Assembly: GCA_036845805.1 (NCBI GenBank) | Contig: DAIUDD010000001.1 | Span: forward strand, 628-64,627 | From: Patescibacteria group bacterium | GTDB taxonomy: Bacteria; Patescibacteriota; Patescibacteriia; UBA2196 | Reading direction: 5' to 3' | DNA length: 64,000 nt | Shown: one piece after another, positions 1-64,000 of the stretch | Numbering within the stretch: position 1 is the first letter of the stretch | How the letters are laid out: every line of letters begins with the position of its first letter | The notes under the pieces: generated by a model | What the model was told of the DNA's origin: nothing | The model's database searches: none | What the model saw: the letters and a program-made list of their open reading frames with translations, nothing else | Position numbers and translations under genes: made by a program

Positions 1-63
1 ATTTATAAAACAAAAGTCAAGATTAATCAAAAAAAATCCCCGAACAAAAGTTCAGGGATTTTT

Positions 64-140
64 TGGTGCGCATGGGAGGACTTGAACCTCCGACCCCGTC
101 ATTATCAGTGACGTGCTCTAACCAACTGAGCTACATGCGC
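64..140 (-). tRNA. tRNA-Ile (anticodon GAT), CCA encoded
   Basis: The reverse complement folds as a cloverleaf: acceptor GCGCATG/CATGCGC, anticodon loop CTGATAA, T-loop TTCAAGT, terminal ACCA. Confidence 0.85.
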
Positions 141-179
141 ATAATAAAAACAATTTTAAATTTAGATCTTTATTTTTCC

Positions 180-249
180 GTCATCCTGAGCGATTAGCAA
201 AGGAATTCTTTTAAATTGTATCGAGATTCTTCGCTTCGCTCAGAATGAC
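180..249. repeat. Empty hairpin element (GTCATCC...GAATGAC family), MITE-like
   Basis: Left arm gtcatcctgagcgattagcaaaggaattctt pairs imperfectly with right arm agattcttcgcttcgctcagaatgac around a 13-nt AT loop. The termini are the same type as the GIY-YIG element that starts 30 bp downstream. Confidence 0.7.
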
Positions 250-279
250 AAAAGAAGTTGATATTATTATAACATGTCT

Positions 280-658
280 GTCATCCTGAACGATTAGTGA
301 AGGATCTCTCCTTTATACCTCATCAAATAAATCTTTAAAAGTTGGATTAAAATCTTTTATTAATTTTAATTTCTTTTTTCTTACCCAACCCTTAATTTCT
401 TTTTCTCTCCCAATAGCATCAGCCGGATTATTATAAGTTTCATAGTAGACTAATTTTTTGATATTGTATCTGGCGGTAAAACCTTTGATAATCTTATATT
501 TATGTTGCCAAACTCTAGCCTTTAAATTATTGGTTATACCAGTATAAAGGGTTAAAGAAATATTGGTCATGATATAGACAGAATAGAATTTATTGTGATG
601 TTTTTTATACTTAAAACTATACTTCTGCATAGAGATTCTTCGTTCCGCTCAGAATGAC
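280..658. mobile_element. Palindromic element carrying a GIY-YIG nuclease gene between ~30-bp terminal inverted repeats
   Basis: Left TIR gtcatcctgaacgattagtgaaggatctctcc (280-311) is the inverted complement of right TIR agagattcttcgttccgctcagaatgac (631-658). The ORF stop lies 1 nt inside the left TIR and the ORF start lies immediately next to the right TIR. Confidence 0.6.
313..630 (-). CDS. GIY-YIG nuclease family protein (UPF0213-like)
   Basis: 105 aa. The N-terminus YSVYIMTN...LYTGITNNLKARVWQHK is the GIY-YIG motif. Confidence 0.8.
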   Translation of the reverse strand: MQKYSFKYKKHHNKFYSVYIMTNISLTLYTGITNNLKARVWQHKYKIIKGFTARYNIKKLVYYETYNNPADAIGREKEIKGWVRKKKLKLIKDFNPTFKDLFDEV

Positions 659-667
659 AAACAATGA

Positions 668-744
668 TGGTGGGCGGCACAGGAATTGAACCTGTGACCT
701 TTACAATGTCAATGTAACGCTCTAACCAGCTGAGCTAGCCGCCC
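668..744 (-). tRNA. tRNA-Val (anticodon GAC), CCA encoded
   Basis: The reverse complement is GGGCGGC...GCCGCCCACCA, with anticodon stem TTACA/TGTAA, loop TTGACAT and T-loop TTCAATT. Confidence 0.85.
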
Positions 745-830
745 ATTTATTTTACATTATAAATGTTTTTTTAAAAAACGACAAGATTAAAATTACCGTC
801 TTTTTTATAATTTGTCAATTTAGTCTTCAG

Positions 831-1856
831 GTGATAAAATTTAAGCATATGACTGACCGCTTGATTGGCGCCGAAGAGCGCGAGGATGACCAGAATTTAG
901 ATCTGACTTTACGGCCAAAAAACTTGGCTGAATTTGTTGGTCAAAATAAAATCAAGGAAAATCTGCAGATTTTTATTGAAGCTGCTAAAAAAAGGGGTGA
1001 AGCCTTGGAACATACTTTACTTTATGGCGCGCCTGGTTTGGGTAAAACTACTCTGGCACATATTTTGGCCAAAGAAATGAATACCGGCGTTCGCGTCACT
1101 TCTGGTCCAGCCATTGAGCGCGCCGGCGACTTAGCGGCCATTTTAACCAATTTGGAACCCGGTGATTTTTTATTTATTGATGAAATTCATCGCCTTAATA
1201 AAAATATTGAAGAAGTATTATATCCAGCCATGGAAGATTATGCTTTGGATATTGTGATTGGCAAAGGTCCGTCAGCTCGGACACTTCGTCTTGATTTGCC
1301 TCGCTTTACTTTGGTTGGCGCCACCACTCGGCTTAGTTTATTGTCTTCGCCCTTGCGCGATCGTTTTGGTTCCACCTATCGGATTGATTATTATGAACCA
1401 GACGAATTGCAGCAAATTATTTTACGTTCGGCCAAAATTTTAAACTGCCAAATTGATTCTGCCGCCGCCGGCGAAATAGGGGAGCGCTGTCGCCGTACGC
1501 CCCGTATTGCCAACCGTTTGCTAAAACGGGTGCGTGATTATGCCGATGTTAAAGGCAATGGTCAAATTACGCCTGAAATTTGTCATAGTGCCCTGGACAT
1601 GCTCCGAGTTGATCGCTTAGGTTTGGATGAAATTGATCGCGAGATTTTAAAAGTGATTATTGAAAAATTTAATGGCGGACCAGTCGGCCTTAACACTGTG
1701 GCTGCTGCCACGGGCGAAGAAATGGCTACTATTGAAGATATTTATGAACCGTTTTTAATGCGTCTTGGTTTTTTAGCGCGCACCTCGCGCGGCCGCACCG
1801 TAACTGATTTGGCTTATGAACACCTTGGGTATGAAAAAAATAAAAAATTAATTTAA
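831..1856 (+). CDS. ruvB: Holliday junction branch migration helicase RuvB
   Basis: Walker [19 protein letters not shown] and an AAA+ fold with the RuvB C-terminal winged helix; length is typical. Confidence 0.95.
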
Positions 1857-1861
1857 TAAAT

Positions 1862-2000
1862 TTCCAAGAAACAATAATCAAGAAACAAATAAATTCCAAT
1901 AAGCAATAACCAGTTTTTAATAAAATATTTTGAAAATTATAATTTAGAGCTTGTAATTTATTTGGAAATTGTATCTTGGTAATTGGTAATTTAATCCCTA
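1862..2000. repeat. AT-rich ~130-bp imperfect palindromic intergenic repeat, copy 1 of 3
   Basis: tccaagaaacaataatcaagaaacaaataaattccaataagcaataacc ... aatttatttggaaattgtatcttggtaattggtaatt. Related copies lie at 33541-33680 and, reverse-complemented, at 15190-15340. Confidence 0.6.
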
Positions 2001-2569
2001 TGCCTTACTTAACTCTTTTTCCTGGTCAGGAGCCTGATGAAAAAATAATCATGGTTTTGCGCCGTCATGGTTGGATTTTGTTTAAGACTATTATTTTTTA
2101 TCTTTTTTTAGCTGTTTTGCCTTTTTTCTTTCGTTACCTTATTGCCCGCAATGGTGTTTTTGAAACCGATTTTGGGCCAGTTGGTTTTTATTTGGTTTTA
2201 AGTTTATATTATTTTGTCTGGACAACTTTTTTCTTTCGTTCCTGGCTTGATTATTATCTAGATATTTGGGTGATTACTTCCGAGCATATTGTTAATATTG
2301 AACAAAAAGGTTTATTTTCCCGGGAGATTTCTTCTTTCCAACTTTATCGCATTCAAGATGTCTCGGCCGAGGTGAGAGGTATTTTGGCTACCTTTTTTCA
2401 TTTTGGCAACGTTCATGTGCAAACCGCTGGCGCGGAATCAAATTTTGTTTTTAAACAGATTCCCGAACCATATACGGTAACCAAAAAATTAATGGATTTG
2501 GTTAATATTAAAAAGAAAAATTTAGCCCGCACCAATCCGGTTTTAGACAAGCTTGATAATAATGAATAA
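1976..2569 (+). CDS. Membrane protein with bacterial PH (YdbS/YdbT-like, DUF304) domain
   Basis: Two N-terminal TM segments, then EHIVNIEQKGLFSREISSFQLYRIQDVS...GNVHVQTAG, typical of a bPH_2 domain. The true start may be the ATG at 2000. Confidence 0.5.
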   Translation: MVIGNLIPMPYLTLFPGQEPDEKIIMVLRRHGWILFKTIIFYLFLAVLPFFFRYLIARNGVFETDFGPVGFYLVLSLYYFVWTTFFFRSWLDYYLDIWVITSEHIVNIEQKGLFSREISSFQLYRIQDVSAEVRGILATFFHFGNVHVQTAGAESNFVFKQIPEPYTVTKKLMDLVNIKKKNLARTNPVLDKLDNNE

Positions 2570-2718
2570 AATTTTTTTTGAGCAAATAAAAACTCCGCTG
2601 GTTATTAAATGCGGGGTTTTTTGTTTTTTACTTTTTCATCATTGACATTTTTTGTAAATTTGCTATTTTTAAACCAAAACATTCTTTTACATTGAACTTA
2701 AAAATTGGAGAACTTTTC

Positions 2719-3294
2719 ATGAAAAAGCGCCAAAAAATTGTTTATTCAAAAGAGGGGTATAAATTTGTGGTGGCAGAAGAACCGCCGACAACATTCAAAG
2801 ACTCCACCTGGTATTGCTGGGTGGGGCCAAAGGAGCGACCAACTTTTTGGAGCGAAGAAGGCGGCCAAGATTTTCTGCTTGATGGCAAAGCCCATTTAAG
2901 TATTTTGGGCGATGCCAATAAAGCATCGTTTGCCGATAGTCCGGAACCGGGGCGAATGTGGTATTGGCGCTATGATATAAAGTACTTTCGAGAGTGTTCA
3001 CTGTCCTTAACAGGCAAGCGACAAACAGTGGTATTTTCGAAAGACGGCCAAGTCTTTCGGGTGGGCAGTAAGCCGCCAAAAAAGTTTAGGGCCAATCGCT
3101 GGTATTGTTGGTTAGGCCCAAAAAGGCGCCAACCAGGGTGGAACCTAAGTGGCGATATGAATTTTGTGCTTGATAGTAAAGCACACCTCTGTTGTAAAGC
3201 AGAGGATCACTATGCCGCGTTTGTCGATTCTCCCGATCCAGATCGTCTTTGGAATTGGGGAGAATCAATTGAACACTTTCGACAGTGCAAGTAA
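2719..3294 (+). CDS. Hypothetical protein of two tandem ~95-aa repeats (GC-rich)
   Basis: Internal duplication, both repeats ending in Cys: KIVYSKEGYKF..WYCWVGPKERP..DGKAHL..FADSPEPGRMWYW..YFREC matches TVVFSKDGQVF..WYCWLGPKRRQ..DSKAHL..FVDSPDPDRLWNW..HFRQC. RBS ttggag precedes the ATG at 2719. GC is well above background. Confidence 0.5.
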   Translation: MKKRQKIVYSKEGYKFVVAEEPPTTFKDSTWYCWVGPKERPTFWSEEGGQDFLLDGKAHLSILGDANKASFADSPEPGRMWYWRYDIKYFRECSLSLTGKRQTVVFSKDGQVFRVGSKPPKKFRANRWYCWLGPKRRQPGWNLSGDMNFVLDSKAHLCCKAEDHYAAFVDSPDPDRLWNWGESIEHFRQCK

Positions 3295-3329
3295 TTTTTT
3301 TCCCCGACTCTTAAGAGGAGAACAATTCA

Positions 3330-3569
3330 ATGGAAAAAACACAAAAGAGAAAAGTCCAATTTTCTTTTTCAGCCGAAACCGTAAGAGTTTTGTTTTGGCT
3401 GAAGCAAATAACTGGCGCCGCCTCCTGGTCCGAGGTGGTCAGAAACGCTTTGTATGTTTATTGGCAAATAGTCAAAATGATTATTGCTGGAGGAGAAATT
3501 TTTCACTTTGACAAGTCTGGGAAACAAACAAAATTGATTTTTCCCAATATTCACACAAACAGTGAATAA
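3330..3569 (+). CDS. Small protein, possible ribbon-helix-helix DNA-binding fold
   Basis: RBS agaggag 7 nt upstream. The N-terminal beta-strand plus helix pattern KVQFSFSAETVRVLFWLKQITGAASWSEVVRNALYVY resembles RHH. A terminator hairpin gccactttaggaaaggtggc with T-tract follows. Confidence 0.3.
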   Translation: MEKTQKRKVQFSFSAETVRVLFWLKQITGAASWSEVVRNALYVYWQIVKMIIAGGEIFHFDKSGKQTKLIFPNIHTNSE

Positions 3570-3612
3570 AGGGGCCCATACTATTTATTATTAGCCACTT
3601 TAGGAAAGGTGG

Positions 3613-3660
3613 CTTTTTTATTTGCCAAAAGATGTTTAAAGTGGGAAAATTAAGGTATAA
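3613..3660. repeat. ~45-bp direct repeat, copy 1 (tttatttgccaaaagatgtttaaagtggaaaattaa)
   Basis: A near-identical copy lies at 4483-4530. Each follows a terminator hairpin, and together they flank the TonB-like gene. Confidence 0.7.
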
Positions 3661-3701
3661 AAATATTAACAGGCAAGACTCAAAATAAAAGGAGGTGAGC
3701 T

Positions 3702-4436
3702 GTGAAAACTTCAATGGTTGGTATTGGCGCGGTGGAGCTGAAGGCCGTAGCCCAAAAATATATGCTGTGGGCCTTGGTCATTGCTTCACTCATTCATTTG
3801 TCGGTGGTCGGCGCATACTGGGGATCGATTTATCTGGCCAAAGATGAGGAGCCGGTGCGTACTGTCAGAATCATGAAATACACTGACTTGGTTCAGCCGC
3901 CTTCTATTGATCCGACCAGAAATGTGGTGGCGCCAAATGTAGCCATGGCCTCGCCCACGGCTAGGCCCAGCTTGGGAATCCCCGTGCCCGTGCCCGATGC
4001 CGAAGTGAGCCCGGATCAAACTTTTGCTAGTCAACAAGAAATGAATGTCGCCACTGGTCCAGTCACTGATGTGGCCGGATCTGGAGCAGTGCAGATAGAA
4101 AGAGATGTACAAGTTGAAAATATTACCGAAGAGGCACCGCCGCCAGATTTTGTACCGTTTGAGAAAGAACCACAGGTGATCAAACGGATAGAACCGGTTT
4201 ATCCGGAACTGGCGCGCAAAGCCGGTCTCGAAGGCATGGTCTGGGTCAAGCTCTGGGTAGACAAAGAAGGCAAAGTGAAGGATGTGGTTGTCCTGAAAAG
4301 TGCGTCAGAAATTTTCAACCAGCCAGCGATTGAGGCAGCCAAACAATGGATCTTCACGCCAGCCCTCATGAAAACCGGGCCAGTCTCGGTGTGGATCTCT
4401 CTGTCTTTCAGCTTCAAGCTGACGGCGACTAATTGA
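3702..4436 (+). CDS. TonB C-terminal domain protein (energy transducer TonB-like), GC-rich
   Basis: GTG start with aggagg RBS. N-terminal TM segment, Pro-rich linker, and C-terminus PQVIKRIEPVYPELARKAGLEGMVWVKLWVDKEGKVKDVVVLKSASEIFNQPAIEAAKQWIFTPA, the TonB_C fold signature. Confidence 0.65.
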   Translation: MKTSMVGIGAVELKAVAQKYMLWALVIASLIHLSVVGAYWGSIYLAKDEEPVRTVRIMKYTDLVQPPSIDPTRNVVAPNVAMASPTARPSLGIPVPVPDAEVSPDQTFASQQEMNVATGPVTDVAGSGAVQIERDVQVENITEEAPPPDFVPFEKEPQVIKRIEPVYPELARKAGLEGMVWVKLWVDKEGKVKDVVVLKSASEIFNQPAIEAAKQWIFTPALMKTGPVSVWISLSFSFKLTATN

Positions 4437-4482
4437 TTGATCCAATAGAAAAAAGTGGCCGCTCTTTGGGGGAGGAGCGGTT

Positions 4483-4530
4483 TTTTATTTGCCAAAAGAT
4501 GTTTAAAGTGGAAAAATTAAAGTAGTTGGG
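4483..4530. repeat. ~45-bp direct repeat, copy 2
   Basis: ttttttatttgccaaaagatgtttaaagtggaaaaattaaagta, closely matching 3613-3660. Confidence 0.7.
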
Positions 4531-4546
4531 CTAATCAATATATTTT

Positions 4547-4951
4547 ATGTCTAATAGTTATACTTGGTATCAAAATCTAATTAAGCCATTCTTTGCTCCG
4601 CCGAGCTGGCTTTTTGGCCCAGTCTGGAGTGTGCTTTATATATTAATTATTATTTCCTATGGTTATGTTGGTTTTCTGTTTTTCAAACACAAAATCTCTT
4701 TTTTAATTTTTTTACCTTTTATCTTAAATATTATTTTTAATCTGCTTTTTACGCCGCTTCAGTTTGGCTTGAAAAATAATTTTCTCGCCGCCATTGATAT
4801 TCTCTTGGTTTTAGGCACGCTCATTTGGGCCATAATTGCTATTTTCCCTTATGCCAAATGGGTAAGCTATATTAATTTGCCATATTTGCTTTGGGTTTGT
4901 TTTGCCACCGTGTTACAACTTTCGATTACGGTTCTAAATTGGAACCGATGA
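4547..4951 (+). CDS. TspO/MBR (tryptophan-rich sensory protein) family membrane protein
   Basis: WYQNLIKPFFAPPSWLFGPVWSVLYILI matches the TspO N-terminal consensus; several TM segments follow. Confidence 0.55.
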   Translation: MSNSYTWYQNLIKPFFAPPSWLFGPVWSVLYILIIISYGYVGFLFFKHKISFLIFLPFILNIIFNLLFTPLQFGLKNNFLAAIDILLVLGTLIWAIIAIFPYAKWVSYINLPYLLWVCFATVLQLSITVLNWNR

Positions 4952-5011
4952 AAATTTGTATCATGTATTATGTATCATGGATAATGGAAAATAAAAAAGT
5001 TATATAAATAT

Positions 5012-8000
5012 ATGTTTAGGATTCTTTGGTCATTAATTAACCTTAATGCCAGGAAAATATTTTCGCTGACACTTTTTTGTGCCAGCGTTTTTGTTTTTAT
5101 TGTGTTATTATTTTCTAATTATGTTCAAGCCGCCAGCACGGAAGTTTATGGGGTAATGACTACCGATCAGGTTTGGGATAAGGCTCATTCACCCTATGTG
5201 ATTAGTTGGCGCGGTAATGGTTTGATTATTCAAGCAAAATTAACTATTTTGCCTGGCACAGTAATTAAAATTTATGCTAATCGCAATTGGAACGAATATT
5301 TCGGTTTAAAAATTGATGGCGCTAATGGTGGCCAATTGATTGCCGAAGGTACTATCGAAGAACCAATAATTTTTACTTCTTGGTATGATGACGAAATAAT
5401 GGGTGATACCAATAATGACGCTACTTGGTATCAAGCGCCCCAATCCGGTGATTATCGCGCACTTAATTTTTATCAAACAAATAATTCTCATTTAGAAAAT
5501 GTCATTATTAAATATGGTGGCACAGCTCGTAATAATAACAGTACAATTTTGGTAGATAATTCCATTATTAATTTTAATAATTTGAAATTAATAAAAAATT
5601 TGCAGCCAGGAATTGTACTCAAAAACAATAGTCAGGCCACAATAGAAAATCTTGAGGCCGTCGAAAATAAAAATGAAATTTTGCAACTTTATGACGCCAG
5701 TAAGGCAATTTTTGATAATTCTTTAGTGCATAATAATTTTGGTAATAGTGTAATTAAAATTTCTGCCGCGGCTGATTTGTCTGGCACTAATAATTCTTTT
5801 ATTGATAATAGTAATCAAAAAATAATTATTAGCCCCTACGATATTAATCAAACGGTAACTTGGCGAAAATTTGATTTACCATATTATTTAGAAGGACAAA
5901 TTAAAATTACACCCACTGGCCAATTAAATATTAATGCTGGAGTAGAAGCACATTTTGGTTATTATTACAGCCGACTTTTTAATTTAGGCGAATTAAATAT
6001 TATGGGAGCCGCGGCTGCTCCAGTTGTTTTTACTTCTTTCTCTAATAATGCCAGCATTAATAATGATTTTTGGGGTGGCGTGGTTTTTGAAGCGGGCAGC
6101 CGCGGTCAAATTAATTATTTAACCATTAAAGACGCTGGCACTTATGCCGCTGATTGGACCGGTAGTACTTATTTAACTAATGAATATAATGCTTTACGCA
6201 TTACTTCAGCGCATCCAGAATTTAATCATTTAACCATTGATAGCAGTAAAATTAATGGTTTAAACATTACTGATTCTAGCGCACCAGTTATTAATCACTG
6301 TGATATAAAAAATAATTTACAATGGGGTGCAATTAGCAATTCTTCTGCTTTGGTAACTTTTAATAAGTGTTCTTTTATTAACAATACTGCTGGTGCCTTA
6401 CGAAATGATAGCCAAGTGGTGGTTGATGCGCGTGATAGTTGGTGGGGGAGCGAGACTGGACCGAAAACCGGCATTCATTCGCAAGGTCAAGGCTCTCAAA
6501 TTCAAGGCTTGGTTGTTTATGAACCATGGCAGGGCAAAGAAAATTTGCCATTTTCTGATTTAGAACCGGTTATTGTGATCCCGGGCATTACTGGTTCATG
6601 GCAAAAATATATTGTCGCTGGTGAATGGCGCTTGGATCCATTTTTTCATACTTATGATAATTTATTAGCTGCTTTGCGTCAGATTGGTTATCAAGATGAT
6701 GTTAATTTGTTTCCTTTTCCCTATCAATGGCGCCAAGATAATAATTTAACAGCCATTGATTTAAAAAACAAAATCCAAACAGTAAAAAATATTACTGGTA
6801 AAAACAAAGTTGATCTAATAGCTCATTCCATGGGTGGTTTAATAGCACGCGCCTACATTCAAAGCGCCGATTATATGAATGATGTAGATCAGTTAATATT
6901 TCTTGGCACCCCGCAAACTGGTTCGGTTAATGCCTATGTGCCGTGGATGAGTGGCTTAAATTTAGTCAAAGGCAAGAGTGATATTTTTCCACGTTTAACA
7001 AATAAAATTTTTCAGATCGAAGCAGATTATTATGGCTATAATGATTTATTTAATTATGTTCAGGACAAAATTAAAAGTGTAGCACAATTATTGCCAATTT
7101 TTGATTATTTAATTGACAATGAAACAAATATTTTAAGAATTTATCCTGATAATTATCCAGCCAATACTTTTTTAGAAAATTTAAACCAAGCAGCTAATGT
7201 TTTAAAATTAAAACAGCGCGTGCAAATGACTAATGTGGTTAGTAAAACCACCATTACCAATACCGTGGAATTTTTAAAAGTAATGCCTTATCTTGGCGCT
7301 GATGGTAAATGGCCATATGGTTATCCTAATAATTATGATAATGCTAGCGGCGATCATGGTTTAATTATGGGTGAAGGTGATGAAACCGTACCTTTAAAAA
7401 GCGCGGCTGATTTGGATATTTATCCTTTTATTCAAAGTGATGCTAAACACGTTAATTTGCCTACTACTAATCAAAATGACGTTATTTACGCTTTAACTGG
7501 TAAGCAGCCTACCACTATTGTGGAACAAAATAATTTTAATGGTTCAAGCGTCATCAAAGCCTTTTTATTATTTACTTTACATTCACCCATTGATATTGAA
7601 ATCATTGATCCTAGTGGTAATAAAATTGGCAAGGATTTTAATAATAATCTTGAAATTAATAATATTCCCGGCGGTTTTTATTCTGGTTTTGACGGTCCGA
7701 CTGAATTTATTTTTATTCCTAATCCTTTGGCTGGCGAATATAAAATAAATTTACAAGGCACTGCTGATGGCGCTTATGGCGTGGAAATAAATTATAATAA
7801 TGAAAACCAAGAAAAAAATATTATTTTTGAAAGCACTATTCGCGCCGGCGAACTAATTAATTTAACCAGTAATTTGGAACCAGCCAATTTAGATAATTGG
7901 CAAATAAAAACTTCGGTTGATATTAACCAAATTATTAATCTAGCCGAAAATATTTGGTATAAATATTTATGGGCAAAGAAAATTGTTTTGGTTTCTTTAC

Positions 8001-8188
8001 AAAGCATTAAAAAAGATTATGAAATTTTATCAACCGCCATTAAATATGATAGAATTAAATTAAGCATCAGATTAAAAATCGCGGCTTTAAAATTAGTGCT
8101 TAAAACTTATCAAAACCAAGGCCTTATTAAAATCACTGATTATCAAATTTTAATTAATAATTTAAATTATTTATTAAGTAAATTGTAA
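5012..8188 (+). CDS. Large secreted/membrane-anchored protein: beta-helix repeat region plus alpha/beta-hydrolase (lipase-like, GHSMGG) domain
   Basis: N-terminal signal/TM. Repetitive N/S/T-rich segments typical of a right-handed beta-helix. Nucleophile elbow LIAHSMGGLIARAY as in PGAP1-like/lipase class 2. 1058 aa. Confidence 0.55.
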   Translation: MFRILWSLINLNARKIFSLTLFCASVFVFIVLLFSNYVQAASTEVYGVMTTDQVWDKAHSPYVISWRGNGLIIQAKLTILPGTVIKIYANRNWNEYFGLKIDGANGGQLIAEGTIEEPIIFTSWYDDEIMGDTNNDATWYQAPQSGDYRALNFYQTNNSHLENVIIKYGGTARNNNSTILVDNSIINFNNLKLIKNLQPGIVLKNNSQATIENLEAVENKNEILQLYDASKAIFDNSLVHNNFGNSVIKISAAADLSGTNNSFIDNSNQKIIISPYDINQTVTWRKFDLPYYLEGQIKITPTGQLNINAGVEAHFGYYYSRLFNLGELNIMGAAAAPVVFTSFSNNASINNDFWGGVVFEAGSRGQINYLTIKDAGTYAADWTGSTYLTNEYNALRITSAHPEFNHLTIDSSKINGLNITDSSAPVINHCDIKNNLQWGAISNSSALVTFNKCSFINNTAGALRNDSQVVVDARDSWWGSETGPKTGIHSQGQGSQIQGLVVYEPWQGKENLPFSDLEPVIVIPGITGSWQKYIVAGEWRLDPFFHTYDNLLAALRQIGYQDDVNLFPFPYQWRQDNNLTAIDLKNKIQTVKNITGKNKVDLIAHSMGGLIARAYIQSADYMNDVDQLIFLGTPQTGSVNAYVPWMSGLNLVKGKSDIFPRLTNKIFQIEADYYGYNDLFNYVQDKIKSVAQLLPIFDYLIDNETNILRIYPDNYPANTFLENLNQAANVLKLKQRVQMTNVVSKTTITNTVEFLKVMPYLGADGKWPYGYPNNYDNASGDHGLIMGEGDETVPLKSAADLDIYPFIQSDAKHVNLPTTNQNDVIYALTGKQPTTIVEQNNFNGSSVIKAFLLFTLHSPIDIEIIDPSGNKIGKDFNNNLEINNIPGGFYSGFDGPTEFIFIPNPLAGEYKINLQGTADGAYGVEINYNNENQEKNIIFESTIRAGELINLTSNLEPANLDNWQIKTSVDINQIINLAENIWYKYLWAKKIVLVSLQSIKKDYEILSTAIKYDRIKLSIRLKIAALKLVLKTYQNQGLIKITDYQILINNLNYLLSKL

Positions 8189-8214
8189 AATTTTCTTAAT
8201 AGAAAAATAAAAAT

Positions 8215-8466
8215 ATGTATGATACAAATTCCATGGCTTTTTTAGGTATAGTGTTAATATTAGTTTCCTTAATAATAGCTATTATTTTATATTTTGTTCT
8301 AAAAAAATTTATTAATAAACATCTATCTTTGACAATTGTTTTAATGGCTTTTGGGTATTTTTGGCGTGACCTCGATCCTTATAATTATCCTTTTTATCTT
8401 GCCGCTCTTATCTTTTTTCTTCTCTTCCTCTTCCACCTATTCACTCGCCGGAAAAATCACCGCTAG
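8215..8466 (+). CDS. Small hypothetical membrane protein
   Basis: 83 aa with two hydrophobic helices. Confidence 0.35.
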   Translation: MYDTNSMAFLGIVLILVSLIIAIILYFVLKKFINKHLSLTIVLMAFGYFWRDLDPYNYPFYLAALIFFLLFLFHLFTRRKNHR

Positions 8467-8687
8467 CCATAGTAAATTAAAGTTTAGCCAGCCAAGACGC
8501 AGTTTTTTAATCTTTATCAAATCTTAAAAATATTTTTGGTTGATTTAAAAAACGCCACTTTAAAAAATGACTTAGTAGAAGCCGGTTCTGTTATGGCAAA
8601 AATTGAACACGAAGTTGAATTAGAAAAAAAATTACGCGCCCATAGTCACAGTGCCCGCGGCCCTTATGCTAAATGGGGTTCAAGTGT

Positions 8688-8717
8688 TTGACATCTTTTC
8701 TATTTATGCTATAATTA
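8688..8717 (+). promoter_or_regulatory. Near-consensus sigma70 promoter (TTGACA-16-TATAAT)
   Basis: ttgacatcttttctatttatgctataat lies directly upstream of the acidic-peptide gene. Confidence 0.6.
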
Positions 8718-8747
8718 TTGCACTTGTTAATAATTAACCTATTTTTT

Positions 8748-8912
8748 ATGTCTGATCTCGATCAACAACAAAATCCTATGCCTCAAGATGAAGAAGTAAA
8801 AGAAAATGAAGGCATGGAAGGTTTAGAAGATTTATCAGAAACCCCAGCCGAAGAAGAAACAGCTCCAGAAGCTGATGATATGGCTGGTGATGATATGAAT
8901 GCTGAAGTATAA
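8748..8912 (+). CDS. Small highly acidic protein (54 aa)
   Basis: MSDLDQQQNPMPQDEEVKENEGMEGLEDLSETPAEEETAPEADDMAGDDMNAEV. A consensus promoter sits upstream and a terminator hairpin downstream (8927-8958). Confidence 0.45.
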   Translation: MSDLDQQQNPMPQDEEVKENEGMEGLEDLSETPAEEETAPEADDMAGDDMNAEV

Positions 8913-9071
8913 ACTTTAAGTTTATGTAAAAAATACGCTCCGATATTCATCGGGGCGTATTTTATTTTCCCTCTTGACAAAATTTTTTAAATATGCTAAG
9001 CTGCTGTTCAAAGGTCAACCTTAATTATAAGGTTGAAATTCAAAATCATTATTTTTTGGAGGAAAAATCAG

Positions 9072-9349
9072 TGAAAAAAAAGAAACCGGCTTTGCGATGG
9101 AGAGTGTGGCTCAGTTTGTCCTTTTTCGTTTTGGGGCTAGTTGTTCAGCTAGTCTACAAAACCGTGGAAGGACCGACACTGGGTGCCATCGCCGCACAGC
9201 AGGCTCAGAACAGCGATGTGGCTTATGCCAAATCGCACTTTTTCATCAACATGGTCACGATTCCCGGCGCCGTCTGGACTGGAATTTTTATCATCCTGGC
9301 TCTGACATGGATCACATACGCCGTGGCTTTTTATCGGACCGCGAAGTGA
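9072..9349 (+). CDS. Small membrane protein (GC-rich)
   Basis: GTG start with ggagg RBS, two TM helices, and upstream promoter ttgaca-17-taagct at 8974. The ORF-track start at 8993 is probably an upstream extension. Confidence 0.4.
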
Positions 9350-9374
9350 ACCAAAACAAAGGAGTGGAAAAGCT

Positions 9375-10373
9375 ATGAAAAAGAGTATGTTGGTCGTCAC
9401 CATGGTCGTGCTGTTTTCGATCCTTTTCGCTTGCGCGCCATATAAAACTCCGATCTTTGTGGAGATCCAGCCCAACGAAACGGCGTTCCTAGTACCCATG
9501 GAAGGAGCCACAAAAGATAATCAAGCTGCTTTTATGAGTGAAGATTATCTCCGTGATGCCAAGGTGGCTTTAAAGAGAATAGAAATTCCTCAACGCCAAG
9601 TGAGCACAGGACGTATGTGGTGGAGTGAAAAATGGATCCCCACGATGCGCGTTATTGTTGTCAATCGCACACCCGTTACTCGTGAATGGACAGTTGATTC
9701 AAACACCGGGACAAGCACGAAAAACGAAGCTTTGGCTACATCATCCAAGGAGTCCATTCCATTTTATGTCGGTTTAACCATTACCGCCTCAATTTTGGAA
9801 GAAGATGCTCCTCGTTTTTTATACCGATACGCCGGTTCGTCATTGGCGGATGTATTGGATAATAACGTTCGAGGCACCACTCTTGCCAAACTTTCCGATA
9901 ATTTTGGAAAGCTAACGGTTGATCAATGCCGGCTTAATAAGAGTGAAATCGTTGGCAAAATTTTTCAGGAAGTCTCCCTGAAGTATAAAGAAGAAGGTGG
10001 AATAACTATTGATGCCATGGGCACCTCCGGGTCATTAGTTTTCTTGGATGAAAATATTCAAACGCGTGTTAACGCAGTGTTCATTGCTGAACAAAACATC
10101 CAAGTGCAAATGAATGAAAAACTGGCACAGGAGGAAACCAATAAAAAGGTTAAGTCCATTGCCGAGACGCGCCTTTATGAGGCCCAGAAATTCGCGGCAG
10201 CCCAGAATGCCACCAACGATATGGTAAAACTGGAAATCCAAAAAATGGGTGCCCAGGCCATGCTCAATGTTTCCGAAGGCATGAGAGACGGCAAGCTCCA
10301 ATTGCCATCCAACATGCTGCCGATTGGTAGTCAACTCCTTTTCGGGATTGACTCCAAGCCGGCTCAAAAGTAG
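9375..10373 (+). CDS. Lipoprotein with coiled-coil C-terminal region (possibly SPFH/band-7-like), GC-rich
   Basis: Signal peptide with lipobox LFAC, then a long Ala/Gln/Glu-rich region EAQKFAAAQNATNDMVKLEIQKMGAQAM. A terminator follows at 10396-10430. Confidence 0.35.
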   Translation: MKKSMLVVTMVVLFSILFACAPYKTPIFVEIQPNETAFLVPMEGATKDNQAAFMSEDYLRDAKVALKRIEIPQRQVSTGRMWWSEKWIPTMRVIVVNRTPVTREWTVDSNTGTSTKNEALATSSKESIPFYVGLTITASILEEDAPRFLYRYAGSSLADVLDNNVRGTTLAKLSDNFGKLTVDQCRLNKSEIVGKIFQEVSLKYKEEGGITIDAMGTSGSLVFLDENIQTRVNAVFIAEQNIQVQMNEKLAQEETNKKVKSIAETRLYEAQKFAAAQNATNDMVKLEIQKMGAQAMLNVSEGMRDGKLQLPSNMLPIGSQLLFGIDSKPAQK

Positions 10374-10479
10374 CCGACGATAAAGTCGCGCTACGCCCCC
10401 AGCTCTCTTCGGAGAACTGGGTTTTTTATTTTATTTACATTGACATTTACCTCTTAAAACCGCTAAAATTAAGCTAACT

Positions 10480-11712
10480 ATGAATTTAATTACTTCCTTT
10501 AAAACCGCAGTCAAAATCTTACGCACTAATCGGCGCCGGACTTTTTTAACCGTGCTTGGCATTATTATTGGCGTGGCCGCCGTGATTATTATTATGTCGG
10601 TTGGCGCTGGCGCTCAAAGTTTAATTTTTGATCAATTTAGTTCTTTTGGCTCTAATTTAATTAGCGTCATGCCCGGTTTTAGCGATGAAAAAGGACCGCC
10701 TGCCTCTGTTATGGGTATTGTCGTTACCACCTTAAAACAAAGCGATGCGGAAGAATTAAAAAAAATTAAAGAAATAGAAAGCGTGGCCAGTTATGTTCGT
10801 GGCATTGATACTATTACTTGGCAAAACCGCGAGGTTGATGCCACTTTTGTTGGCACCAACGTTGATTATGTGGCAGTGGAATCAGTTAAAATTGAACGCG
10901 GTAATTTTTTTGATGAAAGCGATGAAAAAAGTTTAGCGCGCGTGGCGGTTTTAGGCTATCAGGTGGCCGAAGATTTATTTGGCAATCAAAATCCGGTTGG
11001 CGAAGAAATAAAAATAAAACGTGAACGTTTTCGAGTGATTGGCGTCGTAGCCAAAAGGGGAGTGGAAGCGTTTCAAAATCAAGACAATTTAGTTTTCGTG
11101 CCACTGTTAACCGCTCAAAAAATATTACTGGGCATTGATCATGTTAATATGATTCGCGCGCGCGTTTTTAATGATAGCGATGTGCCAGTAGCTATTGAAC
11201 AAATCGAACAAATTTTACGCGCCAATCATGATATTTTTAGTCAAGATGAAGATGATTTTAGTGTTCGTGCCGCTATTCAAGCCCTTGATGCTTTAAAACA
11301 AGTAACCGATGCTCTGACTTTGTTTTTAGCCGCCATTGCCGCTATTTCGCTTTTAGTCGGCGGAGTCGGTATTATGAATATTATGCTCGCCTCAGTAACT
11401 GAACGGACCAAAGAGATTGGTTTGCGCAAAGCCATCGGCGCCACTGCCAATGGCATTCAAAATCAATTTTTAACCGAAGCCGTGGTGATTACAGTCGTGG
11501 GCGGCGCTACTGGTATTGCTTTTGGTTTTTTATTTTCTGGCCTGATTGCTTTGGTGGCTAATTATTTAGGTTATAATTGGCAATTTGTTATTACCCTTTC
11601 TTCTGTTTTATTAGGTCTTGGTGTGTCTTCCTTGGTTGGCATTATTTTTGGCTGGTATCCAGCTCGCCGCGCCGCTCGTCTCGAACCTGTCGAAGCACTG
11701 CGGTATGAATAA
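10480..11712 (+). CDS. ABC transporter permease, MacB/FtsX family
   Basis: N-terminal TM, MacB periplasmic domain, and C-terminal FtsX four-helix region (LLVGGVGIMNIMLASVTERTKEIGLRKAIGA). Confidence 0.85.
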   Translation: MNLITSFKTAVKILRTNRRRTFLTVLGIIIGVAAVIIIMSVGAGAQSLIFDQFSSFGSNLISVMPGFSDEKGPPASVMGIVVTTLKQSDAEELKKIKEIESVASYVRGIDTITWQNREVDATFVGTNVDYVAVESVKIERGNFFDESDEKSLARVAVLGYQVAEDLFGNQNPVGEEIKIKRERFRVIGVVAKRGVEAFQNQDNLVFVPLLTAQKILLGIDHVNMIRARVFNDSDVPVAIEQIEQILRANHDIFSQDEDDFSVRAAIQALDALKQVTDALTLFLAAIAAISLLVGGVGIMNIMLASVTERTKEIGLRKAIGATANGIQNQFLTEAVVITVVGGATGIAFGFLFSGLIALVANYLGYNWQFVITLSSVLLGLGVSSLVGIIFGWYPARRAARLEPVEALRYE

Positions 11713-11831
11713 TAAAAATTTAAAATTCAAAAATCAAAAATTAAAATTACAATTTAAAATCATTAAAATTTTTAAAAAATTTTAATACTTTAATTTTGAC
11801 TTTTGCCTTTTAACTTTTGTTTTTATTTTTT

Positions 11832-13079
11832 ATGTCTTTTCTCTCTACTCTCCATATTGCTTATCGTGCTATCAGATTGCACAAAGTCCGTTCGGTTTTA
11901 ACCGTACTCGGTCTTTTAATTGGCGTCATGTCTATTATTATTGTCATGAATGTCGGGCAGGGTTTAAAAGGTTTAATTTTAGATTATATAAAAATTTTTG
12001 GCTCGGATTATGTGCAAGTGGAAACAAAAGTTCCTACTACCGCTAGAAATTCAGCTGACAACGCTACTAGCATGGCCCAAGGCGTGACCGTTACCACTAT
12101 GAAAATTTCTGATGCCGAGGCGGTTGGTCGTCATCCTAATGTCAAAGGCTACTATGCTGGTCAGATGGGCCAGGCCGTGGCTTCCTATTTAGACGAGAAA
12201 AAAACCGCCATGCTTTGGGGTATTTCCAGCAGTTTTTTTACTTTATCTGAAGCCAAGGTGGAAGCGGGTCGCGAATTTAGTGATGAAGAGGATCGTTCTC
12301 AGGCACGGGTAGTTGTTTTGGGCGCCAACTTAAAAGAGAAACTTTTTGGTTCTGATGACGCTTTGGAAAAATATATAAAAATTGGTAATAAAAATTTTAA
12401 AGTTATTGGCGTTTTGGAAAAACAAGGCGGCAGCATGTTTTTTGACATGGATTCAATTGTTTTTATGCCGGTCAGAACTTTGCAAAAACAAATTATGGGT
12501 GTTGATCATATTCAATTTTTTACTGTTTATTTAAAAGATGCCAGTCAGGCCTATGCCACCGCTGCCGAGATCGAAGATATTTTAAGAGCCGAACATAAAA
12601 TTACTGATCCTAAAAAAGATGACTTTTCTGTCACCACTATGGACGAGGCCATGGGCATGTTAAATACTGTCACTGGTGGCATTTCACTTTTGCTTGTTGC
12701 TATTGCCGCTATTTCTTTAATTGTCGGTGGGGTCGGTATTATGAATATTATGTATGTTTCGGTGACTGAGCGTACTTATGAAATTGGTTTAAGAAAAGCC
12801 TTGGGCGCCACTAGCAAAAATATTTTATGGCAATTTTTATGGGAAGCGATTTTTTTAACTTTTTTAGGCGGTTTGATTGGTGTTTTTCTGGGTACGATTT
12901 TTAGTTTTCTCGGCGCCATAGCCGCTAAATCCGCCGGCTTTGATTTGGGCTTGAATTTTTCTTTAACTGGTTTTATTTTAGGCACGGTTTTTTCCGCCAC
13001 GGTCGGTTTGATTTTTGGCGTTTATCCGGCGCGCAAAGCCGCCGCTTTGGATCCGGTCGAAGCGTTGAGACAAGAATAA
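11832..13079 (+). CDS. ABC transporter permease, MacB/FtsX family (paralog)
   Basis: Same architecture, with LIVGGVGIMNIMYVSVTERTYEIGLRKALGA. ATG at 11832 preferred over the upstream TTG. Confidence 0.85.
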   Translation: MSFLSTLHIAYRAIRLHKVRSVLTVLGLLIGVMSIIIVMNVGQGLKGLILDYIKIFGSDYVQVETKVPTTARNSADNATSMAQGVTVTTMKISDAEAVGRHPNVKGYYAGQMGQAVASYLDEKKTAMLWGISSSFFTLSEAKVEAGREFSDEEDRSQARVVVLGANLKEKLFGSDDALEKYIKIGNKNFKVIGVLEKQGGSMFFDMDSIVFMPVRTLQKQIMGVDHIQFFTVYLKDASQAYATAAEIEDILRAEHKITDPKKDDFSVTTMDEAMGMLNTVTGGISLLLVAIAAISLIVGGVGIMNIMYVSVTERTYEIGLRKALGATSKNILWQFLWEAIFLTFLGGLIGVFLGTIFSFLGAIAAKSAGFDLGLNFSLTGFILGTVFSATVGLIFGVYPARKAAALDPVEALRQE

Positions 13080-13253
13080 AATGTATTATGATTTTTGTAG
13101 GGGTGGGTTTAAAACCCACCCTTTTGTTTTTATCAATATTTCAATATTTTATTTGTAGAGACAAAAAATTTTTGCCCTCCTTGCTCCATTTTTATTGAAG
13201 GCGGGGTTCCGGAACCCCGCCTTCACAACAGGACAGCTCCAGAGCCGCTCTAC

Positions 13254-13280
13254 ATTTTTTGTAACTCTGGTCTTCCCGCC
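13254..13280. repeat. Direct repeat ttttttgtaacYctggtctt, copy 1; copy 2 at 13590-13615
   Basis: tacattttttgtaactctggtcttcccgcc matches attatttttttgtaaccctggtctttaacc; the pair flanks the putative ncRNA locus. Confidence 0.5.
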
Positions 13281-13350
13281 CCGCCGTCTGGCAGGTAGAC
13301 CGGATTTTTTTAAAGCTTGACAAAAAAAACGCTTATGCTAAGATAGTTTT

Positions 13351-13548
13351 AGAAAGATTTTTAAAAAGGCACATCGTCCCAGCGGGTGTGTGCTAGTACT
13401 GCGAACAGCTGGGTATGGGACAGAGGTAGCCTTACTCTGCTCCAGAACGGCTATAAGGCTGCAGCCCGTCTAAGGTGTGCCCTTGCTGGACGGGAATAAG
13501 ATGGCGCGGCACAACGCCCAGGCGAAACATGCCTGGGCTTTTTTTATT
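13351..13548 (+). ncRNA. Candidate structured small RNA (~200 nt, GC-rich) with its own promoter and intrinsic terminator; identity unknown
   Basis: Promoter ttgaca-16-taagat at 13317-13344. Multiple internal hairpins (ggctgcagcc, gggacagagg/ctctgctcc, cgtcccagc/gctggacg). Terminator cccaggcgaaacatgcctggg plus T7 at 13516-13546. No ORF. Confidence 0.45.
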
Positions 13549-13685
13549 CTGTCATAATTATATACTTCATTTTTTTATTTTTGATTTATAATTATTTTTT
13601 TGTAACCCTGGTCTTTAACCGGAGTTTTTAAAAATAAAAAAGCCGAGGTGTGCGCCTCGGCTGTATTGCTACTAACTATGTTAGA

Positions 13686-14237
13686 TTAGAAGAGGAAATC
13701 CAACCCCACATAGCTTTTGTCTTTCATCAAGGTCCCCCAGACCTTAATTTTTTTAGAGGAAAACTCGACGCGCGGGCCAGTACGACGGCCAACGCCAACG
13801 ACCGTTTCGTTGAGGGCACCAACGCCGAGCGTTTTCCAAACTTGGCAATTGGCGATTTGGCGATGCCAGTAGCCGTTTCCGGCTTCATAGAAGCCGATGA
13901 ATGAGATCGGTCCCTTCCCCAACCAAATAAAACTCCCATAACGGTTGGGGTCGGCACCGTTTTGGATGCCGTAGGCCAGGCCCATTTGGCACCAAGATGT
14001 CGGCGCGAGCGACGGACCCGCGTAAGCCTCGGCCCAATATTGACTGATGAGGGCCCATCCCCACCAGCCAATTTTGCCAACCAGAGATCCGCCAACCGAA
14101 ATGTCGATCTGGTTGGCAACCTTGAGGTCACTTCCCGCGGGTTTGGTAAGGCCCGATTGGACCTCAACGAAATTCTGCGCGGTCGCCACTGCAACCAGCG
14201 CCAGAATCATCGCCAAAACTTCCATCATTTTTTTCAT
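13686..14237 (-). CDS. Small outer-membrane beta-barrel protein (OmpW/OmpX-like), GC-rich
   Basis: Signal peptide MKKMMEVLAMILALVAVATA-QNF. Alternating hydrophobic strands and a C-terminus YVGLDFLF with terminal Phe (BAM beta-signal). Terminator gccgaggtgtgcgcctcggc on the minus strand. 183 aa. Confidence 0.6.
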   Translation of the reverse strand: MKKMMEVLAMILALVAVATAQNFVEVQSGLTKPAGSDLKVANQIDISVGGSLVGKIGWWGWALISQYWAEAYAGPSLAPTSWCQMGLAYGIQNGADPNRYGSFIWLGKGPISFIGFYEAGNGYWHRQIANCQVWKTLGVGALNETVVGVGRRTGPRVEFSSKKIKVWGTLMKDKSYVGLDFLF

Positions 14238-14482
14238 TTTTCCCTCCTTGGGAATTAAATTATTATCTGTGATTTATATTTAAAATTATTTTTTCATTTA
14301 AAAAAACTCTTCCACAAAGAAGAGCGCATATTGGCCGAAATTAGCCAAATTATTTCTCTTCTCTTGTAACTATATTATAGCAAATTCACAGAAAATGTCA
14401 ATACCTAATCTGTGTATAAAACAAAAAAATGACTTTCATTAGCCATTTTTTTATATTTTATTTTTATCTCTATAAATCTTTT

Positions 14483-15190
14483 TTATTTAATTAATCCTGC
14501 CTTTCTCCTTTCTATTACTTTTTCATCACTCATAATTTCTCCGTCTTTTAATTTAATAATCCGCTCGGCATATTCGGCCGTATATTGTTCATGAGTGACT
14601 AAAATAATTGTTTTGCCTTGCTCATGTAATTTGTTTAAAATTTGCATCACCTGTTCGCCAGATTTTGAATCCAAATTACCGGTTGGTTCGTCCGCAAAAA
14701 TAAGTGCTGGTTGATTAACCAAAGCTCGGGCAATGGCCACCCTTTGTTTTTCCCCGCCCGATAATTGGTTAGAAAGATTTTCTATTCTGTGTGTTAAATC
14801 CACTGCTTCGACTGCTTGCCTCGACATTTTTTCTTTTTCTGCTGGTGTTAAATTGGGCGTGTAAGTCAGCGGCAATTTAACATTTTCTAAAACCGAAGTG
14901 CGCGGCAATAAATTAAATTGCTGAAAAACAAAACCAATTTCCGCATTGCGCAAGGCCGCTAATTTTTCATCACTAAATTCCGCTGTATTTTCGCCCTTAA
15001 AAATATAGGCGCCCTTGGTCGGTCGGTCTAAGAAACCCAAAATATGCATTAAGGTCGATTTGCCTGAACCAGATTTTCCCATAATCGCCACAAACTCGCC
15101 TTGATTGATGGAAAAATTTAAATCAAACAAAACTGGCGTCACCACTTCATCATTCACATAATCTTTAAATAAGTTTTTAGCTTCGATTAA
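14483..15190 (-). CDS. ABC transporter ATP-binding protein (MacB/LolD-type ATPase)
   Basis: Walker A GKSGSGKST, signature LSGGEKQRVAIARAL, Walker B LIFADEPT. Probable start at MLIEAKNLFKDY. Confidence 0.9.
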   Translation of the reverse strand, partial: LIEAKNLFKDYVNDEVVTPVLFDLNFSINQGEFVAIMGKSGSGKSTLMHILGFLDRPTKGAYIFKGENTAEFSDEKLAALRNAEIGFVFQQFNLLPRTSVLENVKLPLTYTPNLTPAEKEKMSRQAVEAVDLTHRIENLSNQLSGGEKQRVAIARALVNQPALIFADEPTGNLDSKSGEQVMQILNKLHEQGKTIILVTHEQYTAEYAERIIKLKDGEIMSDEKVIERRKAGLIK

Positions 15191-15340
15191 CATTTTTTTA
15201 ATTTCCAAGATACAATTTTCAATTTCCAAATAAGTATCAAATTTCAATAACCAAATTTAAATTATTGGGGATTATAATTTGATTTTTGTAATTTATTTGG
15301 AAATTGTTTCTTGATTATTGGAATTTACTAAAGGTTAATT
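15190..15340. repeat. AT-rich palindromic intergenic repeat, copy 3 (reverse orientation)
   Basis: ccaagatacaattttcaatttccaaataag...tttatttggaaattgtttcttgattattggaatttac sits between the HlyD stop and the ATPase start. Confidence 0.55.
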
Positions 15341-17029
15341 TTTTACAAACGTTATTACTTCTTCTCCCGCCTGCAAACCAGAAATAATTTCTATGCCCTC
15401 ATTACCTTTTAAACCAATTATTACTGTTTTATCTGCAGTGATATTTTTTTTAGCATCAACCAAAACAGTGACATATTTATCGCCATTTTGACTTTTCACT
15501 GCTCTTCCCGGCACCACCAAAACCTGATCTTTTTTAGCTGTGCAAATGGTTACATTAGCGGTCATGCCCGGCTTGACGCCGATTGCTGTTTGATCATTAA
15601 ATTGTACTGTCACTTTATAATAAACCACGTCTTGGATTTCTGTTTCGGCCGGATCAACAAAAACCACCTGGCCCATAAATTTTTGATCTGGCCCAAAAGC
15701 GTCCAAGGTAATTTCTACTTCTTGGCCGACTTGCACTTTGGCAATATCCGATTCGGGAATATCTACTTTTATTTCCAAATTGGTTTTGCCAATCATTTCT
15801 AAAACCGGTGTAGTTAATAATGATTGTTCGCCCACTGAAAAATTTTTCTTGGTAATAGTGCCATCAACCGGCGCAACAATTATCGCATCATTAAAATTGG
15901 CGCGGGCTAAAGCTAAACTGGCGCTGGCTTGCGCCACTCGTGCTTCGGCTGATTTAATATCATAGCTTTGGGCCGGTTTCTTTTTTAGCAGCAATTCTGC
16001 CTCGGCAATGGTCAGGGCTTTTTGAGCGCTCGCCACCGAATTTTCAGCTGAAGCAATTAGATCTTCGTAATAACTTATTTTATTAAGCCAGCTGGCTTTA
16101 GCACTTTGCAAGGTGGAATTGGCTGTATTAATGGCGGTTTGTCTGGTTTTGATATTAGTTTTTAAAGCGTCTAATTCGGTTTCGCTTAAATCAGCAGAAG
16201 TGGTCGTGGCGCCTAAGACATCTAAAGTATCAGCCAAGGCGGTAGCAATTTTGTTAAGCACATTTTTTAAATTGTCACTTATAATTTTCAAATCTTCCGT
16301 ACCAACTGTCAGCTCTAAAGTGTTAATAGTATTTTTTATTTCCTCATAAGCTGTTTGGGCCACAATTTTATTTGTTTCGGCAATATTTAATAACTCTTTG
16401 TTTTTTATTGATAAGGTTCCTTGAGCATCAGTATCATTTAAAGAATTATCAATTTCTTCCAAAGCCGCTTGGGCCGTAACCAATTCATTTTTAAGTGTGG
16501 TAATCAAAGCGTCTTTCAAATTATTTATTTCCACCGCCCCTTTGCTTTTGGTAGTATTTAAATTACTTTCCGCGTTTAATAATTCTTGTTCTTTTTGTAC
16601 TACTCTATCTTCATAAACTTTAATATCTTCAGCCGTGGCCCCGGCTTTTATTTTTTCATAATCAGCTTGAGCTTGTCTGACCGCTGCTTCCGCGTTAGTA
16701 ATTTGACTAGCTAAAGCGCCAGTATCTAAACTGGCTAATTTTTGATTTGCCACCACCTTGTCACCGGCTTTGACTAGAATTTCTTTAATCCGACCAGTAG
16801 TTTTAAAGTTTAAATTAATGGCTTGGGCTGAAGCCACTTGTCCGGTTACATCTACGGTTTGTTTTAAAGTCATAATTTCTACTTTGGCCGTGGTATAGGT
16901 GATGGTTTGGCCGGATTTTTTAGCGCGATAAACTAGACCGATAATTATAATTAAAATTATTAAGCCGATAATCACAAATTTTTTGCGGAATATTTTTAGC
17001 ATATTTTTATAAAAAATTATTATTGCCAT
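15335..17029 (-). CDS. HlyD/MacA-family periplasmic adaptor (membrane fusion protein)
   Basis: N-terminal TM, long coiled coil, and C-terminal beta-barrel/lipoyl-like region (VAPVDGTITKKNFSVGEQ...). 564 aa. Confidence 0.8.
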   Translation of the reverse strand: MAIIIFYKNMLKIFRKKFVIIGLIILIIIIGLVYRAKKSGQTITYTTAKVEIMTLKQTVDVTGQVASAQAINLNFKTTGRIKEILVKAGDKVVANQKLASLDTGALASQITNAEAAVRQAQADYEKIKAGATAEDIKVYEDRVVQKEQELLNAESNLNTTKSKGAVEINNLKDALITTLKNELVTAQAALEEIDNSLNDTDAQGTLSIKNKELLNIAETNKIVAQTAYEEIKNTINTLELTVGTEDLKIISDNLKNVLNKIATALADTLDVLGATTTSADLSETELDALKTNIKTRQTAINTANSTLQSAKASWLNKISYYEDLIASAENSVASAQKALTIAEAELLLKKKPAQSYDIKSAEARVAQASASLALARANFNDAIIVAPVDGTITKKNFSVGEQSLLTTPVLEMIGKTNLEIKVDIPESDIAKVQVGQEVEITLDAFGPDQKFMGQVVFVDPAETEIQDVVYYKVTVQFNDQTAIGVKPGMTANVTICTAKKDQVLVVPGRAVKSQNGDKYVTVLVDAKKNITADKTVIIGLKGNEGIEIISGLQAGEEVITFVKN

Positions 17030-17286
17030 ATTATAGCTAATTTTACATCTTTTTGCAAGTTTTTTATAAATTTGACAAAGTATTTTTATTGTGCTATTAT
17101 TTTTTTACAAAATTAAGAAGTTCTTTAAAAAATAGCCCAAAAACGGGTTAATTTTGTTAAATAAAAAGGAGGTTAAAGGAAAAGAAAAAAATGTTTTTCC
17201 TGCAGGAAACTACTTTTGGGTGGGGATTTTTAATTCGTGAGTTATGTTATGTAAAGAAAAAAGAAAGTTGTAAAACGGAGGTTAAG

Positions 17287-19422
17287 ATGAAAAAGTTTTT
17301 GTTGTTTTTTGCGGTTGTACTGGCGTTTGCTACTTTGTTGTTAGCAGCGCCTCCTGGTGGCAATTCCGGCGCCATTTGGACCACCCGCGGAGACTGCGGT
17401 GATGAAACCAAAGACGCCAATCACTACAAAATTGGTGATCATATTTTTCTCAATGGGCACCAGTTTGATCCCGGCGAGTATGAATGGGAAATAAAAGGCC
17501 AGCCGGGCAATGCTAGTTGCGATCACGGCGACGTCGTCGCGAGTGGTGCATTTACCATTAGCGAAGAAGACAGTGGCGGGTTTTGCTTCGAGGCATATAC
17601 TGTGGCCGAAGATGACTGCGGCGAATATCAAGTCAAATTCGGCAACAAAGGCGACAATTATCGGGTTGAATTGCCACCACCCCCGCCTAACCCTGCCATC
17701 GACATCGAAAAGCTGGTACAAGGTGAAGACGCCGACGTGCCCACCGGTCCTGTTGTGACCGTCGGTGCAACCGTCACGTTTTCATTCATCATCACCAACA
17801 TCGGCGATGTGCCTTTGACCAACATCGTGGTCACGGATAATATCTATGGCACGATCACCCTGCCCAAGACCAGCCTGGAGGCTGGCGAATCCATGACCGG
17901 TTCGACGACCGCAATGGCCGTCGCGGGCCAGCACACCAACACCGCCACGGTGACGGGCAACTACGAAGCGCAGACCGTGACGGACGCGGATCCCGCCAAC
18001 TACTGGGGCGAAACAATGATCGAGCACCATCCTGGCATCGACCTCGAGAAACTGGTACAGGGTGAGGATGCGGATACGCCCACCGGCCCGAATGTGACAG
18101 TTGGCGCCATGGTAACCTTCCAGTTCGTTGTCACCAACACCGGCGATGTGCCGTTGACCAACATTGTGGTCACGGATGATGTCTATGGTACGATAACCAT
18201 GCCAAAGAGCAGTCTGGCTGTGGGTGAATCCATGACCGGCTCGACTGCCGCGGTGGCCGTCGCAGGCCAGCACACCAATATGGCAACCGTCACTGGTAAT
18301 TATGAAACACAAACCGTGACGGATCAGGACCCAGGTAATTACTGGGGAGAGACAAAGCGGCTGCCCCTTGGGGTACACGTGGAGTGCGTGGACAAATATG
18401 TTTTCCGTGATACATATCGGGTACACTTTATTGTTAATAACGCAAACCCGTATGAAGTTCAAATTGGGCTCGGAGCATTTAACAATATTGCTCCAATTGA
18501 GTATGATGGAAAACAGCCAACATCTTTTGGGCCAGGCAAAACCGAATATTTTCTTGAGGTGCCCAATGATGTTTTAGTGAGCTGGTTTCTCGATGTTGAT
18601 TTTGCCATGGCATCAAGAAACTCGGAAATCTGCAAATACGCCGGTACCGACGATGTTGTTGTCGCCGGAATCGGTGTGTATAAAGACGTCAATACAAATG
18701 GTCTATACGATGTCGGGGAGGATTGGATAGAGGCTGATGACCGTGGATTCATGGCTGAGGTTTACATGATTAACGCTTGGACAGGCGAGGTCGTTGGTTC
18801 ACATGCATTGTCTCCGACATTGTTCTTCCGTGCTGGGCGGTATGTTAATTACAGTTTCCGCCAAAAATGGGGCGAGTTTTATATTTTGGCGAAAACTAAA
18901 ATGCCGACCCCATCAGGATATAGGCTTTATCCAAATTACCGAGTCGTGCGCACCAGCGAGTTTCCGGAGCCGTTTTACTCGCTGGAAAATGATTTCGGCC
19001 TAGTGCCGGAATCATTTGAAGGTCCGCTGGACGGCCCATACTTGCCGATGTTGGCGGAATATTTGCCAGCGAGCGCAACTTTGGCTTATCGGGCGCAGTC
19101 ACAGCAGGCTAAGGGTAAGCTGAAAACCGAAGAAGGGATTGGGATCGCGGCTTTGCCCACCGAATTCCAACTGGAGCAGAACTATCCCAACCCGTTCAAT
19201 CCGACCACTACGATCGCCTATGATCTGCCGGCAAGCGGCCAGGTGACGTTGAAGATTTACGATGTATCCGGCCGTGAGGTTGCTGCGCTGGTGAATGAAC
19301 AGCAGCCCGCCGGCCACTACTCGGTCACCTGGCGTGCCGATCACCTCGCCAGTGGCATTTATTTCTATTGCCTCCAGGCCGGGTCGTTCAGTCAGACCAA
19401 ACGTCTGGTTCTAACTAAATAA
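17287..19422 (+). CDS. Secreted protein with two DUF11/conserved-repeat domains and a T9SS C-terminal sorting domain (Por_Secre_tail), GC-rich
   Basis: Signal peptide MKKFLLFFAVVLAFATLLLA. Two tandem repeats at about 80% identity (IDIEKLVQGEDADVPTGP...TNIVVTD). C-terminus NYPNPFNPTTTIAYDLPASGQVTLKIYDVSGREVAALVNEQQPAGHYSVTWRA..ASGIYFYCLQAGSFSQTKRLVLTK matches the type-A T9SS CTD. Confidence 0.75.
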   Translation: MKKFLLFFAVVLAFATLLLAAPPGGNSGAIWTTRGDCGDETKDANHYKIGDHIFLNGHQFDPGEYEWEIKGQPGNASCDHGDVVASGAFTISEEDSGGFCFEAYTVAEDDCGEYQVKFGNKGDNYRVELPPPPPNPAIDIEKLVQGEDADVPTGPVVTVGATVTFSFIITNIGDVPLTNIVVTDNIYGTITLPKTSLEAGESMTGSTTAMAVAGQHTNTATVTGNYEAQTVTDADPANYWGETMIEHHPGIDLEKLVQGEDADTPTGPNVTVGAMVTFQFVVTNTGDVPLTNIVVTDDVYGTITMPKSSLAVGESMTGSTAAVAVAGQHTNMATVTGNYETQTVTDQDPGNYWGETKRLPLGVHVECVDKYVFRDTYRVHFIVNNANPYEVQIGLGAFNNIAPIEYDGKQPTSFGPGKTEYFLEVPNDVLVSWFLDVDFAMASRNSEICKYAGTDDVVVAGIGVYKDVNTNGLYDVGEDWIEADDRGFMAEVYMINAWTGEVVGSHALSPTLFFRAGRYVNYSFRQKWGEFYILAKTKMPTPSGYRLYPNYRVVRTSEFPEPFYSLENDFGLVPESFEGPLDGPYLPMLAEYLPASATLAYRAQSQQAKGKLKTEEGIGIAALPTEFQLEQNYPNPFNPTTTIAYDLPASGQVTLKIYDVSGREVAALVNEQQPAGHYSVTWRADHLASGIYFYCLQAGSFSQTKRLVLTK

Positions 19423-19468
19423 AATAACAAATCGTCTTTTGGAGGAAAGACGATTACATCTCATTAAG

Positions 19469-19505
19469 CCCGCGGACTTTGTCTTGCGGGCTTTTTATTT
19501 TTAGT
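19469..19505 (+). terminator. Intrinsic terminator
   Basis: agcccgcggactttgtcttgcgggcttttt. Confidence 0.6.
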
Positions 19506-19544
19506 TTCTGATTCCTGTTTATTTTGTTATAATAACAACAACAT

Positions 19545-20978
19545 ATGTTTAATTTAAAAACAGAACAACCGCTTAGCAAATTAGCCTTAATTATTCTTAT
19601 TGGCTTTTTTTTATTATCTCACTTTTATTTCGCCCTCATGTATGAGACGCCGGGTAGCGACACCTATATTTATGGCACTTACGCGCTGTGTTGGTATCAG
19701 TCATTGGGCGCTAATCAGTCTGTTTATGAAATTAATGAAAAACCAATTGAGTACCCACCGTTGTCTGTGCTCTGGATGTCTTTGCCTGCAGTTTTTATTA
19801 ACCAACCGACTTTTGTCGCTTCAGAATTTTTGGCTCAAAATCCGTCCTTGGTTGATTGGCATTCTATTTTTAAATTTTGGTATTGGCTTTTTGACGTTTT
19901 TATTTTCTTAATTGTTTTATTGCTTTTTAAAAAACCTCATAAATTTTTAAAAATCGAACCGCCTAATTTAATCTTATTTATTATTTTTGGTTTGTTATTA
20001 TTAAATTTTCTTTATGATCGCCTTGATTTTTGGCTGGCGGGTTTAATTTTTTTGGCCTTTATTGCCCTTATTAGCCGCCAAACTTATTGGCTGTCATTTT
20101 TTTTATTAGCAATCGCTATTAATTTTAAACTCATTCCAATTTTTTTAGCTCCCATTTTTCTCATTGGCTCTTTGCCGCTTGAATATTTTAAAAATTTTTC
20201 TGCTAATTTTTTTGATCAAAAAATTTGGCTGGCGCTTTTTAAGCGCGGTCTGGTTTTAGTTATTTTAACTGCAGTTATTTTTCTGCCTTTTTATTTCTAT
20301 GATTCAAATCATGTGTTTGATTTTTTTACCTATCATCAAAGCCGCGGCTTGCAATTAGAGTCTTTTTTTAGCTCTTTGCTTTTAATTGGTTCTTGGTTTA
20401 ATGTGCCGCTCCACATTTATCACGATTTTGGCGCCTATAATCTACAAGCGCCCGGCGTTTCTTTTTTGGCCAAGATTTCTTTGCCACTAATTTGTTTTTT
20501 GGTTTTGGTTCTGGCTTGGCGGTTTTTATTGTCTTTTAAAAAAATATTTTCAAAAATTAATGTTTTTTCTTTTGGGAAAGCCCACCATCTGGCTCAATTT
20601 CAGCCGCAAATATTTTTAAAACTGGTTATTGTTGTCCTGCTGGTGGTTATGATTTTTTCCAAAGTCCTTTCCCCTCAATATTTGTTGTGGCTGGTGCCGC
20701 TCTATCCTTTTTTGGCTGTTAAAAACAAAGATAACGTTTTAGCCCTTATCTTCTTCATTTTTTCTCTTTTTTTAACCAATCTAATTTATCCCTATCTTTA
20801 TTCCTATTTTATCCACGGCCAAATTTTATTAGCGAGTGGCGTTACTATTTGGAGCAGCCCCACCACCACGGCCATTATTGTTTTATTAGCTCGCAATATT
20901 TTACTTATCATTACCGCCCTTTTTTTAATTAAAAGTATTTCTAAAGATATTAAAAACATTAACCATCTTGCTAATTAA
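19545..20978 (+). CDS. Polytopic membrane protein, putative GT-C type glycosyltransferase (DUF2029/GT87-like)
   Basis: 477 aa with more than 10 TM helices and no soluble domain. The family call is tentative. Confidence 0.35.
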   Translation: MFNLKTEQPLSKLALIILIGFFLLSHFYFALMYETPGSDTYIYGTYALCWYQSLGANQSVYEINEKPIEYPPLSVLWMSLPAVFINQPTFVASEFLAQNPSLVDWHSIFKFWYWLFDVFIFLIVLLLFKKPHKFLKIEPPNLILFIIFGLLLLNFLYDRLDFWLAGLIFLAFIALISRQTYWLSFFLLAIAINFKLIPIFLAPIFLIGSLPLEYFKNFSANFFDQKIWLALFKRGLVLVILTAVIFLPFYFYDSNHVFDFFTYHQSRGLQLESFFSSLLLIGSWFNVPLHIYHDFGAYNLQAPGVSFLAKISLPLICFLVLVLAWRFLLSFKKIFSKINVFSFGKAHHLAQFQPQIFLKLVIVVLLVVMIFSKVLSPQYLLWLVPLYPFLAVKNKDNVLALIFFIFSLFLTNLIYPYLYSYFIHGQILLASGVTIWSSPTTTAIIVLLARNILLIITALFLIKSISKDIKNINHLAN

Positions 20979-21020
20979 TATTTTTTTCTTTATTTTTTAT
21001 TACTTATTATTATTTATCCT

Positions 21021-21245
21021 ATGCTTCTTAATATTAAAGTCATTCCTAAATCCAGTCTTAACCAAGTCATTAAACAAACTGATGGCAGTTATAAAATTAA
21101 AATTACTACTGCTCCAGAGCAGGGGAGGGCCAATAAAAAAGTTATTGCTCTTTTGGCCAAAGAATTGAAAGTTTCCAAATCTTCCCTAGAAATTGTTCAA
21201 GGCTTGACTAGCCGAAATAAATTAGTTAAAATAAATAATAATTAA
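21021..21245 (+). CDS. YggU/DUF167 family protein
   Basis: LNIKVIPKSSLNQV...KIKITTAPEQGRANKKVIALLAKELKVSKSSLEIVQGLTSRNKLVKI matches UPF0235. Confidence 0.7.
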   Translation: MLLNIKVIPKSSLNQVIKQTDGSYKIKITTAPEQGRANKKVIALLAKELKVSKSSLEIVQGLTSRNKLVKINNN

Positions 21246-21298
21246 AAATAAACATTAATTTTGATTTTTGATTTTTAAATTTTGAATTTAATTTTATT

Positions 21299-21373
21299 GC
21301 GGGTATCGTATAATAGTTATTATGCGTCCTTGCCAAGGACGAGAAACGGGTGCGATTCCCGTTACCCGCTCCA
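21299..21373 (+). tRNA. Candidate tRNA-Gly (anticodon GCC), atypical D- and T-loops, CCA encoded
   Basis: Acceptor GCGGGTA/TACCCGC, anticodon stem CGTCC/GGACG, loop TTGCCAA, T-stem ACGGG/CCCGT, terminal TCCA. The D-stem has only 3 bp, and positions G19 and U55 are non-canonical. Confidence 0.5.
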
Positions 21374-21444
21374 AGAAATCATCTGTTTTTGCAGGTGGTT
21401 TTTTGTTTTTATCAAAAAATCAAAAATATCAATAAAAAAAGGGC

Positions 21445-21600
21445 GATGCTAAGCATCACCCTCGACGACTTTTGGTGTTACTAAATCACCTCAGCCAACT
21501 TCACCCGGGCTTTAGTGATTTCCAGCTCCTTCGTTGTGGTTCAACAACGCAGTAGCTACGGTCGCCAAATTTTGGGCAATCAAGTGAGCCTCCTTTGTTT
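21445..21600 (-). ncRNA. GC-rich structured transcript on minus strand (possible small ORF of 23 aa plus structured 3' part), unknown function
   Basis: On the minus strand, aaaggagg-5nt-TTG opens a 23-codon ORF. Hairpins aaatcac/gtgattt and cgttgttg/cacaacg follow. Terminator gggtgatgcttagcatcgccc plus T7 at the 21441 end. Confidence 0.3.
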
Positions 21601-21724
21601 GGTTAATTTAACTATATTACTTTTTAAAAAATAACGCAAGTATTTATTCGCAAGCGTTTATGTTTTTTATTTGACATTTCTTTATTTTTTCCATAAAATA
21701 AAAACAGTTTAAAAAATATTTTCT

Positions 21725-21808
21725 GCCCAGGTGGTGAAACTGGTATACACTCAAGACTTAAAATCTTGCGGTCGCAAGACCATGCGGGTTCGACCCCCGC
21801 CCTGGGCA
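21725..21808 (+). tRNA. tRNA-Leu (anticodon TAA), long variable arm, no encoded CCA
   Basis: GCCCAGG...CCTGGGCA, anticodon loop CTTAAAA, variable stem GGTC/GACC, T-loop TTCGACC. Promoter ttgaca-17-taaaat at 21671-21699. Confidence 0.85.
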
Positions 21809-21902
21809 AATTTAATTAGCTAATTTTATTTAGCTATTTTTATTTGCCAAAATAAGCTTTTTATTATAAAATTAAATATATTCTGTGACCAGTTATTAAT
21901 CT

Positions 21903-23321
21903 TTGATGGTTAAAAATATTATGAAAAAGACAAATCGAACCTCTTTAGAGGCAGATAAAATGGATAAATTAATTTCCTTAGCCAAACGTCGTGGCTTTAT
22001 TTTTCAGTCCTCGGAAATTTATGGCGGATTTGGCGCCTACGACTACGGTCCCTTAGGTGTGGAATTAAAAAATAATATCAAACGCGCTTGGTGGCGCATG
22101 TTTGTGACTGAACGGCCGGACATGTTTGGAGTGGATGCCGCTATTATTATGCACCCGCGTGTTTGGGAAGCTTCTGGCCACTTGAAAAATTTTTCTGACG
22201 CCCTGGTTGATTGCAAGAAATGCCACAAACGTTTTCGCGCTGACCATGTCTTGGAATTGGAAAATTTAAAACCTGGTTTTGATAAAGAAAAAAATAAAGA
22301 ACCGGAAAAAATGATTTGTCCAGAATGTGGCGGCGAATTAACAGCTGCGCGTCAGTTTAATTTAATGTTTAAAACTTTTATTGGGCCAGTTGAAGAAGAG
22401 GGCAGTGTTAGCTATCTGCGGCCAGAAACTGCTGGCGGCATTTTTACTAATTATAAAAATATCCTACAAGCCACTCGTACCAAGATTCCTTTTGGCATCG
22501 CCCAGATTGGCAAGGCTTTCCGCAATGAAATTACCACGGAAAATTATATTTTTCGCACCCGCGAATTTGAACAAATGGAAGTGGAATATTTTATTCATCC
22601 TAAAAACTGGGAAAAGAGTTTTGAGCAGTGGCAGAAACTAATGGAAGAGTGGTGCGCTTTTTTAGGCATTAAAAAAGAAAATTTAAAACTTCATGAAATT
22701 TCTGATAATGACCGCGCTTTTTATTCTAAGCGCACTATTGATTTTGAATACGAGTATCCGTTTGGGGTTAAAGAATTATATGGCTTGGCCTATCGCACTG
22801 ATTATGATTTAAGCCAGCATCAAAAATTTTCTGGCGAAGATTTAACTTATACTGATCCAGAAAGCAATGAAAAATTTTTACCGCATGTGATCGAACCATC
22901 GCTTGGTGTTGATCGCAGTGTGCTAGTGGCTTTATTAGAAGCTTATAGCGAAGTAGCAGCCCGGAGTGGGGAAGATGATGCTAAACATGAAACCGAAGTA
23001 GTTTTAAAATTGCCTTATGAACTGGCCCCAATTAAAGTCGCTATTTTGCCTTTATCTAAAAAAGAACCGCTGATTAATTTGGCTAAAGAAATTGAAAATG
23101 ATTTAAGAAAAACAGGCCTTATGATTCAATACGATGAAACCGGTTCGATTGGCAAACGTTATCGTCGTCAAGATGAAATTGGCACGCCCTTTTGTGTGAC
23201 TGTGGACTTTGACAGTTTAGAGGATAAAAAAGTGACAGTGCGTGACCGCGACACAATGCAACAAGAGCGCATCGCCATTGAAGATTTGGGAGAATGTCTA
23301 GAAAATAAATTAAGAAGCTAA
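21903..23321 (+). CDS. glyQS: Glycine--tRNA ligase (single-chain GlyQS type)
   Basis: RRGFIFQSSEIYGGFGAYDYGPLGVELK, class II motifs, and a C-terminal anticodon-binding domain. The start may be a downstream Met (MKKT or MDKL). Confidence 0.9.
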   Translation: MMVKNIMKKTNRTSLEADKMDKLISLAKRRGFIFQSSEIYGGFGAYDYGPLGVELKNNIKRAWWRMFVTERPDMFGVDAAIIMHPRVWEASGHLKNFSDALVDCKKCHKRFRADHVLELENLKPGFDKEKNKEPEKMICPECGGELTAARQFNLMFKTFIGPVEEEGSVSYLRPETAGGIFTNYKNILQATRTKIPFGIAQIGKAFRNEITTENYIFRTREFEQMEVEYFIHPKNWEKSFEQWQKLMEEWCAFLGIKKENLKLHEISDNDRAFYSKRTIDFEYEYPFGVKELYGLAYRTDYDLSQHQKFSGEDLTYTDPESNEKFLPHVIEPSLGVDRSVLVALLEAYSEVAARSGEDDAKHETEVVLKLPYELAPIKVAILPLSKKEPLINLAKEIENDLRKTGLMIQYDETGSIGKRYRRQDEIGTPFCVTVDFDSLEDKKVTVRDRDTMQQERIAIEDLGECLENKLRS

Positions 23322-23337
23322 GGGTTTTTTGTCCCCT

Positions 23338-23432
23338 CCTTTTCAAGGAGGGGCGGACTCTGATGAAATCAGAGCCGGGGAGGTTAATATATTCGCCGAT
23401 AGGCGTTTTGTCATCCCGCGTCCACGGGATCC
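23338..23432. repeat. Cluster of three hairpins: cccctccttttcaaggagggg, ctctgatgaaatcagag, gtcatcccgcgtccacgggatcc (GTCAT family)
   Basis: Perfect stems, located between the glyS stop and the true start of the next gene. The ORF-track N-terminal extension (23363) reads through them. Confidence 0.6.
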
Positions 23433-23446
23433 ATAAAATAATAAAT

Positions 23447-23944
23447 ATGCGCAAAGCTTTAATTGTGATTGATATTCAAAGAGGATTCCTAAATCCTTTA
23501 ACCAAAAACCTGCCCGCTAAAATAAAAAAATTTTTAGAGTTAAATAAAAATAATTTTAATTTAATTTTATTTACCCAATATTTCAATCGTCCTAACAGCC
23601 CCTTTGTTAAATTTTTAAATTGGCGTGGTTTTATAGATAAAAAAGAAAATGATTTGTGTGAAGAAATAAAACCATTAATCAATAAAAATAATTTATTTAA
23701 GAAATATACTTATAGCAGTTTTGTGGATAATAAATTATTAAATATTTTAAAGAAAAATAAAATCGGCGAAGTTTATTTAATGGGCATTTCTACTGAAAAT
23801 TGCGTGCTTACTTTCTCCCGTGACGCCTTTGATCGCGGATTTAAAGTGGTGGTTTTAAAAAATTATTGCGCCAGCGCTGATAGTAAAAAACTACACCAAG
23901 CCGCCCTAGAAATCATCAAAAACAATATCGGACAAGTAAAATAA
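23447..23944 (+). CDS. Isochorismatase-family cysteine hydrolase
   Basis: MRKALIVIDIQRGF... and ISTENCV in an alpha/beta fold typical of the family. Confidence 0.6.
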   Translation: MRKALIVIDIQRGFLNPLTKNLPAKIKKFLELNKNNFNLILFTQYFNRPNSPFVKFLNWRGFIDKKENDLCEEIKPLINKNNLFKKYTYSSFVDNKLLNILKKNKIGEVYLMGISTENCVLTFSRDAFDRGFKVVVLKNYCASADSKKLHQAALEIIKNNIGQVK

Positions 23945-23996
23945 TTTTTAATATACTTTTTTACCAATTACTTATTACCAATTACATATTACACAC

Positions 23997-25262
23997 ATGC
24001 AAAAATATACTTTAAAAAACGGCACGCGCGTTATTTTAACCCCCCAAAAAGAAACCCAAGCGGTAACTGTTTTAGTTTTGTATGGGGTTGGCTCTCGTTA
24101 TGAAAGCGAAGAGGTGGCTGGCATCTCACATTTTTTAGAGCACATGATGTTTAAAGGCACTACTCGCCGGCCAAACACCTTGGCTTTGTCCAAAGAATTA
24201 GATCAAGTCGGCGCGCAATTCAATGCTTTCACTGGCAAAGATCACACGGGTTATTGGATTAAGGTGAATGGCGAGCATTTAGAATTGGCTTTGGATATGC
24301 TTTCTGATATGTTGTACAATTCCAAATTAGAAACTACTGAAATTGAACGGGAAAAAGGCACGATTATTGAAGAAATTAATATGTATGAAGATACACCCAT
24401 GCGTCACGTGGAAACATTATTGGAAGAAATAGTTTTTAAGGGTAATTTTTTGGGGCGCGATATTGCCGGTTCTAAAAAATCCGTCAAAAATACCACTCGT
24501 GAAAAAATGTTGGCTTATTTAAAAAACCACTACACTCCTTTAAATTGTGTTATTAGTATCGCCGGTAATTTAAATTTAGCACTTACTAAAAAAATGTTAC
24601 TTAAATATTTTGGCCAGCGCGCCAATCGCGATGAAAAAAATAAATTTTTACCTTTTGTTAGTTCACAAAAAAAACCGCAGCTTAAATTACAATATAAAAA
24701 AACTGAGCAAGTCCATCTAACTTTTGGGTTTCTGGGCCCCCAATTAAATGATCACGATTTAGTCGCCGCTCAATTATTGTCTGTCATTCTTGGCGGTTCG
24801 ATGAGTTCGCGTCTGTTTATTAATATTCGCGAGCGCCACGGGCTTTGTTATTATATCCGCGCCACCCATGATGCTCTTGAAGATACTGGTCTTTTTACTA
24901 TTGCTGCTGGTTTAGATAAAAAAAGAATTAACCAAGCCATTACTCTAATTTTGAAAGAAGTTCAGTTGATAAAAAACAAAGGGATCACACCTGCCGAACT
25001 AAATAAAGCCCAAGAATTTTTAAAAGGGCACTTGATTTTAGAAATGGAAGATTCGGCTAATGTTTCCGAGTGGTACGCCCGTCAAGAATTATTTTTAAAT
25101 AAATCCAAGACTCCGGAACAGAAAATCAAAGAAGTCATGGCGGTTACTAAAAACCAGGTTGATTTGGTTGCAAAAAAAATTTTTAAAAATGAAAAAATTA
25201 ACTTGGCTTTAATCGGCCCTTACCAGACTACCAAAGAATTTGAAAAACTTCTTTCTCTTTAA
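23997..25262 (+). CDS. M16 family zinc peptidase (insulinase-like)
   Basis: Inverted zinc motif HFLEHMMFKGT (HxxEH), a downstream E, and a two-domain length of 421 aa. Confidence 0.85.
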   Translation: MQKYTLKNGTRVILTPQKETQAVTVLVLYGVGSRYESEEVAGISHFLEHMMFKGTTRRPNTLALSKELDQVGAQFNAFTGKDHTGYWIKVNGEHLELALDMLSDMLYNSKLETTEIEREKGTIIEEINMYEDTPMRHVETLLEEIVFKGNFLGRDIAGSKKSVKNTTREKMLAYLKNHYTPLNCVISIAGNLNLALTKKMLLKYFGQRANRDEKNKFLPFVSSQKKPQLKLQYKKTEQVHLTFGFLGPQLNDHDLVAAQLLSVILGGSMSSRLFINIRERHGLCYYIRATHDALEDTGLFTIAAGLDKKRINQAITLILKEVQLIKNKGITPAELNKAQEFLKGHLILEMEDSANVSEWYARQELFLNKSKTPEQKIKEVMAVTKNQVDLVAKKIFKNEKINLALIGPYQTTKEFEKLLSL

Positions 25263-25410
25263 ATTACAAATTTTTATTTTTCCGCGTCAGTCCGCGTTAA
25301 GTCAGCGTATGTCAGCGATAAAATCGTTTTTATCGCAAACTGACATGGACAACACACTAAACTACGCAGAAAAAATATTTTTTATATTTTAAAATTAAAT
25401 TTTAAATTTT

Positions 25411-26454
25411 ATGACTTCTAACTCCCATGCTCCCGTGTCCTACGTGTCCATCATTCGGGTGATGGCGGTGATTTTGGGTTTATTTTTTCTTTATTTGATT
25501 CGTGAGGTTGTGGCATTAGTTTTTATTTCGGTCGTGGCCGCTGCCGCGCTTGATCCCTTTGTTGATTATCTGCAAAAACATAAAGTGCCTCGAGCCTTGT
25601 CCATCGTGATGATTTATTTGGTTGTTTTATCTCTTTTTAGTATTGTGGTTGTTTTGCTTATTCCTCCTGTGTCCGAACAGGTTGGTCAATTGGCTCGCAA
25701 TTTGCCGGCCTATTATGAAAAAGTGGCTTTGGGTTTCAATAGTTTACGTGATGGCACTAATACTGACGTACCCGCCACACTGCCGGAAGCTTTATCTGGC
25801 TTAAGCACCAATTTAGCCTCTGCCACCAGTGGTTTGTTTTCTACCCTAACCGGAATTTTTGGCGGTTTAATTTCTTTTTTGTCATTTTTGGTTATTACTT
25901 TTTACTTATTAGTGCAAAAAGACGGTTTAAAATTTTTCCTTCGTTATTTAGCTCCGCCGCAACATCAGGATTATATCATGGGCTTAATTGATCGTGTCGA
26001 AAAAAGAGTAGGTATGTGGCTTCGTGGGCAATTGATTTTGTGCTTGATCGTGGGTTTGGCTGTTTATCTCGGTTTAACAATTTTGGGCGTTAAATATGCA
26101 TTATTGTTAGGCGTCATTGCCGCCTTAACCGAAATTATTCCCTATGTCGGTCCTTTTATTGGCGCCATCCCTGGTATTTTTATTGCTTTTTCTGATTCCT
26201 TAACTAAAGTGATTTTAGTGGTCGTCGTTTATTTTATTGTGCAGCAGTTAGAAAATTATGTTTTAACCCCACGGGTGATGCAGCGCACCACCGGATTAAA
26301 TGCCGTGGTGGTAATGGTTGGAATTTTAATTGGTGCCAAACTTGGTGGCATTGTCGGCGCCCTTTTGGCCGTGCCAGTTATTTCTATGGCCGAGGTTATT
26401 TTATTAGATATTTTTCCCCATTGGCGCCAACTGCAAGCAGAAAAAACAAAATAA
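25411..26454 (+). CDS. AI-2E family transporter (PerM/UPF0118)
   Basis: 347 aa with about 8 TM helices and the characteristic Gly-rich C-terminal helices. Confidence 0.6.
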   Translation: MTSNSHAPVSYVSIIRVMAVILGLFFLYLIREVVALVFISVVAAAALDPFVDYLQKHKVPRALSIVMIYLVVLSLFSIVVVLLIPPVSEQVGQLARNLPAYYEKVALGFNSLRDGTNTDVPATLPEALSGLSTNLASATSGLFSTLTGIFGGLISFLSFLVITFYLLVQKDGLKFFLRYLAPPQHQDYIMGLIDRVEKRVGMWLRGQLILCLIVGLAVYLGLTILGVKYALLLGVIAALTEIIPYVGPFIGAIPGIFIAFSDSLTKVILVVVVYFIVQQLENYVLTPRVMQRTTGLNAVVVMVGILIGAKLGGIVGALLAVPVISMAEVILLDIFPHWRQLQAEKTK

Positions 26455-26563
26455 AATTTTATACAAAATTTGAATGTTAATTATTTTTAATTATTAAATG
26501 TTTTAATGTTTTTTTATTTTTTTCCATAATTCATAATTCTTAATTTATAATTCACGGCTTTCT

Positions 26564-27256
26564 ATGCTCTACCTTGTTGCCACTCCGATTGGTAATTTAA
26601 AAGATATCACTCTTCGCGCTTTGGAAATTTTAAAGAGTGTTGATTTCATTTTATGCGAGGATACTCGTGTGACCAGAAAACTTCTCGATCATTATGAAAT
26701 AAAAAATAAAAAATTGATTGCTTATCATCATCATACTGATGCTAAAAAAACTGCCGAAATCATTGAATTAATTAAAAATAATAATGTGGCTTTGGTCACC
26801 GATGCGGGCACCCCTGGTATTTCCGATCCCGGCAATATTTTAATTGCCGCGCTTGCAGGGACAGGTTTTGACCTGTCCGCTGTGTCTGTCATTCCTATTC
26901 CCGGTCCCTCTGCTTTAATTACCGCACTTTCTATTTCTGGCTTACCTACAGATAAATTTATTTTTAAAGGTTTTGTGCCGCACAAAAAAGGCCGGGAAAC
27001 TTTTTTAAGACAAGTTTTAGAAGCCAAAGAGACAGTTGTTTTTTATGAATCATGTCATCGAATAATAAAGTGTCTAGAACAATTAAATTTATTTTGTAGG
27101 GACAGGTCTCGACCTGTCCAAATGGTTGTCTGCCGCGAACTGACCAAAAAATTTGAAACTATTTATCGCGGCACTGCCGAAGAAATCCTCGCGCAAATAA
27201 AAAAGGAGTTCCCGAACGGAACCCCAAAAGGTGAATTTGTGATCATTTCACAATAA
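26564..27256 (+). CDS. rsmI: 16S rRNA (cytidine1402-2'-O)-methyltransferase RsmI, with two in-frame palindromic insertions
   Basis: LYLVATPIGNLKDIT, ILCEDTR, DAGTPGISDPG, FYESCHR and RELTKKFE. Insertions at 26858-26878 and 27096-27119 encode GTGFDLS and CRDRSRPVQ. Confidence 0.85.
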   Translation: MLYLVATPIGNLKDITLRALEILKSVDFILCEDTRVTRKLLDHYEIKNKKLIAYHHHTDAKKTAEIIELIKNNNVALVTDAGTPGISDPGNILIAALAGTGFDLSAVSVIPIPGPSALITALSISGLPTDKFIFKGFVPHKKGRETFLRQVLEAKETVVFYESCHRIIKCLEQLNLFCRDRSRPVQMVVCRELTKKFETIYRGTAEEILAQIKKEFPNGTPKGEFVIISQ

Positions 27257-27449
27257 AAATTGAAAAAAAACGGAAATGTTGGTTTATTAACAATAAACCA
27301 GCTATTATACCTATATAACACCACCCCCGAAGATCAATAATTGGGGGGCGACCAGCAAACTCTGGTCCATCTTTCTCGTTTATTTTGTTTATAACGAGAC
27401 CTACAAACCCAGAGATTAGGCAACCAATCCCTATTAGACAAAGTTTCAT
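27243..27449 (-). CDS. Small membrane protein (68 aa)
   Basis: ggagg RBS 6 nt before the ATG on the minus strand; two TM helices. Confidence 0.35.
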   Translation of the reverse strand: MKLCLIGIGCLISGFVGLVINKINEKDGPEFAGRPPIIDLRGWCYIGIIAGLLLINQHFRFFSIFIVK

Positions 27450-27470
27450 GTTTCCTCCACCATTATTTTT

Positions 27471-28958
27471 ATGTTAAATAAATTCTATCTTACCACCACC
27501 CTGCCATATGTCAATAGCGAACCGCATATTGGTTTTGCTTTGGAAATTATTCAAGCCGATACCATTGCCCGTTGGCAGCGTTTGAATGACAATGAAGTAT
27601 TTTTTAATACTGGCACTGATGAGCATGGTTTAAAAATTTATCGAAAAGCCATGGAAGAGGGCAAAGAACCGCAAGAATATTGTGACGAATATGCGGCCAA
27701 ATTTGATAATTTAAAAAACGCGCTGAATTTAAGTTATAATAATTTTATCCGCACGACCGACAAGCATCATCTAAAAGCAGCGCAAGAATTTTGGCAACGT
27801 TGTGAAAAAAACGGCGACATTTACAAAAAAAACTATCAGGTTAAATATTGTGTCGGCTGCGAATTGGAAAAAACCGAATCGGAATTAGAAAATGACAAAT
27901 GTCCGATTCATCCTAATTTAGAATTAGAATTAATTAATGAAGAAAATTATTTTTTTCGTTTTAGTAAATATCAACAGCCGCTTTTAGATTTATATCATAA
28001 AAATCCAGAATTTGTGGTGCCGGCGCATCGGCTAACCGAAATTAAAAATTTTGTCGCCGCTGGTTTGGAAGATTTTAGCATCTCCCGCCTTAAAGAAAAA
28101 ATGCCTTGGGGTATTAGCGTGCCGGGCGATGAAAATCATGTGATGTATGTTTGGTTTGATGCTCTGATCAATTATATTTCCTGTTTGGGTTGGCCCGAAG
28201 ATGAAAAAAAATTTCAAGAATTTTGGCCAGGGTGTCAGGTTGCGGGCAAAGACAATTTGCGCCAGCAATCGGCCATGTGGCAAGCCATGTTAATGTCTGC
28301 TGGCTTACCGCCATCCAAGCAAATATTTATTCATGGTTTTATTACGGCCAATGGTGAAAAAATGAGTAAATCTCTGGGCAATGTGATTAATCCATTTGAA
28401 TTAGTTAAAAAATTTGGCACTGATGCCGTGCGTTATTATTTGCTGGCTAAAATTTCTCCTTTTGAAGATGGCGATTATACTGAAGAAAAATTTAAAGAAG
28501 CTTATATTGCCGATCTTTGTAATGGTCTTGGCAATCTGGTTTCGCGTGTTTCCAATTTAATTGAAAAGAATGATATTCAAATAGAATGTCATCCTGAGCG
28601 ATTAGCGAAGGATCCCGCATCTTTTCTGTCATCCTCGCGAACGCGAGGATCCCATGGTTTTAAAGATGATCAACTGTCTAAATCATTCTCTGAAAAATTA
28701 GAAAACTATAAATTTAACGAAGCCTTGGAAATTCTTTGGAATAAACTGCGCGCCTGCGATGAAACAGTCACTAAAACTGAACCATGGAAAATTAAAGATC
28801 AAGATAGATTAAAAGAAATTTTAGAACCAATTGCAGAAGATATTTTAAATGTGGCAATTTTACTCCAACCTTTTATGCCCGAAACCGCGGAAAAAATTAA
28901 GGCTACTTTTACCGCAGAAAAAATTAAAAAAAGCGAGCCCTTATTTCCCAGAATATAA
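27471..28958 (+). CDS. metG: Methionine--tRNA ligase, carrying a 66-bp in-frame repeat-element insertion
   Basis: Class I HIGH region (PYVNSEPHIGFA), KMSKS, and zinc knuckles CxxC. The insertion CHPERLAKDPASFLSSSRTRGSHG is encoded by element 28588-28653. Confidence 0.9.
   Translation: MLNKFYLTTTLPYVNSEPHIGFALEIIQADTIARWQRLNDNEVFFNTGTDEHGLKIYRKAMEEGKEPQEYCDEYAAKFDNLKNALNLSYNNFIRTTDKHHLKAAQEFWQRCEKNGDIYKKNYQVKYCVGCELEKTESELENDKCPIHPNLELELINEENYFFRFSKYQQPLLDLYHKNPEFVVPAHRLTEIKNFVAAGLEDFSISRLKEKMPWGISVPGDENHVMYVWFDALINYISCLGWPEDEKKFQEFWPGCQVAGKDNLRQQSAMWQAMLMSAGLPPSKQIFIHGFITANGEKMSKSLGNVINPFELVKKFGTDAVRYYLLAKISPFEDGDYTEEKFKEAYIADLCNGLGNLVSRVSNLIEKNDIQIECHPERLAKDPASFLSSSRTRGSHGFKDDQLSKSFSEKLENYKFNEALEILWNKLRACDETVTKTEPWKIKDQDRLKEILEPIAEDILNVAILLQPFMPETAEKIKATFTAEKIKKSEPLFPRI
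28588..28653 (+). repeat. GTCAT-family double hairpin element inside metG, read in-frame
   Basis: gtcatcctgagcgattagcgaaggatccc + gtcatcctcgcgaacgcgaggatccc. The first unit nearly matches the left arm of the element at 180-210. Confidence 0.7.
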
Positions 28959-29033
28959 TATATTTTGTCATTCCCGACCCGATCGGGAATCAAGAAATTT
29001 TAAAATTTAAAATTTTAAATTTAAAATTATTCT

Positions 29034-29552
29034 ATGACTATTCTCGACCTAATCTTAATTCTCATTATTTTCTTTTTTGTTTTTTCAGGTTTTTGGTTTG
29101 GCTTAATCCACGCGCTTGGCGCTTTAATTGGTACTATTGCCGGTGTCTTAGTGGCTGGTCAGTATTTTGAAAAATTGGCCGTGACGATCGGTCCGATTTT
29201 CGGTAGCAATAACAATTTGGCGCGCATCATTTCTTTTTTAATTATTTTTGTGGTGGTTAATCGCTTGGTCGGTTTGGTTTTTTGGCTGATTAATAAAATT
29301 TTCAATGTGATTGCCATTATTCCGTTTTTAAAAACCATCAATCGTTTGGCTGGCGCCATCTTGGGTTTTTTAGAAGGCGCCATTGTTTTGGGCGTCGTCT
29401 TAATAATGATTGGCAAATTTCCTTTCGCTGGTTTTATTATTCCGGCCGTGGAAGCCTCGAGCGTAGCCAAATGGTTGACTAGTATTGGTAAAATTTTTGT
29501 CCCGCTTTTGCCAGAACTTGTGCGCCAAGCACGAAGCTATCTGAATTTTTAA
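29034..29552 (+). CDS. cvpA: CvpA family membrane protein
   Basis: MTILDLILILIIFFFVFSGFWFGLIHALGALIG and four TM helices. Confidence 0.7.
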   Translation: MTILDLILILIIFFFVFSGFWFGLIHALGALIGTIAGVLVAGQYFEKLAVTIGPIFGSNNNLARIISFLIIFVVVNRLVGLVFWLINKIFNVIAIIPFLKTINRLAGAILGFLEGAIVLGVVLIMIGKFPFAGFIIPAVEASSVAKWLTSIGKIFVPLLPELVRQARSYLNF

Positions 29553-29562
29553 TTTTTAAATT

Positions 29563-29642
29563 GTCATGCTGAACTTGATTCAGCATCCCTTTACTTTGAG
29601 ATAATTTTTGATATTTAGATCCCGAAACAAGTTCGGGATGAC
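29563..29642 (+). repeat. GTCAT-family element (two hairpins; termini gtcat...atgac) immediately upstream of tatD
   Basis: gtcatgctgaacttgattcagcatccc ... agatcccgaaacaagttcgggatgac. Confidence 0.65.
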
Positions 29643-29658
29643 AGAACAGGGTTTTGTT

Positions 29659-30624
29659 ATGACCATAATCGACTCCCACTGCCATCTTAATTTTCCCGAA
29701 TATAAAGATGATCAGGAAAATATCATTGCCGATTGCCTAAAAAAAGGGATCGGCCTTATTAACATTGGCACCAGTTTAAAAACTTCGACCGAAGTTTTTA
29801 ATTTAGCCAATCAATACCCAAATAAACCAATCTACGCCGCGATTGGTCTTTATCCCTCACATTGTTCTGATACTGATTATGACGCGCACGAGCAAGCCTT
29901 AAAAGATCCGGACATTTTTTTTAACCCAGCTTTATATCAGAAATTAATTGATGCTGATATAAATAAAAAAATTGTGGCGGTGGGTGAAATTGGTTTGGAA
30001 TATAGTTATGTGCCCTCTGGCCGTGATCTTGCAGAAATAAAAAGTTTGCAAAGACAGGGTTTTATTGATCAATTAAATTTTGCCGGGAAAAATAATCTGC
30101 CAGTAATTCTCCATGCCCGCGGGTCAAAGGAAAAACCAGATGACGCATATGAAGATATGTTAGAAATTTTAACCGCCTTTTTGTCATCCTCGCGAAAGCG
30201 AGGATCCCATGGTTTAGGTGATGAAACACAAGATTCCCGCTGGAGTTTACCCCGTACCGCGATACGGGGCGGGAATGACAGTAACCTAAAAGGCGTTCTT
30301 CATTGTTTTAGTTCAACAATCGAAATCGCTCAAAAATTTCTTGATTTAGGTTTTTATCTTGGTTTTACCGGTATTATTACTTTTAAAAATAAATCTGTTG
30401 ACAATTTGCGGAAAGTTGTTAAACTAATTTCCTTGGAGAAAATTTTAGTCGAAACCGATGCCCCGTATTTAACCCCCGAACCACATCGCGGGGAAATTAA
30501 TAAGCCGCAAAATGTTACTCTAGTGGCGCAAAAAATTGCTGAGCTTAAAAACATTTCTTATGGGGAAGTGTGTAAAATAACCACAAACAATGTTAAAAAT
30601 TTGTTTTTATGTTTTAATGTTTAA
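29659..30624 (+). CDS. tatD: TatD family metal-dependent hydrolase, with a 97-bp in-frame element insertion
   Basis: IDSHCHLNF, VGEIGLEY, ILHARGS, VLHCFSST and ILVETDAPYL. The ~31-aa insertion LSSSRKRGSHG...RGGNDSNLK is encoded by 30183-30279. The start should be the MTIID Met, not the ORF-track 29608. Confidence 0.85.
   Translation: MTIIDSHCHLNFPEYKDDQENIIADCLKKGIGLINIGTSLKTSTEVFNLANQYPNKPIYAAIGLYPSHCSDTDYDAHEQALKDPDIFFNPALYQKLIDADINKKIVAVGEIGLEYSYVPSGRDLAEIKSLQRQGFIDQLNFAGKNNLPVILHARGSKEKPDDAYEDMLEILTAFLSSSRKRGSHGLGDETQDSRWSLPRTAIRGGNDSNLKGVLHCFSSTIEIAQKFLDLGFYLGFTGIITFKNKSVDNLRKVVKLISLEKILVETDAPYLTPEPHRGEINKPQNVTLVAQKIAELKNISYGEVCKITTNNVKNLFLCFNV
30183..30279 (+). repeat. GTCAT-family composite element inside tatD, in-frame
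   Basis: gtcatcctcgcgaaagcgaggatccc...aagattcccgc...ccccgtaccgcgatacgggg cgggaatgac has the same architecture as 56513-56593. Confidence 0.7.
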
Positions 30625-30642
30625 ATGTTTTAATAACTTTTT

Positions 30643-30984
30643 ATGCCTTTTCATCAAGAAAAATTAAATAAATTATTTTTACATGAATTGTCTGAGATTA
30701 TTGCCAACTATCTAGAATTTCCTGCCGGCACGTTAGTGACATTAATGCACGTGGAGGTGGCCAAGAATTTAAGCCAGGCCAAAATTTGGCTTTCGGTTTT
30801 GCCTTTTTCTAAATCGGCAGCAGCGGTTTCTGTTTTAATTAAAAATCAACAGCTTTTGGTCGAACACCTCAATCAACGCATTAAATTACGGCGCCTGCCG
30901 AAATTTATTTTTTTAATTGATGATACCGAAGAAAAAGCTGCGGCCATGGAAAAACAAATCAGCAAATTGTTTACCAATGATTAA
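30643..30984 (+). CDS. rbfA: Ribosome-binding factor A
   Basis: LTLMHVEVAKNLSQAKIWLSVLP...RLPKFIFLIDDTEEK matches the RbfA KH-like fold. Confidence 0.7.
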   Translation: MPFHQEKLNKLFLHELSEIIANYLEFPAGTLVTLMHVEVAKNLSQAKIWLSVLPFSKSAAAVSVLIKNQQLLVEHLNQRIKLRRLPKFIFLIDDTEEKAAAMEKQISKLFTND

Positions 30985-31102
30985 TTGTTTTAATATTTTT
31001 ATTCCTAAATCATAAATCTTAATTCGTAATTCCTTTCCTTTTGATATTTCTAATGCTTGACACTTTGACACTTTTAGCCAGTCATGATATTCTTCATCAA
31101 TT

Positions 31103-32089
31103 ATGAAAGATATCATTAAAAAACAAATTTTCGCCGATGTTTTAAAAGCTATAAATCAAGCCAAGCAAATTCTTGTTGTTACTCATCATAGTCCTGACGG
31201 CGATGCCCTTGGTTCGTTATCTGCTTTTTATAGCTGGATTCGGATGTTTAAAAAAAGTGTCACTTTGTTTGTGGCGGAAAAAATTCCCGCTGTTTTTTAT
31301 TTTCTCCCCTTTATGGGCCAGATAGAAACTGATTGGCACAATTTGCTGAATCACAATTACGATTTAATTATTATTTTGGATTGTGGCGAAGAAAAACGCG
31401 CCGGCCTTACTGAATATTTTTCTTATCTTAAATCTCGGCCCACTATTATCAATATTGATCATCACCAATCGAACAACTCTTTTGGCAATATTAATTTAAT
31501 TGATTTAGATGCATCTTCCACCACTGAGATTTTGACCGAATTTTTTATTTATCAAAAAACAGATTTTAACAAAAATCTCGCCACCACTCTGCTTTTTGGT
31601 ATTATGCAAGACACTGATTTTTTAGCCCATAACAATACCACTGAGCGCACCATTTATCTGGCCGGCGAGCTAATTAAACATGGTGCCAGCTTGCATCGCA
31701 TCGTCTTATCTAATAAAAAAAATTTACCTCCCAATGGTTTAAGGCTCTGGGGTAAAATTTTATCACGTTTAACATTTGATGAATCAACCGGTCTTGGCAT
31801 CACCGCTATTTTTTTAGAAGATTGGCAGGAAGATTTTTCCGATGACGAAATTTTTAGCTCTCTTAGTAATTTTTTAAACGCGGTTAATGATGTTAAGGGC
31901 ATCATGGTTTTAAAAGAGCAAGCCGGTAATCTGGTAAAGGGCAGTTTGCGCACCACCAAAGATGAAATTGATGTTTCCGTAATTGCTTCTCAATACGGTG
32001 GCGGTGGTCATAAACGTTCAGCTGGCTTTATCACTTCCGGTCGAATTGTTAAAACAGAAAAAAATATTTGGCAAATAGAAAAAATTTAA
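31103..32089 (+). CDS. DHH/DHHA1 phosphoesterase (NrnA-like nanoRNase/pAp phosphatase)
   Basis: LVVTHHSPDGDALGS, IDHH, and DHHA1 GGGGH. Confidence 0.8.
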   Translation: MKDIIKKQIFADVLKAINQAKQILVVTHHSPDGDALGSLSAFYSWIRMFKKSVTLFVAEKIPAVFYFLPFMGQIETDWHNLLNHNYDLIIILDCGEEKRAGLTEYFSYLKSRPTIINIDHHQSNNSFGNINLIDLDASSTTEILTEFFIYQKTDFNKNLATTLLFGIMQDTDFLAHNNTTERTIYLAGELIKHGASLHRIVLSNKKNLPPNGLRLWGKILSRLTFDESTGLGITAIFLEDWQEDFSDDEIFSSLSNFLNAVNDVKGIMVLKEQAGNLVKGSLRTTKDEIDVSVIASQYGGGGHKRSAGFITSGRIVKTEKNIWQIEKI

Positions 32090-32274
32090 TTATCACTCCC
32101 TCTCCTTACGAAGGAGAGGGGTGGGGCGAGGTTAATTTTTTTGACTCTTTACCAAACATCTTTTTTGTCGTAAAATCAAAATTATATAAATGTTGGTTCA
32201 AGGTTGGCATTGGAACTAAAATATTTCACTTTAATTTGTTTTAAATTTAAAATTTTATTATTAATTTTAATTCT

Positions 32275-32853
32275 ATGTATCTTATACCGACTGTCGTGGA
32301 AAAATCTAACTTTGGCGAACGCGCCTATGATATTTATTCCCGACTTTTAAAAGAGCGTATTATTTTTTTGGGCGCGCCCATCGATGATGCAGTAGCCAAT
32401 ACCGTTATTGCCCAATTATTGTTTTTAGCTTCCGAAGATCCTAAAAAGGATATTAAGCTTTATATTAATTCGCCCGGTGGCTCTGTTTCTGCTGGTTTAG
32501 CTATCTATGATACCATGCAATATATTAAAAACGATGTCTCGACCATTTGCGTTGGCACCGCTGCTTCCATGGGCGCGGTTTTATTAGCTGCTGGCGCGCC
32601 GGGTAAACGCTTGGCTTTGCCTAATTCCGAAATTCTTTTGCACCAAGTGATGGGCGGGGCTGAAGGCCAAGCGATTGATGTTAAAATTAGAGCCGAGCAT
32701 ATTTTAAAAATCAAAGATCGGATTAATAAAATTTTATCCGTCCACACCAATCAACCTTTGGATAAAATTGAAAAAGATACTGACCGTGATTATTTTATGA
32801 GTGCGGAAGAAGCCAAAAAATTTGGTCTGATTGATAAAGTGATTAAGCAATAA
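32275..32853 (+). CDS. clpP: ATP-dependent Clp protease proteolytic subunit
   Basis: [12 protein letters not shown], catalytic [14 protein letters not shown], and the His and Asp downstream. Confidence 0.95.
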
Positions 32854-32859
32854 TTTTTT

Positions 32860-33555
32860 ATGCCCGAGCGCCTGCAAAAAATTTTATCACGCTTAGGCAT
32901 TGCTTCTCGTCGCGAAGCCGAGAAGCTTATTTTATCTGGCCATGTCTTGGTTAATGGCCAGCGCCCAAAATTGGGTGACAAGGCCGATGAAACTCAAGAT
33001 AAAATAGTAGTCAATAATTGTTTGATTAATAGCGGGTCAAAAAATAAAGAAAGTAAAAATAATTTTATTTATTATTTATTAAATAAGCCGGTTGGCTATA
33101 TTTGTTCCCGACGGCGCAAAAAGGGGGAGCGCTTAGCCATTGATTTGGTGCCAGAAAATCCGCGCGTTTGGACTGTTGGCCGTCTGGACAAAGACTCTTC
33201 TGGATTATTAATTTTAACCAATGATGGCCGTCTGACCGAAGAGTTAACTCATCCTAAATTTGAACACGAAAAAGAATATTTGGTCGAAGTGGACAGAAAA
33301 ATAAAATCAGACTTTTTTGTCAAAATGAAAAGCGGCGTTAAATTAACTGAAGGATTGGCTTGCGCTGACAAAATTAAACCGCTTGGTACTAATAAATTTT
33401 TATTAACTATCCATCAAGGCTGGAAGCGCCAAATTCGGCGCATGTGTTATGCTTTGGGTTATTCGGTCAAATCTTTAACCCGCGTGCGGATTGGCCAGTG
33501 GCGCCTAGAAAATTTAGCAGCAGGGAAGTATCGAATAATTTCCAAGATACAATAA
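32860..33555 (+). CDS. rRNA pseudouridine synthase (RsuA/RluB family) with S4 domain
   Basis: N-terminal S4 domain (RLQKILSRLGIASRREAEKLI) and catalytic VGRLDKDSSGLLILTNDG. Confidence 0.85.
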   Translation: MPERLQKILSRLGIASRREAEKLILSGHVLVNGQRPKLGDKADETQDKIVVNNCLINSGSKNKESKNNFIYYLLNKPVGYICSRRRKKGERLAIDLVPENPRVWTVGRLDKDSSGLLILTNDGRLTEELTHPKFEHEKEYLVEVDRKIKSDFFVKMKSGVKLTEGLACADKIKPLGTNKFLLTIHQGWKRQIRRMCYALGYSVKSLTRVRIGQWRLENLAAGKYRIISKIQ

Positions 33556-33680
33556 CCAAGAAACAAATAAATTCCAACAATCAAATCACAATAAAAGATA
33601 TTTTGGCAATAATAATTTGGTCATTGTTTATTGAAAATTATTTGGAAATTGTATCTTGGAAATTGGAAATTATTTTAAAA
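33541..33680. repeat. AT-rich palindromic intergenic repeat, copy 2
   Basis: tccaagatacaataaccaagaaacaaataaattccaacaa...ttatttggaaattgtatcttggaaattggaaatt overlaps the last codons of the pseudouridine synthase ORF. Confidence 0.55.
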
Positions 33681-33681
33681 T

Positions 33682-34137
33682 ATGTATCTTTATCTTAACA
33701 CCACCGACCATAATTTTATTCATCTGGCCCTAATTAAACCCACTGGCCAGATTTTAGTGACCAAAAAAATTTCTGCGCCCTATCAGCAGTCAGAAAAATT
33801 ATTACTTAATATTCAAAAAATTTTAACCAGCGCCAAATTTCCCTTAACAAAAATCGCGGGCATAATTGTAATCAAAGGACCCGGTGGCTTTACTTCCTTG
33901 CGCATTGGTCTTGGTGTGGCCAACGCCTTGGCCTGGTCCTTACAAATTCCGATTGTGGGCGTGGAGTCAAAGTGTCAGAGTGTCAAAGTGTCAAAGTGTC
34001 AGGGTTTGTCCGCCAAATTGATGGACGAAGATAAACTTATTAGACAAGGACTACTTAAATTAAAAAAAACAAAATATTTCAAACCAATTATGCCAAAATA
34101 TGGCAGTGAACCGCATATTACTATCAAAAATAAATAA
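33682..34137 (+). CDS. tsaB: tRNA threonylcarbamoyladenosine biosynthesis protein TsaB, with in-frame tandem heptamer repeat
   Basis: IKGPGGFTSLRIGLGVANALAWSLQIPIVGV. Then (agtgtca)x5 at 33966-34004 encodes SKCQSVKVSKCQ. Confidence 0.75.
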   Translation: MYLYLNTTDHNFIHLALIKPTGQILVTKKISAPYQQSEKLLLNIQKILTSAKFPLTKIAGIIVIKGPGGFTSLRIGLGVANALAWSLQIPIVGVESKCQSVKVSKCQGLSAKLMDEDKLIRQGLLKLKKTKYFKPIMPKYGSEPHITIKNK

Positions 34138-34249
34138 TTATAGAAATTATTTTCAGATTAACTTGAATTTAATTTTTGTCCGTATTTCTTGTCAGGTTTT
34201 ATTGTTTTTCACTTGACCATTTGTATTGTTTTGCTAAAATAAAAAATAT

Positions 34250-34595
34250 TTATTGAGTAGGCTGGGGACAAAAACATTCCTCTGATGAAGCTTTCAGGGC
34301 CAATTAGTGCCAAAACCGGAGGGAGGAATGTTCCCCAGCACTATTTAATATCACAGGTGTAGCTCAATGTCAGAGCCGTTGACTGGTAGTAGCCAATTGG
34401 TTAGTGGTTCGAATCAACTTGCCCACTCAAAACCGCCATCTAAACAGGATGGCATACCGGGTGTGGCCCACTCTTAACTTAGGTCCGGGGTCGCCGAGAT
34501 ATAATGCAACAAATAACCCCTTTTTACGAGTGAGAGTGTGGCCACACCATTTTTTCAGCCCGATCTCAACACCGAGACGGGCTTTTTATTTTTTA
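34250..34595 (+). ncRNA. Candidate ~345-nt GC-rich structured RNA upstream of secD; class unresolved
   Basis: Promoter ttgacc-16-taaaat at 34213-34240. Long hairpin gctggggac...cattcctc / gagggaggaatgttccccagc. A T-arm-like ggttcgaatc but no complete cloverleaf. Terminator cccgatctcaacaccgagacggg plus T-tract near 34590. Confidence 0.35.
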
Positions 34596-34650
34596 ATTTC
34601 TCTAATATTTTATTCCTTTAGTCCTCTATTTTTTTCTTCTCTGTGTTTTT

Positions 34651-34705
34651 ATTCTTAAATCACCTGCCCGCTATCGCTACGCTCAAGCGTTGCTGGCGGG
34701 TAAAT
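34651..34705 (+). repeat. Conserved GC-rich box, copy 1; identical copy at 38856-38910
   Basis: cttaaatcacctgcccgctatcgctacgctcaagcgttgctggcgggtaaat is identical in both copies, each about 75-100 bp upstream of a start codon (secD and ORF 38963). Confidence 0.75.
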
Positions 34706-34778
34706 CTTAAATCTTTTCTCTCTTTTGTCTTACTATTTGACACATTTTTGCCTTTATTCTAAAATATAAGTAATCTTT

Positions 34779-36464
34779 ATGAATTTATCTCAAGCAACTA
34801 AAACTCGCTATAAATTAGCAGCTATTTTTGTCTTAGCTGTTTTTTGCGCACTGGTTGTTTATCCAAAAGTTCCGGCTGGGACGCCGTTGGAGAGTTTTTG
34901 GAATAAGACTAAATTTAAGCTCGGCCTAGATTTACAAGGTGGCGCTCATTTAGTTTTTCAAGCCGATACTTCACAAATTGATGCTCGGGATCAAGCTTCG
35001 GCTGTGGCTGGCACACGCGATGTCATTGAAAAACGCGTTAATGCTTTTGGTGTATCCGAACCAGTGGTGCAAACTAATCAAGTTGGCGACAGCTATCGCG
35101 TTATTGTGGAGTTGGCTGGTGTTAAAGATGTTAAAGAAGCTATTAAATCCATTGGCGAAATGCCCCTTTTGGAATTTAAGGAATTAAATCCAGAACAAAA
35201 AACAACCTTAACCCCAGAAGAAACTAAACAATTGGAAGAATATAATAACAATGCCAAAAAGAAAGCGGAAGAAATTTTAGCCCAAACCCTAAAACCAGGT
35301 GCTGATTTTAATCAGCTTGCCATTCAATACTCCGAAGACGAAGGTTCCAAAAACAGCGGTGGTGATTTGGGTTTTGCTAAACCCGGCATGTTTGTCACCG
35401 AATTTAATGATGTTATTTTTAATAAACAAAAAAACCCTGGCATTTATCCGCAAATTGTGCAAACCCAGTTTGGTTATCATATTATTAAAAAAATCGCCAC
35501 GCGCGGGGAAGGGGAGAATCTGGAAGTTAATGCCGCGCACATTTTAATTAAAACCAAATCTGAAACCGATTATCAACAATTAGATCAATGGTTAAATACT
35601 AAGCTTTCCGGCCGTCATCTAAAACGCTCCGAAGTGCAATTTGATCAAAACTCTGGCGAACCGCAAGTTGGTTTGGAATTTAATGATGAAGGCAAGGATC
35701 TGTTTGCTGACATTACCACCAGAAATGTGGGTAAACCTGTCGCCATTTTTTTAGACGGCGAAGCCATTTCTGTGCCCAATGTTAATGAACCAATTAAAGA
35801 GGGGCGAGCTGTTATTTCTGGTCGTTTTAATATTAAAGAAGCTAAACAACTGGTTGAACGTCTCAACGCCGGCGCCTTGCCTGTGCCAATTACTTTAATT
35901 TCCCAAGAAACCGTGGGCGCTTCTTTGGGTCAAGAATCTCTCGATAAAAGTTTGTTTGCTGGTTTGATTGGCATTTTAGCCGTGGCTCTTTTTATGATTA
36001 TTTTTTATCGCTTACCTGGTTTAATGGCCGTCATCGCCTTGGCTGTTTATGCTTTGATTAACTTGGCAATTTTTCAATTATTTTCCATTACTCTAACTTT
36101 GGCTGGTATTGCTGGTTTTGTTTTATCGGTCGGCATGGCTGTTGACGCCAATGTCTTAATTTTTGAGCGCTTAAAAGAAGAACTCCGCCATGGCCGCGAA
36201 TTAACCTCGGCTATTGATGAGGGTTTTAAACGCGCTTGGACTTCTATTCGTGATTCTAATATTTCTTCTTTAATTACCTGTGTCATTTTATATTGGATTG
36301 GCTCTTCCATGGTCAAGGGTTTTGCTTTGACCTTATTTATTGGTATTGTTGTTTCTTTGTTTTCAGCCATTACCGTTACCAGAATTTTATTAAAAATTTT
36401 GGTCGGTAAAAGTTTAAAAGAAAAAAAATGGCTCTTTGGCATCCATCAACATAATACTGCCTAA
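34779..36464 (+). CDS. secD: Protein translocase subunit SecD with an inserted parvulin-type PPIase-like domain
   Basis: C-terminal SecD TM bundle (GASLGQESL...LTLAGIAGFVLSVGMAVDANVLIFERL). The periplasmic segment DFNQLAIQYSEDEGSKNSGGDLGFAKPGMFVTEFNDVIFN...QFGYHIIKK resembles a PpiC/PrsA rotamase domain. Confidence 0.8.
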   Translation: MNLSQATKTRYKLAAIFVLAVFCALVVYPKVPAGTPLESFWNKTKFKLGLDLQGGAHLVFQADTSQIDARDQASAVAGTRDVIEKRVNAFGVSEPVVQTNQVGDSYRVIVELAGVKDVKEAIKSIGEMPLLEFKELNPEQKTTLTPEETKQLEEYNNNAKKKAEEILAQTLKPGADFNQLAIQYSEDEGSKNSGGDLGFAKPGMFVTEFNDVIFNKQKNPGIYPQIVQTQFGYHIIKKIATRGEGENLEVNAAHILIKTKSETDYQQLDQWLNTKLSGRHLKRSEVQFDQNSGEPQVGLEFNDEGKDLFADITTRNVGKPVAIFLDGEAISVPNVNEPIKEGRAVISGRFNIKEAKQLVERLNAGALPVPITLISQETVGASLGQESLDKSLFAGLIGILAVALFMIIFYRLPGLMAVIALAVYALINLAIFQLFSITLTLAGIAGFVLSVGMAVDANVLIFERLKEELRHGRELTSAIDEGFKRAWTSIRDSNISSLITCVILYWIGSSMVKGFALTLFIGIVVSLFSAITVTRILLKILVGKSLKEKKWLFGIHQHNTA

Positions 36465-36472
36465 GTTAATAT

Positions 36473-37399
36473 ATGCATTTAGCTATCGTTAAAAATCGCA
36501 ATAAATTCTTTATCTTCTCTGGGGTTTTAGTAATCCTCAGTATTATTAGTATTGCTGTTTGGGGTTTGAATTTTGGCATTGATTTTACCGGCGGTTCTCT
36601 TTTGGAAATTAAAATTAATAATGCCGAATTAATGAGTGCTTCTGATTTTTCCAACAAAATTACTACTCTCATGCCAACCTTGGGTGAAGTCCGCGTTCAA
36701 CCCTCTTCCGATGGCGGATATCTTATTCGTTTAAAACATCTGAGTGAAGAAGAACATCAGCAATTATTAAGAATGGCAACCGAAATTTTTAATGATCAAA
36801 ACAAAGACGTGCAAATTGAAGAAAAAAGGTTTGAATCTATCGGTCCGGTTATCGGTCAAGAATTAAAGGTTAAAGCTGTTTGGGCCATAATTTTGGCCAT
36901 GATCATGATTATTCTCTATATTGCCTATTCTTTCCGTCACGTTAGTAAACCAGTGGCTTCTTGGAAATATGGCGTCGGTGCTGTTATTGCTTTATTTCAT
37001 GATATTATTATTGTTACCGGTATTTTTGCTGCCCTCGGGCATTTTTTTGGCTATGAGATTGATTTATTATTTGTTTCCGCCCTTTTAACCATTTTAGGTT
37101 TTTCTGTTCATGATACCATTGTCGTTTATGATCGCACGCGGGAAAATTTAATTCATAATCCACAAAAAACTTTTGAGGATACCGTTGATAAAGCCACTAA
37201 TGATACCATCACTCGTTCCATTAACACTTCCTTAACCGTGTTTTTTGTTTTACTGGCCATGTATTTATTAGGTGGTGATTCTACTCGTAATTTTGTACTC
37301 GCTCTTTTAATTGGCGTCTTTTTCGGCACTTATTCTTCAATTTTTGTTGCCTCAACCCTGCTTGTTGTCTGGCATAAACTTGGCCTTAAGAAAAAATAA
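36473..37399 (+). CDS. secF: Protein translocase subunit SecF
   Basis: INFGIDFTGG and six TM helices, located immediately after secD. Confidence 0.9.
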   Translation: MHLAIVKNRNKFFIFSGVLVILSIISIAVWGLNFGIDFTGGSLLEIKINNAELMSASDFSNKITTLMPTLGEVRVQPSSDGGYLIRLKHLSEEEHQQLLRMATEIFNDQNKDVQIEEKRFESIGPVIGQELKVKAVWAIILAMIMIILYIAYSFRHVSKPVASWKYGVGAVIALFHDIIIVTGIFAALGHFFGYEIDLLFVSALLTILGFSVHDTIVVYDRTRENLIHNPQKTFEDTVDKATNDTITRSINTSLTVFFVLLAMYLLGGDSTRNFVLALLIGVFFGTYSSIFVASTLLVVWHKLGLKKK

Positions 37400-37436
37400 T
37401 TTCGGTCATCATCTGTCTCTATTTTTAAGGCGGCAC

Positions 37437-37472
37437 GTCGACGTGCCGCCTTCCTTTATTTATTAATTTTTT
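37437..37472 (+). terminator. Intrinsic terminator after secF
   Basis: Perfect palindrome aaggcggcacgtcgacgtgccgcctt followed by a T-rich run. Confidence 0.6.
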
Positions 37473-37617
37473 GTCTTTTCCTTGTCACTCACCTTAATTT
37501 CTCTCGCCCGCCAAGTGGCTGAAGGCGAAACCAGTGGCGAGCAGGCAATTTCTTTATTTCTCAATTTATTTTTTATTCATTTGACATTTTTTTCTAATTA
37601 TTGTATGATGATTATAT

Positions 37618-38754
37618 ATGACAGATCAAATACTCGATAATTTAATAAATTTTAGCCAAAATCAGGCAAAAAATCAGTTTTCTGCTCCAGAAATAGTTGA
37701 TTCTATTTTGGCCTTAATTAGTGACCGTGAGGCCAGTATTTTGCGTCAGCGCTATGGTTTAAATAATCAAAAAACACGTACTCTCGAAGCAATTGGTCAA
37801 AGTTTAAATTTAACTCGGGAGCGGGTTCGCCAAATAGAAAATCAGGCTGTCAAAAATATCTTAAAAAATAAGCGCTACGAAGAAATAGTCGCCCCTTTTC
37901 AGCGTTTAATTTTTTCTCTGGTTGCCGAACACGGCGGCTTAATGTCCGAAGATTGTTTAATTTCTAAATTAAAAGAAATGTCTATTGGCCAGCCAGACGT
38001 AGTGCCCTTTCTTAAATTTTTGTTAGCCAACTTTGTTACCGGTTTAGAACGTTTAGAGCAAGGTAATTTTAAGCCTGGTTGGCGTTCTTTAGATTTAACT
38101 TTGGAATGGGTGCAAAATATCCTTAATACTTTTGAAAAAATTTTAAACGAAAAAAATCAAATTATGGCGCACAGTGAATTAATGGATGCTTTTAAACAAA
38201 GTGAATTTTATCAAAGTGAACAAAATCACTGGCAAGAATTATTAGCAGCTAATAATCGTAATTTAGAGCAAGTAATCAATTCCTACCTTCTAGCTAGTCC
38301 CAAGTTTGCTCAAACCCCCTTTAATCAGTGGGGCCTGACCAGCTGGGGCAGTGCTTCTCCCCGTCGGATTAATGGTAAAATTTATTTATTGATGCTCCAT
38401 AAAAAACAACCGATGCATTTTACCGAAATTGCTGATTTGATTAATAAACACTGGAGTGATGAACGCCAAGTTAAAACCGCCACCGTGCACAATGAATTAA
38501 TTTTTGATCCGCGTTTTGTTTTAATTGGCCGTGGTCTTTATGGCTTGAAAGATTGGGGTTATCAAGAAGGTAATGTAGCGGATATTGTAATTGAAGTCTT
38601 AAAAAATAGCACGACCCCATTAAGTGAAGCTGAAATAATTAAGCAAGTAAAAGATAAAAAACAGGTTAAGGAAGCCACTATTAGATTAGTTTTAAAGAAT
38701 AAAGATAAATTTGAAAAATCCGCAGATAATACTTATCATTTAAAAGCCAGTTAA
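37618..38754 (+). CDS. DNA-binding protein: sigma-70 region-4-like HTH plus two C-terminal HARE-HTH-like winged helices
   Basis: ILRQRYGLNNQKTRTLEAIGQSLNLTRERVRQIENQAVKNI is sigma region 4. C-terminal MHFTEIADLINKH...GRGLYGLKDWGY and IVIEVLKNSTTPLSEAEII...YHLK are HARE-HTH-like. Confidence 0.45.
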   Translation: MTDQILDNLINFSQNQAKNQFSAPEIVDSILALISDREASILRQRYGLNNQKTRTLEAIGQSLNLTRERVRQIENQAVKNILKNKRYEEIVAPFQRLIFSLVAEHGGLMSEDCLISKLKEMSIGQPDVVPFLKFLLANFVTGLERLEQGNFKPGWRSLDLTLEWVQNILNTFEKILNEKNQIMAHSELMDAFKQSEFYQSEQNHWQELLAANNRNLEQVINSYLLASPKFAQTPFNQWGLTSWGSASPRRINGKIYLLMLHKKQPMHFTEIADLINKHWSDERQVKTATVHNELIFDPRFVLIGRGLYGLKDWGYQEGNVADIVIEVLKNSTTPLSEAEIIKQVKDKKQVKEATIRLVLKNKDKFEKSADNTYHLKAS

Positions 38755-38855
38755 TTAACATGGCTGCCGAGCAATCGGTGTCTTTTCTATTTAATATTTT
38801 TGAAGGCGAGGTTCCAGAACCTCGCCTTCATTGTTTATTAGCCATCTATTCTTAA

Positions 38856-38910
38856 ATCTTAAATCACCTGCCCGCTATCGCTACGCTCAAGCGTTGCTGG
38901 CGGGTAAATT
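38856..38910 (+). repeat. Conserved GC-rich box, copy 2
   Basis: Identical 51-mer to 34651-34705; a palindrome gaaggcgaggttccagaacctcgccttc lies just upstream at 38806-38833. Confidence 0.75.
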
Positions 38911-38962
38911 TTAGATTTTTCTCTTGTTTTTATTTTAATGTTTTTATGTTATAATATTAACT

Positions 38963-40402
38963 ATGGAAATACTCCTAAATTATTTATCCAATTGGGGACT
39001 GAAAAGCGATAATCCTTGGGATGTTTTTGCTTTTATTTTTACCCACGGTGGTTTTATTTTGGTTTTTTGGGTTTTAATTACTGGGTTTATGCTTGTTTGG
39101 TTAGAATGGCGCCAGGGAAAATTTTCTAGTCAGTTAAAATGGGTTTATCTGGCCATTGATGTCCCGCGCAATAACGAACAATCTCCCAAGGCAGTGGAGC
39201 AAATTTTTAATCAACTTTGGGGTATTATTAAAGGCCCAACTTTTGTCGAAAAATGGCTTGATGGTTATGGCCAGGTTAATTATAGTCTAGAATTAGTTTC
39301 CATTGATGGTTACGTGCAATTTGTTATCAGGTGTCTAGCTGGTGTCAGAGATGTGGTCGAGGCTGCTATTTATGCCCAATACCCTGAAGCACAGATTACT
39401 GAAATTGAAGATTATGCGAAAAATTTTACACCAGATAATTTTAAAGAATTGGGTTATGATTTATGGGGCGCGCAAATTGGCATTATTAAAGACGAAATGT
39501 ATCCCATTCGCACTTACCCTGTTTTTGAACACGCCATTACTAAAACCAAAGAATCAATTGGTATTATCGATCCCCTGGCCGCGCTTTTAGAAATTTTTAG
39601 CCGTTTTAATAAAGGTGAACAAGGTTGGTTGCAAATTACCATTCGACCAGTCGATGATTCTTGGAAAGAAAAGTGTTTAAAAGAAGTTCAAAAAATAATT
39701 GGTGCTCCTACTAAACCGCCAGCGCCGGGTTTGGTTGATCAGTTGCTAGACATGCCGGTTTCTGCGGTTAGTAAATTTGCTGATCAAATGTTTATTCCCG
39801 CTTCTGTTAAAAGTGACGAAAAAAAACAAGACGTACCTTCCAAAATGTTATATTTATCACCGGGTGAAAGACAGACAGTTGAAGCCATTGATAATAAAGC
39901 CACCAAAACCGGTTTCAAAGCGAAAATTCGTTATATTTATCTCTATAAAAAAGAGGTTGGTAATAAATCAAAGGGTGTTTCGGGAGTAATGGGGGCGCTT
40001 AAACAATTCAGTGCTCTAAATTCTAATGGATTTAAACCGCTTGGACCAACCGTCACCAATTCTAATCTTATTTTTAAATCTTTGCGTGAAAAAAAGAAGC
40101 TTGAATTACAGAGAAAAATTTTAAAATCTTATAAATCGAGAAGTTCGGGTTCCGGCATTAGCGAGAAAGGTTATTTTATTTTAAACACGGAAGAACTAGC
40201 TACTCTTTATCACTTTCCCTATAAGGGCGTGGCTGGCACTTCGGTCAAGGCTGTTAGCGCTAAGCGAGCCGAAGCGCCTTATACTTTGCCTTATGACGAG
40301 GAAAAAGAAGAGACAAAATCGAATAGCGCTCCCACGGTTAATAAAGCAGACAATCTGGGCGTAGCTGATAAGTTGTCAGCACCAGATAATTTACCCATGT
40401 AA
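38963..40402 (+). CDS. Membrane-anchored hypothetical protein (479 aa)
   Basis: N-terminal TM hairpin then a large soluble domain with no recognisable motif; located 9 bp upstream of a TraG/VirD4-like ATPase gene. Confidence 0.35.
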   Translation: MEILLNYLSNWGLKSDNPWDVFAFIFTHGGFILVFWVLITGFMLVWLEWRQGKFSSQLKWVYLAIDVPRNNEQSPKAVEQIFNQLWGIIKGPTFVEKWLDGYGQVNYSLELVSIDGYVQFVIRCLAGVRDVVEAAIYAQYPEAQITEIEDYAKNFTPDNFKELGYDLWGAQIGIIKDEMYPIRTYPVFEHAITKTKESIGIIDPLAALLEIFSRFNKGEQGWLQITIRPVDDSWKEKCLKEVQKIIGAPTKPPAPGLVDQLLDMPVSAVSKFADQMFIPASVKSDEKKQDVPSKMLYLSPGERQTVEAIDNKATKTGFKAKIRYIYLYKKEVGNKSKGVSGVMGALKQFSALNSNGFKPLGPTVTNSNLIFKSLREKKKLELQRKILKSYKSRSSGSGISEKGYFILNTEELATLYHFPYKGVAGTSVKAVSAKRAEAPYTLPYDEEKEETKSNSAPTVNKADNLGVADKLSAPDNLPM

Positions 40403-40411
40403 TTTTATTTT

Positions 40412-42145
40412 ATGGTTAATAATAATGAAGAAATTACTTATTTTGCGCGGACTAATTACCGCAATCAGAATAAAAAATTCGGCATCAAATTAGATGATCG
40501 CCGTCGGCATATGTATGTGTTGGGAAAAACCGGTGTGGGTAAAACCACTTTATTGAAAAACATGATTATTCAAGATATTGATAATGGCCATGGTTTGGCC
40601 TATATTGATCCACATGGTGATGATGTCCAAGAAGTTTTAGAGTGTATTCCCGCTCATCGCACTAATGATGTTATCTATTTTAATCCGGCCGATTTGTCTT
40701 ATCCGATTGCATTTAATATTTTGGAAAACATCAATCCCGATTATAAGCATTTGGTCTCTGATGGTTTGATGGGTGTTTTTACTAAAATTTGGGCCAACAT
40801 GTGGTCAGCCAGAATGGAGTATATTTTACGTAATTGTATTTTGGCGCTTTTAGATTCACCCGGCAATACTCTGCTTGGTATTATGCGTCTTTTAGTCGAT
40901 AAAGAATTTCGTCGAAAAATTGTCGAAAAAATTCAAGACCCAGTGGTCAAAACTTTTTGGGTAGAAGAATACGCCAATTATAATGAACGTTTCCGTACCG
41001 AGGCGATTGCGCCTATTCAAAATAAAGTTGGACAGTTTTTATCTTCAGCGGTAATAAGAAACATTGTCGGTCAGCCCAAATCCACTATTGATATCCGTGA
41101 TTTTATGGATAACGACAAAGTTCTTTTAATGAATTTATCTAAAGGAAAAATTGGTGAAGATAATTCCAATTTGCTTGGCGCCATGATGATTACTAAAATT
41201 CAATTAGCGGCCATGAGTCGAGTTGATATTACCGAGGCCGAACGGAGTGATTTTTTCCTCTATGTTGATGAAATGCAAAATTTTGTCACCGAATCTTTTG
41301 CCGATATTTTATCTGAAGCCAGAAAATATCATTTGGGTTTAATTTTATCTCATCAATATATTGCTCAACTATCAACTCCCGAAAGCACCAAGGTTCGTGA
41401 TGCTGTTTTTGGCAACGTGGGCACCATTGTTTGTTTTCGTGTTGGTGCTGATGATGCTAAATTTTTAATTAAAGAATTTGAACCATATTTAACCGAAGAA
41501 GATTTGGTTAATATTAATAATCGGGAAATTTATTTAAAATTAATGATCGACGGTGTTAATTCCCGTCCTTTTTCTGCCTCCACTTTGGCGCCATTTTCCA
41601 TTGGCCGGCGGAGCGATAAGACCGCCGAAAAAGTGATCAAGGTTTCTCGCGAGCGTTATGCTAATCCCAGAGAAGAAGTCGAAGAGAAAATTATGCGCTG
41701 GCTTAATTTAGATGAAACCTTTAAAGCTCAAGCGGCTGAAGGCAAGCTCGCTGGTGACGAAGCCATTTTTCGTGCCAAAACCTCGAGTGAAAAAAAATCG
41801 ACCGAAATCGTTAAATCCAACAAAAAAAATGTCGAGCTTAAAGCCGTTTGTGATAATTGCGGGGCTGGCACTGTCCTATCTTTTATTCCGAAACCAAATT
41901 TAAATATTTTTTGTAAAGATTGTTTGAAAAAATTTAAGGATGGAAAAATTGATGTGGCTAAACTAACTTTTCATAATAGTGAATTATTTGCTAATTTAAA
42001 TCAAAACAAGCCCGCTCCTACAGAAACGCCGCCTGTTATTACCCAAGTTAAAGAAGTTTCTCTTACTGATTTAAACCGTCTGGCTGTTGAAGAAAAATCG
42101 GCTCAACCCCAAGACTTAAATCCAGGCCAGCGAGTAAAATTATAA
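40412..42145 (+). CDS. P-loop NTPase related to TraG/VirD4/TraD coupling proteins (AAA_10/DUF87 clan) with C-terminal zinc ribbon
   Basis: Walker A VLGKTGVGKTTLL followed by YIDPHGD, Walker B FFLYVDEMQNF, and a C-terminal CDNCG...CKDC. Confidence 0.45.
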   Translation: MVNNNEEITYFARTNYRNQNKKFGIKLDDRRRHMYVLGKTGVGKTTLLKNMIIQDIDNGHGLAYIDPHGDDVQEVLECIPAHRTNDVIYFNPADLSYPIAFNILENINPDYKHLVSDGLMGVFTKIWANMWSARMEYILRNCILALLDSPGNTLLGIMRLLVDKEFRRKIVEKIQDPVVKTFWVEEYANYNERFRTEAIAPIQNKVGQFLSSAVIRNIVGQPKSTIDIRDFMDNDKVLLMNLSKGKIGEDNSNLLGAMMITKIQLAAMSRVDITEAERSDFFLYVDEMQNFVTESFADILSEARKYHLGLILSHQYIAQLSTPESTKVRDAVFGNVGTIVCFRVGADDAKFLIKEFEPYLTEEDLVNINNREIYLKLMIDGVNSRPFSASTLAPFSIGRRSDKTAEKVIKVSRERYANPREEVEEKIMRWLNLDETFKAQAAEGKLAGDEAIFRAKTSSEKKSTEIVKSNKKNVELKAVCDNCGAGTVLSFIPKPNLNIFCKDCLKKFKDGKIDVAKLTFHNSELFANLNQNKPAPTETPPVITQVKEVSLTDLNRLAVEEKSAQPQDLNPGQRVKL

Positions 42146-42264
42146 ATAATAATAACAAATCAGAAATTAGAAGCTCTAAATTTTAAATAAATTATAGTTT
42201 TTAATTTTTAATATTAAAATTTAAATATTGTTTAGAATTTCGAATTTAAGATTTGGAATTTTTT

Positions 42265-42693
42265 ATGAAAATCCTTGCTCTCGACTATGGCGTTAAAAAT
42301 ATTGGCCTTGCCCTCACCGATGTTGAGGGCAATTTTGCTTTTGCCTATGACACCTTGCGCGTAGAGACACAAAATTTTGCGTCTCTACAAAAAATAATTG
42401 CTGATTTAAAAAATATTTGTGCTAAAGAAAAAGTGGAGAAAATAATTATTGGCTTGCCCGTACAATTATCTGGAGAAAATAGTTCTGCTACTGTGGCCGT
42501 GTTTGAGTTTGTTAAACAACTAGAGCAGGGGATAGGTTTGCCAGTAGAAACCATTGATGAGCGCTGGAGCACCATGCAAGCTCACAAAATTAGTAGGGAC
42601 AGGTCGCGACCTGTCCGTGCCAATAATATCGATGCTCTTTCCGCCCAAATTTTATTGCAAGGGTATTTAGAAAAAATAAGAATTACTAATTAA
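42265..42693 (+). CDS. ruvX: Putative pre-16S rRNA nuclease / Holliday junction resolvase-like RuvX (YqgF), with in-frame 24-bp palindrome
   Basis: MKILALDYGVKNIGLALTD and RNase H-like fold. The insertion SRDRSRPVR is encoded by 42593-42616. Confidence 0.8.
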   Translation: MKILALDYGVKNIGLALTDVEGNFAFAYDTLRVETQNFASLQKIIADLKNICAKEKVEKIIIGLPVQLSGENSSATVAVFEFVKQLEQGIGLPVETIDERWSTMQAHKISRDRSRPVRANNIDALSAQILLQGYLEKIRITN

Positions 42694-42756
42694 TACAAAT
42701 ATACTAATATACTAATATTTTTAAATTTGTATATTCGTAATTTTTTGTCATTCCAG

Positions 42757-42796
42757 CGAGCTTTAAGTTGCCAGTGGCAAGTTAAAGCTGGAATCC
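42757..42796. repeat. GTCAT-family long hairpin
   Basis: gtcattccagcgagctttaagttgccagtggcaagttaaagctggaatcc forms a ~20-bp stem with one mismatch. Confidence 0.6.
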
Positions 42797-42844
42797 AGAA
42801 AAAACAAAAATAAAAAAGCCGCCGATTGCTCGACGGCCAAAGCG

Positions 42845-43042
42845 CTAGAATATTATTTTGGACATTTTTGTGGCCAAAAAAGTAGCCACAACGATCGAGA
42901 TGGTCCCGATCAAACAAATAACCAAAATAATCCAGCTAATCTTGTATATTTTTTGAAATTTGTGGCGGTTTGGCATTACCGCCGCCACCACCACCGCCGC
43001 GGCTATTCCGACCGCTCGAAACAACTCGAAAAGATTATCCAT
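42845..43042 (-). CDS. Small hydrophobic protein (65 aa), GC-rich
   Basis: Two TM helices (AAAVVVAAV..., IILVICLIGTISIVVATFLA); GC is well above background. Confidence 0.3.
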   Translation of the reverse strand: MDNLFELFRAVGIAAAVVVAAVMPNRHKFQKIYKISWIILVICLIGTISIVVATFLATKMSKIIF

Positions 43043-43092
43043 AAAATCCTCCTCCTTTTTATCAATTTAAATAGTAGCATATTATTATTATT

Positions 43093-44187
43093 ATGTCAAT
43101 AGTAAATAATTTAAAATACATTTTTCCATTTCTTTTTTCGCTAATATTAGCGCTTATTTTAACTCCCTTAATTAAAAAATTAGCGGAAAAATTTAAAATT
43201 TTAGACGAGCCAAAAAGCGAAAGAAAAACACATCAAAAACCAACTCCGTTACTTGGCGGTCTCTCTGTTTTTTTAGCATTTTTAATTACTTTAATAATTG
43301 TTTGGTTTTTGGGCTGGCTTAATGATGGAGTTTTAAAGTCAACACAAATTTTTGGAATAATTTTTGGCAGTTCAATTTTAATTATTGGTGGTTTTTTAGA
43401 CGATAAATATAATTTAAAACCTTGGCAATCTTTTTTATTTCCGCTCTTAGCCGTCATCATCGCCATTTTCTTTGGCATTGCTATTAAATATGTGACTAAT
43501 CCTTTTATCGCGGGCACTGGTCCCTATGGCCGCGCTTTATTTTATTTTGATTGGTTAAATTTGCCTGCCATTTCTTTTGGTGCTGTTTTTTCTTTCTTTT
43601 GGCTGCTTGGCATGATTTATACCACTAAATTTTTAGATGGCCTTGATGGGCTTGTTACTGGTGTTGGCACCCTTGGCGCCGTGATTTTATTTATCGTTTC
43701 TCTTTTTTGGGACGTGCCCTTAAGCGGCACTTCTTTAATTTGCTTAATTTTAGCTGGCGCGCTCTTGGGTTTTTTAAAATATAATTTTTATCCAGCTAAA
43801 ATTTTTTTAGGCGAAGGCGGTTCCACTTTAATTGGTTTTCTTTTGGGCATATTGGCCATTATTTCCGGTGGCAAGATTGCCACCGCACTTTTAATTATGG
43901 GCATTCCAGTTTTAGACGTGTTGTTTGTAATTTTTCAGCGCTTATTTTCTCGCCGCCATATTTATGAAGGCGATCGCAAACACTTGCATTTTCGTTTTCT
44001 TGACGCCGGTTTTTCCCAGCGCCAAACTGTTTTTTTGTTATATTTTTTGACTTTAATTTTTGGCAGCTCAGCTATTTTTTTGCAAAGCCAGTCCAAAGTC
44101 ATTGCCATTGGCGTGCTTTTTTTGGTAATGATTAGTTTAGTTATTGCTGTGTCAATAAAATATAATAACAAGAATTACGATTTATGA
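43093..44187 (+). CDS. Polyprenyl-phosphate N-acetylhexosamine-1-phosphate transferase (MraY/WecA, glycosyltransferase family 4)
   Basis: 10-11 TM helices and NTKFLDGLDGL (NxxNxxDGIDGL-type) motif; HQKPTPLLGG. Confidence 0.8.
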   Translation: MSIVNNLKYIFPFLFSLILALILTPLIKKLAEKFKILDEPKSERKTHQKPTPLLGGLSVFLAFLITLIIVWFLGWLNDGVLKSTQIFGIIFGSSILIIGGFLDDKYNLKPWQSFLFPLLAVIIAIFFGIAIKYVTNPFIAGTGPYGRALFYFDWLNLPAISFGAVFSFFWLLGMIYTTKFLDGLDGLVTGVGTLGAVILFIVSLFWDVPLSGTSLICLILAGALLGFLKYNFYPAKIFLGEGGSTLIGFLLGILAIISGGKIATALLIMGIPVLDVLFVIFQRLFSRRHIYEGDRKHLHFRFLDAGFSQRQTVFLLYFLTLIFGSSAIFLQSQSKVIAIGVLFLVMISLVIAVSIKYNNKNYDL

Positions 44188-44239
44188 TTTTTTATTCTTA
44201 AATCGTAATTCTTAAATCTTAAATCGTTTTTTAAGTAAT

Positions 44240-44267
44240 TTGACTTTTTTTCGCCTTTTGCTATAAT
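44240..44267 (+). promoter_or_regulatory. sigma70-like promoter upstream of rplU (TTGACT-16-TATAAT)
   Basis: ttgactttttttcgccttttgctataat. Confidence 0.5.
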
Positions 44268-44288
44268 TAGCTTAATTAATGTATTTTT

Positions 44289-44615
44289 ATGTCGCAATTA
44301 GCAGTCATTAAAACCGGTGGTAAACAATATGTGGTCAAACCCGGCAGTGTCCTAAAAATAGAGAAAATAATCGGTGGAAAAGACACTTCTTTGATTTTTA
44401 ACGACGTCTTAATGTTGGCCGATGAAAAAGATCATAGTGTTACTCTTGGCAACCCGCTAGTTAAAAATGCTTCTGTTTCTGCCTCGGTCATGGAGCAGGG
44501 CCGCGCTAAAAAAATTCGCGTGGTGCACTATAAAGCCAAGACCAGGGAGCACAAAGTCTATGGCCACCGCCAGCCGTTTACCAAAATAAAAATCGAAAAG
44601 ATAATTACTAGTTAA
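44289..44615 (+). CDS. rplU: 50S ribosomal protein L21
   Basis: AVIKTGGKQYVVKPG...HYKAKTREHKVYGHRQPFTKIKI. Confidence 0.9.
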   Translation: MSQLAVIKTGGKQYVVKPGSVLKIEKIIGGKDTSLIFNDVLMLADEKDHSVTLGNPLVKNASVSASVMEQGRAKKIRVVHYKAKTREHKVYGHRQPFTKIKIEKIITS

Positions 44616-44633
44616 TTTTTAAAACCATGATTT

Positions 44634-45407
44634 GTGTCATGGTTTTTGCTTAAAAATATGAAAAATTATCACGAAAATGATTTTCCTTCAACCGCTGAAA
44701 TATTACAGCATGGCGATGAAGCATATCAGGGTGATTTTTTTGTCAATAAAAATGACCAATTAAAAAATAAACCAAAAGGAAGAAATAGAGCTCATCAGCA
44801 AAACCTTACTGAGCAATTTCCTGATGAAGCGGATGCATCAATGGAGGACCAGATTCTTGAAAGAATAGATAATGGACAAGAAGAAAAAGAAGATTTTGAC
44901 AAAATAAAAAGCAACGCCCCTGGCGGCATTAGAACTTGGCATGCGCCTGATCTAAAAATTAATTCACCCGAAATCAGTCCAGATAAGTGGCCAGAACTTA
45001 TTGATAATTATCAATTATCAAAAGGCGTGATTGATGGTTTAAAAACCAAAGAATTAACTGAACTTAGTTGGTATTTAACTATTCAGGCAGACGCCGAAGA
45101 ATTTTTTAATCGCTTGGGAAAAGCCGCAAAAAAATATGGCAAAGAAAGTCCAGAATACAAAAAAGCCAGAACAGCTTGGGACAGAGCAAAAGAAAAAGAT
45201 TTATTGAATTCTTTTCACAAAGAACAATCAGACAGCTTGGCGCCAGCCGAAATTAATGTGGCTTATAGTCTGCCATACATAATAAGAAAACATAATTTAG
45301 GTACCTTAAAAAAAAGTCATCGCGAATTTTTGTTAGGTTATGTTGATCGTCTGCTAAAAAAGCGTTCAGTAAAAATTCCGTTAGTAAAAGATAGAATAGT
45401 GGCATAA
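44634..45407 (+). CDS. Hypothetical protein (257 aa, acidic N-terminal half)
   Basis: No recognisable motif. Followed by bidirectional terminator ccccggctttggccgggg at 45412-45441. Confidence 0.4.
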   Translation: MSWFLLKNMKNYHENDFPSTAEILQHGDEAYQGDFFVNKNDQLKNKPKGRNRAHQQNLTEQFPDEADASMEDQILERIDNGQEEKEDFDKIKSNAPGGIRTWHAPDLKINSPEISPDKWPELIDNYQLSKGVIDGLKTKELTELSWYLTIQADAEEFFNRLGKAAKKYGKESPEYKKARTAWDRAKEKDLLNSFHKEQSDSLAPAEINVAYSLPYIIRKHNLGTLKKSHREFLLGYVDRLLKKRSVKIPLVKDRIVA

Positions 45408-45441
45408 TTAAAAACCCCGGCTTTGGCCGGGGGTTTTTTTA

Positions 45442-45771
45442 TTATTTCTCTAACCATTTTAATTTATTGCTTTGACAGTGGGGACATTTTTCCCCTGTTA
45501 TTTTTGTACCTTTTCTTGCCAAACTCGTTTTTTTACATTGGCCACAAAAGATGTAATTATAGTTTCTTATCTGCCATTTTTCCACTTGTATGGCTGCGTA
45601 ATATCCAATTATCGCGGCTATTAATGACAAATAAGAGAACCATTCTTTGTTTATATACATGCTGAGTAAAAAAAACACGATCAGCACCATTATGCCCCCA
45701 AAAAATGCCCAGTTAAAACTGCCTTTTACTATTTTCTTCATCTTCGTTTCCTCTTTTTTTAAACTTGCCAT
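45442..45771 (-). CDS. Small membrane protein with C-terminal 4-Cys zinc ribbon (paralog A)
   Basis: Two TM helices, then CGQC...CPHC. Confidence 0.45.
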   Translation of the reverse strand: MASLKKEETKMKKIVKGSFNWAFFGGIMVLIVFFLLSMYINKEWFSYLSLIAAIIGYYAAIQVEKWQIRNYNYIFCGQCKKTSLARKGTKITGEKCPHCQSNKLKWLEK

Positions 45772-46088
45772 TTTTGTACAACAACTTTTTCTTCATCACA
45801 GAATGGGCAACGACCCATATTATTTCCTTTTTTTAGTTTCCATGACTGGCCCCCACAATTAATACAAACGGCCTGACTGTATTTTTTGCTCACATAAATG
45901 ATGCGTGTATATATTGGCACAAAAATTAACAAACTAAGTCCGGCAGTAATTTCTAAAATTTTTATTTTTTTTAAATCCTGCTCGGTTTGTATCAACAAAA
46001 TCAAAGCAACTATTAAAAAAAACATTAGTCCCAAAAGTAAAAATTTTTCTGGGCAATCCATTTTGTATCTTTTAATTACGCTTTTCAT
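45759..46088 (-). CDS. Small membrane protein with C-terminal 4-Cys zinc ribbon (paralog B)
   Basis: Two TM helices, then CINCGG...CPFCDE; overlaps paralog A by 13 nt. Confidence 0.45.
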   Translation of the reverse strand: MKSVIKRYKMDCPEKFLLLGLMFFLIVALILLIQTEQDLKKIKILEITAGLSLLIFVPIYTRIIYVSKKYSQAVCINCGGQSWKLKKGNNMGRCPFCDEEKVVVQKWQV

Positions 46089-46109
46089 TTTTCCTCCCGC
46101 ATTTATTTT

Positions 46110-46715
46110 TTAAACAACAGTGCGGCCCTTAAACGCATTTGTTAGTGTGATCTCATCAGCATATTCTAAATCTCCTCCTTGGGGCAAACCGCGGGCTAAT
46201 CTGGTGATTTTTATGTTAGGATAACTCTTTTTTAATATTTTTGTCAAGTATAGCGCTGTAGTTTCGCCTTCAATTGTGGGATTTAAAGCCAAAATAATTT
46301 CTTTTATTTTTTGGCTATTAATTCTTTCAAATAATTTTTTAATATTTAATTTTTCTGGCATAATCCCTTCAATTGGATTAAGATAACCCTCTAAAATATG
46401 ATACACGCCGCCAAAGGCATGAGTTTTTTCTAAAGCCACCACATCTTGTTGTTCCGCTACCACCGTGATTACGCTTTGGTCACGATTTTTATCAGCACAA
46501 ATCAAACACAGTTCTTTTTCTGACCAATTGTGGCATTGATGGCATTTTTTTATTGCTTCGCCTGCATTTAAAATTGCTGCCGCCAAATTTTGACTAAAAA
46601 TTGGTTCTTGATTTAATAAATAAAAAACCAGCCGTTCTGCTGTTTTGGGCCCAATGCCAGGCAGACGGGAAAAAAGTTCAATTATTTTATTTAAATTATT
46701 TGGCCATTGATTCAT
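46110..46715 (-). CDS. recR: Recombination protein RecR
   Basis: LPGIGPKTAERL HhH, zinc finger CHQCHNW...CLIC, and Toprim domain. Confidence 0.9.
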   Translation of the reverse strand: MNQWPNNLNKIIELFSRLPGIGPKTAERLVFYLLNQEPIFSQNLAAAILNAGEAIKKCHQCHNWSEKELCLICADKNRDQSVITVVAEQQDVVALEKTHAFGGVYHILEGYLNPIEGIMPEKLNIKKLFERINSQKIKEIILALNPTIEGETTALYLTKILKKSYPNIKITRLARGLPQGGDLEYADEITLTNAFKGRTVV

Positions 46716-46804
46716 AAAATTATCTTGACAAGTGAAATTTTATTTGTTATAATATTTTAGCATTCATTCTTTTTTTATTGCCCATTACATTTTTGGAGGT
46801 GACC

Positions 46805-47143
46805 ATGAGTGATTTTGGCGAATATTTTAAGAAAATCGTGATTATTTCTTTAATTTTCATTTCTTGTTTGTGTCAGTCATTAGTGGCCCACAAACTACAT
46901 TCTTGGGCTCAACACAACAAGAATTTGTATAAAATTTTAGAAATCACGGACTTGGTCGGTTTCATTAGTAGCGGGGGGGAATCATTTGGCTACGCCAATC
47001 AATACAAGTGGTCATATGCCAGATGGTTAAATAATCCAAAAAGAACCACCATAGAGAAGTTACTGTTTTGGAAAGTCGGTATTCTGTATGACGCAACCAA
47101 CCCGCCAGATGAATATCAATACCCGCCGCTTTTTAAAGAGTAA
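46805..47143 (+). CDS. Hypothetical secreted/membrane protein
   Basis: ggagg RBS, N-terminal hydrophobic segment, and terminator at 47148-47185. Confidence 0.35.
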   Translation: MSDFGEYFKKIVIISLIFISCLCQSLVAHKLHSWAQHNKNLYKILEITDLVGFISSGGESFGYANQYKWSYARWLNNPKRTTIEKLLFWKVGILYDATNPPDEYQYPPLFKE

Positions 47144-47183
47144 ATTTTGAGACAGGGAACGCAACGGTTTCCTGTCTTTTTGT

Positions 47184-47438
47184 TTACATCCTCATCATCT
47201 CTTCGGCCATTAATCTTTGCACCTTGCCAGAAACATCATTAAAAGCCTTAATTAAATTTTGTTCCTGATTTGCGATGTCTAATTCTGGATTAAGTTTAAG
47301 ATTAATTATTTCTTGCGAGCCATTCATGGTAATAATAACTCCATTACTTTCTCCTGTTACCTGTTTGCCTGCTAGGACATTTTTTAATTCTTTGGCGCGC
47401 GATTGCAATTGATATAGATCTTTAATTTGATTAAACAT
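47184..47438 (-). CDS. ybaB: Nucleoid-associated protein YbaB/EbfC
   Basis: 84 aa; LQSRAKELKN...GESNGVIITMNGSQEII matches DUF149. Adjacent to recR. Confidence 0.8.
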   Translation of the reverse strand: MFNQIKDLYQLQSRAKELKNVLAGKQVTGESNGVIITMNGSQEIINLKLNPELDIANQEQNLIKAFNDVSGKVQRLMAEEMMRM

Positions 47439-47458
47439 ATTTTGTTAATTGTTTTTTA

Positions 47459-48853
47459 TTAATTATTTTCTGGTGTTCCTTCTCTTTTGGTTTCCAAATT
47501 CTTAAAAGTTGCTTTGGTCTCATCAAAATATAAAGAGATCATGCCGGTGGGGCCATTTCTGTGTTTGGCAATATAAACATCAGCTTCATTGCCGCGCACC
47601 GAGTCTTGCTTATACATTTTATCACGATAGATAAACAATACCACATCCGCATCTTGTTCAATCGAGCCAGATTCTCTTAAATCCGCTAGTTTGGGAATGG
47701 CGGTGGGCCGGTTTTCCACCTGGCGCGATAATTGTGAGAGTGCCAAAAGGGGCACATTAATTTCTCTGGCCACCGCTTTTAAACCGCGGGAAATTTCCGA
47801 AACCACTTGCACTCGATTATCAGAATCATTCGCTCCCGAACCTTCCATCAGCTGTAAATAATCCAGGACAATAAAACCCACCCCATGTTCTGCCTGCAAT
47901 CTTCTGGCCTTGGTGCGTATTTCCATCACATTGGCCGTGGGCGAGTCATCAATAAAAATTTTTGCTTCTGCCAATTGTCCCATGGCGTGCCCAATTTTAG
48001 AAAAATCAGATTCACCACCAAAATCCTCGCGGTCTGATAAGCGGCCGGTGCGCATTTTCCACATATCCACGTCTGCTTGGGCGCAAAGCATTCGATCCAC
48101 CAATTCTTCTTTCGACATTTCCAGAGAAAAAACCCCAACTGGTATTTTTTGTTGCACTGCAATTTGGCGCGCCAAATCCAAAGCCAAAGAGGTTTTGCCC
48201 ATCGACGGCCTGGCCGCTAAAATAATTAAATTTGATTTTTGTAAACCGGCCAATTTTTGGTCTAATTCAAAAAAACCAGTTGGTAAACCACGTAATTTAC
48301 CTGCTTCCCGGTGTAATTCGTCAATCCGATCAAAAGCCTCACTCAATAATTCCTTGATCGAGCTAAATTGATTTTTTAAAAATTGTTGCGAGACGTTATA
48401 AAGCTTGCTTTCAGCTTTGTCTAAAATATTTTGTATTTCTTCTTCTTCTTGATAACCCAATTGCACAATTTCCGTGGCCGCGTGAATTAATCGATTTAAG
48501 GTTGATTTTTTTTGGATTATTTTGGCATAATAGACCACGTGGGATGCCGTGGGCACCATATTAGCCAGAGAAGCCAAATAACTGCGGTCGCCAATTTGTT
48601 CTAATTGTCCCTTTTCTTCCAATCTTGAAGCCAAACTCAAAATATCAACCGGTTCTCTTTTTTCATATAATTCGAGCATCGCCTGATAGATTTTTGCATG
48701 GGCGTCTTTATAAAAATCAGCCGGTGTTAGAAAATCAGCGATTTTAATAATCGCGTCTTTATCAATTAACAGTGCGCCCAAAACCGATTGTTCGGCTTCA
48801 ATGTTTTGTGGCGGCAAACGGTCGCCCAAATTAGTTTTTTTATTTTCTGGCAT
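47459..48853 (-). CDS. dnaB: Replicative DNA helicase DnaB
   Basis: N-terminal DnaB domain, Walker A ARPSMGKTSLAL, Walker B FIVLDYLQLM, SRQVENR. Confidence 0.95.
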   Translation of the reverse strand: MPENKKTNLGDRLPPQNIEAEQSVLGALLIDKDAIIKIADFLTPADFYKDAHAKIYQAMLELYEKREPVDILSLASRLEEKGQLEQIGDRSYLASLANMVPTASHVVYYAKIIQKKSTLNRLIHAATEIVQLGYQEEEEIQNILDKAESKLYNVSQQFLKNQFSSIKELLSEAFDRIDELHREAGKLRGLPTGFFELDQKLAGLQKSNLIILAARPSMGKTSLALDLARQIAVQQKIPVGVFSLEMSKEELVDRMLCAQADVDMWKMRTGRLSDREDFGGESDFSKIGHAMGQLAEAKIFIDDSPTANVMEIRTKARRLQAEHGVGFIVLDYLQLMEGSGANDSDNRVQVVSEISRGLKAVAREINVPLLALSQLSRQVENRPTAIPKLADLRESGSIEQDADVVLFIYRDKMYKQDSVRGNEADVYIAKHRNGPTGMISLYFDETKATFKNLETKREGTPENN

Positions 48854-48952
48854 GCTTATACTTTAACTGATTTTTTTATTCAAAGCAAGCTGTCTTTTTT
48901 GCACAAGCTGTCAACTTTTAATGCACACGGTTATGGTTTATAATTAAATTAT

Positions 48953-50605
48953 ATGAACCTAAAAAATCATGCCAATTTGCTTATTTTAATTATTTCTGGC
49001 CTTGTTTTTTTCTTTATTTATAGTCTTTTGCCAGGTAGTCAGTTATTAAATAATATTAAAAATGATTACAATTTAAATTATAAATTTAATACCCCTGATG
49101 AGGTAATTAATTATTATTTTTCCGTCTCTTACGCCCAGACTGGTAATTTATATTATCTCGAACCACTCAATGTTTTTATGCACCGGGTAATTTTTCCGCG
49201 CTGGGCCTTGGTCGTCGGTAATAAAATTACTCCGGGTAATTTTTTAGGTCTTGATTTAATTTTTGGCTCCGTCGCTAAAGTTTTTGGTTTAGGAATAATT
49301 CCTTTTTTAACCCCACTTTTTGCTTTTGGCCTAGTGCTTTTTTGCTATTTTTTATTTCGTCTCTTTTGGTCAGAGAAAATAGCTTTCTTGTCTTGTTTGT
49401 TAATTTATATTTTTCCGCCTTTTTGGTATTACGCCAGCCGCACCTTGTTCCCTAATATTTTATTTTTATTTTGTCTAATTGCGGCGCTTTATTTTTTTAT
49501 TAAATTAATTTCCGGCGAGAACTTTGATGCCAATCGTAAAAATGTGTTTTTATCGGTCTTGGGTGGTCTTTTTTTAGGCGCTGCTTTAATTGGGCGTACT
49601 TCCGAAATTGTCTGGCTCTTTTTTCTTTTTTTATTATTATTAATTTTTTGGCACCCACCGCTTAAAAAGGTTTATCCTTTTTTGTTATTAATTATCTTTG
49701 TGGCGGCGCTCTGTTTTGTGCCAGTTTTTTATCATCATAAAATTTTATACGATAATTATTTTTCTACCGGCTATCCCTTAGATACCGTTAGTAATAATTT
49801 AGAAACCAACACCATTTCACAAATTGCTTGGTTAAAAGCCCTATTTTTGCCTTTTGGTTTGCATTTAAAAAATATTATTTTAGTTATTTATCATTATCTT
49901 TTAAAAATGCTTTGGTCCTGGTTTATTTTTTGGCTTATCGGTTTTGTATTTTTTATTAAAAATAAACCCAGTTTAAAAGAGAAAAAATTTTTAATTTTAT
50001 CCTTGGTGCCAAGTTATCTTTTAATTTATTATGGCTCTTGGCAATTTTATGATGCTACCGTGCCTGGCTTAATCAGTTTAGGTTCGTCCTATGTGCGCTA
50101 TTTTTTACCCTTATTTATTTTTAATTTGCCTTTTGTGGCTTGGCTTTTGTTTTTTGTCAAAGCCAAAATTAAAAATAAATATCTGTCTTTTTCTTTTATT
50201 TTTTTAGTCATCATTTGTTTATTTTTTTGGTCCTTAAATCTTGTTTGGTTTAAAGGTCCAGAATCTCTTTCACCACTTAAAAAACAACTTTTGATTTCTC
50301 AAACATTGGCCGTGGAAGTTGTTAAAAATACTAAACCCCATGACTTGATTTTAGTTTCTGCTTCGGCTGATAAAATAATTTTTCCTGAACATCAGCGCTT
50401 AATTGTGCCGCAAAATGGCGTGGAATGGCCAGAAATCAGGCGTCTATTAGCTGTTACCTCTAATAGCAATGTTTATTATTTTACGCCGGAAAATTCTGAT
50501 GTTATGGAATTAAATGAACAAATTTTTAAACCGCAAAATTTAAATTTAATAAACCCAGTTTATTTATCTCAGGGCTTTTTAGCGCAAATAAAATTAATTA
50601 AATAA
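48953..50605 (+). CDS. Polytopic membrane glycosyltransferase-like protein (PMT/ArnT GT39/GT83-like)
   Basis: 550 aa, about 12 TM helices, and an N-terminal periplasmic loop with acidic motif. Tentative. Confidence 0.4.
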   Translation: MNLKNHANLLILIISGLVFFFIYSLLPGSQLLNNIKNDYNLNYKFNTPDEVINYYFSVSYAQTGNLYYLEPLNVFMHRVIFPRWALVVGNKITPGNFLGLDLIFGSVAKVFGLGIIPFLTPLFAFGLVLFCYFLFRLFWSEKIAFLSCLLIYIFPPFWYYASRTLFPNILFLFCLIAALYFFIKLISGENFDANRKNVFLSVLGGLFLGAALIGRTSEIVWLFFLFLLLLIFWHPPLKKVYPFLLLIIFVAALCFVPVFYHHKILYDNYFSTGYPLDTVSNNLETNTISQIAWLKALFLPFGLHLKNIILVIYHYLLKMLWSWFIFWLIGFVFFIKNKPSLKEKKFLILSLVPSYLLIYYGSWQFYDATVPGLISLGSSYVRYFLPLFIFNLPFVAWLLFFVKAKIKNKYLSFSFIFLVIICLFFWSLNLVWFKGPESLSPLKKQLLISQTLAVEVVKNTKPHDLILVSASADKIIFPEHQRLIVPQNGVEWPEIRRLLAVTSNSNVYYFTPENSDVMELNEQIFKPQNLNLINPVYLSQGFLAQIKLIK

Positions 50606-50610
50606 AATAT

Positions 50611-51024
50611 ATGTCCGACCCCAATTGTATTTTTTGTAAAATTATAACTGGCGAAATTCCTTCGGAAAAAATTTATGAAGATGAAAAATGTTTGGCGTTT
50701 TTGGATATTCGTCCCGTGGTGCCTGGCCATGTTTTAGTCGTGCCCAAAAATCATTGCCGTAATATTTTTGATGCCACGCCTGAGGATATTACGAGCTTAT
50801 TTTTGGTTGTAAAAAAAATCAGCACCGCTTTAAAACAAGCGCTGAACTGTGATGGTGTTAATATCCAAAACAATAATGAATCAGCCGCTGGTCAGGTGAT
50901 TATGCACCTTCATATCCACCTCATTCCTCGCTACCAAGACGACAATTTGCATTTATGGCCCGGTACTGACTATGAACCTGGGCAGATTTCCCTCATCGCA
51001 GAAAAAATAAGAAAAGAGATTTAA
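50611..51024 (+). CDS. HIT family (histidine triad) hydrolase
   Basis: CIFCKII and HLHIHLIP (HxHxHxx). Confidence 0.9.
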   Translation: MSDPNCIFCKIITGEIPSEKIYEDEKCLAFLDIRPVVPGHVLVVPKNHCRNIFDATPEDITSLFLVVKKISTALKQALNCDGVNIQNNNESAAGQVIMHLHIHLIPRYQDDNLHLWPGTDYEPGQISLIAEKIRKEI

Positions 51025-51082
51025 TTTTTTATCTCCTCCTTTTTAAGGAGGAGTGGTCCGATATAAAATCGGACCGAGGTGG

Positions 51083-51475
51083 TTATTTTTTATGAATAAT
51101 CAACTTTTTAATCAAAAATATCAGAAAGAACGTAGAAAATTACTTAGAAGATCAATGCCCAAAGGCGAAGCAGTTTTATGGAGTAAAATTAAAAACAATC
51201 AGCTTGGTTATAAATTTAGAAGACAGCAAGGAATTGATAAATATGTAGTAGATTTCTATTGTCCAGAATTAAAATTAATTTTGGAAATTGATGGCGGGAC
51301 ACATCAATTAAACGGGGCTTTTATATATGATGAACAAAGACAAAAATATCTAGAATCTAAAGGTTTAATAGTTAAAAGATATAGTAATGATTTTATTCTT
51401 AATACTTTGAATGCCGTTTTAGACGATTTATATGCTTTTTGTTCTGATTTAAAAAACAAAATTAAAAATACATAA
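51083..51475 (+). CDS. DUF559 endonuclease-domain protein (Vsr/restriction-endonuclease-like fold)
   Basis: EAVLWSKIKNNQLGYKFRRQQGIDKYVVDFYCPELKLILEIDGGTH. Flanked by ctcctcctttttaaggaggag and cccctccttgaaaaggagggg hairpins. Confidence 0.65.
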   Translation, partial: LFFMNNQLFNQKYQKERRKLLRRSMPKGEAVLWSKIKNNQLGYKFRRQQGIDKYVVDFYCPELKLILEIDGGTHQLNGAFIYDEQRQKYLESKGLIVKRYSNDFILNTLNAVLDDLYAFCSDLKNKIKNT

Positions 51476-51614
51476 CCACCCCCCCGACAGTGCTATGCTT
51501 GTCGGATACCCCTCCTTGAAAAGGAGGGGATAGAATCTCCCCGAATCAAAAAAACCCATATACCAATGGGTTTTGTTATTCATAATTCTTAATTCATTAT
51601 TCCAAATTCATATC

Positions 51615-53006
51615 TTACTCAATTAGTGCCTGATATAAATTATTGTCATCGCTAAAATAAAGTCGATCGCCATCTTGATTAATAAAAATCATTTTAGCCG
51701 GGTAATTATTAATTAAATTGATTTGGACTTTTTCTCCCACCAAAGTTTCAATCACTTTTATTTCTTCTCCTGTCGCAAATACCACATGAGTTGGCACTGG
51801 ATACCATCGAGCTTGATTAATAGTTTGCGAGAGACGAGTGATAATTTTTTCTTCTTTATCTTTAATATTATAAACGGAAAATTCCCATTGATTGCCCATT
51901 AAAATATCCTGATTATTAATGGCTACATATTCTACCTCCGGAAAAACTTTTATTTTTTCTGTTAAATCAGCGCTGTTAATCAAATACAAGATCTTGTTTT
52001 TTGTTTCTCTAATTAAAATATATTCATTAATCATGCCGCTGATTTCATAATTACTGCTTAGGGGTAGGCCTTTAATATTAAGAGTATCGTTGTTATCTAA
52101 AAATTCACTCTTTTTAATTATTATTTCTTCTTTTTCCCTGCTTAAATAAAACAACTGATTTTTATCAGCCCAGCAATCAATTACTGGATTTTCTGTGGCC
52201 AGATTAGAAGTTTTATTAAGGGCCAGATCCAGACGTTTTATTTTTTGTTCAGCCACCATTAATAAATTTTCACTATTGTTTTGTTTAGACCAATGCCAAG
52301 CGCTAATTTCTCCGGTGATCAAATCTTCGAGATTAATAATTTTTTTAGCCAAAGTATCAAAAACAAAAAGACGCTGTTTTTTATTAAAGGCTATATACTG
52401 CTCAGTCGGCGAAATACTAATTTTGTCTGGTTTAAAATTTAATTCTAAAATCGGGCGCACTTCGGCTTTATCCAAATCAAGCAAAGCTAACTGATATTTT
52501 TCTTCTTCAAAATAAAGTAAGGCGACGCTTTTTTCTGTTGGTTCGCTGGCCAAAATTATTTTATGAGGCCAGATTTTTTCTACCGCTGGGTTTTCTTTAA
52601 ACAAGCGCACATATTGGGCAAAGGTGGTTTGATTAGGATAAACCGTCAATTTTTTTTGCCAACCATTATAATCTTGTTTTTTTAACTCTACTAAATATTC
52701 TCCCGGCAGGAGATTTTTTATTCTCGCTTCCGTGGTATCTTTTTGTTCCTTGCCGTTTAAAAATATTTTAGCTTTATCTGGTTTTGATTCCAAAAAAAGC
52801 ACCCCGGTTTTCTCCATGGTTCTTTTTTTAAAATTATAACGATAACCCTCAGCCATTAAAATCACCAAGGGAGCGGTGATAAAAAAAATCAAAAAAAAGA
52901 TAATATAAAGCACGCGCCGGTATTTTAAAGACATGTTAGCTTTTAATTGTTTTAAATATAAACTCCAAGACAATTTTATTCTATCAAAAAATGCCTTAAA
53001 AATCAA
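51615..53006 (-). CDS. Membrane-anchored PEGA-domain protein with beta-rich repeats
   Basis: N-terminal TM; PEGA-like LESKPDKAKIFLNGKE...LLPGEYLVELKKQDYNGWQKKLTV. Confidence 0.45.
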   Translation of the reverse strand: MIFKAFFDRIKLSWSLYLKQLKANMSLKYRRVLYIIFFLIFFITAPLVILMAEGYRYNFKKRTMEKTGVLFLESKPDKAKIFLNGKEQKDTTEARIKNLLPGEYLVELKKQDYNGWQKKLTVYPNQTTFAQYVRLFKENPAVEKIWPHKIILASEPTEKSVALLYFEEEKYQLALLDLDKAEVRPILELNFKPDKISISPTEQYIAFNKKQRLFVFDTLAKKIINLEDLITGEISAWHWSKQNNSENLLMVAEQKIKRLDLALNKTSNLATENPVIDCWADKNQLFYLSREKEEIIIKKSEFLDNNDTLNIKGLPLSSNYEISGMINEYILIRETKNKILYLINSADLTEKIKVFPEVEYVAINNQDILMGNQWEFSVYNIKDKEEKIITRLSQTINQARWYPVPTHVVFATGEEIKVIETLVGEKVQINLINNYPAKMIFINQDGDRLYFSDDNNLYQALIE

Positions 53007-53068
53007 TTACTTGGCTATTTATTAATAACAAAAATGAGTGATCTTAATATTTTTTCTTTTTTTCCATC

Positions 53069-54358
53069 ATGTGTTATAATATTTTTATTATGTACCCGGA
53101 ATTATCAGTCAATCCACAATCCGAATCAAAATTTAAAAAACGCGTCCCTCTTTGGCTGGCGGTTTTTTTGGTCATTATTGCTTTAACTGCCGGTGTTTTT
53201 TGGGGCGAGGGTATTGCTGATAAAAAAAATAGTGACAATCTGTCGGCCAAAACTTATGGCACGGTTGTAAGCAAAGATGGTCCTTTGCCGGAATATTTAA
53301 CCAAAGATGTTAATTTTAATTTATTTTGGGAAGTGTGGCAGAAGATTCAAAATTTATATATTGATCGGCCGGTTGGCGAAACTAAAATGCTCTATGGCGC
53401 GATGAGTGGATTAGTTGGTTCTTTGGGTGATCCCTATTCTATTTTTTTAGAACCAGTCACCACCAAAAAATTTAGTGATGATTTAAAAGGTAAGTTCGAA
53501 GGCATTGGCGCCGAAATTGGCTTGCGCGATAAGCTTATTACCATTGTTTCTCCACTGCCGGAATCGCCAGCCGAGCGCGCGGGTCTAAAAGCCGGCGATA
53601 AAATCGTCGAAATTAATGGCGAATCAACCGAAAAAATGACCTTGGATGATGCCGTCAATAAAATTCGTGGCGACAAAGGCACTATAGTTAAGTTAAAAAT
53701 TTTCCGTGAAAAAGATAATAATTTTCATGAGTACGACATTACCCGAGATGAAATTAAAATTGTCAGTGTCCGTTTAGAAATAAAAGATAATAATATTGCC
53801 TATCTGCAAGTGACTAATTTTAACGATGATACCGATGTTCGTTTTAAAAAAGCCGTGGAAGAAATTATTTTAAAAAATCCCAAAGGTATAATTTTAGATA
53901 TGCGCAATAATCCCGGTGGTTATTTGGAGCGCGCGGTTGACGTTGCTTCTTATTGGTTAACCAGTGATCAATCTGTGGTTTTGGAAGAGTTTGCCTCTGG
54001 CGAACGGCAAACTTATTTTTCTAAAGGCGTGGGGCAATTAAAAAATTATCCGACCGTTGTTTTGGTTAACGGCGGCTCGGCTTCCGCTTCCGAAATTGTA
54101 GCCGGCGCTCTGCAAGATGCGGGGTTAGCCAAACTGGTGGGAGAAAAGACTTTTGGCAAGGGTTCAGTCCAAACCCTAGAAAATTTATCTGACGGTTCAT
54201 CAGTTAAATTAACCATTGCCCGCTGGTTAACGCCTCTGGGGCGTCAAATTGATGTGGTCGGCATTGAACCAGATGAAAAAATTGAATTAACCGAAGAAGA
54301 TTTTAATCAAGGCAAAGACCCGCAGTTAGATAAAGCGCTGGAAATGCTTTCTCGTTGA
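53069..54358 (+). CDS. ctpA: S41 family C-terminal processing peptidase (CtpA/Prc)
   Basis: PDZ (GLKAGDKIVEING), catalytic GGSASASEIVAGALQD and K in NPGGYLE. Confidence 0.85.
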   Translation: MCYNIFIMYPELSVNPQSESKFKKRVPLWLAVFLVIIALTAGVFWGEGIADKKNSDNLSAKTYGTVVSKDGPLPEYLTKDVNFNLFWEVWQKIQNLYIDRPVGETKMLYGAMSGLVGSLGDPYSIFLEPVTTKKFSDDLKGKFEGIGAEIGLRDKLITIVSPLPESPAERAGLKAGDKIVEINGESTEKMTLDDAVNKIRGDKGTIVKLKIFREKDNNFHEYDITRDEIKIVSVRLEIKDNNIAYLQVTNFNDDTDVRFKKAVEEIILKNPKGIILDMRNNPGGYLERAVDVASYWLTSDQSVVLEEFASGERQTYFSKGVGQLKNYPTVVLVNGGSASASEIVAGALQDAGLAKLVGEKTFGKGSVQTLENLSDGSSVKLTIARWLTPLGRQIDVVGIEPDEKIELTEEDFNQGKDPQLDKALEMLSR

Positions 54359-54359
54359 T

Positions 54360-54445
54360 GTCATTTTGAGAAGCAAAGCGACGAGGAATCCCAATATAAA
54401 TTTAAAAGAGATCCTTCGCCCCGCATTTGCGGTGTTCAGGATGAC
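54360..54445 (+). repeat. GTCAT-family MITE with both arms related to the GIY-YIG element TIRs
   Basis: gtcattttgagaagcaaagcgacgaggaatccc...AT loop...agagatccttcgccccgcatttgcggtgttcaggatgac. Compare with 280-311 and 631-658. Confidence 0.7.
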
Positions 54446-54460
54446 AACCGTTTAGTTTTT

Positions 54461-54907
54461 ATGAAAGTCATTTTACTAAAAAATATTGATAAACTTGGTC
54501 AAAAAAATGACATCAAAAATGTTTCTGATGGTTATGCTTTGAATTATTTATTGCCATTAAAATTAGCCCTGCCGGTTAACGCCGCTAACTTAAAAAATAT
54601 TAATGATCAAGCGCATAAAATTTTGACCACCAAAAATAAACTTGATAATCAATGGGAAAAAATAAGCAAAATTTTAACTAACAAAAAATTTGTAATTAAA
54701 AAAACTACCTCTGATCGGGGTAAATTATTCGCCGCGGTTAATCTTGATGATGTGCTGTTGACTATTAAAAAATCAACCGGGCTGATTATTGAAAAATCTC
54801 AAGCCAGTTTAGAAGGCGCGCACATTAAAGAAACCGGCTCTCATAATGCGATTTTAGTTATTCCGCATCATAAAATTAATTTAACCGTTCAAGTGGAAGC
54901 TGAGTAA
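54461..54907 (+). CDS. rplI: 50S ribosomal protein L9
   Basis: MKVILLKNIDKLGQKNDIKNVSDGYALNYLLP. Confidence 0.85.
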   Translation: MKVILLKNIDKLGQKNDIKNVSDGYALNYLLPLKLALPVNAANLKNINDQAHKILTTKNKLDNQWEKISKILTNKKFVIKKTTSDRGKLFAAVNLDDVLLTIKKSTGLIIEKSQASLEGAHIKETGSHNAILVIPHHKINLTVQVEAE

Positions 54908-55095
54908 TTTTTTATAAATAATAAAAACCGGCCATTAAAGCCGATTTTTGTTTTGATTTTTATCTTTTTCCGCGCTTGCGTCCAAGTTTTTTCTTAGCTA
55001 TTTTTTTCATTTGTTCTTGGCGCGCTTTTTTAGCACTGCATCCACCCATATATTTTTTTATCTCATTCCTTGACCCCCAAAGAATCAAGGAGAGA

Positions 55096-55371
55096 CTATT
55101 TAATAATCGAAACAAATTTAGTTAATTTTAAACTGCCGTCAAATTTTCTTTTTTTCCTAGCATAAAAATGGACTTTGCCCGTCGCGGCGGCAAACAAAGT
55201 ATCATCGCCGCCTTTTTTAACATTTAATCCAGCGTGTATCGGTGTGCCTCTTTGACGCACTAAAATTGAACCGGCATTTACTTGTTGGCCTTCATAACGT
55301 TTAGTCCCTAGTCTTTTAGAAATTGAATCGCGGCCCAACCGAGTCGAACCGCCAGCTTTACGATGTGCCAT
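55096..55371 (-). CDS. rpmA: 50S ribosomal protein L27
   Basis: [43 protein letters not shown]. The ORF-track start at 55410 adds a non-homologous extension. Confidence 0.85.
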
Positions 55372-55586
55372 ATAAAAAATAAGCGAAATTAAACGAACCT
55401 CGAGAACCAAGGACGCTAATTAACGCCAAAATAAATATTTAAATAACGTTTGTATTTTAGCAGAAGGTTAAAGAAGTGTCAAATTGCAGTAATTGGATAA
55501 ATAGGGTATGATTATAATGATTATCAATAATCAAGTTAAATATAAATTTTTGTTTGAAAATTAAAAATTTAAAATTATAAATATAT

Positions 55587-55973
55587 ATGTATAGTCCTAT
55601 CGTTTTAGAACATTTTAAAAATCCACACAATCAGGGCTCCATCGCCGATGCCGATGCCGTTGGTCAAGTTGGCAATCCAGTTTGTGGTGATATTATGAAA
55701 TTATATATCAAATTTAGAGAAGCTGATAAAAGTTTGCCGGTGGCAGAAAGAATTATTGAAGATGTAAAATTTGAAACCTTGGGTTGTGGCGCGGCTATTG
55801 CTTCCACATCGATGTTAACAGATTTAATTAAAGGCAAGACAGTGACCGAGGCACTTAAGGTTTCCAAGCAAGACGTCGCCGAAGCGCTTGGCGGTTTGCC
55901 AGCTGCAAAAATTCATTGCTCAATTTTAGCCACTGAAGCTCTGGAAGAAGCAATTAAGAAACTTAAAAATTAA
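55587..55973 (+). CDS. iscU: Fe-S cluster assembly scaffold IscU/SufU-type (NifU N-terminal domain)
   Basis: NPVCGDIMKLYIKF, LGCGAAIAS and HCSIL conserved Cys. Confidence 0.85.
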   Translation: MYSPIVLEHFKNPHNQGSIADADAVGQVGNPVCGDIMKLYIKFREADKSLPVAERIIEDVKFETLGCGAAIASTSMLTDLIKGKTVTEALKVSKQDVAEALGGLPAAKIHCSILATEALEEAIKKLKN

Positions 55974-56062
55974 GAAATAGATAAATAAAGAAATTAAAGT
56001 AATAAATTAATTAAATTGCGTTAGTTCGCGTAGTTATTCGCGTAAATTCGCGCTAAATTTAT

Positions 56063-56500
56063 ATGAAAAACCCCATTATTCGTTCAATTTATGTTTATCT
56101 TTTTTCTTTGGTCGGTTTAGCCATGTTAGTTATTGGCGCCGCCATGATTATTAATTTGGGTTTAAAAACCTGGATTTTTACTCAAGTTGACAAAGTGGAT
56201 ATTATGAACCAGCAGCCCGTGCCGTTGTATTTTATGAAAGAAGTTTCCACCGTTGAAAATTTACAAGCTTGCCAAGATAAATGTCTTTTAACTGCCAGTG
56301 AAAAAGAACAAATTAAAAATTGGCTTAATGATTATAAGAGCTGGCAAGAACAAGAAAAAAACCGTGATCCAAATTTTTATCGCTTGCAAAATCGCCAACG
56401 TCAGGCGGCTACTGCTATTTCTTTAATTTTAGTTGGCTTGCCATTATGGTTATTTCATTGGGGAGTGATTAAAAAAGATAATAAAGAAAAAAGTGAATAA
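56063..56500 (+). CDS. Hypothetical membrane protein
   Basis: Two TM helices; 145 aa. Confidence 0.35.
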   Translation: MKNPIIRSIYVYLFSLVGLAMLVIGAAMIINLGLKTWIFTQVDKVDIMNQQPVPLYFMKEVSTVENLQACQDKCLLTASEKEQIKNWLNDYKSWQEQEKNRDPNFYRLQNRQRQAATAISLILVGLPLWLFHWGVIKKDNKEKSE

Positions 56501-56512
56501 TTAATTTTTTGT

Positions 56513-56593
56513 GTCATCCCCGCGTAAGCGGGGATCTCGTGAACCAAGAGTTTGTAACAAAGATTCTGGGATTCCCGCTTTCGCGGGAATGAC
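56513..56593 (+). repeat. GTCAT-family composite element (termini gtcatcc...gggaatgac)
   Basis: gtcatccccgcgtaagcggggatc...aagattc...gggattcccgctttcgcgggaatgac. The ORF-track reads it as an N-terminal extension of nfu. Confidence 0.7.
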
Positions 56594-56603
56594 AATAATA
56601 TTT

Positions 56604-56843
56604 ATGTCTACACAAAATATTCAAGAAAAAATACAACAAGAATTAGAATTAATTCGTCCGCATTTACAAATGGATGGTGGCGATGTTGAATTGGTGGAAT
56701 TTAATGAACAAAAAGGCGTTTTAAAATTGCGTCTTCAAGGCGCTTGCGTTGGTTGTCCTATGAGCGCCATGACTTTACAAGAAGGCATTGGCCGCGCTAT
56801 TAAAGAAAAAATACCTGAAGTAAAAGAAGTGATGGCAGTGTAA
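56604..56843 (+). CDS. NifU-like C-terminal domain protein (Nfu)
   Basis: LELIRPHLQMDGGDVELVEF...LQGACVGCPMSAMTLQ. Confidence 0.8.
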   Translation: MSTQNIQEKIQQELELIRPHLQMDGGDVELVEFNEQKGVLKLRLQGACVGCPMSAMTLQEGIGRAIKEKIPEVKEVMAV

Positions 56844-56925
56844 TAATTGAATAACGAATCAAGAATTATGAATTATGGTTTTTAAATTCCATTATTCATT
56901 ATCCATAATACATAATACAAATTTT

Positions 56926-58107
56926 ATGAAAATCTATTTTGATCATGCGGCTACTACCCCGGTTGATAAACAGGTATTAGAAGCAATGCAACCATATTTT
57001 AGTGAAAAATTTGGCAATGCCTCTTCGGTGCATTCTTTTGGCCAGGAAGCTGAACAAGCCGTGAGTGAAGCCAGAAAAAGGGTGGCGGATTTTTTAAATT
57101 GTAATTCCGAAGAAATAATTTTTACTTCTGGCGCCACTGAAGCAGACAATTTGGCAATAATTGGCATTTGTCATCCTGAACTTTTTTCAGGATCTCTTAG
57201 TAAAGAGACAAAACCACACATTATCACCACGGCTTTTGAGCACCCAGCAGTTTTGGAAACCTGCAAATATTTAGAAAAGAAAGGCGTGGAAGTGAGTTAT
57301 GTTAAACCAGACAGCGAAGGCATTATTCATGTTGAAGATATTGAAAAAGAAATTAAAAATAATACCATTTTAATTTCTGTTATGTATGTTAATAATGAAA
57401 TTGGCACGGTGCAACCGATAAAAAACATTGGCGATTTGTTAAAAAAAATAAACGCCGAAAGAACTAATAAAATATATTTTCATACCGATGCAGTGCAAGC
57501 CACACTTTACCAAGATATGAATGTAGAAAATTTAGGTGTAGATTTGATGTCAATTTCTGGTCATAAAATTTATGGGCCAAAAGGCATCGGTGTTTTATAT
57601 GTTAAAAAAAATACACCCCTAAAAAATATACAACATGGCGGTCATCATGAATTTGGCAAAAGAGCGGGCACTTTAAATACTCCGGGTATTGTGGGTATGG
57701 GCCAAGCCATTGAATTAATAAAAGATCATGATCAAGAAAAAATAAAAAACTTACGCGATTATTTGTGGAGCGAATTACAAAAAAATATTTCCGATTTAAA
57801 ATTAAACGGCAGTTTGGAAAAAAGAACTCCAGGCAATTTGAATTTTTCCGTTAATGGTGTGGAAGGCGAGGCACTTTTATTGGGGCTTGATTTGGCAGGT
57901 GTTGCCATTTCTACTGGTTCGGCTTGTTCATCGGGTTCCTTAGAGCCATCGCATGTTTTAATGGCTATTGGCTTAAGCCATGAATTGGCCCATGGCAGTT
58001 TACGAATTACTTTGGGTTATGAAAATACCAAAGAAGAATGCGATCAATTTGTGAAAACTCTGAAGCCTTTGGTGGAAAAATTTAGAGCTATGGCGCCGAA
58101 GGGATGA
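56926..58107 (+). CDS. iscS: Cysteine desulfurase (IscS/NifS family)
   Basis: MKIYFDHAATTP, PLP Lys in SISGHKIYGPKGIG, and catalytic loop SACSSGS. Confidence 0.9.
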   Translation: MKIYFDHAATTPVDKQVLEAMQPYFSEKFGNASSVHSFGQEAEQAVSEARKRVADFLNCNSEEIIFTSGATEADNLAIIGICHPELFSGSLSKETKPHIITTAFEHPAVLETCKYLEKKGVEVSYVKPDSEGIIHVEDIEKEIKNNTILISVMYVNNEIGTVQPIKNIGDLLKKINAERTNKIYFHTDAVQATLYQDMNVENLGVDLMSISGHKIYGPKGIGVLYVKKNTPLKNIQHGGHHEFGKRAGTLNTPGIVGMGQAIELIKDHDQEKIKNLRDYLWSELQKNISDLKLNGSLEKRTPGNLNFSVNGVEGEALLLGLDLAGVAISTGSACSSGSLEPSHVLMAIGLSHELAHGSLRITLGYENTKEECDQFVKTLKPLVEKFRAMAPKG

Positions 58108-58217
58108 ATTATAAATTAAGAATTATTAATTAAGAATAAATATAAAAAAACAAAAATTAAATAAAATTTTTTAGTCTTAAATCGTAAATCTTAATTCTTA
58201 CCTCTTAAATCTTTTTT

Positions 58218-58565
58218 ATGTTCAAATCTTTTTATTTTAAAGACAAAATTATTAAATGGAATTTAATTTTTGGTTTAATCTTTAATTTGCTTCTATGGTG
58301 TTTAATGTATTTTCGCATGCCCATTCAAGTTGAGCCAATTGTTTTGCGTTATAATATCTATGTCGGTATTAATTTAATTGGTCCGTGGTATGCGGCTTAT
58401 TATTTCCCTGGCCTTGGTTTATTGATTTTTTTAATCAATTTTATTTTCGGCCGCCTGCTTTATAAAAAAGATTATCTTTTACCGCGCCTTCTGGCCACAG
58501 TTTCTTTACTTTGCCAAATTATTTTATTATCTATTGGGGCTCTTTTAGTTATTGTTAACAGCTAA
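58218..58565 (+). CDS. Hypothetical membrane protein (115 aa)
   Basis: Three TM helices. Confidence 0.3.
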   Translation: MFKSFYFKDKIIKWNLIFGLIFNLLLWCLMYFRMPIQVEPIVLRYNIYVGINLIGPWYAAYYFPGLGLLIFLINFIFGRLLYKKDYLLPRLLATVSLLCQIILLSIGALLVIVNS

Positions 58566-58570
58566 TTTTT

Positions 58571-59263
58571 ATGAGTGATAATCTCGCAAAAAATTTAATT
58601 ATCAAAGTAGGGGACAGAGAATTTTCGCGTTATCCTCTTAAAACCCATTTAATTACCAAAGATGATCAGCTGGCTGATGTCATTGAAAAATATGTGCTGC
58701 CGGTTTCACAAATTGGCGATATGATTGTGATGTCCGAGCGCATGGTAGCTATTACCCAAGGGCGCCTGATTCACGAAAGCGAAATTAAAGCTTCTTTTCT
58801 GGCAAAATTTTTAATTAAATTTGTAAAAAAGTGGCCTAATGATCCGGGATTTCGCAATGCCAAAAAAATGCAAGTGGCGATTAATATGATTGGCTACCCG
58901 AGAATTTTATTAGCTGCCCTAGTGAGCGCCCTAACCAAGCCTTTTGGCATCCGCGGTCTGTTTTATAAAATCTGCGGCCACGAAGTCGCCGAAATTGACG
59001 GCTTTGCCCAAGGTACTATTCCACCCTATGATCAATATGCGGTTCTTGGGCCAAAAGACCCCGCCGGTGTTTGTGAAGATTTAAAACAGAAATTTAATTT
59101 GGACTTTGCTATTGTCGATGCTAATAATATTGATGTCGCAATTCTCGGCACGAGTAAAAATTTTCCTCTGACTCATGCTGATTTACGCCTTGCTTTTATT
59201 GATAACCCAATTGGTCAAGGTTTAGAGCAAACTCCAATTTGTATTGTAAGAGAAAAAGTATAA
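58571..59263 (+). CDS. CofE-like (F420-0:gamma-glutamyl ligase family) protein
   Basis: GDMIVMSERMVAITQGR and VDANNIDVAILG resemble the CofE/FbiB N-terminal domain. Tentative. Confidence 0.4.
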   Translation: MSDNLAKNLIIKVGDREFSRYPLKTHLITKDDQLADVIEKYVLPVSQIGDMIVMSERMVAITQGRLIHESEIKASFLAKFLIKFVKKWPNDPGFRNAKKMQVAINMIGYPRILLAALVSALTKPFGIRGLFYKICGHEVAEIDGFAQGTIPPYDQYAVLGPKDPAGVCEDLKQKFNLDFAIVDANNIDVAILGTSKNFPLTHADLRLAFIDNPIGQGLEQTPICIVREKV

Positions 59264-59264
59264 T

Positions 59265-59295
59265 GTAGGGACAGGTCGCGACCTGTCCTGTTTTT
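59265..59295 (+). terminator. Intrinsic terminator formed by the 20-bp palindrome GGACAGGTCGCGACCTGTCC plus T-tract
   Basis: gtagggacaggtcgcgacctgtcctgtttttt lies 2 nt after the stop of the 58571-59263 gene. The same palindrome occurs inside rsmI and ruvX. Confidence 0.7.
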
Positions 59296-59494
59296 TATCC
59301 TTGCCTTTTGAAGGCGGGGTAGGGGGTTTATTTTAAAATAAAACACCGCCCCGACAAATGTTGTCGGGACGGTCAAACTCATTTCATGTATGCGGGTGTG
59401 GCAGAAATGTCACAGCCCGTCTCCACCTCTTCCATGGGCTTAATGATTCCTGCCCACAAAAAAAATCGGCAAAGGCGGAGTCGAAATTTTTTTC

Positions 59495-59680
59495 TCACAA
59501 CCACCTCCTCCTGAAGTTTTTGTCCAGCGCCGCGTAGAACGCAACGGCCCACACGACACTGAGAAGTACGTTCCCCACCACGTGGCCGGCGTTGCTAAAC
59601 GGCTCTTGCTGAAAAACGCAGAAGCACAAAAAAAGAGCCATACCAGCCAAGACCGCAATGATTTTTTTGGTCTTCATCAC
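59495..59680 (-). CDS. Small membrane protein (61 aa), GC-rich
   Basis: gggaggg RBS and two TM helices. GC is well above the flanking sequence. Confidence 0.35.
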   Translation of the reverse strand: MMKTKKIIAVLAGMALFLCFCVFQQEPFSNAGHVVGNVLLSVVWAVAFYAALDKNFRRRWL

Positions 59681-59916
59681 ACCCTCCCATATTTTAGTTA
59701 ATGTTTATAATTATAGCACAAAATGAAAAACTTGTCAAGGTCTAATGAATAAGCTAATATTAGCCATTATAATTTTTTTAAATTTAAATAATCTCAATTG
59801 ACAAAACAGGAATCTGTCTTTGTGTTTTTATGTATTTTTTATTATAATACATTATATCAGTTTTTTCCATAAATAAAGCCATTATTAACTCCTAACGCGC
59901 ATTTTACATTAAATTC

Positions 59917-59991
59917 CGGAGTGTGGTATAAAGGCTATTACGCACGCTTCGGGTGCGTGTAATCCCGGTTCAATTCCGGGCACTCCGACCA
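59917..59991 (+). tRNA. tRNA-Pro (anticodon CGG), CCA encoded
   Basis: Acceptor CGGAGTG/CACTCCG, anticodon stem CACGC/GCGTG, loop TTCGGGT (G37), T-arm CCCGG-TTCAATT-CCGGG, terminal ACCA. Confidence 0.75.
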
Positions 59992-60029
59992 AAATAATCT
60001 AATTAACGCCGATTTTTCGGCCTAATAAT

Positions 60030-60158
60030 ATGGAAGACAAATGTGTTGTTTGTGAAGTTGAGTTGCATGATGGCAACACTTGTTCTTGTCACCCAGACCA
60101 TTGTAAGGATTGTTGCTCTTGCGAGCCAGATTGTGGTTGTGGCTGCAAACCAGAATAG
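60030..60158 (+). CDS. Cys-rich 42-aa peptide (metallothionein-like), unannotated in ORF track
   Basis: MEDKCVVCEVELHDGNTCSCHPDHCKDCCSCEPDCGCGCKPE has 12 Cys in 42 residues, in CxxC, CxC and CC motifs. It starts 39 nt after tRNA-Pro. Confidence 0.4.
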   Translation: MEDKCVVCEVELHDGNTCSCHPDHCKDCCSCEPDCGCGCKPE

Positions 60159-60247
60159 TGTTTTAAAAACATAACTTTAATTGGCTGCATTTAACCATTA
60201 ATGCCATTTTTTGTTATTCCCTAAAGTTTTATTATCTTAAATATTTT

Positions 60248-61507
60248 ATGGATCTCTTTACTGATCATTATCAAAAAAATTGGCGCACTACCGCTCCTTT
60301 AGCCGAACGGCTTCGACCAACAAAACTGGAAGATTTTGTTGGGCAAGAAGAAATTGTCGGCCCCAATTCTTTATTACGAAAAGATATTGCTGCCAATCAG
60401 TTAAGTTCTTTAATTTTTTGGGGCCCGCCCGGGAGTGGTAAAACTACGCTAGCGACCGTGATTGCCAATTTGACCAAATCTTTTTTTATTGAAATTTCAG
60501 CCGTCTCTGCTGGCATTACTGATTTACGCACCGCGATTAAGCAAGCCGCTGACCAAATAAAATTTTATCAGCGTCCAACAATTTTATTTGTTGATGAAAT
60601 TCATCGCTGGAATAAAGCCCAGCAAGATGCTCTCTTGCCTTATGTGGAAAAGGGTCTGATAATTTTAATTGGTGCGACCACTGAAAATCCTTCTTTTGAA
60701 GTGATTGCCCCTTTATTGTCTCGGGTTAGAATTTTTACTCTAAAACCTCTCACGCCCTTAAATTTAAAAATTATTATTAATCGAGCCCTAAAAGACGAAA
60801 TTAACGGTCTTGGTAAATATCGGGCCAAAATAGATCCAGCAGCAGAAAATTTTTTAATTCAAACCAGCAATGGTGATGCGCGTGTTATGCTTAATGTTTT
60901 GGAAGTTGCTATTAAAAATTGCGCTTTAGATAAATTTGATGAGCGTCTGATTGATATTAATTTAATTTCCGAAGCTTTTCAACATCCACCACTTAAATAT
61001 GATAAATCTGGCGAAGAACATTATAATGTTATTTCTGCTTTTATTAAATCAATGCGCGGTTCAGATGTTGATGCTGCTCTTTATTGGTTGGCGCGCTTAC
61101 TTACCGCTGGCGAAGATCCAAAATTTATTGCTCGGCGGATGATTATTTTTTCTTCGGAAGATATTGGTAATGCCGACTCTATGGCTCTCGTGGTAGCCAA
61201 TGCCGTTTTTTCGGCTGTAGAAAAAATTGGTTTGCCCGAATGCCGTATTAATTTGGCCCAGGGGGTGGTTTATTTAGCCAAGGCACCCAAGTCTAACAAG
61301 TCCTATCTTGGTCTTTTAAACGCCGAGGCCGAAGTGAAACAAAGTTTAAACTTGCCCGTGCCTTTGCATTTGCGTAATGCCGTCACCAATTTAATGAAAG
61401 AATGGGGTTATGGCGAGAATTATAAATATCCGCATTTGGAAGATGATTCAGCGCAAAAATATCTGCCGGATAAGTTGATTGGCAAAAAATTTTATCATGA
61501 TTTGTAA
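60248..61507 (+). CDS. rarA: Replication-associated recombination protein A (RarA/MgsA AAA+ ATPase)
   Basis: RPTKLEDFVGQEEIVG, Walker A GPPGSGKTTLA, FVDEIHRWNKAQQD and the MgsA C-terminal domain. Confidence 0.9.
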   Translation: MDLFTDHYQKNWRTTAPLAERLRPTKLEDFVGQEEIVGPNSLLRKDIAANQLSSLIFWGPPGSGKTTLATVIANLTKSFFIEISAVSAGITDLRTAIKQAADQIKFYQRPTILFVDEIHRWNKAQQDALLPYVEKGLIILIGATTENPSFEVIAPLLSRVRIFTLKPLTPLNLKIIINRALKDEINGLGKYRAKIDPAAENFLIQTSNGDARVMLNVLEVAIKNCALDKFDERLIDINLISEAFQHPPLKYDKSGEEHYNVISAFIKSMRGSDVDAALYWLARLLTAGEDPKFIARRMIIFSSEDIGNADSMALVVANAVFSAVEKIGLPECRINLAQGVVYLAKAPKSNKSYLGLLNAEAEVKQSLNLPVPLHLRNAVTNLMKEWGYGENYKYPHLEDDSAQKYLPDKLIGKKFYHDL

Positions 61508-61612
61508 CTCCGAACTTTAGTTCGGATAGTTTTTATCATGATTTGTAACTCCGAACTTTAGTTCGGATAGTTGTTATATCTTGTAACTCCGAACTTTAGT
61601 TCGGAATTCATA
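61504..61612 (+). repeat. Three tandem REP hairpins (tgtaactccgaactttagttcgga), including a duplication of the last rarA codons
   Basis: The 41-bp unit tttatcatgatttgtaactccgaactttagttcggatagtt is repeated. Palindromic core ccgaact-tt-agttcgg. A fourth copy lies at 62346-62369. Confidence 0.8.
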
Positions 61613-61616
61613 ATAT

Positions 61617-62093
61617 ATGAAATATCTAAATTTACCCATACGCCCGCGCTTACCACACACAGAATATATCGGTCAAAAAAGATATTTTATTACTATTAAT
61701 TCTTTTAATCGAAAAAACTATTTTGTTGATAAAAAAATAATTTCTTTTATAAAACCTCATTTGTTTGAAAGTTTAAAGAGTTATAATTTTGAAGTTTGGA
61801 TTTTTCTTTTTATGCCCGATCATTTGCATCTATTATTAGAAGCTAAAGATATAAATTGTAATTTAGAAAATTTTATTAAAGATTTTAAACAAAAATCTAG
61901 TTATTGTTTTAAAAAAATTTTTCGGCAAAGATTATGGGCCAAAAGTTATTGGGATCATATTTTAAGAAAAGACGAGGATATTACCGGTATAGTTTATTAT
62001 ATTTTGTATAATCCCGTGAGAAAAGGATTGATTAAGGACTGGAAGGAATATCAATGGTGGGGTTCCACGCTTTTTAAAAAAGATGAATTTTAA
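61617..62093 (+). CDS. REP-associated tyrosine transposase (RAYT; IS200/IS605 TnpA-like, Y1 HUH)
   Basis: HUH motif MPDHLHLLLEA and catalytic Tyr motif YILYNPVRKGL; 158 aa; flanked by REPs. Confidence 0.8.
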   Translation: MKYLNLPIRPRLPHTEYIGQKRYFITINSFNRKNYFVDKKIISFIKPHLFESLKSYNFEVWIFLFMPDHLHLLLEAKDINCNLENFIKDFKQKSSYCFKKIFRQRLWAKSYWDHILRKDEDITGIVYYILYNPVRKGLIKDWKEYQWWGSTLFKKDEF

Positions 62094-62345
62094 TCCCATC
62101 TAAAGATGGGAGTTACATTCCGGCCTAAAGGCCGGAGTTACATTTTAAAAACCACCACGCGTTGACATGATGGTTTTTTTAATCTTCACCTTACCCCCTG
62201 TTAGCGCAAGATCAAAACAGGAAAACCTGCTTAACCTTGACTTAGACTACTCGATCTAGCTAGGAGGAAGCCGTCACTTTGGTCACTAAACAAGGGGAAA
62301 GGTAAAGATTATGATTTTGAACCTTTGTTCAGAAGTATTATGTCT

Positions 62346-62369
62346 TGTAACTCCGAACTTTAGTTCGGA
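62346..62369 (+). repeat. REP copy downstream of the RAYT gene
   Basis: tgtaactccgaactttagttcgga. Confidence 0.8.
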
Positions 62370-62497
62370 CCTTTGTTAATAAAAAAATCCTCCCACCGAA
62401 ACTCCTGATATAAAACATGATTATCTATATAATATAATAATAAAAAATTAATTTGTCAAATTTAAAAAATAAAAAGGGCGCTATTTTCTCGCGCCCT

Positions 62498-63357
62498 CTA
62501 GAAGTCAAGTGGATCATCAAGACACAACTGACCCTGTCCTTCATCTTCGAGTAGATCGTATTCGTCCCCCCCTTTTGGCAGTCGTATTCTTAACAATCCT
62601 TTTCCTCGCGGTTTATGATTTTTTTTCCGGCCGTGATAATGCCGGTGGTTTAAGGCTCTTTCTACATCTCCCCACGTTTCTTGAGAAGTAAAAAGGTCTG
62701 GTTCCGGTGGTTTTTGTGTTAAGCCCGCTGGATTTTTTGCTGGCGGAAACTTTTTTCTTCTGTATCCTGGCGGTTCTAGATCTTTATAAATTACATCTTT
62801 CCAAACCGCCATTTTTAATCTTTCGTGCCATAAAAAATGTTTTCGTGCCGCTAAGCGCATTAGCACAAAAACATCTCTGGCCACCCGAGTTTCCGTGATG
62901 TGGGGTTTGCCCAAAATTCCCCTTTGCCCCGTGCTTGTTATTCGTCGCGGGTTTTTTTGGTCTTTTTGAAAAATCATCCACTGTTTTGTTTTTTGCCAGA
63001 CCACGCCCACCTTTTTTATATCAATTTCTTTTAGGCCTGGCGATCTGACAAATTTTGTTAAAAAGACCTTCCCGTTAATTTCTATGGTCCTGATTTGCCC
63101 CAAATCAAGACCTGATTCTTTTTCCGTTTTCATCTGCCCTTCTTTCAAAAAATCCCGCATTAAAGCGGGGTTTAATCGTTCCACCAATCACGGCCGCGGC
63201 CCCCCTTTCTTTTTTGTGGAGGTGATGGATTTTTTCTTTTCCATTCAGCTCTCTCTCTCTTTCTTTCTTCTTTTTCTTTTTTAATTCTTCTCTCAATTTT
63301 TTTTCGCTCTTCAATTTTTGCGGCTTCCTCTGGAAACAAATCCGCTTGTTTTGTCAT
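62498..63357 (-). pseudogene. GC-rich gene of unknown function, apparently split by a frameshift (KR-rich 61-aa N-terminal ORF plus 229-aa ORF)
   Basis: Strong aaggagg RBS before the ATG at 63357. Frames switch at 63172-63187 next to homopolymers (aaaaaag, gggggg). Lys/Arg-rich N-terminus; GC is well above background. Confidence 0.35.
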
Positions 63358-63435
63358 GTTAACCTCCTTAATTGCATGACAATTTTCATTTTTTAATTTT
63401 TTATTGTATATTTACAATATACCTTTTTTAATAAA

Positions 63436-64000
63436 ATGTCAATCCATTATAATCAAAATTATAATCAAGAAGTTAAACCAGATTTGCCTTATTGGTTGGC
63501 TTTCAATCGCCTTAATGGTCTTGGTGCCATACGTTTAAAAAAAATTTTTAATTTTTTTCACAGCATGGAAATTGCTTGGAATGCCGAAGCTGAAGATTTA
63601 TTAGCCTGTGGCTTGGAGGCAAATTTAGTGGAAGAAATAATTTTAACGCGACACACGGTTAATCCGATGGCCGAATTAGAAAAAATGCTTGCAGAAAATA
63701 TCTCGGCCCTAACTTTGGCCGACGAAGATTACCCAGAATTGTTAAAACAAATTTATGCTGCTCCCGCTATTCTATATTATAAAGGCCAGCTTGATTATAA
63801 AAAAGACTCCTTTTCTTTAGCTGTGGTTGGCACGAGAAAATGCTCCGCTTATGGCCAGCAAATCACCCCAATTTTAGTTGGCGATTTAGCGCAGGCTGGT
63901 TTAACCATCGTTTCTGGTTTGGCTTTGGGTATTGATTCTTTAGCCCATGAAGCGACATTAAAACAAGCTGATCGCACCATTGCTGTTTTGGGCTCTGGCT
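63436..64000 (+). CDS. dprA: DNA processing protein DprA (Smf), 3' partial
   Basis: ILYYKGQLDYKKDSFSLAVVGTRKCSAYGQQITPILVGDLAQAGLTIVSGLALGIDSLAHEATLKQADRTIAVLGSG. The gene runs off the window end. Confidence 0.85.
   Translation, partial: MSIHYNQNYNQEVKPDLPYWLAFNRLNGLGAIRLKKIFNFFHSMEIAWNAEAEDLLACGLEANLVEEIILTRHTVNPMAELEKMLAENISALTLADEDYPELLKQIYAAPAILYYKGQLDYKKDSFSLAVVGTRKCSAYGQQITPILVGDLAQAGLTIVSGLALGIDSLAHEATLKQADRTIAVLGSG

Follow-up and report, generated by a model that had tools for sequence, protein, structure and literature searches.

A GC-rich structured block with a tRNA-Asn-derived core in the tsaB-secD spacer of a Patescibacteria bacterium, a candidate small RNA

The tsaB-secD spacer of an uncultured Patescibacteria (CPR) bacterium contains a GC-rich block of about 345 nt, at positions 34250-34595 of the window (the whole 64-kb stretch of DNA that was analysed). 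It appears to be a separate, structured transcription unit that does not code for protein and is flanked by a promoter and a terminator of its own, and we read its middle part as the fossil of a tRNA-Asn(GUU) gene between two long hairpins. The preferred interpretation is tentative and is credited with not quite an even chance: the block may encode a young, lineage-specific, tRNA-derived structured sRNA, which would stand alone and act in trans as a stable RNA. Its transcription, its stability and any trans-acting role we only infer. The features described in a sequence-only reading of this DNA were all found where it had placed them or nearby, and its proposal of a tmRNA or an RNase P RNA is not borne out.

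The GC content of the block is 45-54% in 100-nt windows across 34250-34549, compared with 21-32% in the flanking spacer and 37% (0.371) in the whole window. The predicted primary transcript (34247..34592, plus strand) is about 345 nt long, has a GC content of about 47%, and lacks a credible ORF. The minimum free energy of the block is -129.4 kcal/mol, and none of 100 shuffled sequences was equally stable. The z score of the fold is -6.5 on the plus strand versus -5.0 on the minus strand, and the GC-rich structured block of this size proposed earlier for the spacer is thus present. The neighbouring genes encode DHH, ClpP, RluB-like, TsaB, SecD, SecF, a sigma-70-type factor, and DUF8128.

The block is preceded by the near-consensus sigma-70 promoter P1 (34213..34240, plus strand), which matches 10 of 12 positions. 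It consists of the -35 element TTGACC (34213-34218), a 16-nt spacer, and the -10 element TAAAAT (34235-34240), just as the earlier reading had it; the -10 element is in addition extended by TG, and transcription is predicted to start near 34247. The stretch 34218-34244 of P1 is 70% identical to 34743-34769, which lies within the secD promoter (repeat D1), and P1 therefore looks like a duplicate of that promoter. The secD promoter P2 (34737..34765, plus strand) lies outside the RNA and comprises TTGACA, a 17-nt spacer, and TAAAAT, with 11 of 12 matches. It is located 14 nt upstream of the secD ATG (34779) and delimits the inserted block on its right-hand side. The block ends in an intrinsic terminator (34557..34595, plus strand), in which a stem at 34557-34583 is followed by a U-tract. 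The stem arms are AGCCCG.UCUC and GAGACGGGCU, followed by UUUUUAUUUUUU. Its fold has an energy of -16 kcal/mol and a z score of -5.5, with a structure frequency of 0.86 in the ensemble, which agrees with the terminator and T-tract claimed before.

A terminator upstream of secD, on the same strand, is reminiscent of riboswitch expression platforms, and the block could be a cis-acting secDF leader (a riboswitch, an attenuator, or a T-box-like element) that terminates at 34557-34595. The near-consensus P2 between the terminator and secD argues against such a leader, as does the lack of a long leader in the relatives. Neither a riboswitch nor a T-box was matched by Rfam in 34100-34800, even at E<=10, and a leader of this kind is considered very improbable. 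By the same arrangement the block is autonomous from secD, which has its own 11/12 promoter downstream of the terminator, and the relatives have only that promoter; both points favour the stand-alone sRNA.

The block might instead encode a small protein, since ORFs exist in it: an 84-aa ORF (34404-34658, GTG start) and mini-ORFs of 22-38 aa. The 84-aa ORF has no ribosome-binding site, runs through the terminator, and owes its Phe/Ser tail to the poly-T tract. Five ORFs were scanned, the 84-aa one and four of the shorter ones, and all lack a match in Pfam; among 1.84 billion representative proteins the 84-aa ORF matches only repetitive, low-complexity sequences. The public contig has no gene called here. 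The earlier doubt about ORF 34404-34658 as a protein was well placed, and a coding function is judged extremely improbable.

The tRNA-Asn(GUU)-derived core (34353..34427, plus strand) is recognised by a sub-threshold Rfam match, by blastn, and by full-length alignment. The Rfam tRNA match covers 34356-34423 and scores 23.2 bits against a gathering score of 29, with an E value of 0.025 in a 701-nt search of 34100-34800. The sequence GGTTCGAATC at 34407-34416, which had been noticed as T-arm-like, lies within this match and is truly tRNA-related. In full-length alignment the core is 71-74% identical to two tRNA-Asn genes, and 36-59% identical to the tRNA-Gly, Pro, Ile, and Val genes of the window; its identity to the L066 tRNA is 39%. 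The blastn matches of the core have 77-81% identity, and the best ones in the phage database are annotated tRNA-Asn. Those in the plasmid database cover the same stretch of the core and are located in unannotated DNA. The core retains the D-arm (GCUC/GAGC), the anticodon stem (GUUG/CAAU), the variable region (UGGUU), and the T-loop (GGUUCGAAUC). The similarity thus extends over the full length of the core, taking in the anticodon stem and the variable region, and is specific to tRNA-Asn.

The functional determinants of a tRNA are broken. The loop at the anticodon position, CUGGUAGUAG, has about 10-12 nt and lacks GUU, while the tRNA-Asn counterpart is CUGUUAA. The D-loop is AAUGUCA, so that G19 is lost, and a G52.A62 mismatch is present. 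The acceptor has only four pairs, two of which are G.U, and UCAA takes the place of the CCA. A single transition would restore a Watson-Crick pair at each of the three acceptor mismatches, a pattern consistent with G-to-A decay. The cloverleaf has an energy of -3.3 kcal/mol, compared with -18.4 kcal/mol for the minimum free energy structure, so that the alternative fold, an extended hairpin rich in wobble pairs, is better by 15 kcal/mol. ARAGORN reported no tRNA at its default threshold, at 90%, or at 85% with introns; at 80% it gave only a 90-base 'tRNA-Trp' artefact at 34301-34390, which is not the cloverleaf of the core. A functional tRNA was rejected on the sub-gathering score, the four-pair acceptor, the missing anticodon, G19, and CCA, and the unstable cloverleaf. 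Because the anticodon, a 7-bp acceptor, the CCA, and a stable cloverleaf are all missing, the core could not act as a tRNA. It records the origin of the block rather than a present activity.

The block may also be a neutral relic. According to this explanation, a copy of a tRNA-Asn gene with flanking palindromes and a terminator was inserted into a variable intergenic slot, the secD promoter was duplicated on insertion, and the insert is now decaying; it may be transcribed and still be functionless. A relic is nearly as likely as the sRNA, and we give it roughly one chance in three. Every functional determinant has been lost from the tRNA part, in which the cloverleaf is much worse than the alternative fold, and the acceptor mismatches fit G-to-A decay. 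The resemblance of P1 to P2 would follow from the duplication. A terminator normally comes along with tRNA genes, and its presence here is expected on general grounds. The block is absent from all relatives examined, in which the slot is empty or holds orphan small ORFs or another odd tRNA.

The hairpins on either side of the core count against a relic. Hairpin H1 (34251..34350, plus strand) has an energy of -42.7 kcal/mol and a z score of -5.1, and none of 200 shuffled sequences was as stable. It is the long imperfect hairpin that the sequence-only reading had placed at 34261-34342, and it is real and slightly longer. Its stem of about 26 bp (10+8+8 bp) pairs 34251-34281 with 34324-34350 and is interrupted by an internal loop of 5 nt and by a single bulged base. 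At the top of H1 is a three-way junction with CUGAUGA and two mini-hairpins. Hairpin H3 (34460..34548, plus strand) has an energy of -38.6 kcal/mol and a z score of -4.0. Its stem of 9+8+3 bp has a single bulged base and an inner helix of 5 bp, and it exposes a 24-nt A-rich single-stranded loop at 34492-34515. The prediction of loop-only pairing for this loop gave one marginal complementarity lead, to an element at 1955-1990 and 33636-33670. The small hairpin H2 (34435..34453, plus strand) pairs GCCAUCU with GGAUGGC around the loop AAACA. In the minimum free energy structure, H2 and the core share one multiloop, which is closed by 34356-34360 with 34454-34458, and together they have an energy of -32.1 kcal/mol and a z score of -2.2.

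Both long stems pair almost perfectly and are GC-rich within AT-richer DNA, whereas the tRNA part carries at least eight disabling changes, which suggests that the hairpins are either maintained or recent. Had neutral decay lasted until the tRNA was ruined, the stems should also have been eroded, unless these arose by recent inverted duplication. H1 has two G.U pairs, for which the minus-strand equivalents are A.C, and as the imperfections in the helices of H1 and H3 are G.U on the plus strand and not A.C, a constraint on RNA rather than on DNA fits. This is a further point against a relic.

Two other readings of H1 were tried and rejected. The CUGAUGA at 34282-34288, located in a three-way junction, is suggestive of a hammerhead ribozyme; its partner strand is CAAAAC, without GAAA/G12, and Rfam gave no hammerhead match at E<=10 in 34100-34800. 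The apex of H1 as a second tRNA fragment is unsupported by shuffles (p 0.25-0.47).

No homologue of the block was found in 63 CPR secD loci with nhmmer and blastn, or with blastn at the loci that encode the nearest relatives of TsaB and SecD. A covariance model built from the single H1 sequence matched only H1 itself over 466 kb of CPR loci. The phage and plasmid databases contain only generic tRNA-Asn similarity to the block, and pattern scans of viral contigs gave random or tRNA matches only. A metagenome scan with a D-loop and T-loop pattern found four unrelated matches in a collection that apparently does not hold the contig of the window. In the same species, which occurs in samples such as JGI 3300025871 and 3300025882, 12-13 contigs have these genes, and those read were identical across the part of the spacer that they cover; no variants at >=90% were present in the 90% protein clusters. 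Among the closest relatives, the tsaB-secD slot is either just a short spacer or is taken up by small orphan ORFs or by an odd tRNA, and the relatives with a short spacer have only a terminator and a P2-type promoter before secD. Conservation upstream of secD, which had been named as a check on the proposed ncRNA, is thus lacking, the block being absent in every relative examined. Since no family matches at threshold and the relatives examined lack the block, a conserved housekeeping ncRNA fails as an explanation, and a species-specific, tRNA-derived element would remain.

In the closest relative, whose TsaB is 72% identical, the contigs Ga0116242_10055884 and Ga0209311_1114424 both stop in this slot, at an odd tRNA that has an anticodon loop of 6 nt.

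A variable slot would also suit a scar or a non-autonomous mobile-element remnant, from an element such as a tRNA-targeting integrative element or a MITE/PATE-like palindrome, in which the hairpins would be DNA-level ends for recombination or transposition. This is an unlikely reading. The relatives have a hot spot of accessory DNA at this slot, and the contigs that stop at the odd tRNA are in keeping with such an element. Short direct repeats (GCCCACUC) are present at 34421 and 34466 in addition to the promoter duplication, and a 69-nt repeat adjoins the block. Against this, H1, the tRNA-derived core, and H3 each have a single copy in the 64-kb window, with no paralogue found there and no copy in the 466 kb of related loci. 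There is no integrase or transposase among the neighbouring genes, the internal repeats do not stand out from shuffled sequences (p 0.25-0.47), and viral contigs, phages, and plasmids yield only the generic tRNA-Asn similarity. A direct repeat of the tRNA 3' end at 34658 was considered as an att scar and is unsupported by shuffles (p 0.25-0.47); it lies in the 69-nt repeat, which also occurs at 38857, away from any tRNA.

The size of about 345 nt, the T-loop-like GGUUCGAAUC, and the absence of both RNAs elsewhere in the window (Rfam at gathering score, ARAGORN) had led to the proposal that the block is a tmRNA or an RNase P RNA, possibly in a divergent CPR form. The absence elsewhere holds. 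The proposal itself is effectively refuted and retains next to no probability. At the gathering score, Rfam found only five ordinary tRNAs over the whole window, and nothing relevant at E<=1. In 34100-34800, a search at E<=10 with permissive filters returned the sub-threshold tRNA match and noise, and the suggested check against tmRNA, RNase P, SRP, and riboswitch models was negative.

For tmRNA, none of the standard, alpha, beta, cyano, and mt models matched 34100-34800 at E<=10. The tRNA-like part forms one uninterrupted stretch (34356-34423), with the D-arm, the anticodon arm, and the T-arm in normal order, and is not split between the 5' and 3' ends. G3.U70, CCA, a 7-bp acceptor, and a tag frame are all absent. 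ARAGORN was negative in tmRNA mode at default and relaxed (80-90%) thresholds, and at 60% it gave only a minus-strand 'permuted tmRNA' artefact with a 30-aa non-tag peptide and the remark 'Tag not identified'. The sequence-only reading had itself seen neither a tag frame nor an acceptor stem, which accords with the negative ARAGORN result and the four-pair acceptor.

The Rfam models of RNase P RNA likewise had no match at E<=10, and none in the window at gathering score. For the P4 motif CR-I (GAGGAAAGUCC), the candidate in the block is GAGGAATGTTC at 34323, with two mismatches. The window contains seven such matches versus 9.7 expected, and the word at 34323 pairs locally in H1. No word like CR-V (ACAGAAnnnGGCUUA) occurs in the region. 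The earlier failure to match the P4 motifs therefore stands, the P4 words being at chance level. In addition, neither the minimum free energy nor the centroid structure of the block has a 5'/3' closing helix, and close relatives, which also need these essential RNAs, have nothing at the slot. SRP and 6S RNA were rejected too, as a helix-8 motif and an Rfam match are lacking.

Compared with known systems, the block shares with tmRNA (SsrA) a similar length, the T-loop consensus, and its own promoter and terminator, but has no alanine identity pair, CCA, tag ORF, pseudoknot ring, or tRNA part formed by the two ends. Bacterial RNase P RNA is similar in size, in its GC-rich structured character, and in the GAGGAA-like word at 34323, whereas the block has no P4 partner, CR-V, or P1 closing helix, and GAGGAAUGUUC is the 3' arm of H1. 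The bacterial Y RNA-like A, YrlA, is a tRNA-mimicking ncRNA, and its genes adjoin Ro60 (rsr) (PMC4201824). Like the block, YrlA is non-coding, has a few hundred nucleotides or less, and carries a tRNA-like D-arm/T-loop module beside other helices (PMC4201824). The tRNA-like domain of YrlA has a tRNA fold and is a substrate of tRNA enzymes (PMC4201824), while the cloverleaf of the block is thermodynamically disfavoured. The block also lacks the terminal Ro-binding stem and an Rfam match, and a TROVE/Ro60 gene is absent among its neighbours.

Bacterial tRNA pseudogenes and remnants in intergenic regions and integration hot spots resemble the block in having a recognisable tRNA copy (here tRNA-Asn), broken determinants, and a variable slot. 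They differ in that the core lies within a larger, very stable GC-rich unit with a promoter and a terminator, which a bare pseudogene would lack. Orphan species-specific intergenic sRNAs are similar in their arrangement of a sigma-70 promoter, a structured RNA, and an intrinsic terminator, with no conservation beyond the species and no ORF. The block is unusually long and unusually stable in comparison, and contains a tRNA fossil.

As an sRNA, the block would have four modules: the 100-nt H1, the tRNA-Asn(GUU)-derived core, the small H2, and the 90-nt H3 with its 24-nt A-rich loop. P1, the apparent duplicate of the secD promoter, would drive the RNA of about 345 nt, which would end at its own intrinsic terminator, and P2, located about 150 nt beyond it, would serve for the expression of secD. 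The ends of the RNA would be protected by H1 and by the terminator hairpin, and the H3 loop would be the most likely interaction surface. Such an sRNA would not be a translation-related housekeeping RNA. Several points weigh against it. The tRNA part has the appearance of neutral decay, the content of the slot varies among relatives, none of the loci and databases searched yielded a homologue, and the same-species contigs that were read are identical. P1 may simply reflect the duplication of a target, and the terminator may have come in as part of a foreign tRNA gene; that these signals of expression are intact need not reflect selection.

A functional RNA specific to the CPR lineage, in which the tRNA-Asn copy was exapted, is a further and unlikely reading. 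Such an RNA might be a decoy encoded on the chromosome, or a sponge, for a factor that recognises the D-arm, anticodon-stem, or T-loop features of the tRNA-Asn type; possible targets would be an anticodon nuclease or toxin, or a modification or transamidation enzyme. It might otherwise be a precursor, in which the tRNA-like core would direct processing into two stable hairpin sRNAs. If a tRNA copy was exapted in this way, the odd tRNA of the closest relative would be a second 'non-decoding tRNA-like gene' kept at the locus.

Within this lineage, the tsaB-secD spacer stands out as an accessory-DNA hot spot. If the block is a relic, it offers a lesson for annotation, since a structured GC-rich block of 345 nt with a promoter, a terminator, and a T-loop can pass for a tmRNA or an RNase P RNA without being either. 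If it is expressed and functional, it would join a very small set of candidate sRNAs, regulatory or structural, that have been described from the Patescibacteria (CPR), which have tiny genomes and a non-coding repertoire that is poorly covered by Rfam. In that case, too, a copy of a tRNA gene would clearly have been reused as part of a larger structured RNA.

The source, an uncultured member of the Patescibacteria (CPR), lies close to Candidatus Kuenenbacteria; its SecD and the SecD from a Kuenenbacteria MAG are 74% identical. Locally, the genes run in the order DHH phosphoesterase, ClpP, RluB-like pseudouridine synthase, and TsaB (33682-34137), then, after a 641-nt spacer, SecD (34779-36464), SecF, and a sigma-70-type factor. 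The JGI contig Ga0209311_1000160 is base-for-base identical to the window across the tsaB-secD spacer and its flanks. At 33966-34001, the octamer GTCAAAGT is repeated in tandem 4.5 times (92% matches) inside the tsaB reading frame, encoding the peptide repeat KCQSVKVSKCQ; the corresponding linkers of relatives' TsaB proteins differ and are non-repetitive.

The spacer comprises a GC-rich structured block (34250-34595, + strand), as the sequence-only reading had described. Its GC content is 0.45-0.54 over 34250-34549 (100-nt windows), compared with 0.21-0.32 in the rest of the spacer and 0.371 in the whole window. The promoter noticed at its start, P1 (TTGACC-16-TAAAAT, 34213-34240), has 10 of 12 matches in a promoter scan and a TG-extended -10, and the terminator seen at its end is a hairpin at 34557-34583 followed by UUUUUAUUUUUU (-16 kcal/mol, z -5.5, 86% of the ensemble). 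The 346 nt of the block have an MFE of -129.4 kcal/mol, and none of 100 shuffles is equally stable. In the MFE fold, the long imperfect hairpin already suspected is H1 (34251-34350), with a stem of about 26 bp, a three-way apex, and z -5.1. A central multiloop (34356-34458) holds the tRNA-like sequence and the 7-bp hairpin H2 (34435-34453). H3 (34460-34548) has an outer stem of about 20 bp, an inner 5-bp helix, a 24-nt A-rich loop, and z -4.0. The imperfect positions of the modelled H1 and H3 stems are G.U on the + strand and, together with the promoter, the terminator, and the fold z-scores (-6.5 on the + strand vs -5.0 on the - strand), point to + as the RNA strand. The assembly of this species in sample 3300025882 breaks inside the 5′ arm of H3 (window ~34484-34487), where contig L065 starts and contig L279 ends; the two ends share a 4-nt overlap and otherwise match the window exactly. 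This break is probably an artefact of coverage or of the hairpin and not a strain variant.

The earlier proposal of tmRNA or RNase P RNA does not agree with the searches. At curated thresholds, Rfam yields five ordinary tRNAs and nothing else across the window; with permissive filters (E<=10), 34100-34800 has no tmRNA, RNase P, SRP, 6S, riboswitch, T-box, ribozyme, or Y-RNA match. ARAGORN reports nothing at default thresholds, and relaxing these to 80-90% brings up no credible gene. With 60%, the only trace of a tag frame is a spurious 'permuted tmRNA' on the minus strand, whose 30-aa tag is unidentifiable. The word GAGGAAUGUUC at 34323 is one of seven two-mismatch matches to the RNase P P4 word in the window, where 9.7 are expected, and forms the 3′ arm of H1; the P4 word search found no CR-V-like word in the block region. 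tmRNA is rejected on Rfam and ARAGORN, and RNase P RNA on Rfam, chance-level P4 words, and the missing CR-V-like word. Membership was also tested and failed for functional tRNA, riboswitch/T-box, and hammerhead. The open reading frame across the block, implausible as a protein on first reading, remains so: its 84-aa product has a GTG start, no ribosome-binding site, and a poly-T-derived tail, and it runs across the terminator. None of the five scanned block ORFs matches Pfam, the three matches of the 84-aa ORF among 1.84 billion representative proteins are all repetitive or low-complexity, and the public contig has no gene call at the block. A protein-coding gene is rejected on the Pfam result, these matches, and the crossing of the terminator. 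A cis leader, a coding gene, and tmRNA or RNase P are all very improbable readings.

The sole family signal in the block is an Rfam tRNA match at 34356-34423 (23.2 bits, below the gathering score of 29), which includes the T-arm-like sequence seen at the outset. Only this tRNA-like stretch was matched by blastn against phages and plasmids, and the listed phage matches are mostly annotated as tRNA-Asn (76-81% identity). In full-length alignments, the core (34353-34427) has 71-74% identity to two tRNA-Asn(GUU) genes, compared with 36-59% to the window's tRNA-Gly, Pro, Ile, and Val. It keeps the D-arm UAGCUCAAUG.CAGAGC, the anticodon stem GUUGA/CAAU, C32-U33-G34, the variable region UGGU, and the T-loop GGUUCGAAUC. 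The GUU anticodon is gone, since the 10-nt loop CUGGUAGUAG replaces the CUGUUAA of tRNA-Asn. G19 is substituted, the T-stem has a G.A mismatch, and CCA is absent 3′ of the core. The acceptor has four pairs left, two of them G.U; the remaining three are A.C or C.A, and a single G-to-A transition separates each from a Watson-Crick pair. The cloverleaf of the 75-nt core has -3.3 kcal/mol, compared with -18.4 for a wobble-rich extended hairpin. The core is a tRNA-Asn fossil, decayed or remodelled, and not a tRNA; it has probably ceased to be a good tRNA mimic.

A check of conservation upstream of secD finds the block absent from all relatives' loci examined. Searches of 63 CPR secD loci by nhmmer and blastn found no homologue, nor did an H1 covariance model run over 466 kb of CPR loci or six patterns scanned against viral contigs. 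The remainder of the window has no second copy, and phage and plasmid records contain nothing past generic tRNA similarity; that the block is the scar of a mobile element is unlikely. One metagenome scan gave four unrelated matches, with the source contig not among them. Those copies from the same species that were read, taken from several samples, show no difference over the covered part of the spacer, and SecD, TsaB, and SecF are without variants in their 90%-identity protein clusters.

In relatives whose SecD is 70-74% identical (L001, L146-L148, L149-L151, L276), the spacers measure 88-172 nt, and those aligned contain only a terminator and the secD promoter. In this slot, loci L002, L068-L070, and L071 have two, one, and three small orphan ORFs, respectively, without a Pfam match and with no more than a single, marginal PHROG match. 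By TsaB, the closest organism (72% identity) is represented by L066 and L067 (contigs Ga0116242_10055884 and Ga0209311_1114424, from two different samples), which both stop at or just past a tRNA (L066:4472-4546, L067:1102-1171). This tRNA lies directly behind a sigma-70-like promoter that directly follows tsaB. It scores 48 bits in Rfam, yet ARAGORN rejects it; its anticodon stem is 5 bp and its 6-nt loop, CUUUAA, is like the Lys-UUU loop minus one U. In L013, a Parcubacteria relative at greater distance, a normal tRNA-Lys(UUU) gene (2710-2785) lies 216 nt upstream of secD, so a tRNA gene adjoining secD is not unique to the window's lineage. Since the relatives' slot is empty or holds orphan ORFs or an odd tRNA, the tsaB-secD slot is a hot spot for accessory DNA, and the block a species-specific insertion. 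P1 (34213-34244) and secD's own promoter P2 (34737-34769) share 27 nt at 70% identity with similar flanks, and each is similar to the relatives' single secD promoter, which suggests duplication of the promoter region upon insertion.

Other features were observed in the window. A repeat of about 69 nt (34653-34721 and 38857-38924, 95.7% identity) holds the hairpin CCTGCCCGC...GGCGGGTA just upstream of the promoters of secD and of a gene that begins at 38963; it may represent a small palindromic intergenic repeat, or else a regulatory site common to the two. A second orphan sRNA candidate (13317-13545, + strand) opens with a promoter (TTGACA-16-TAAGAT with TG, 13317-13344) and closes with a strong terminator (13516-13538 plus T-run); between them is a block of about 190 nt whose GC reaches 0.62. 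ORFs and Rfam matches at E<=10 are both absent, and the fold gains only modestly over shuffles (z -1.7). Near-identical GC-rich terminator-type hairpins (TTGAAGGCGGGGTTCCGGAACCCCGCCTTCA and variants) occur in separate intergenic regions at 13197-13227, 38801-38831, and ~59300-59325. Just downstream of tRNA-Pro, a 42-aa cysteine-rich ORF (MEDKCVVCEVELHDGNTCSCHPDHCKDCCSCEPDCGCGCKPE, 60031-60158, + strand) may encode a metallothionein-like or zinc-ribbon mini-protein; the L068 slot has a different, 86-aa cysteine-rich ORF.

These results establish the block as a stand-alone, predicted non-coding unit, exceptionally structured, built around a tRNA-Asn-derived core, and specific to one species. A neutral relic is only slightly less probable than the sRNA reading given next, and is consistent with the complete lack of conservation, the variable slot, a promoter that may be an insertion by-product, and the decay-like mutations in the tRNA part. 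The terminator is also compatible with a relic, as tRNA genes normally bring their own. Tentatively, the block is read as a young, tRNA-derived, trans-acting structured sRNA. Its promoter and terminator are intact, it is GC-rich inside a window of 37% GC and a spacer that is more AT-rich still, and its long stems are nearly perfect, blemished only by + strand G.U pairs, in contrast to the tRNA part with at least eight disabling changes. In such an sRNA, H1 and the terminator would protect the two RNA ends, and the H3 loop would be the likeliest interaction surface. This loop (34492-34515) has a weak, marginal predicted pairing of 13 bp (3 G.U) plus 7 bp (-21.5 kcal/mol; best of 30 shuffled loops, -20.3) with an element of about 35 nt, TTATTTGGAAATTGTATCTTGG(A/T)AATTGG(A/T)AATT. 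Its two copies, with TTGGAAA-type heptamer repeats, sit just 5′ of a bacterial PH-domain gene (1955-1990) and of tsaB (33636-33670).

The nearest named class of tRNA-mimicking ncRNA is YrlA (PMC4201824), whose Ro60 neighbour, terminal stem, and foldable tRNA-like domain are all missing in the block. Closest in working are orphan intergenic sRNAs and tRNA pseudogene loci. The block is therefore placed with the tRNA-derived, species-specific ncRNAs or pseudogene loci.

Follow-up and report, generated by a model that had tools for sequence, protein, structure and literature searches.

The two identical GC-rich boxes upstream of secD and of the ORF at 38963 are, with a probability of about 0.8, copies of a dispersed, hairpin-forming repeat of 38–40 nt that resembles REPs and Rickettsia palindromic elements (RPE) but does not carry a GTAG or CGTC tag. 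The best reading of both copies is selfish or mobile DNA, and not a switch shared by two neighboring genes. Within the window, the whole stretch of 64,000 nt that was analyzed, a 52-nt block on the + strand occurs exactly twice (34654–34705 and 38858–38909) without a mismatch, bearing out an earlier note on this DNA that had reported an identical box in two places. With one extra flanking base the identity extends to 53 nt (34653–34705 and 38857–38909). Matches to the box were found in none of 100 dinucleotide-preserving shuffles, even when three mismatches were allowed. Both copies are on the same strand, two in 64 kb.

The core of the box is a 38-nt imperfect palindrome, CCTGCCCGC-TATC-GCTACGC-TCAA-GCGTTGC-T-GGCGGG, which is located on the + strand at 34663–34700 in copy A (CCTGCCCGCTATCGCTACGCTCAAGCGTTGCTGGCGGG, ends uncertain by about 1 nt) and at 38867–38904 in the identical copy B. 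The description of the box as not palindromic in the earlier note was therefore wrong, and the nested hairpin that it reported is real, with a predicted fold of −21.8 kcal/mol on the + strand (z = −4.6, 15 base pairs). The hairpin of the − strand is weaker (−17.4 kcal/mol) because the imperfections of the + strand hairpin are G.U pairs. In a scan against Rfam the gathering threshold was reached by tRNAs alone, with no Rfam family for the box, and scans of copy B and a PVC copy at permissive E-values gave no credible overlap with it. The box also had no phage or plasmid match.

Both copies interrupt tandem arrays of a TCTTAAA-type heptamer with a period of 7. These arrays are the tcttaaatc-type AT motifs of the earlier note, and they also occur without a box at three further sites in the window. 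Box A splits an array at 34653–34713 (+ strand; parts 34653–34662 and 34701–34713), and removal of exactly 38 nt restores the in-phase sequence TCTTAAA TCATAAA TCTTAAA TC. The array split by box B is at 38850–38920 (+ strand; parts 38850–38866 and about 38905–38920, the latter degenerate) and becomes TCTTAAA TCTTAAA TCATAAA TTTTAGA, also in phase, once the copy is removed. The insertion point, AAATCA^TAAAT, is common to copies A and B. Unbroken arrays were found on the + strand at 31003–31025 (TCCTAAA TCATAAA TCTTAAT TC), at 44196–44225 in the spacer upstream of rplU (L21), and at 58175–58211; the first of these resembles an ‘empty site’ for the box.

Each box is situated 3′ of a terminator, or in the case of box A a terminator-like hairpin, and 5′ of the next promoter. 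The hairpin upstream of box A (34558–34592, + strand, gcccgatctcaacaccgagacgggcttttt) is followed by a T run and forms the 3′ end of a structured non-coding region (34248–34592); it is shown by the fold and is absent from the list of the automated terminator scan. Box B follows the intrinsic terminator of the upstream sigma-r4/HARE-HTH gene (38801–38838, + strand), a 13-bp stem followed by TTGTTTATTA. On the downstream side, the predicted sigma-70 promoter of secDF (34737–34765, + strand, TTGACA-17-TAAAAT) has a −35 hexamer that begins 36 nt past the end of box A. An extended −10 element (TGnTATAAT) was read from the sequence before ORF 38963, an almost leaderless gene (38947–38955, + strand, TGTTATAAT), and its −10 hexamer is 45 nt from the end of box B. 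Since both boxes are upstream of predicted promoters, they are probably outside leaders, and this position between terminator and promoter tells against the leader RNA suggested previously. The distance of 75–100 bp to the start codons given in the earlier note also needs correction, as the boxes end 74 nt from secD and 54 nt from ORF 38963. For secDF and ORF 38963 the box is most likely neutral; an influence on nearby transcription may exist, given the shared strand, the position upstream of promoters and the presence of this type of array before several genes.

To follow the core beyond the window, two search patterns were used, one with 24 specified bases and one that was a base longer and left the inner bases free. 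The 24-base pattern was found in at least 119 stretches from at least 63 assemblies, and all but one of the stretches listed look like true family members. Among the matches listed, up to 9 or more stretches came from a single assembly, copy number varied greatly, and the uncultured hosts included many lineages of Patescibacteria as well as Verrucomicrobiota, Kiritimatiellia, Lentisphaerae and others. Host taxonomy was taken from the titles of metagenome-assembled genome records, and one contig labelled ‘Bathyarchaeia’ is apparently from CPR and mis-binned. LepA from a Kiritimatiellaeota locus and from a Patescibacteria locus was only 40% identical, and these hosts are therefore genuinely distant. 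The second pattern recovered at least 120 further metagenome contigs, mostly of 35–45% GC. The exact box variant of the window had no copy in the metagenome collection.

The family core can be written as CC(N)Y-GCCCGC-N4-GCTACGC-N4-GCGTTGC-N-GGCGGG. Conservation of the core is partly circular because the search patterns fixed many positions. The pattern left both positions of the T.T mismatch open, and 99% of the listed matches have T there; 97% have C at the position 3 nt upstream of the core. Pair counts from 81 variants agree with the stem-loop fold, and two alternative inner helices are backed by compensatory changes. An integron attC site was rejected by inspection, as neither core motif (RYYYAAC, GTTRRRY) is present in the consensus. 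At low-GC loci most copies separate co-directional genes and few separate divergent ones, and with respect to co-directional pairs the two orientations occur without bias (8 versus 11). The conservation of the core across phyla is far above the norm for REP families and could point to a conserved host function.

Copies of the element also reside within genes. In TrmD the element forms an exact insert of 13 residues (39 nt) relative to PDB 3ky7, with no duplication, and further copies were found in ORFs matching TopA, TatD, PGM, PrmC, ArgRS, FemAB, MurB, Wzy, DnaX and ScpB. These copies are presumably translated, since their length is a multiple of 3 nt and they are free of stops in the frame used. 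The earlier note held that copies inside genes on either strand would weaken a regulatory interpretation; such copies occur in other genomes, and not in the window. Nesting was observed as well, with full 39-mers located at the exact center of 36-nt or 39-nt relatives in opposite orientation, again with no duplication. The precise 39-nt insert in TrmD and the nested copies, without a target-site duplication of fixed length, led us to reject a MITE. When the element was removed, flanks folded across the junction at −11.0 kcal/mol compared with −7.9 kcal/mol at controls (p = 3.5e-6). The tip of another hairpin is a frequent location of the element, as, in low-GC genomes, is an in-phase position within heptamer arrays. 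Of 133 low-GC sites, 15.8% had flanks with a period of 7, against 0.1% of controls, with no signal at any other lag, and flanking direct repeats of at least 8 nt, seen at only 8.6% of copies, were part of tandem arrays. We saw no site that was filled in one member of a species and empty in another, so the mobility of the family is read from its distribution only.

These observations bear on several other explanations of the boxes. One of them takes the box as an operator or activator site on the DNA, through which secDF and the DUF8128/TraG-like operon would be regulated together in cis. Such a site would fit two identical copies on the same strand, just before the predicted promoters of genes that both serve envelope or secretion functions. 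We nevertheless regard it as highly improbable. In four syntenic relatives (L124–L127; loci of 21 kb with the same gene order and SecD 72–74% identical), the box had no match at E ≤ 10 and both orthologous spacers were without it. The two closest of these, L124 and L125, keep the secD promoter TTGACA-17-TAAAAT, and L124 has an equivalent, TGCTATAAT, of the extended −10 element of ORF 38963. In addition, the box splits a pre-existing array that is intact upstream of other genes, and the core is elsewhere found within genes, in either orientation and across unrelated phyla. A gene-specific cis-regulatory site or leader was rejected on the absence from these relatives and on the promoter spacing, which differs between the two sites (36 nt from box A to the −35 hexamer, 45 nt from box B to the −10 hexamer). 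REPs have often been proposed as back-up terminators or 3′-end stabilizing hairpins, and the box could likewise act as an RNA element of this kind in the upstream transcript, or as a leader structure. The stable hairpin of the + strand and the T-rich sequence after copy B are in line with this, as is the common location of REPs 3′ of ORFs, together with their G.T pairing (PMC3733652). Such a role is nonetheless very unlikely, given that each copy comes after a terminator-like hairpin and T run and before the next promoter, that the family shows no orientation bias relative to genes, and that a terminating box inside essential genes would be harmful. As an intrinsic terminator the box was rejected, its stem being followed by TAAATC or TAAATT without a direct U tract, and the terminator scan did not call it.

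Alternatively, the box may be a conserved DNA motif for a host factor (a nucleoid, topoisomerase or replication-associated protein) that is kept by selection and not by mobility. BIME/REP sequences are bound by gyrase and IHF, and a motif of this type would agree with a core unusually conserved between phyla as distant as their LepA suggests, with the retention of two alternative helices by covariation and with the lack of a transposase linked to the copies. This explanation appears unlikely, however, because relatives do not carry copies at orthologous positions, copy number differs greatly between assemblies, and both nested copies and in-frame copies in an arbitrary set of housekeeping genes resemble the products of insertion more than placed sites. 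A narrower question is whether the second copy in the window is the product of recombination or gene conversion between similar heptamer arrays and not of a second insertion. The type of array is the same at both sites, and the two copies remain identical for another 10 nt of array to the left of the 38-nt core and 5 nt to its right; the identity ends there, however, and a target preference would also give an identical insertion point. Recombination would leave the wide distribution of the family unexplained, and we see it as a minor prospect. It concerns only the second copy and is compatible with the main explanation.

If the boxes are copies of a mobile repeat, both window copies would have gone into one kind of heptamer array, each at AAATCA^TAAAT, in spacers between terminator and promoter. 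The element may spread as a single-stranded hairpin intermediate on which an enzyme encoded elsewhere, or host functions, would act in trans, and a RAYT/IS200-like HUH transposase is one candidate for this enzyme. Integration would take place where DNA is transiently single-stranded, as in hairpin loops and slippage-prone arrays. No protein families recurred in 8-kb blocks around the copies, and no linked transposase was found. A tblastn search for IS200-like TnpA, with an approximate query that would miss RAYTs, found none in 1.86 Mb of flanking DNA. Among the options of the earlier note, the small mobile box is the one retained, as the family is dispersed, in both orientations, in genes and nested; the regulatory site and the leader are not. 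A bolder and rather doubtful possibility is that the boxes represent an undescribed, ancient class of ‘naked’ DNA hairpin element of 38–40 nt, common to Patescibacteria and PVC lineages. A conserved partner acting in trans would maintain its nearly invariant core and its pair of covarying helices, which exclude one another. Propagation of the element would require no linked transposase; its insertion would be precise, into the apexes of hairpins and into heptamer microsatellites, essential proteins would gain peptides of 13 residues, and the element might even generate the period-7 arrays.

The box is similar to REPs in being a GC-rich imperfect palindrome of 20–40 nt with G.T pairs and no target duplication, and the family is multi-copy, mostly intergenic and between co-directional genes. 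It also shares with REPs sub-families with compensating stem changes, self-complementary ‘complex loops’ and occasional intragenic copies in frame. The described REP superfamilies carry either a GTAG or a CGTC tag (Di Nocera et al., 2013; PMC3733652), and intragenic REPs, occasionally in frame, are documented in organisms that include the verrucomicrobium Opitutus terrae (PMC3733652). REPINs and RAYTs have also been described (Bertels and Rainey, 2011; PMC3116915). Unlike REPs, the box has no unpaired GTAG or CGTC end tag, its ends being CC(N)Y (5′) and GGG (3′), and GTAG occurs solely on the reverse strand at the center of the box (GCGTAGC). No RAYT was seen near copies in a search that may have missed one, the window has no REPIN-like dimers 20–100 bp apart, a single nearly invariant core is common to Patescibacteria and PVC lineages, and copies are frequently in phase within heptamer arrays.

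RPE are reportedly selfish elements that reside in frame in housekeeping genes, where they are said to add a short peptide without inactivating the gene, according to work attributed to Ogata et al. in 2000. The box family resembles RPE in its in-frame residence in conserved genes, a resemblance in behavior only. RPE-1 is about 100–150 bp long and confined to Rickettsia, whereas the insert described here is 13 codons long, has CPR and PVC hosts and is probably unrelated to RPE in sequence. RPE-4 and RPE-6 have been equated with CGTC REPs (PMC3733652). Small dispersed repeats (SDRs) of Nostocaceae are described in PMC5861425 and PMC3116915, and the former gives them as 21–27 nt long and reported from Nostocaceae alone. 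By description the box family is like SDRs in looking mobile, being far shorter than 100 nt, encoding no protein, having no terminal inverted repeats or target duplications, and entering other short repeats. In the Nostocaceae, SDR5 is said to insert into HIP1, as Elhai et al. reportedly found in 2008 (Genome Res 18:1484). Yeast mitochondrial GC clusters are GC-rich palindromic mini-elements in very AT-rich DNA and sometimes lie in coding sequence, and their ‘byp’ derivatives are bypassed by the ribosome. The box family shares with them GC-rich palindromes that are partly within coding sequence, but GC clusters belong to a eukaryotic organelle, are unrelated in sequence and, as ‘byp’, are bypassed where our copies are presumably translated.

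For annotation of the window, the boxes should not count as a regulon signal; small GC-rich palindromes have colonized short spacers of this genome and several of its genes. If the family is confirmed, one palindrome of 38–40 nt would be conserved almost base for base from CPR to PVC, tolerate in-frame residence in trmD, topA, murB and argS, and be tied to period-7 tandem arrays. It would provide a tractable handle on the movement of very small repeats and the persistence of REP-like sequences, and would account for unusual short insertions in proteins of CPR bacteria as well as for spurious small ORFs in the annotation of metagenomes. Within genes of the window there are GTAG-tagged REPs and other GC hairpins as well.

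The identical repeat reported in the earlier note upstream of secD and of the ORF at 38963 is real: a 52-nt string occurs twice in the window on the + strand (34654-34705 and 38858-38909) with no mismatches. This string had no match in 100 dinucleotide-preserving shuffles, even with three mismatches allowed. Alignment of the regions around the two copies (box A, upstream of secD, and box B, upstream of the DUF8128 gene at 38963) gave 53 identical nucleotides, with similarity collapsing on either side; the ends of the element are uncertain by ~1 nt. The repeat was described as not palindromic, but the block folds into a 15-pair stem-loop (UGCCCGCUA / UC / GC / U / ACGC-UCAA-GCGU / U / GC / UGGCGGGUA) and is therefore an imperfect palindrome. 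Its folding energy is -21.8 kcal/mol on the + strand (z = -4.6) and weaker, -17.4 kcal/mol, on the reverse strand.

The genes around the boxes all lie on the + strand, in the order rluA-like, tsaB-like, secD (carrying a PPIase insert), secF, sigma-r4/HARE-HTH, DUF8128 membrane protein, TrwB/TraG-like ATPase and ruvX. Upstream of box A, a terminator-like hairpin and its T run (34558-34592, +) close a strongly structured non-coding stretch; downstream of the box comes a predicted secD promoter, TTGACA-17-TAAAAT (34737-34765, +). Box B lies between a terminator (about 38801-38830, +) and an extended -10 element, TGTTATAAT (38947-38955, +), 7 nt before the ATG. Both boxes are thus placed in terminator-to-promoter spacers, outside the leaders, which speaks against the leader RNA structure suggested for them. 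The structured stretch upstream of box A (34213-34592) begins with a promoter-like TTGACC-16-TAAAAT with TG, followed by ~345 nt of structured non-coding DNA ending in the terminator (-129 kcal/mol, z = -6.5). It contains a weak tRNA-like segment (34356-34423, 23 bits, below threshold), received no call from Rfam or ARAGORN, and is missing from the closest relatives L124 and L125; the region may encode a novel small RNA or be what is left of an insertion.

Both boxes interrupt tandem TCTTAAA-type heptamers, in arrays spanning 34653-34713 (box A) and 38850-38920 (box B). Removal of the 38-nt core leaves in-phase heptamers at both sites, TCTTAAA-TCATAAA-TCTTAAA-TC at site A (core 34663-34700) and TCTTAAA-TCTTAAA-TCATAAA-TTTTAGA at site B (core 38867-38904), and the core-deleted arrays are nearly identical to an unbroken array at 31003-31025. 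The insertion point, AAATCA^TAAAT, is shared, and an intact array lacking the box would read TCTTAAATCATAAATCTTAAATC. Two further uninterrupted arrays lie at 44196-44225 and 58175-58211. All five TCTTAAA-like period-7 arrays of the window, two of which carry the box, occupy short spacers whose flanking genes are co-directional, and lie 60-100 nt 5' of start codons. The window copies fit either two insertions into one type of heptamer array or one insertion followed by array-to-array recombination.

The exact proteins of the window were found on JGI and Logan metagenome contigs bearing the same boxes, and the nearest different genomes have SecD identities of 70-74%. Four syntenic relatives (L124-L127, SecD 72-74% identical) were taken with 10-kb flanks. 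The order rluA-tsaB-secD-secF-sigma-like-DUF8128-traG-like was kept in all four, and an nhmmer profile of the box found no match in their loci even at E<=10. In L124 and L125 a TTGACA-17-TAAAAT promoter again precedes secD, in a spacer of only ~40 nt. The DUF8128 spacer holds a terminator and TGnTATAAT in L124, two unrelated GC-rich hairpin elements in L126, and a hairpin with a TACGAAT heptamer array in L127. The boxes are additions specific to this lineage, made in spacers that tend to take up such DNA. A shared regulatory role for secDF and the operon at 38963, also proposed earlier, is not supported, as syntenic relatives are without the box and the secD promoter is kept in L124 and L125.

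Scanning one genome per species with the pattern GCCCGC-N4-GC-N-ACGC-N4-GCGT-N-GC-N-GGCGGG gave, among the matches listed, at least 119 stretches from 63 assemblies, of which Rhodococcus was the lone apparent chance match. Hosts among the matches listed, with taxonomy taken from the titles of MAG records, included Patescibacteria (CPR; Saccharibacteria, Moranbacteria, Kerfeldbacteria, Woesebacteria, Levybacteria, Roizmanbacteria and others), Verrucomicrobiota, Chthoniobacterales, Kiritimatiellia, Lentisphaerae and Victivallales (the last five here referred to as PVC), and assemblies labelled Bdellovibrionales and Gammaproteobacteria. The neighbours on a contig recorded as 'Bathyarchaeia' cluster with CPR proteins, and that contig is probably mis-binned. 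For scale, the LepA proteins of one Kiritimatiellaeota and one Patescibacteria locus share 40% identity. The search patterns themselves specified many core positions, and apparent conservation there is in part pattern-dependent; among the first-scan matches listed, the two free positions at the T.T mismatch were T in 99% and the third base upstream of the core was C in 97%, so CC(N)Y was counted in the element, giving a length of 38-39 nt. A second scan, of metagenome contigs with a pattern specifying just the outer stem, TAC and TTGC, added at least 120 contigs, most of 35-45% GC among the matches listed, and 39-nt relatives such as CCTGCCCGC-AGATGC-TAC-GCATC-A-AGCGTTGCAGGCGGG. Shorter relatives were found by nhmmer in the same assemblies, including 36-mers and a 32-mer, CCTGCCCGCARTGC-TACA-GCGTTGCAGGCGGG, which would be perfectly symmetrical but for G.T or C.A oppositions. 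The core pattern had no matches in viral contigs, and plasmids of cultured bacteria gave just chance-level partial matches in GC-rich genes. Rfam scans at the gathering threshold and at a permissive E-value returned no family for the box, a metagenome scan for the exact box variant of this genome gave no matches, and the source genome was not among the listed genome-contig matches. Nothing specific emerged from literature searches on the sequence strings or on elements of this kind in CPR.

At low-GC loci, copies between co-directional genes occurred in both orientations (8 vs 11), and few lay between divergent genes. One Saccharibacteria box (L058, ~470-535) begins right after an apparent tRNA 3' CCA end (GGTTCGACTCCTCTCTCGCCCACCA followed by GCCCGC...). 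Other copies sit within genes. In a Saccharibacteria trmD the copy corresponds to a gap of exactly 13 residues against PDB 3ky7, opposite TATPAFATRKRCG, with a predicted junction peptide HQTATPAFATRKRCGRVDD; in a TopA-matching ORF it falls in the C-terminal CPKCG zinc-finger motif, as read from sequence; and the TatD of locus L013 has, relative to PDB 1j6o, an insert of ~24 residues made of the box and short flanking repeats. Long ORFs with an internal copy also match phosphoglucomutase, PrmC, ArgRS, FemAB, MurB, Wzy, DnaX and ScpB. On inspection, 9/11 copies within CPR genes proved antisense to the strand designated +.

In PVC assemblies, many full 39-mers occupy, in inverted orientation, the centre of a related 36-mer or 39-mer, and removing 39 nt from such a nested pair restores the host element. 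With the element removed, the flanks had a mean cross-junction energy of -11.0 kcal/mol vs -7.9 kcal/mol at control positions (p = 3.5e-6), and at least 11 junction-spanning pairs were present at 36% of copies vs 21.5% of controls. Host hairpins included GTAG-type, TGTCATTC-type and terminator-like stems. On low-GC contigs, both flanks were strongly self-similar at lag 7 in 15.8% of 133 distinct sites vs 0.1% of controls, with essentially none at other lags; the heptamer unit varies by locus (CTCAAAT, CCCAAAT, CCAAGTT, GTGGTAT and others). Target-site duplication was rejected as a general feature of the element, and duplication-free inserts (TrmD, nested copies) do not fit the idea that the heptamer arrays are accumulated 7-bp insertion footprints.

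Two structural registers were compared. Register X has a 10-bp outer stem around an inner hairpin, N3-GC/TAC/GC-N3, in which three variable inner pairs show two-sided changes in 11-20 sequences each (GC, AU, UA, CG) and are unpaired in 31-47% of copies. Register Y is a continuous bulged hairpin via ACGC/GCGT, in which 93% of cells pair, with most positions fixed by the search pattern. The less constrained matches of the second scan show coordinated change at three places (GC/GC/GC, CC/GG/CC, TC/GA/TC): the two bases preceding TAC, their complement following TAC, and the two bases preceding GTT. Both helices are therefore maintained. One strand folds better because of G.T imperfections, which suggests that the form that matters is single-stranded, either DNA or RNA.

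Taken together, the data fit a REP-like (repetitive extragenic palindrome) dispersed element, whose mobility we infer from its distribution. Precise duplication-free insertion, strand-asymmetric wobble pairs and a preference for hairpin apexes or slippage-prone arrays suggest that it might spread via a single-stranded hairpin intermediate, which would be handled in trans. The exceptional conservation of the box between phyla also keeps alive the alternative that it is a conserved host-factor site. Sites of the attC and dif/Xer types, BHB-type mini-introns and translational bypass were rejected on sequence or geometry, as was a library-adaptor artefact, which is further contradicted by covarying variants from many assemblers and by in-frame inserts. 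Clustering 1879 ORFs near copies all-against-all yielded only common housekeeping families, none recurring, and tblastn of 1.86 Mb with an approximate IS200 TnpA query gave no match.

Most REPs belong to GTAG- or CGTC-tagged superfamilies, and they have complex self-complementary loops, G.T pairing, families common to distant species, and copies in frame within genes; intragenic copies are most numerous in Opitutus terrae for GTAG and in Rickettsia conorii (RPE-4 and RPE-6) for CGTC (Di Nocera et al., 2013, PMC3733652). The box family shares the loops, G.T pairing, wide host range and in-frame copies. Unlike REPs, however, it is without a GTAG or CGTC tag, shows no linkage to RAYTs (REP-associated HUH transposases) in the data at hand, keeps almost the same bases in CPR and PVC, and is associated with heptamer arrays. 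Among mobile-looking repeats of such small size, the closest precedent is the SDRs of cyanobacteria (Elhai et al., 2008), which were reported in Nostocaceae only (PMC5861425).

Other small repeats occur in the window. A GTAG-tagged REP family, GTAG-GGACAGGTC-NNN-GACCTGTCC, has copies at 26855-26878, 27096-27119, 42593-42616 and 59265-59288; three of the four are inside ORFs, two of them in a TP_methylase-domain (rsmI-like) ORF (26564-27256), and one copy lies near the 3' end of ruvX (42253-42693). A GC-rich family, TGTCATCC-hairpin-GGATC, is found at 23409-23433, 28626-28657, 30181-30212, 30236-30281(-), 54417-54450(-) and 56510-56542. Two adjacent copies in frame in tatD (29608-30624) add ~36 residues (FLSSSRKRGSHGLGDETQDSRWSLPRTAIRGGNDSN), which are absent from another CPR TatD, and a class I tRNA-synthetase ORF (27471-28958) contains one copy. 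Outside the window, a Patescibacteria LepA (L113:4498-6393) has short extra segments relative to a PVC LepA, e.g., HPEHSEGSVKDSSFTAKAGTQNDNG and PEHSEGSDG, which resemble other GC-hairpin repeats inserted in frame. An intergenic hairpin family comprises three tandem 38-41-nt units (61490-61609) and one distant copy (62333-62373), each with TGTAAC-TCCGAAC-TTT-AGTTCGGA. Three AT-rich MITE-like elements of ~140 nt (1851-1991, 15192-15332, 33529-33674) carry ~51-54-nt arms with 72-73% complementarity (ATTTCCAAGATACAAT...). A tandem pair of 300-nt units (17692-18330; spaced 339 nt apart, with 77% identity), which probably encodes a repeated protein domain, lies where the window is richest in GC (~46%).

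What the first reader, a model, noticed from the sequence alone, without database searches (positions are those of the whole stretch)
34779..36464. SecD carrying a parvulin-like PPIase domain in its periplasmic head
The periplasmic region contains ...DFNQLAIQYSEDEGSKNSGGDLGFAKPGMFVTEFNDVIFNKQKNPGIYPQIVQTQFGYHIIKKIATRGE.... It sits between the first TM helix and the SecD TM bundle. The pattern, GGDLG, F..G.mv..F, fGyHiI, is characteristic of PpiC/PrsA/SurA rotamase domains.

A fusion of a foldase domain to the SecDF export motor would be a neat functional coupling, with chaperone activity at the translocon exit. That could be sensible for a cell with a minimal chaperone repertoire.
Basis: partly seen in the sequence, partly recalled or inferred. 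Interest (0 to 1): 0.5.

Follow-up and report, generated by a model that had tools for sequence, protein, structure and literature searches.

The report
SecD with built-in, rearranged prolyl isomerase
This bacterium's protein-export helper SecD carries a protein-folding enzyme domain (a parvulin prolyl isomerase, apparently with its first strand moved to the end) spliced into its outward-facing part, an arrangement shared by many Patescibacteria (candidate phyla radiation, CPR) but not described in any paper I could find.

Summary

- The domain appears circularly permuted. The beta1 'HIL' strand lies after beta4 (EVNAAHILIK, 249-258), and its histidine is invariant.
- The architecture is widespread in Patescibacteria, in the Kuenen-/Komeili-/Buchanan-/Falkow-/Kerfeld-/Uhrbacteria group and in Peregrini-/Gracilibacteria. 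It comes with one, two or three modules, always at the same junction.
- Two-module relatives carry a canonical-order catalytic set flanked by a degenerate module. Together with the one-module forms this looks like a natural duplication/deletion series.

The most likely function is a PrsA-like foldase tethered to the SecDF motor at the translocon exit. That is inferred, not shown. Databases label these proteins only 'SecD', and no paper describing the fusion or a permuted parvulin was found. I rate it a new variant of known kinds, of moderate to good interest.

The parts
34737..34765 (+). Sigma-70-like promoter match (TTGACA, 17 nt, TAAAAT; 11 of 12), ending 14 bp before the secD ATG
   Evidence: This is a consensus match only, not proof of function.
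34779..36464 (+). secD ORF, 561 aa, with the inserted parvulin module
34791..34859 (+). N-terminal transmembrane helix (residues ~5-27)
   Evidence: AF2 helix 5-27. It aligns to the N-terminal helix of T. thermophilus SecDF.
34911..35189 (+). N-terminal half of the P1 base (Sec_GG motif 45-65; SecD_1st 79-137), ending in strand PLLEFKEL
   Evidence: The strand aligns to AVLEFRIV of 3aqp.
35190..35594 (+). Inserted parvulin module (residues 138-272)
35214..35504 (+). Parvulin body in the order alpha1-alpha2-alpha3-beta2-alpha4-beta3-beta4 (residues 146-242). It holds S185, D187 (35337-35339), the GGDLG motif, L197, F205, F209, T229 and H234 (35478-35480).
   Evidence: secondary structure; column conservation; coordinates
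35505..35522 (+). Loop GEGENL joining beta4 to the displaced beta1 strand; variable in length among homologues
   Evidence: The His-His spacing is 20 aa in 61 of 72 homologues but reaches 53.
35523..35552 (+). Displaced beta1 strand EVNAAHILIK (residues 249-258) with invariant H254 (35538-35540)
   Evidence: aligns to beta1 of SurA P2; H254 and I255 invariant in 72 of 72; un-permutation test; predicted strand with pLDDT ~97
35595..35885 (+). P1 head subdomain (residues 273-369)
35889..36398 (+). SecD transmembrane bundle (SecD_SecF_C, residues 371-540). It includes invariant D456 (36144-36146), which aligns to D340 of T. thermophilus SecDF.
36473..37399 (+). secF ORF, 308 aa
   Evidence: TIGR00966 282 bits; PF02355 196 bits
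37427..37452 (+). Intrinsic-terminator-like hairpin (11 pairs, 8 of them G-C) followed by a T-rich tail, 28 bp after the secF stop

Best explanation
The gene encodes the SecD subunit of the SecDF proton-driven export motor. One parvulin-type peptidyl-prolyl isomerase module (residues ~138-272) is spliced in where the chain passes from the P1 base to the mobile P1 head, on the outer face of the membrane. The module is a circular permutant of the parvulin fold. It starts at helix alpha1, runs through beta4 (GYH234IIK), turns back through a short loop, and supplies the central beta1 strand last (EVNAAH254ILIK). The conserved active-site residues (His on beta1, Asp187 in YSED, Thr229, His234 on beta4) and the hydrophobic proline pocket (L197, F205, F209) are therefore all present, but in a different order along the chain.

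The most likely function is a PrsA-like foldase or holdase held at the exit of the SecYEG channel. As SecDF's P1 head captures and pulls an emerging unfolded chain, the tethered parvulin would bind it and speed up prolyl isomerisation and folding. That would favour forward movement and release.

What is shown: domain identities, insertion site, conservation of the residues, and distribution. What is predicted: the strand pairing (AF2 only). What is inferred: catalytic activity, and action on translocating substrates.

For: Permutation: the profiles match only from position 10 of 97 or 30 of 116. There is no conserved strand or His between the base strand and alpha1. EVNAAHILIK aligns to beta1 of SurA's second parvulin domain directly after beta4. 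AF2 predicts the order alpha, alpha, alpha, beta, alpha, beta, beta, beta with pLDDT ~97 on the last strand. Moving that strand in front of alpha1 raises PF13616 from 88.7 bits (strand removed) or 92.3 (natural order) to 97.3, and extends PF00639 coverage to profile position 1.

Selection: N156, F177, D187, G195, G232, H234, H254 and I255 are invariant in 72 homologues of 56-74% identity. The D/H/H pattern holds in 115 of 137 one-module proteins.

Not an artefact: the exact protein is on 13 contigs, all 120 best homologues share the architecture, and about 65 of the 150 best 50%-identity representatives carry parvulin inserts at the same junction.

Functional precedent: parvulin chaperones work at the Sec translocon or SecDF non-covalently (PMC9643414, PMC9987972, bioRxiv 10.1101/2024.09.05.611430 and 10.1101/2025.04.25.650208).
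Against: There is no experimental evidence for PPIase activity or substrate contact. Several translocon-associated parvulin domains with a good fold are catalytically inactive or dispensable (E. coli PpiD and SurA P1, from my own knowledge of the literature), so conserved residues do not prove catalysis.

Strand pairing and the adjacency of H234 and H254 rest on an AF2 model whose coordinates I could not inspect. The full-length model has pTM 0.51, so the orientation of the parvulin relative to the P1 head and the SecY exit is unknown.

The score gain in the un-permutation test is modest (5-9 bits). I could not test whether these genomes lack a free PrsA-like protein. In two-module relatives the trailing strand has usually lost its His, which shows that this strand is not always catalytic.
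Confidence: 0.7

Rival explanations
1. The parvulin module is a non-catalytic substrate-binding or chaperone module, or simply a structural prop that modulates P1-head movement. This would resemble the inactive parvulin domains of PpiD or SurA P1. On this view the conserved His/Asp residues are kept for fold stability rather than catalysis.
For: Module a of the two-module relatives has lost the beta4 His in 143 of 143 cases yet is retained, so degenerate parvulin modules are clearly useful at this site. Seven Peregrini-/Gracilibacteria SecDFs keep the length but have no detectable Rotamase match. From my own knowledge, the dual histidines of Pin1 have been argued to be largely structural.
Against: In the window protein and in 115 of 137 one-module relatives, the full D/H/H set is retained, along with S185, T/S229 and the hydrophobic pocket L197, F205, F209. 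In two-module proteins exactly one complete His pair is always kept. That pattern suggests selection for one competent active site per protein.
Confidence: 0.22
2. The module is an ordinary parvulin that lacks beta1. On this view the HILIK strand is a non-functional vestige of a lost second parvulin domain and not part of the fold, so there is no circular permutation.
For: The strand aligns with beta1 of the SECOND parvulin domain of SurA. Close relatives do have a second module. I could not inspect coordinates to verify the pairing.
Against: beta1 is the central strand of the parvulin sheet (established structural knowledge), and nothing upstream of alpha1 could supply it. H254 and I255 are invariant and L256 nearly so across 72 homologues, which a vestige would not show. 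AF2 places a 10-residue strand there at pLDDT ~97, both in isolation and in the full-length protein. The un-permutation test restores full-length profile coverage.
Confidence: 0.06
3. The fusion is an assembly or gene-calling artefact: a chimeric contig, or a read-through of separate secD and prsA genes.
For: The window derives from a metagenome assembly.
Against: The insert lies in frame inside P1, with SecD sequence on both sides. The identical protein occurs on 13 contigs. Hundreds of homologues at 50-74% identity from many samples and sources share the architecture. The P1 base and head fold around it as in 3aqo.
Confidence: 0.01

Closest known systems
SecDF of Thermus thermophilus (PDB 3AQP/3AQO) and E. 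coli SecD/SecF
   Different: At the base-to-head junction, ordinary SecDs have 4-50 residues. This protein has a 135-residue parvulin module there.
PrsA, the Gram-positive lipoprotein foldase (B. subtilis, B. anthracis 6VJ6, L. monocytogenes PrsA1 6XD8)
   Different: There is no lipobox and no N/C-terminal SurA-like chaperone (NC) domain. NCBIfam PrsA models score 67 bits against a cut-off of 361. The anchor is SecD itself, and the strand order is permuted.
SurA (E. coli 1M5Y), with tandem parvulin domains P1-P2
   Same: Best sequence hit in the PDB (1e-20). The beta4-loop-beta1 segment (xRGExxN..EVxAxHILxK) aligns with the SurA P1-to-P2 junction. Two-module SecD relatives mirror the pairing of a degenerate and an active domain.
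   Different: SurA's domains are each canonical and soluble, with an N-terminal chaperone domain. Here one unit runs from alpha1 to the next beta1 and sits inside SecD.
PpiD/YfgM at SecYEG (E. coli), and the Mycoplasma pneumoniae PrsA-like 'dome' (Mpn444/Mdp444, Mpn436, Mpn489) on the Sec translocon and SecDF
   Same: The same functional idea: a membrane-tethered parvulin chaperone positioned at the translocon exit. In Mycoplasma, Mpn444 cross-links to SecD.
   Different: Those are separate polypeptides that associate non-covalently and carry large chaperone domains. Here a bare parvulin module is covalently built into SecD's P1 domain.
Bacteroides fragilis periplasmic PPIase (PDB 8HM3/8HM4)
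   Different: It is a 427-aa soluble SurA-like protein. I could not determine why it matches about 26 more residues than single parvulin domains do.

Membership tests
SecD (TIGR01129 / SecDF RND-type export motor subunit) | Whole-protein HMM score above the curated cut-off | tested here: met
   TIGR01129 399.4 bits against a cut-off of 244.4
SecD (TIGR01129 / SecDF RND-type export motor subunit) | N-terminal TM helix, periplasmic P1 domain (base plus head), C-terminal 5-TM bundle | tested here: met
   [not shown]
SecD (TIGR01129 / SecDF RND-type export motor subunit) | Conserved TM aspartate of the proton path (T. thermophilus SecDF D340) | tested here: met
   D456 aligns to D340 in the phmmer alignment and is invariant in 72 homologues
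SecD (TIGR01129 / SecDF RND-type export motor subunit) | Partner SecF encoded adjacently or fused | tested here: met
   secF at 36473-37399, TIGR00966 282 bits
SecD (TIGR01129 / SecDF RND-type export motor subunit) | PMF-dependent stimulation of protein export | not testable with these tools
   Needs genetics or biochemistry
Parvulin / PpiC-type PPIase (PF00639, PF13616) | Domain HMM score above the gathering threshold | tested here: met
   PF13616 86.9 bits (cut-off 22.5); PF00639 71.9 bits (cut-off 21.7)
Parvulin / PpiC-type PPIase (PF00639, PF13616) | Parvulin three-dimensional fold | tested here: met
   [not shown]
Parvulin / PpiC-type PPIase (PF00639, PF13616) | Canonical element order beta1-alpha1-alpha2-alpha3-beta2-alpha4-beta3-beta4 | tested here: not met
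   The profiles match only from position 10 or 30. beta1 lies after beta4. This is a circular permutant of the fold.
Parvulin / PpiC-type PPIase (PF00639, PF13616) | Active-site residues (equivalents of Pin1 H59, C113/Asp, T152, H157) and the hydrophobic proline pocket | tested here: met
   H254, D187, T229 and H234 are present and, in 72 homologues, invariant or T/S only. L197, F205 and F209 are conserved. The mapping to Pin1 numbering comes from motif alignment and my own knowledge.
Parvulin / PpiC-type PPIase (PF00639, PF13616) | Measured cis-trans prolyl isomerase activity | not testable with these tools
   Needs an enzyme assay
PrsA foldase lipoprotein family | Whole-protein model score above the cut-off; lipobox; N- and C-terminal chaperone (NC) domain flanking the parvulin | tested here: not met
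   NF002846 scores 67.3 bits against a cut-off of 361, and other PrsA models score 47-54 bits. The regions flanking the insert are SecD P1 base and head. It works like PrsA but is not a member.
SurA / PpiD chaperone families | SurA_N-type chaperone domain plus parvulin(s); whole-protein model above the cut-off | tested here: not met
   SurA NF008038 scores 47 bits against a cut-off of 394. There is no SurA_N or PpiD chaperone-domain Pfam hit.

The most novel reading that the evidence does not exclude
Patescibacteria/CPR SecD and SecDF proteins form a natural covalent 'translocation-folding machine'. Their parvulin inserts, in one-, two- and three-module forms all at one junction, would preserve the stages of circular permutation by duplication and deletion. 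The two-module forms would hold a canonical active parvulin together with a degenerate partner and a trailing spare beta1. The one-module forms, like the window protein, would be the collapsed product: the first natural circularly permuted, still catalytically equipped parvulin, riding on the moving P1 head of the export motor.
Probability: 0.45. Interest if true: 0.7.

Novelty: new variant of a known kind. Interest (0 to 1): 0.6.

Why it matters
How and where secreted proteins begin to fold as they leave SecYEG, and what SecDF's P1 head actually does to them, are still debated. Recent work shows parvulin chaperones sitting at the translocon as separate proteins (PpiD/YfgM, and the Mycoplasma PrsA-like dome on SecDF).

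A lineage-wide covalent fusion of a parvulin to the P1 base-head hinge is independent evolutionary evidence that the SecDF head and a prolyl isomerase or chaperone act on the same emerging chain. It also offers a compact single-polypeptide system in which to test that coupling.

It adds a concrete envelope-biogenesis trait to Patescibacteria/CPR bacteria, whose cell biology is largely unknown. The apparent circular permutation, with one-, two- and three-module relatives at the same site, is also a useful natural case for studying how permuted domains arise. Finally, all of these proteins are currently named only 'SecD' or 'SecF', which hides the extra function in annotation.

Tried and rejected
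1. Genome-collection scan with the single insert sequence. The back-translated patterns were too specific, so it returned only free parvulins from Idiomarina, Bacilli and Campylobacterales.

2. Foldseek against afdb50, which would have given UniProt organisms, was unavailable.

4. I tried to see the 8hm3/8hm4 sequence, to explain why it matches 117 residues. SurA variants always filled the five alignment slots, and the papers found do not describe the topology. This stays unresolved.

5. Model coordinates are not exposed. I could not measure the H234-H254 distance or read the strand register, and the DSSP ranges alone do not fix the register.

6. Both structure-prediction jobs went to the window protein. 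The key question for the two-module relatives therefore could not be modelled: two permuted units in tandem, or a canonical domain nested in a degenerate permuted one.

7. The upstream 640-bp gap has no Rfam family above threshold and no tRNA by ARAGORN, and I did not look for a leader peptide.

8. Assembly artefact was considered and rejected.

9. Literature searches found no description. 'SecD' with parvulin, PPIase, Patescibacteria or candidate phyla radiation, 'SecDF PrsA fused', and 'circular permutation' or 'circularly permuted' with 'parvulin' gave either no papers or papers that do not describe the fusion. That library lacks most subscription journals, so absence is not proof.

Full report
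OBSERVATION. Pfam gives an ordered set of matches:
- Sec_GG, residues 45-65
- SecD_1st, 79-137
- Rotamase_3 PF13616, 153-238, 86.9 bits, E 1.9e-24
- Rotamase PF00639, 151-238, 71.9 bits
- SecDF_P1_head, 273-369, 103 bits
- SecD_SecF_C, 371-540

NCBIfam's SecD equivalog domain TIGR01129 scores 399 bits against a cut-off of 244. A 308-aa SecF (TIGR00966, 282 bits) starts 8 bp after the stop codon.

THE STRAND ORDER IS PERMUTED. Five lines of evidence point the same way.
1. The rotamase profiles match only from position 10 of 97 (PF00639) or 30 of 116 (PF13616), so the N-terminal beta1 strand with the 'HIL' histidine is missing upstream. The 72-sequence alignment shows no conserved strand or His between the base strand and helix alpha1.
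2. Directly after beta4 (FGYH234IIKK) and a six-residue loop comes EVNAAH254ILIKTK. In the SurA alignment this falls on beta1 of SurA's second parvulin domain, immediately after beta4 of the first.
3. AF2 predicts, both in the full protein and in isolation, the order alpha(146-170), alpha(177-184), alpha(188-191), beta(196-200), alpha(207-216), beta(221/227-229), beta(232-242), beta(249-258). The last strand has pLDDT ~97. A beta4-beta1' hairpin necessarily puts the last strand on the side of beta4 not occupied by beta3. That is the canonical beta1 slot (inference from the known parvulin sheet order).
4. H254 and I255 are invariant and L256 nearly so. So are D187 (YSED), G195, G232 and H234.
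5. In an in-silico un-permutation test, moving residues 245-262 in front of alpha1 raised PF13616 to 97.3 bits, from 88.7 with the strand deleted and 92.3 in natural order. It also extended PF00639 coverage to profile position 1.

Two limits apply. I could not inspect model coordinates, so the pairing and the H234/H254 adjacency are predictions. The score gain in the un-permutation test is modest.

DISTRIBUTION. All 120 best 90%-identity clusters (56-74% identity) carry Rotamase plus SecD domains. The named ones are Patescibacteria: Kuenen-, Komeili-, Buchanan-, Falkow- and Kerfeldbacteria, with a single 'Bipolaricaulota' label. Every one is annotated just 'SecD'. The exact window protein is on 13 JGI metagenome contigs.

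An exhaustive search of 1.84 billion 50%-identity representatives found 4762 SecD-like proteins at E<=1e-30. Among the best 150, 65 match a profile of the insert. The spacing between the base strand and the head falls into discrete classes:
- 0-50 aa: ordinary SecD, about 61 representatives
- 125-150 aa: one module, about 17 (the window protein has 135)
- 225-265 aa: two modules, about 31
- 325-400 aa: three modules, about 11
- 473 aa: a single case

The junction is the same in every class. Two-module SecDs are again Patescibacteria, including Uhrbacteria, on contigs up to 1.5 Mb. The SecDF-length forms of 1000-1100 aa are Peregrinibacteria and Gracilibacteria. The trait therefore spans deep Patescibacteria lineages.

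WHAT THE MULTI-MODULE RELATIVES SAY. In two-module inserts the layout is alpha1a...beta4a, then 'xSHILI', then alpha1b...beta4b 'GYHxI', then a trailing strand.
- The beta4a position is never His (143 of 143 proteins).
- The following strand is almost always His.
- beta4b is always His.
- The trailing strand is almost never His.

The same pattern holds in the independent Peregrini-/Gracilibacteria set. Module b aligns to Pin1 (54-162) and to SurA P2 as a complete canonical parvulin starting at beta1. The window's module only ever aligns from alpha1 onward.

Two-module proteins thus keep exactly one histidine pair, in canonical order. One-module proteins keep one pair in permuted order (D/H/H in 115 of 137).

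On a rough neighbour-joining tree of the shared SecD parts, one- and two-module forms are intermixed, and the query's nearest representative is a two-module protein. The query's linker plus alpha1 matches module a best, and its core matches module b. That is the expected product of deleting one repeat unit, or of the reverse duplication. The family therefore looks like a living example of the classical 'permutation by duplication' route.

I could not model whether the two-module inserts are tandem permuted units or a canonical domain nested in the beta4/beta1' hairpin of a degenerate permuted one. The joint loss of His on beta4a and on the trailing strand favours nesting. So does the tolerance of that loop to insertions, since the His-His spacing ranges from 20 to 53 residues.

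MECHANISM (INFERRED). SecDF is thought to use the proton-motive force to move its P1 head, which binds the emerging unfolded chain and pulls it out of SecYEG (established model from the T. thermophilus and D. radiodurans SecDF structures; also summarised in the papers). A parvulin with an intact His/Asp/Thr/His set and hydrophobic proline pocket, tethered at the hinge of that head, is positioned to bind the same chain and catalyse prolyl isomerisation and early folding. That would also disfavour back-sliding.

This is what PrsA does as a lipoprotein in Gram-positives. It is also what PpiD/YfgM and the Mycoplasma PrsA-like dome appear to do as separate translocon-associated proteins (PMC9643414; bioRxiv 10.1101/2024.09.05.611430; 10.1101/2025.04.25.650208).

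The main rival is a non-catalytic holdase or structural role. It is supported by the retention of clearly degenerate modules in relatives, and it is weakened by the strict retention of one complete catalytic set per protein. No other parvulin is encoded in the 64-kb window. The rest of the genome could not be examined, so 'replaces PrsA' is untested.

NOVELTY. Both parts are well known, and the combination is visible in automated Pfam annotation of public proteins. However, I found no paper describing a SecD-parvulin fusion, and no paper combining 'parvulin' with 'circular permutation' or 'circularly permuted', in 8 million full texts. That library omits most subscription journals. I classify the finding as a new variant of known kinds, with interest 0.6. 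It is not shocking, because domain fusions are common and parvulin-Sec associations are known. It is a lineage-wide, mechanistically suggestive and experimentally tractable feature with an unusual fold rearrangement.

Noticed in passing
window 34138-34778: A 640-bp gene-free gap lies upstream of secD, and JGI gene calls also leave it empty. The only signals are a sub-threshold tRNA-like Rfam match at 34356-34423 (+, 23 bits against a gathering score of 29) and a second promoter-like site at 34213-34240. ARAGORN finds no tRNA.
   Followed up: partly
window 38963-40402 and 40412-42145: A 479-aa protein with no confident Pfam family (weak DUF8128) is followed by a 577-aa TrwB/VirD4-like coupling-protein ATPase with a treble-clef zinc finger. 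This may be a type IV secretion or DNA-uptake-like gene pair.
   Followed up: no
window 37618-38754: A 378-aa protein combines Sigma70 region 4 with a HARE-HTH domain. It has its own promoter-like site (37581-37609, 11 of 12 matches) right after the secF terminator.
   Followed up: no
window 33682-34137: A 151-aa TsaD/TsaB-family protein matches only positions 30-89 of the 264-position profile. It is unusually short for a TsaB-like protein.
   Followed up: no
P0439, P0448, P0460, P0467, P0468, P0470, P0474 (Peregrini-/Gracilibacteria-type SecDF relatives, 1011-1013 aa): These SecDF fusions keep the length of the insert-bearing forms but have no detectable Rotamase Pfam hit. Their modules may have degenerated beyond recognition yet been retained.
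   Followed up: no
[not shown]
   Followed up: partly
Homologues in alignment A1 (beta4-beta1' loop, equivalent to window 35505-35522): The loop between beta4 and the displaced beta1 is 6 residues in most one-module proteins. In a few it carries insertions of up to ~33 extra residues (His-His spacing 20 to 53). This is the same spot where a second module would sit under the nested reading.
   Followed up: partly
P0068: One 666-aa insert-bearing SecD is labelled 'Candidatus Bipolaricaulota bacterium', the only name outside Patescibacteria seen. It could be a mis-binned contig or a real occurrence outside the CPR.
   Followed up: no
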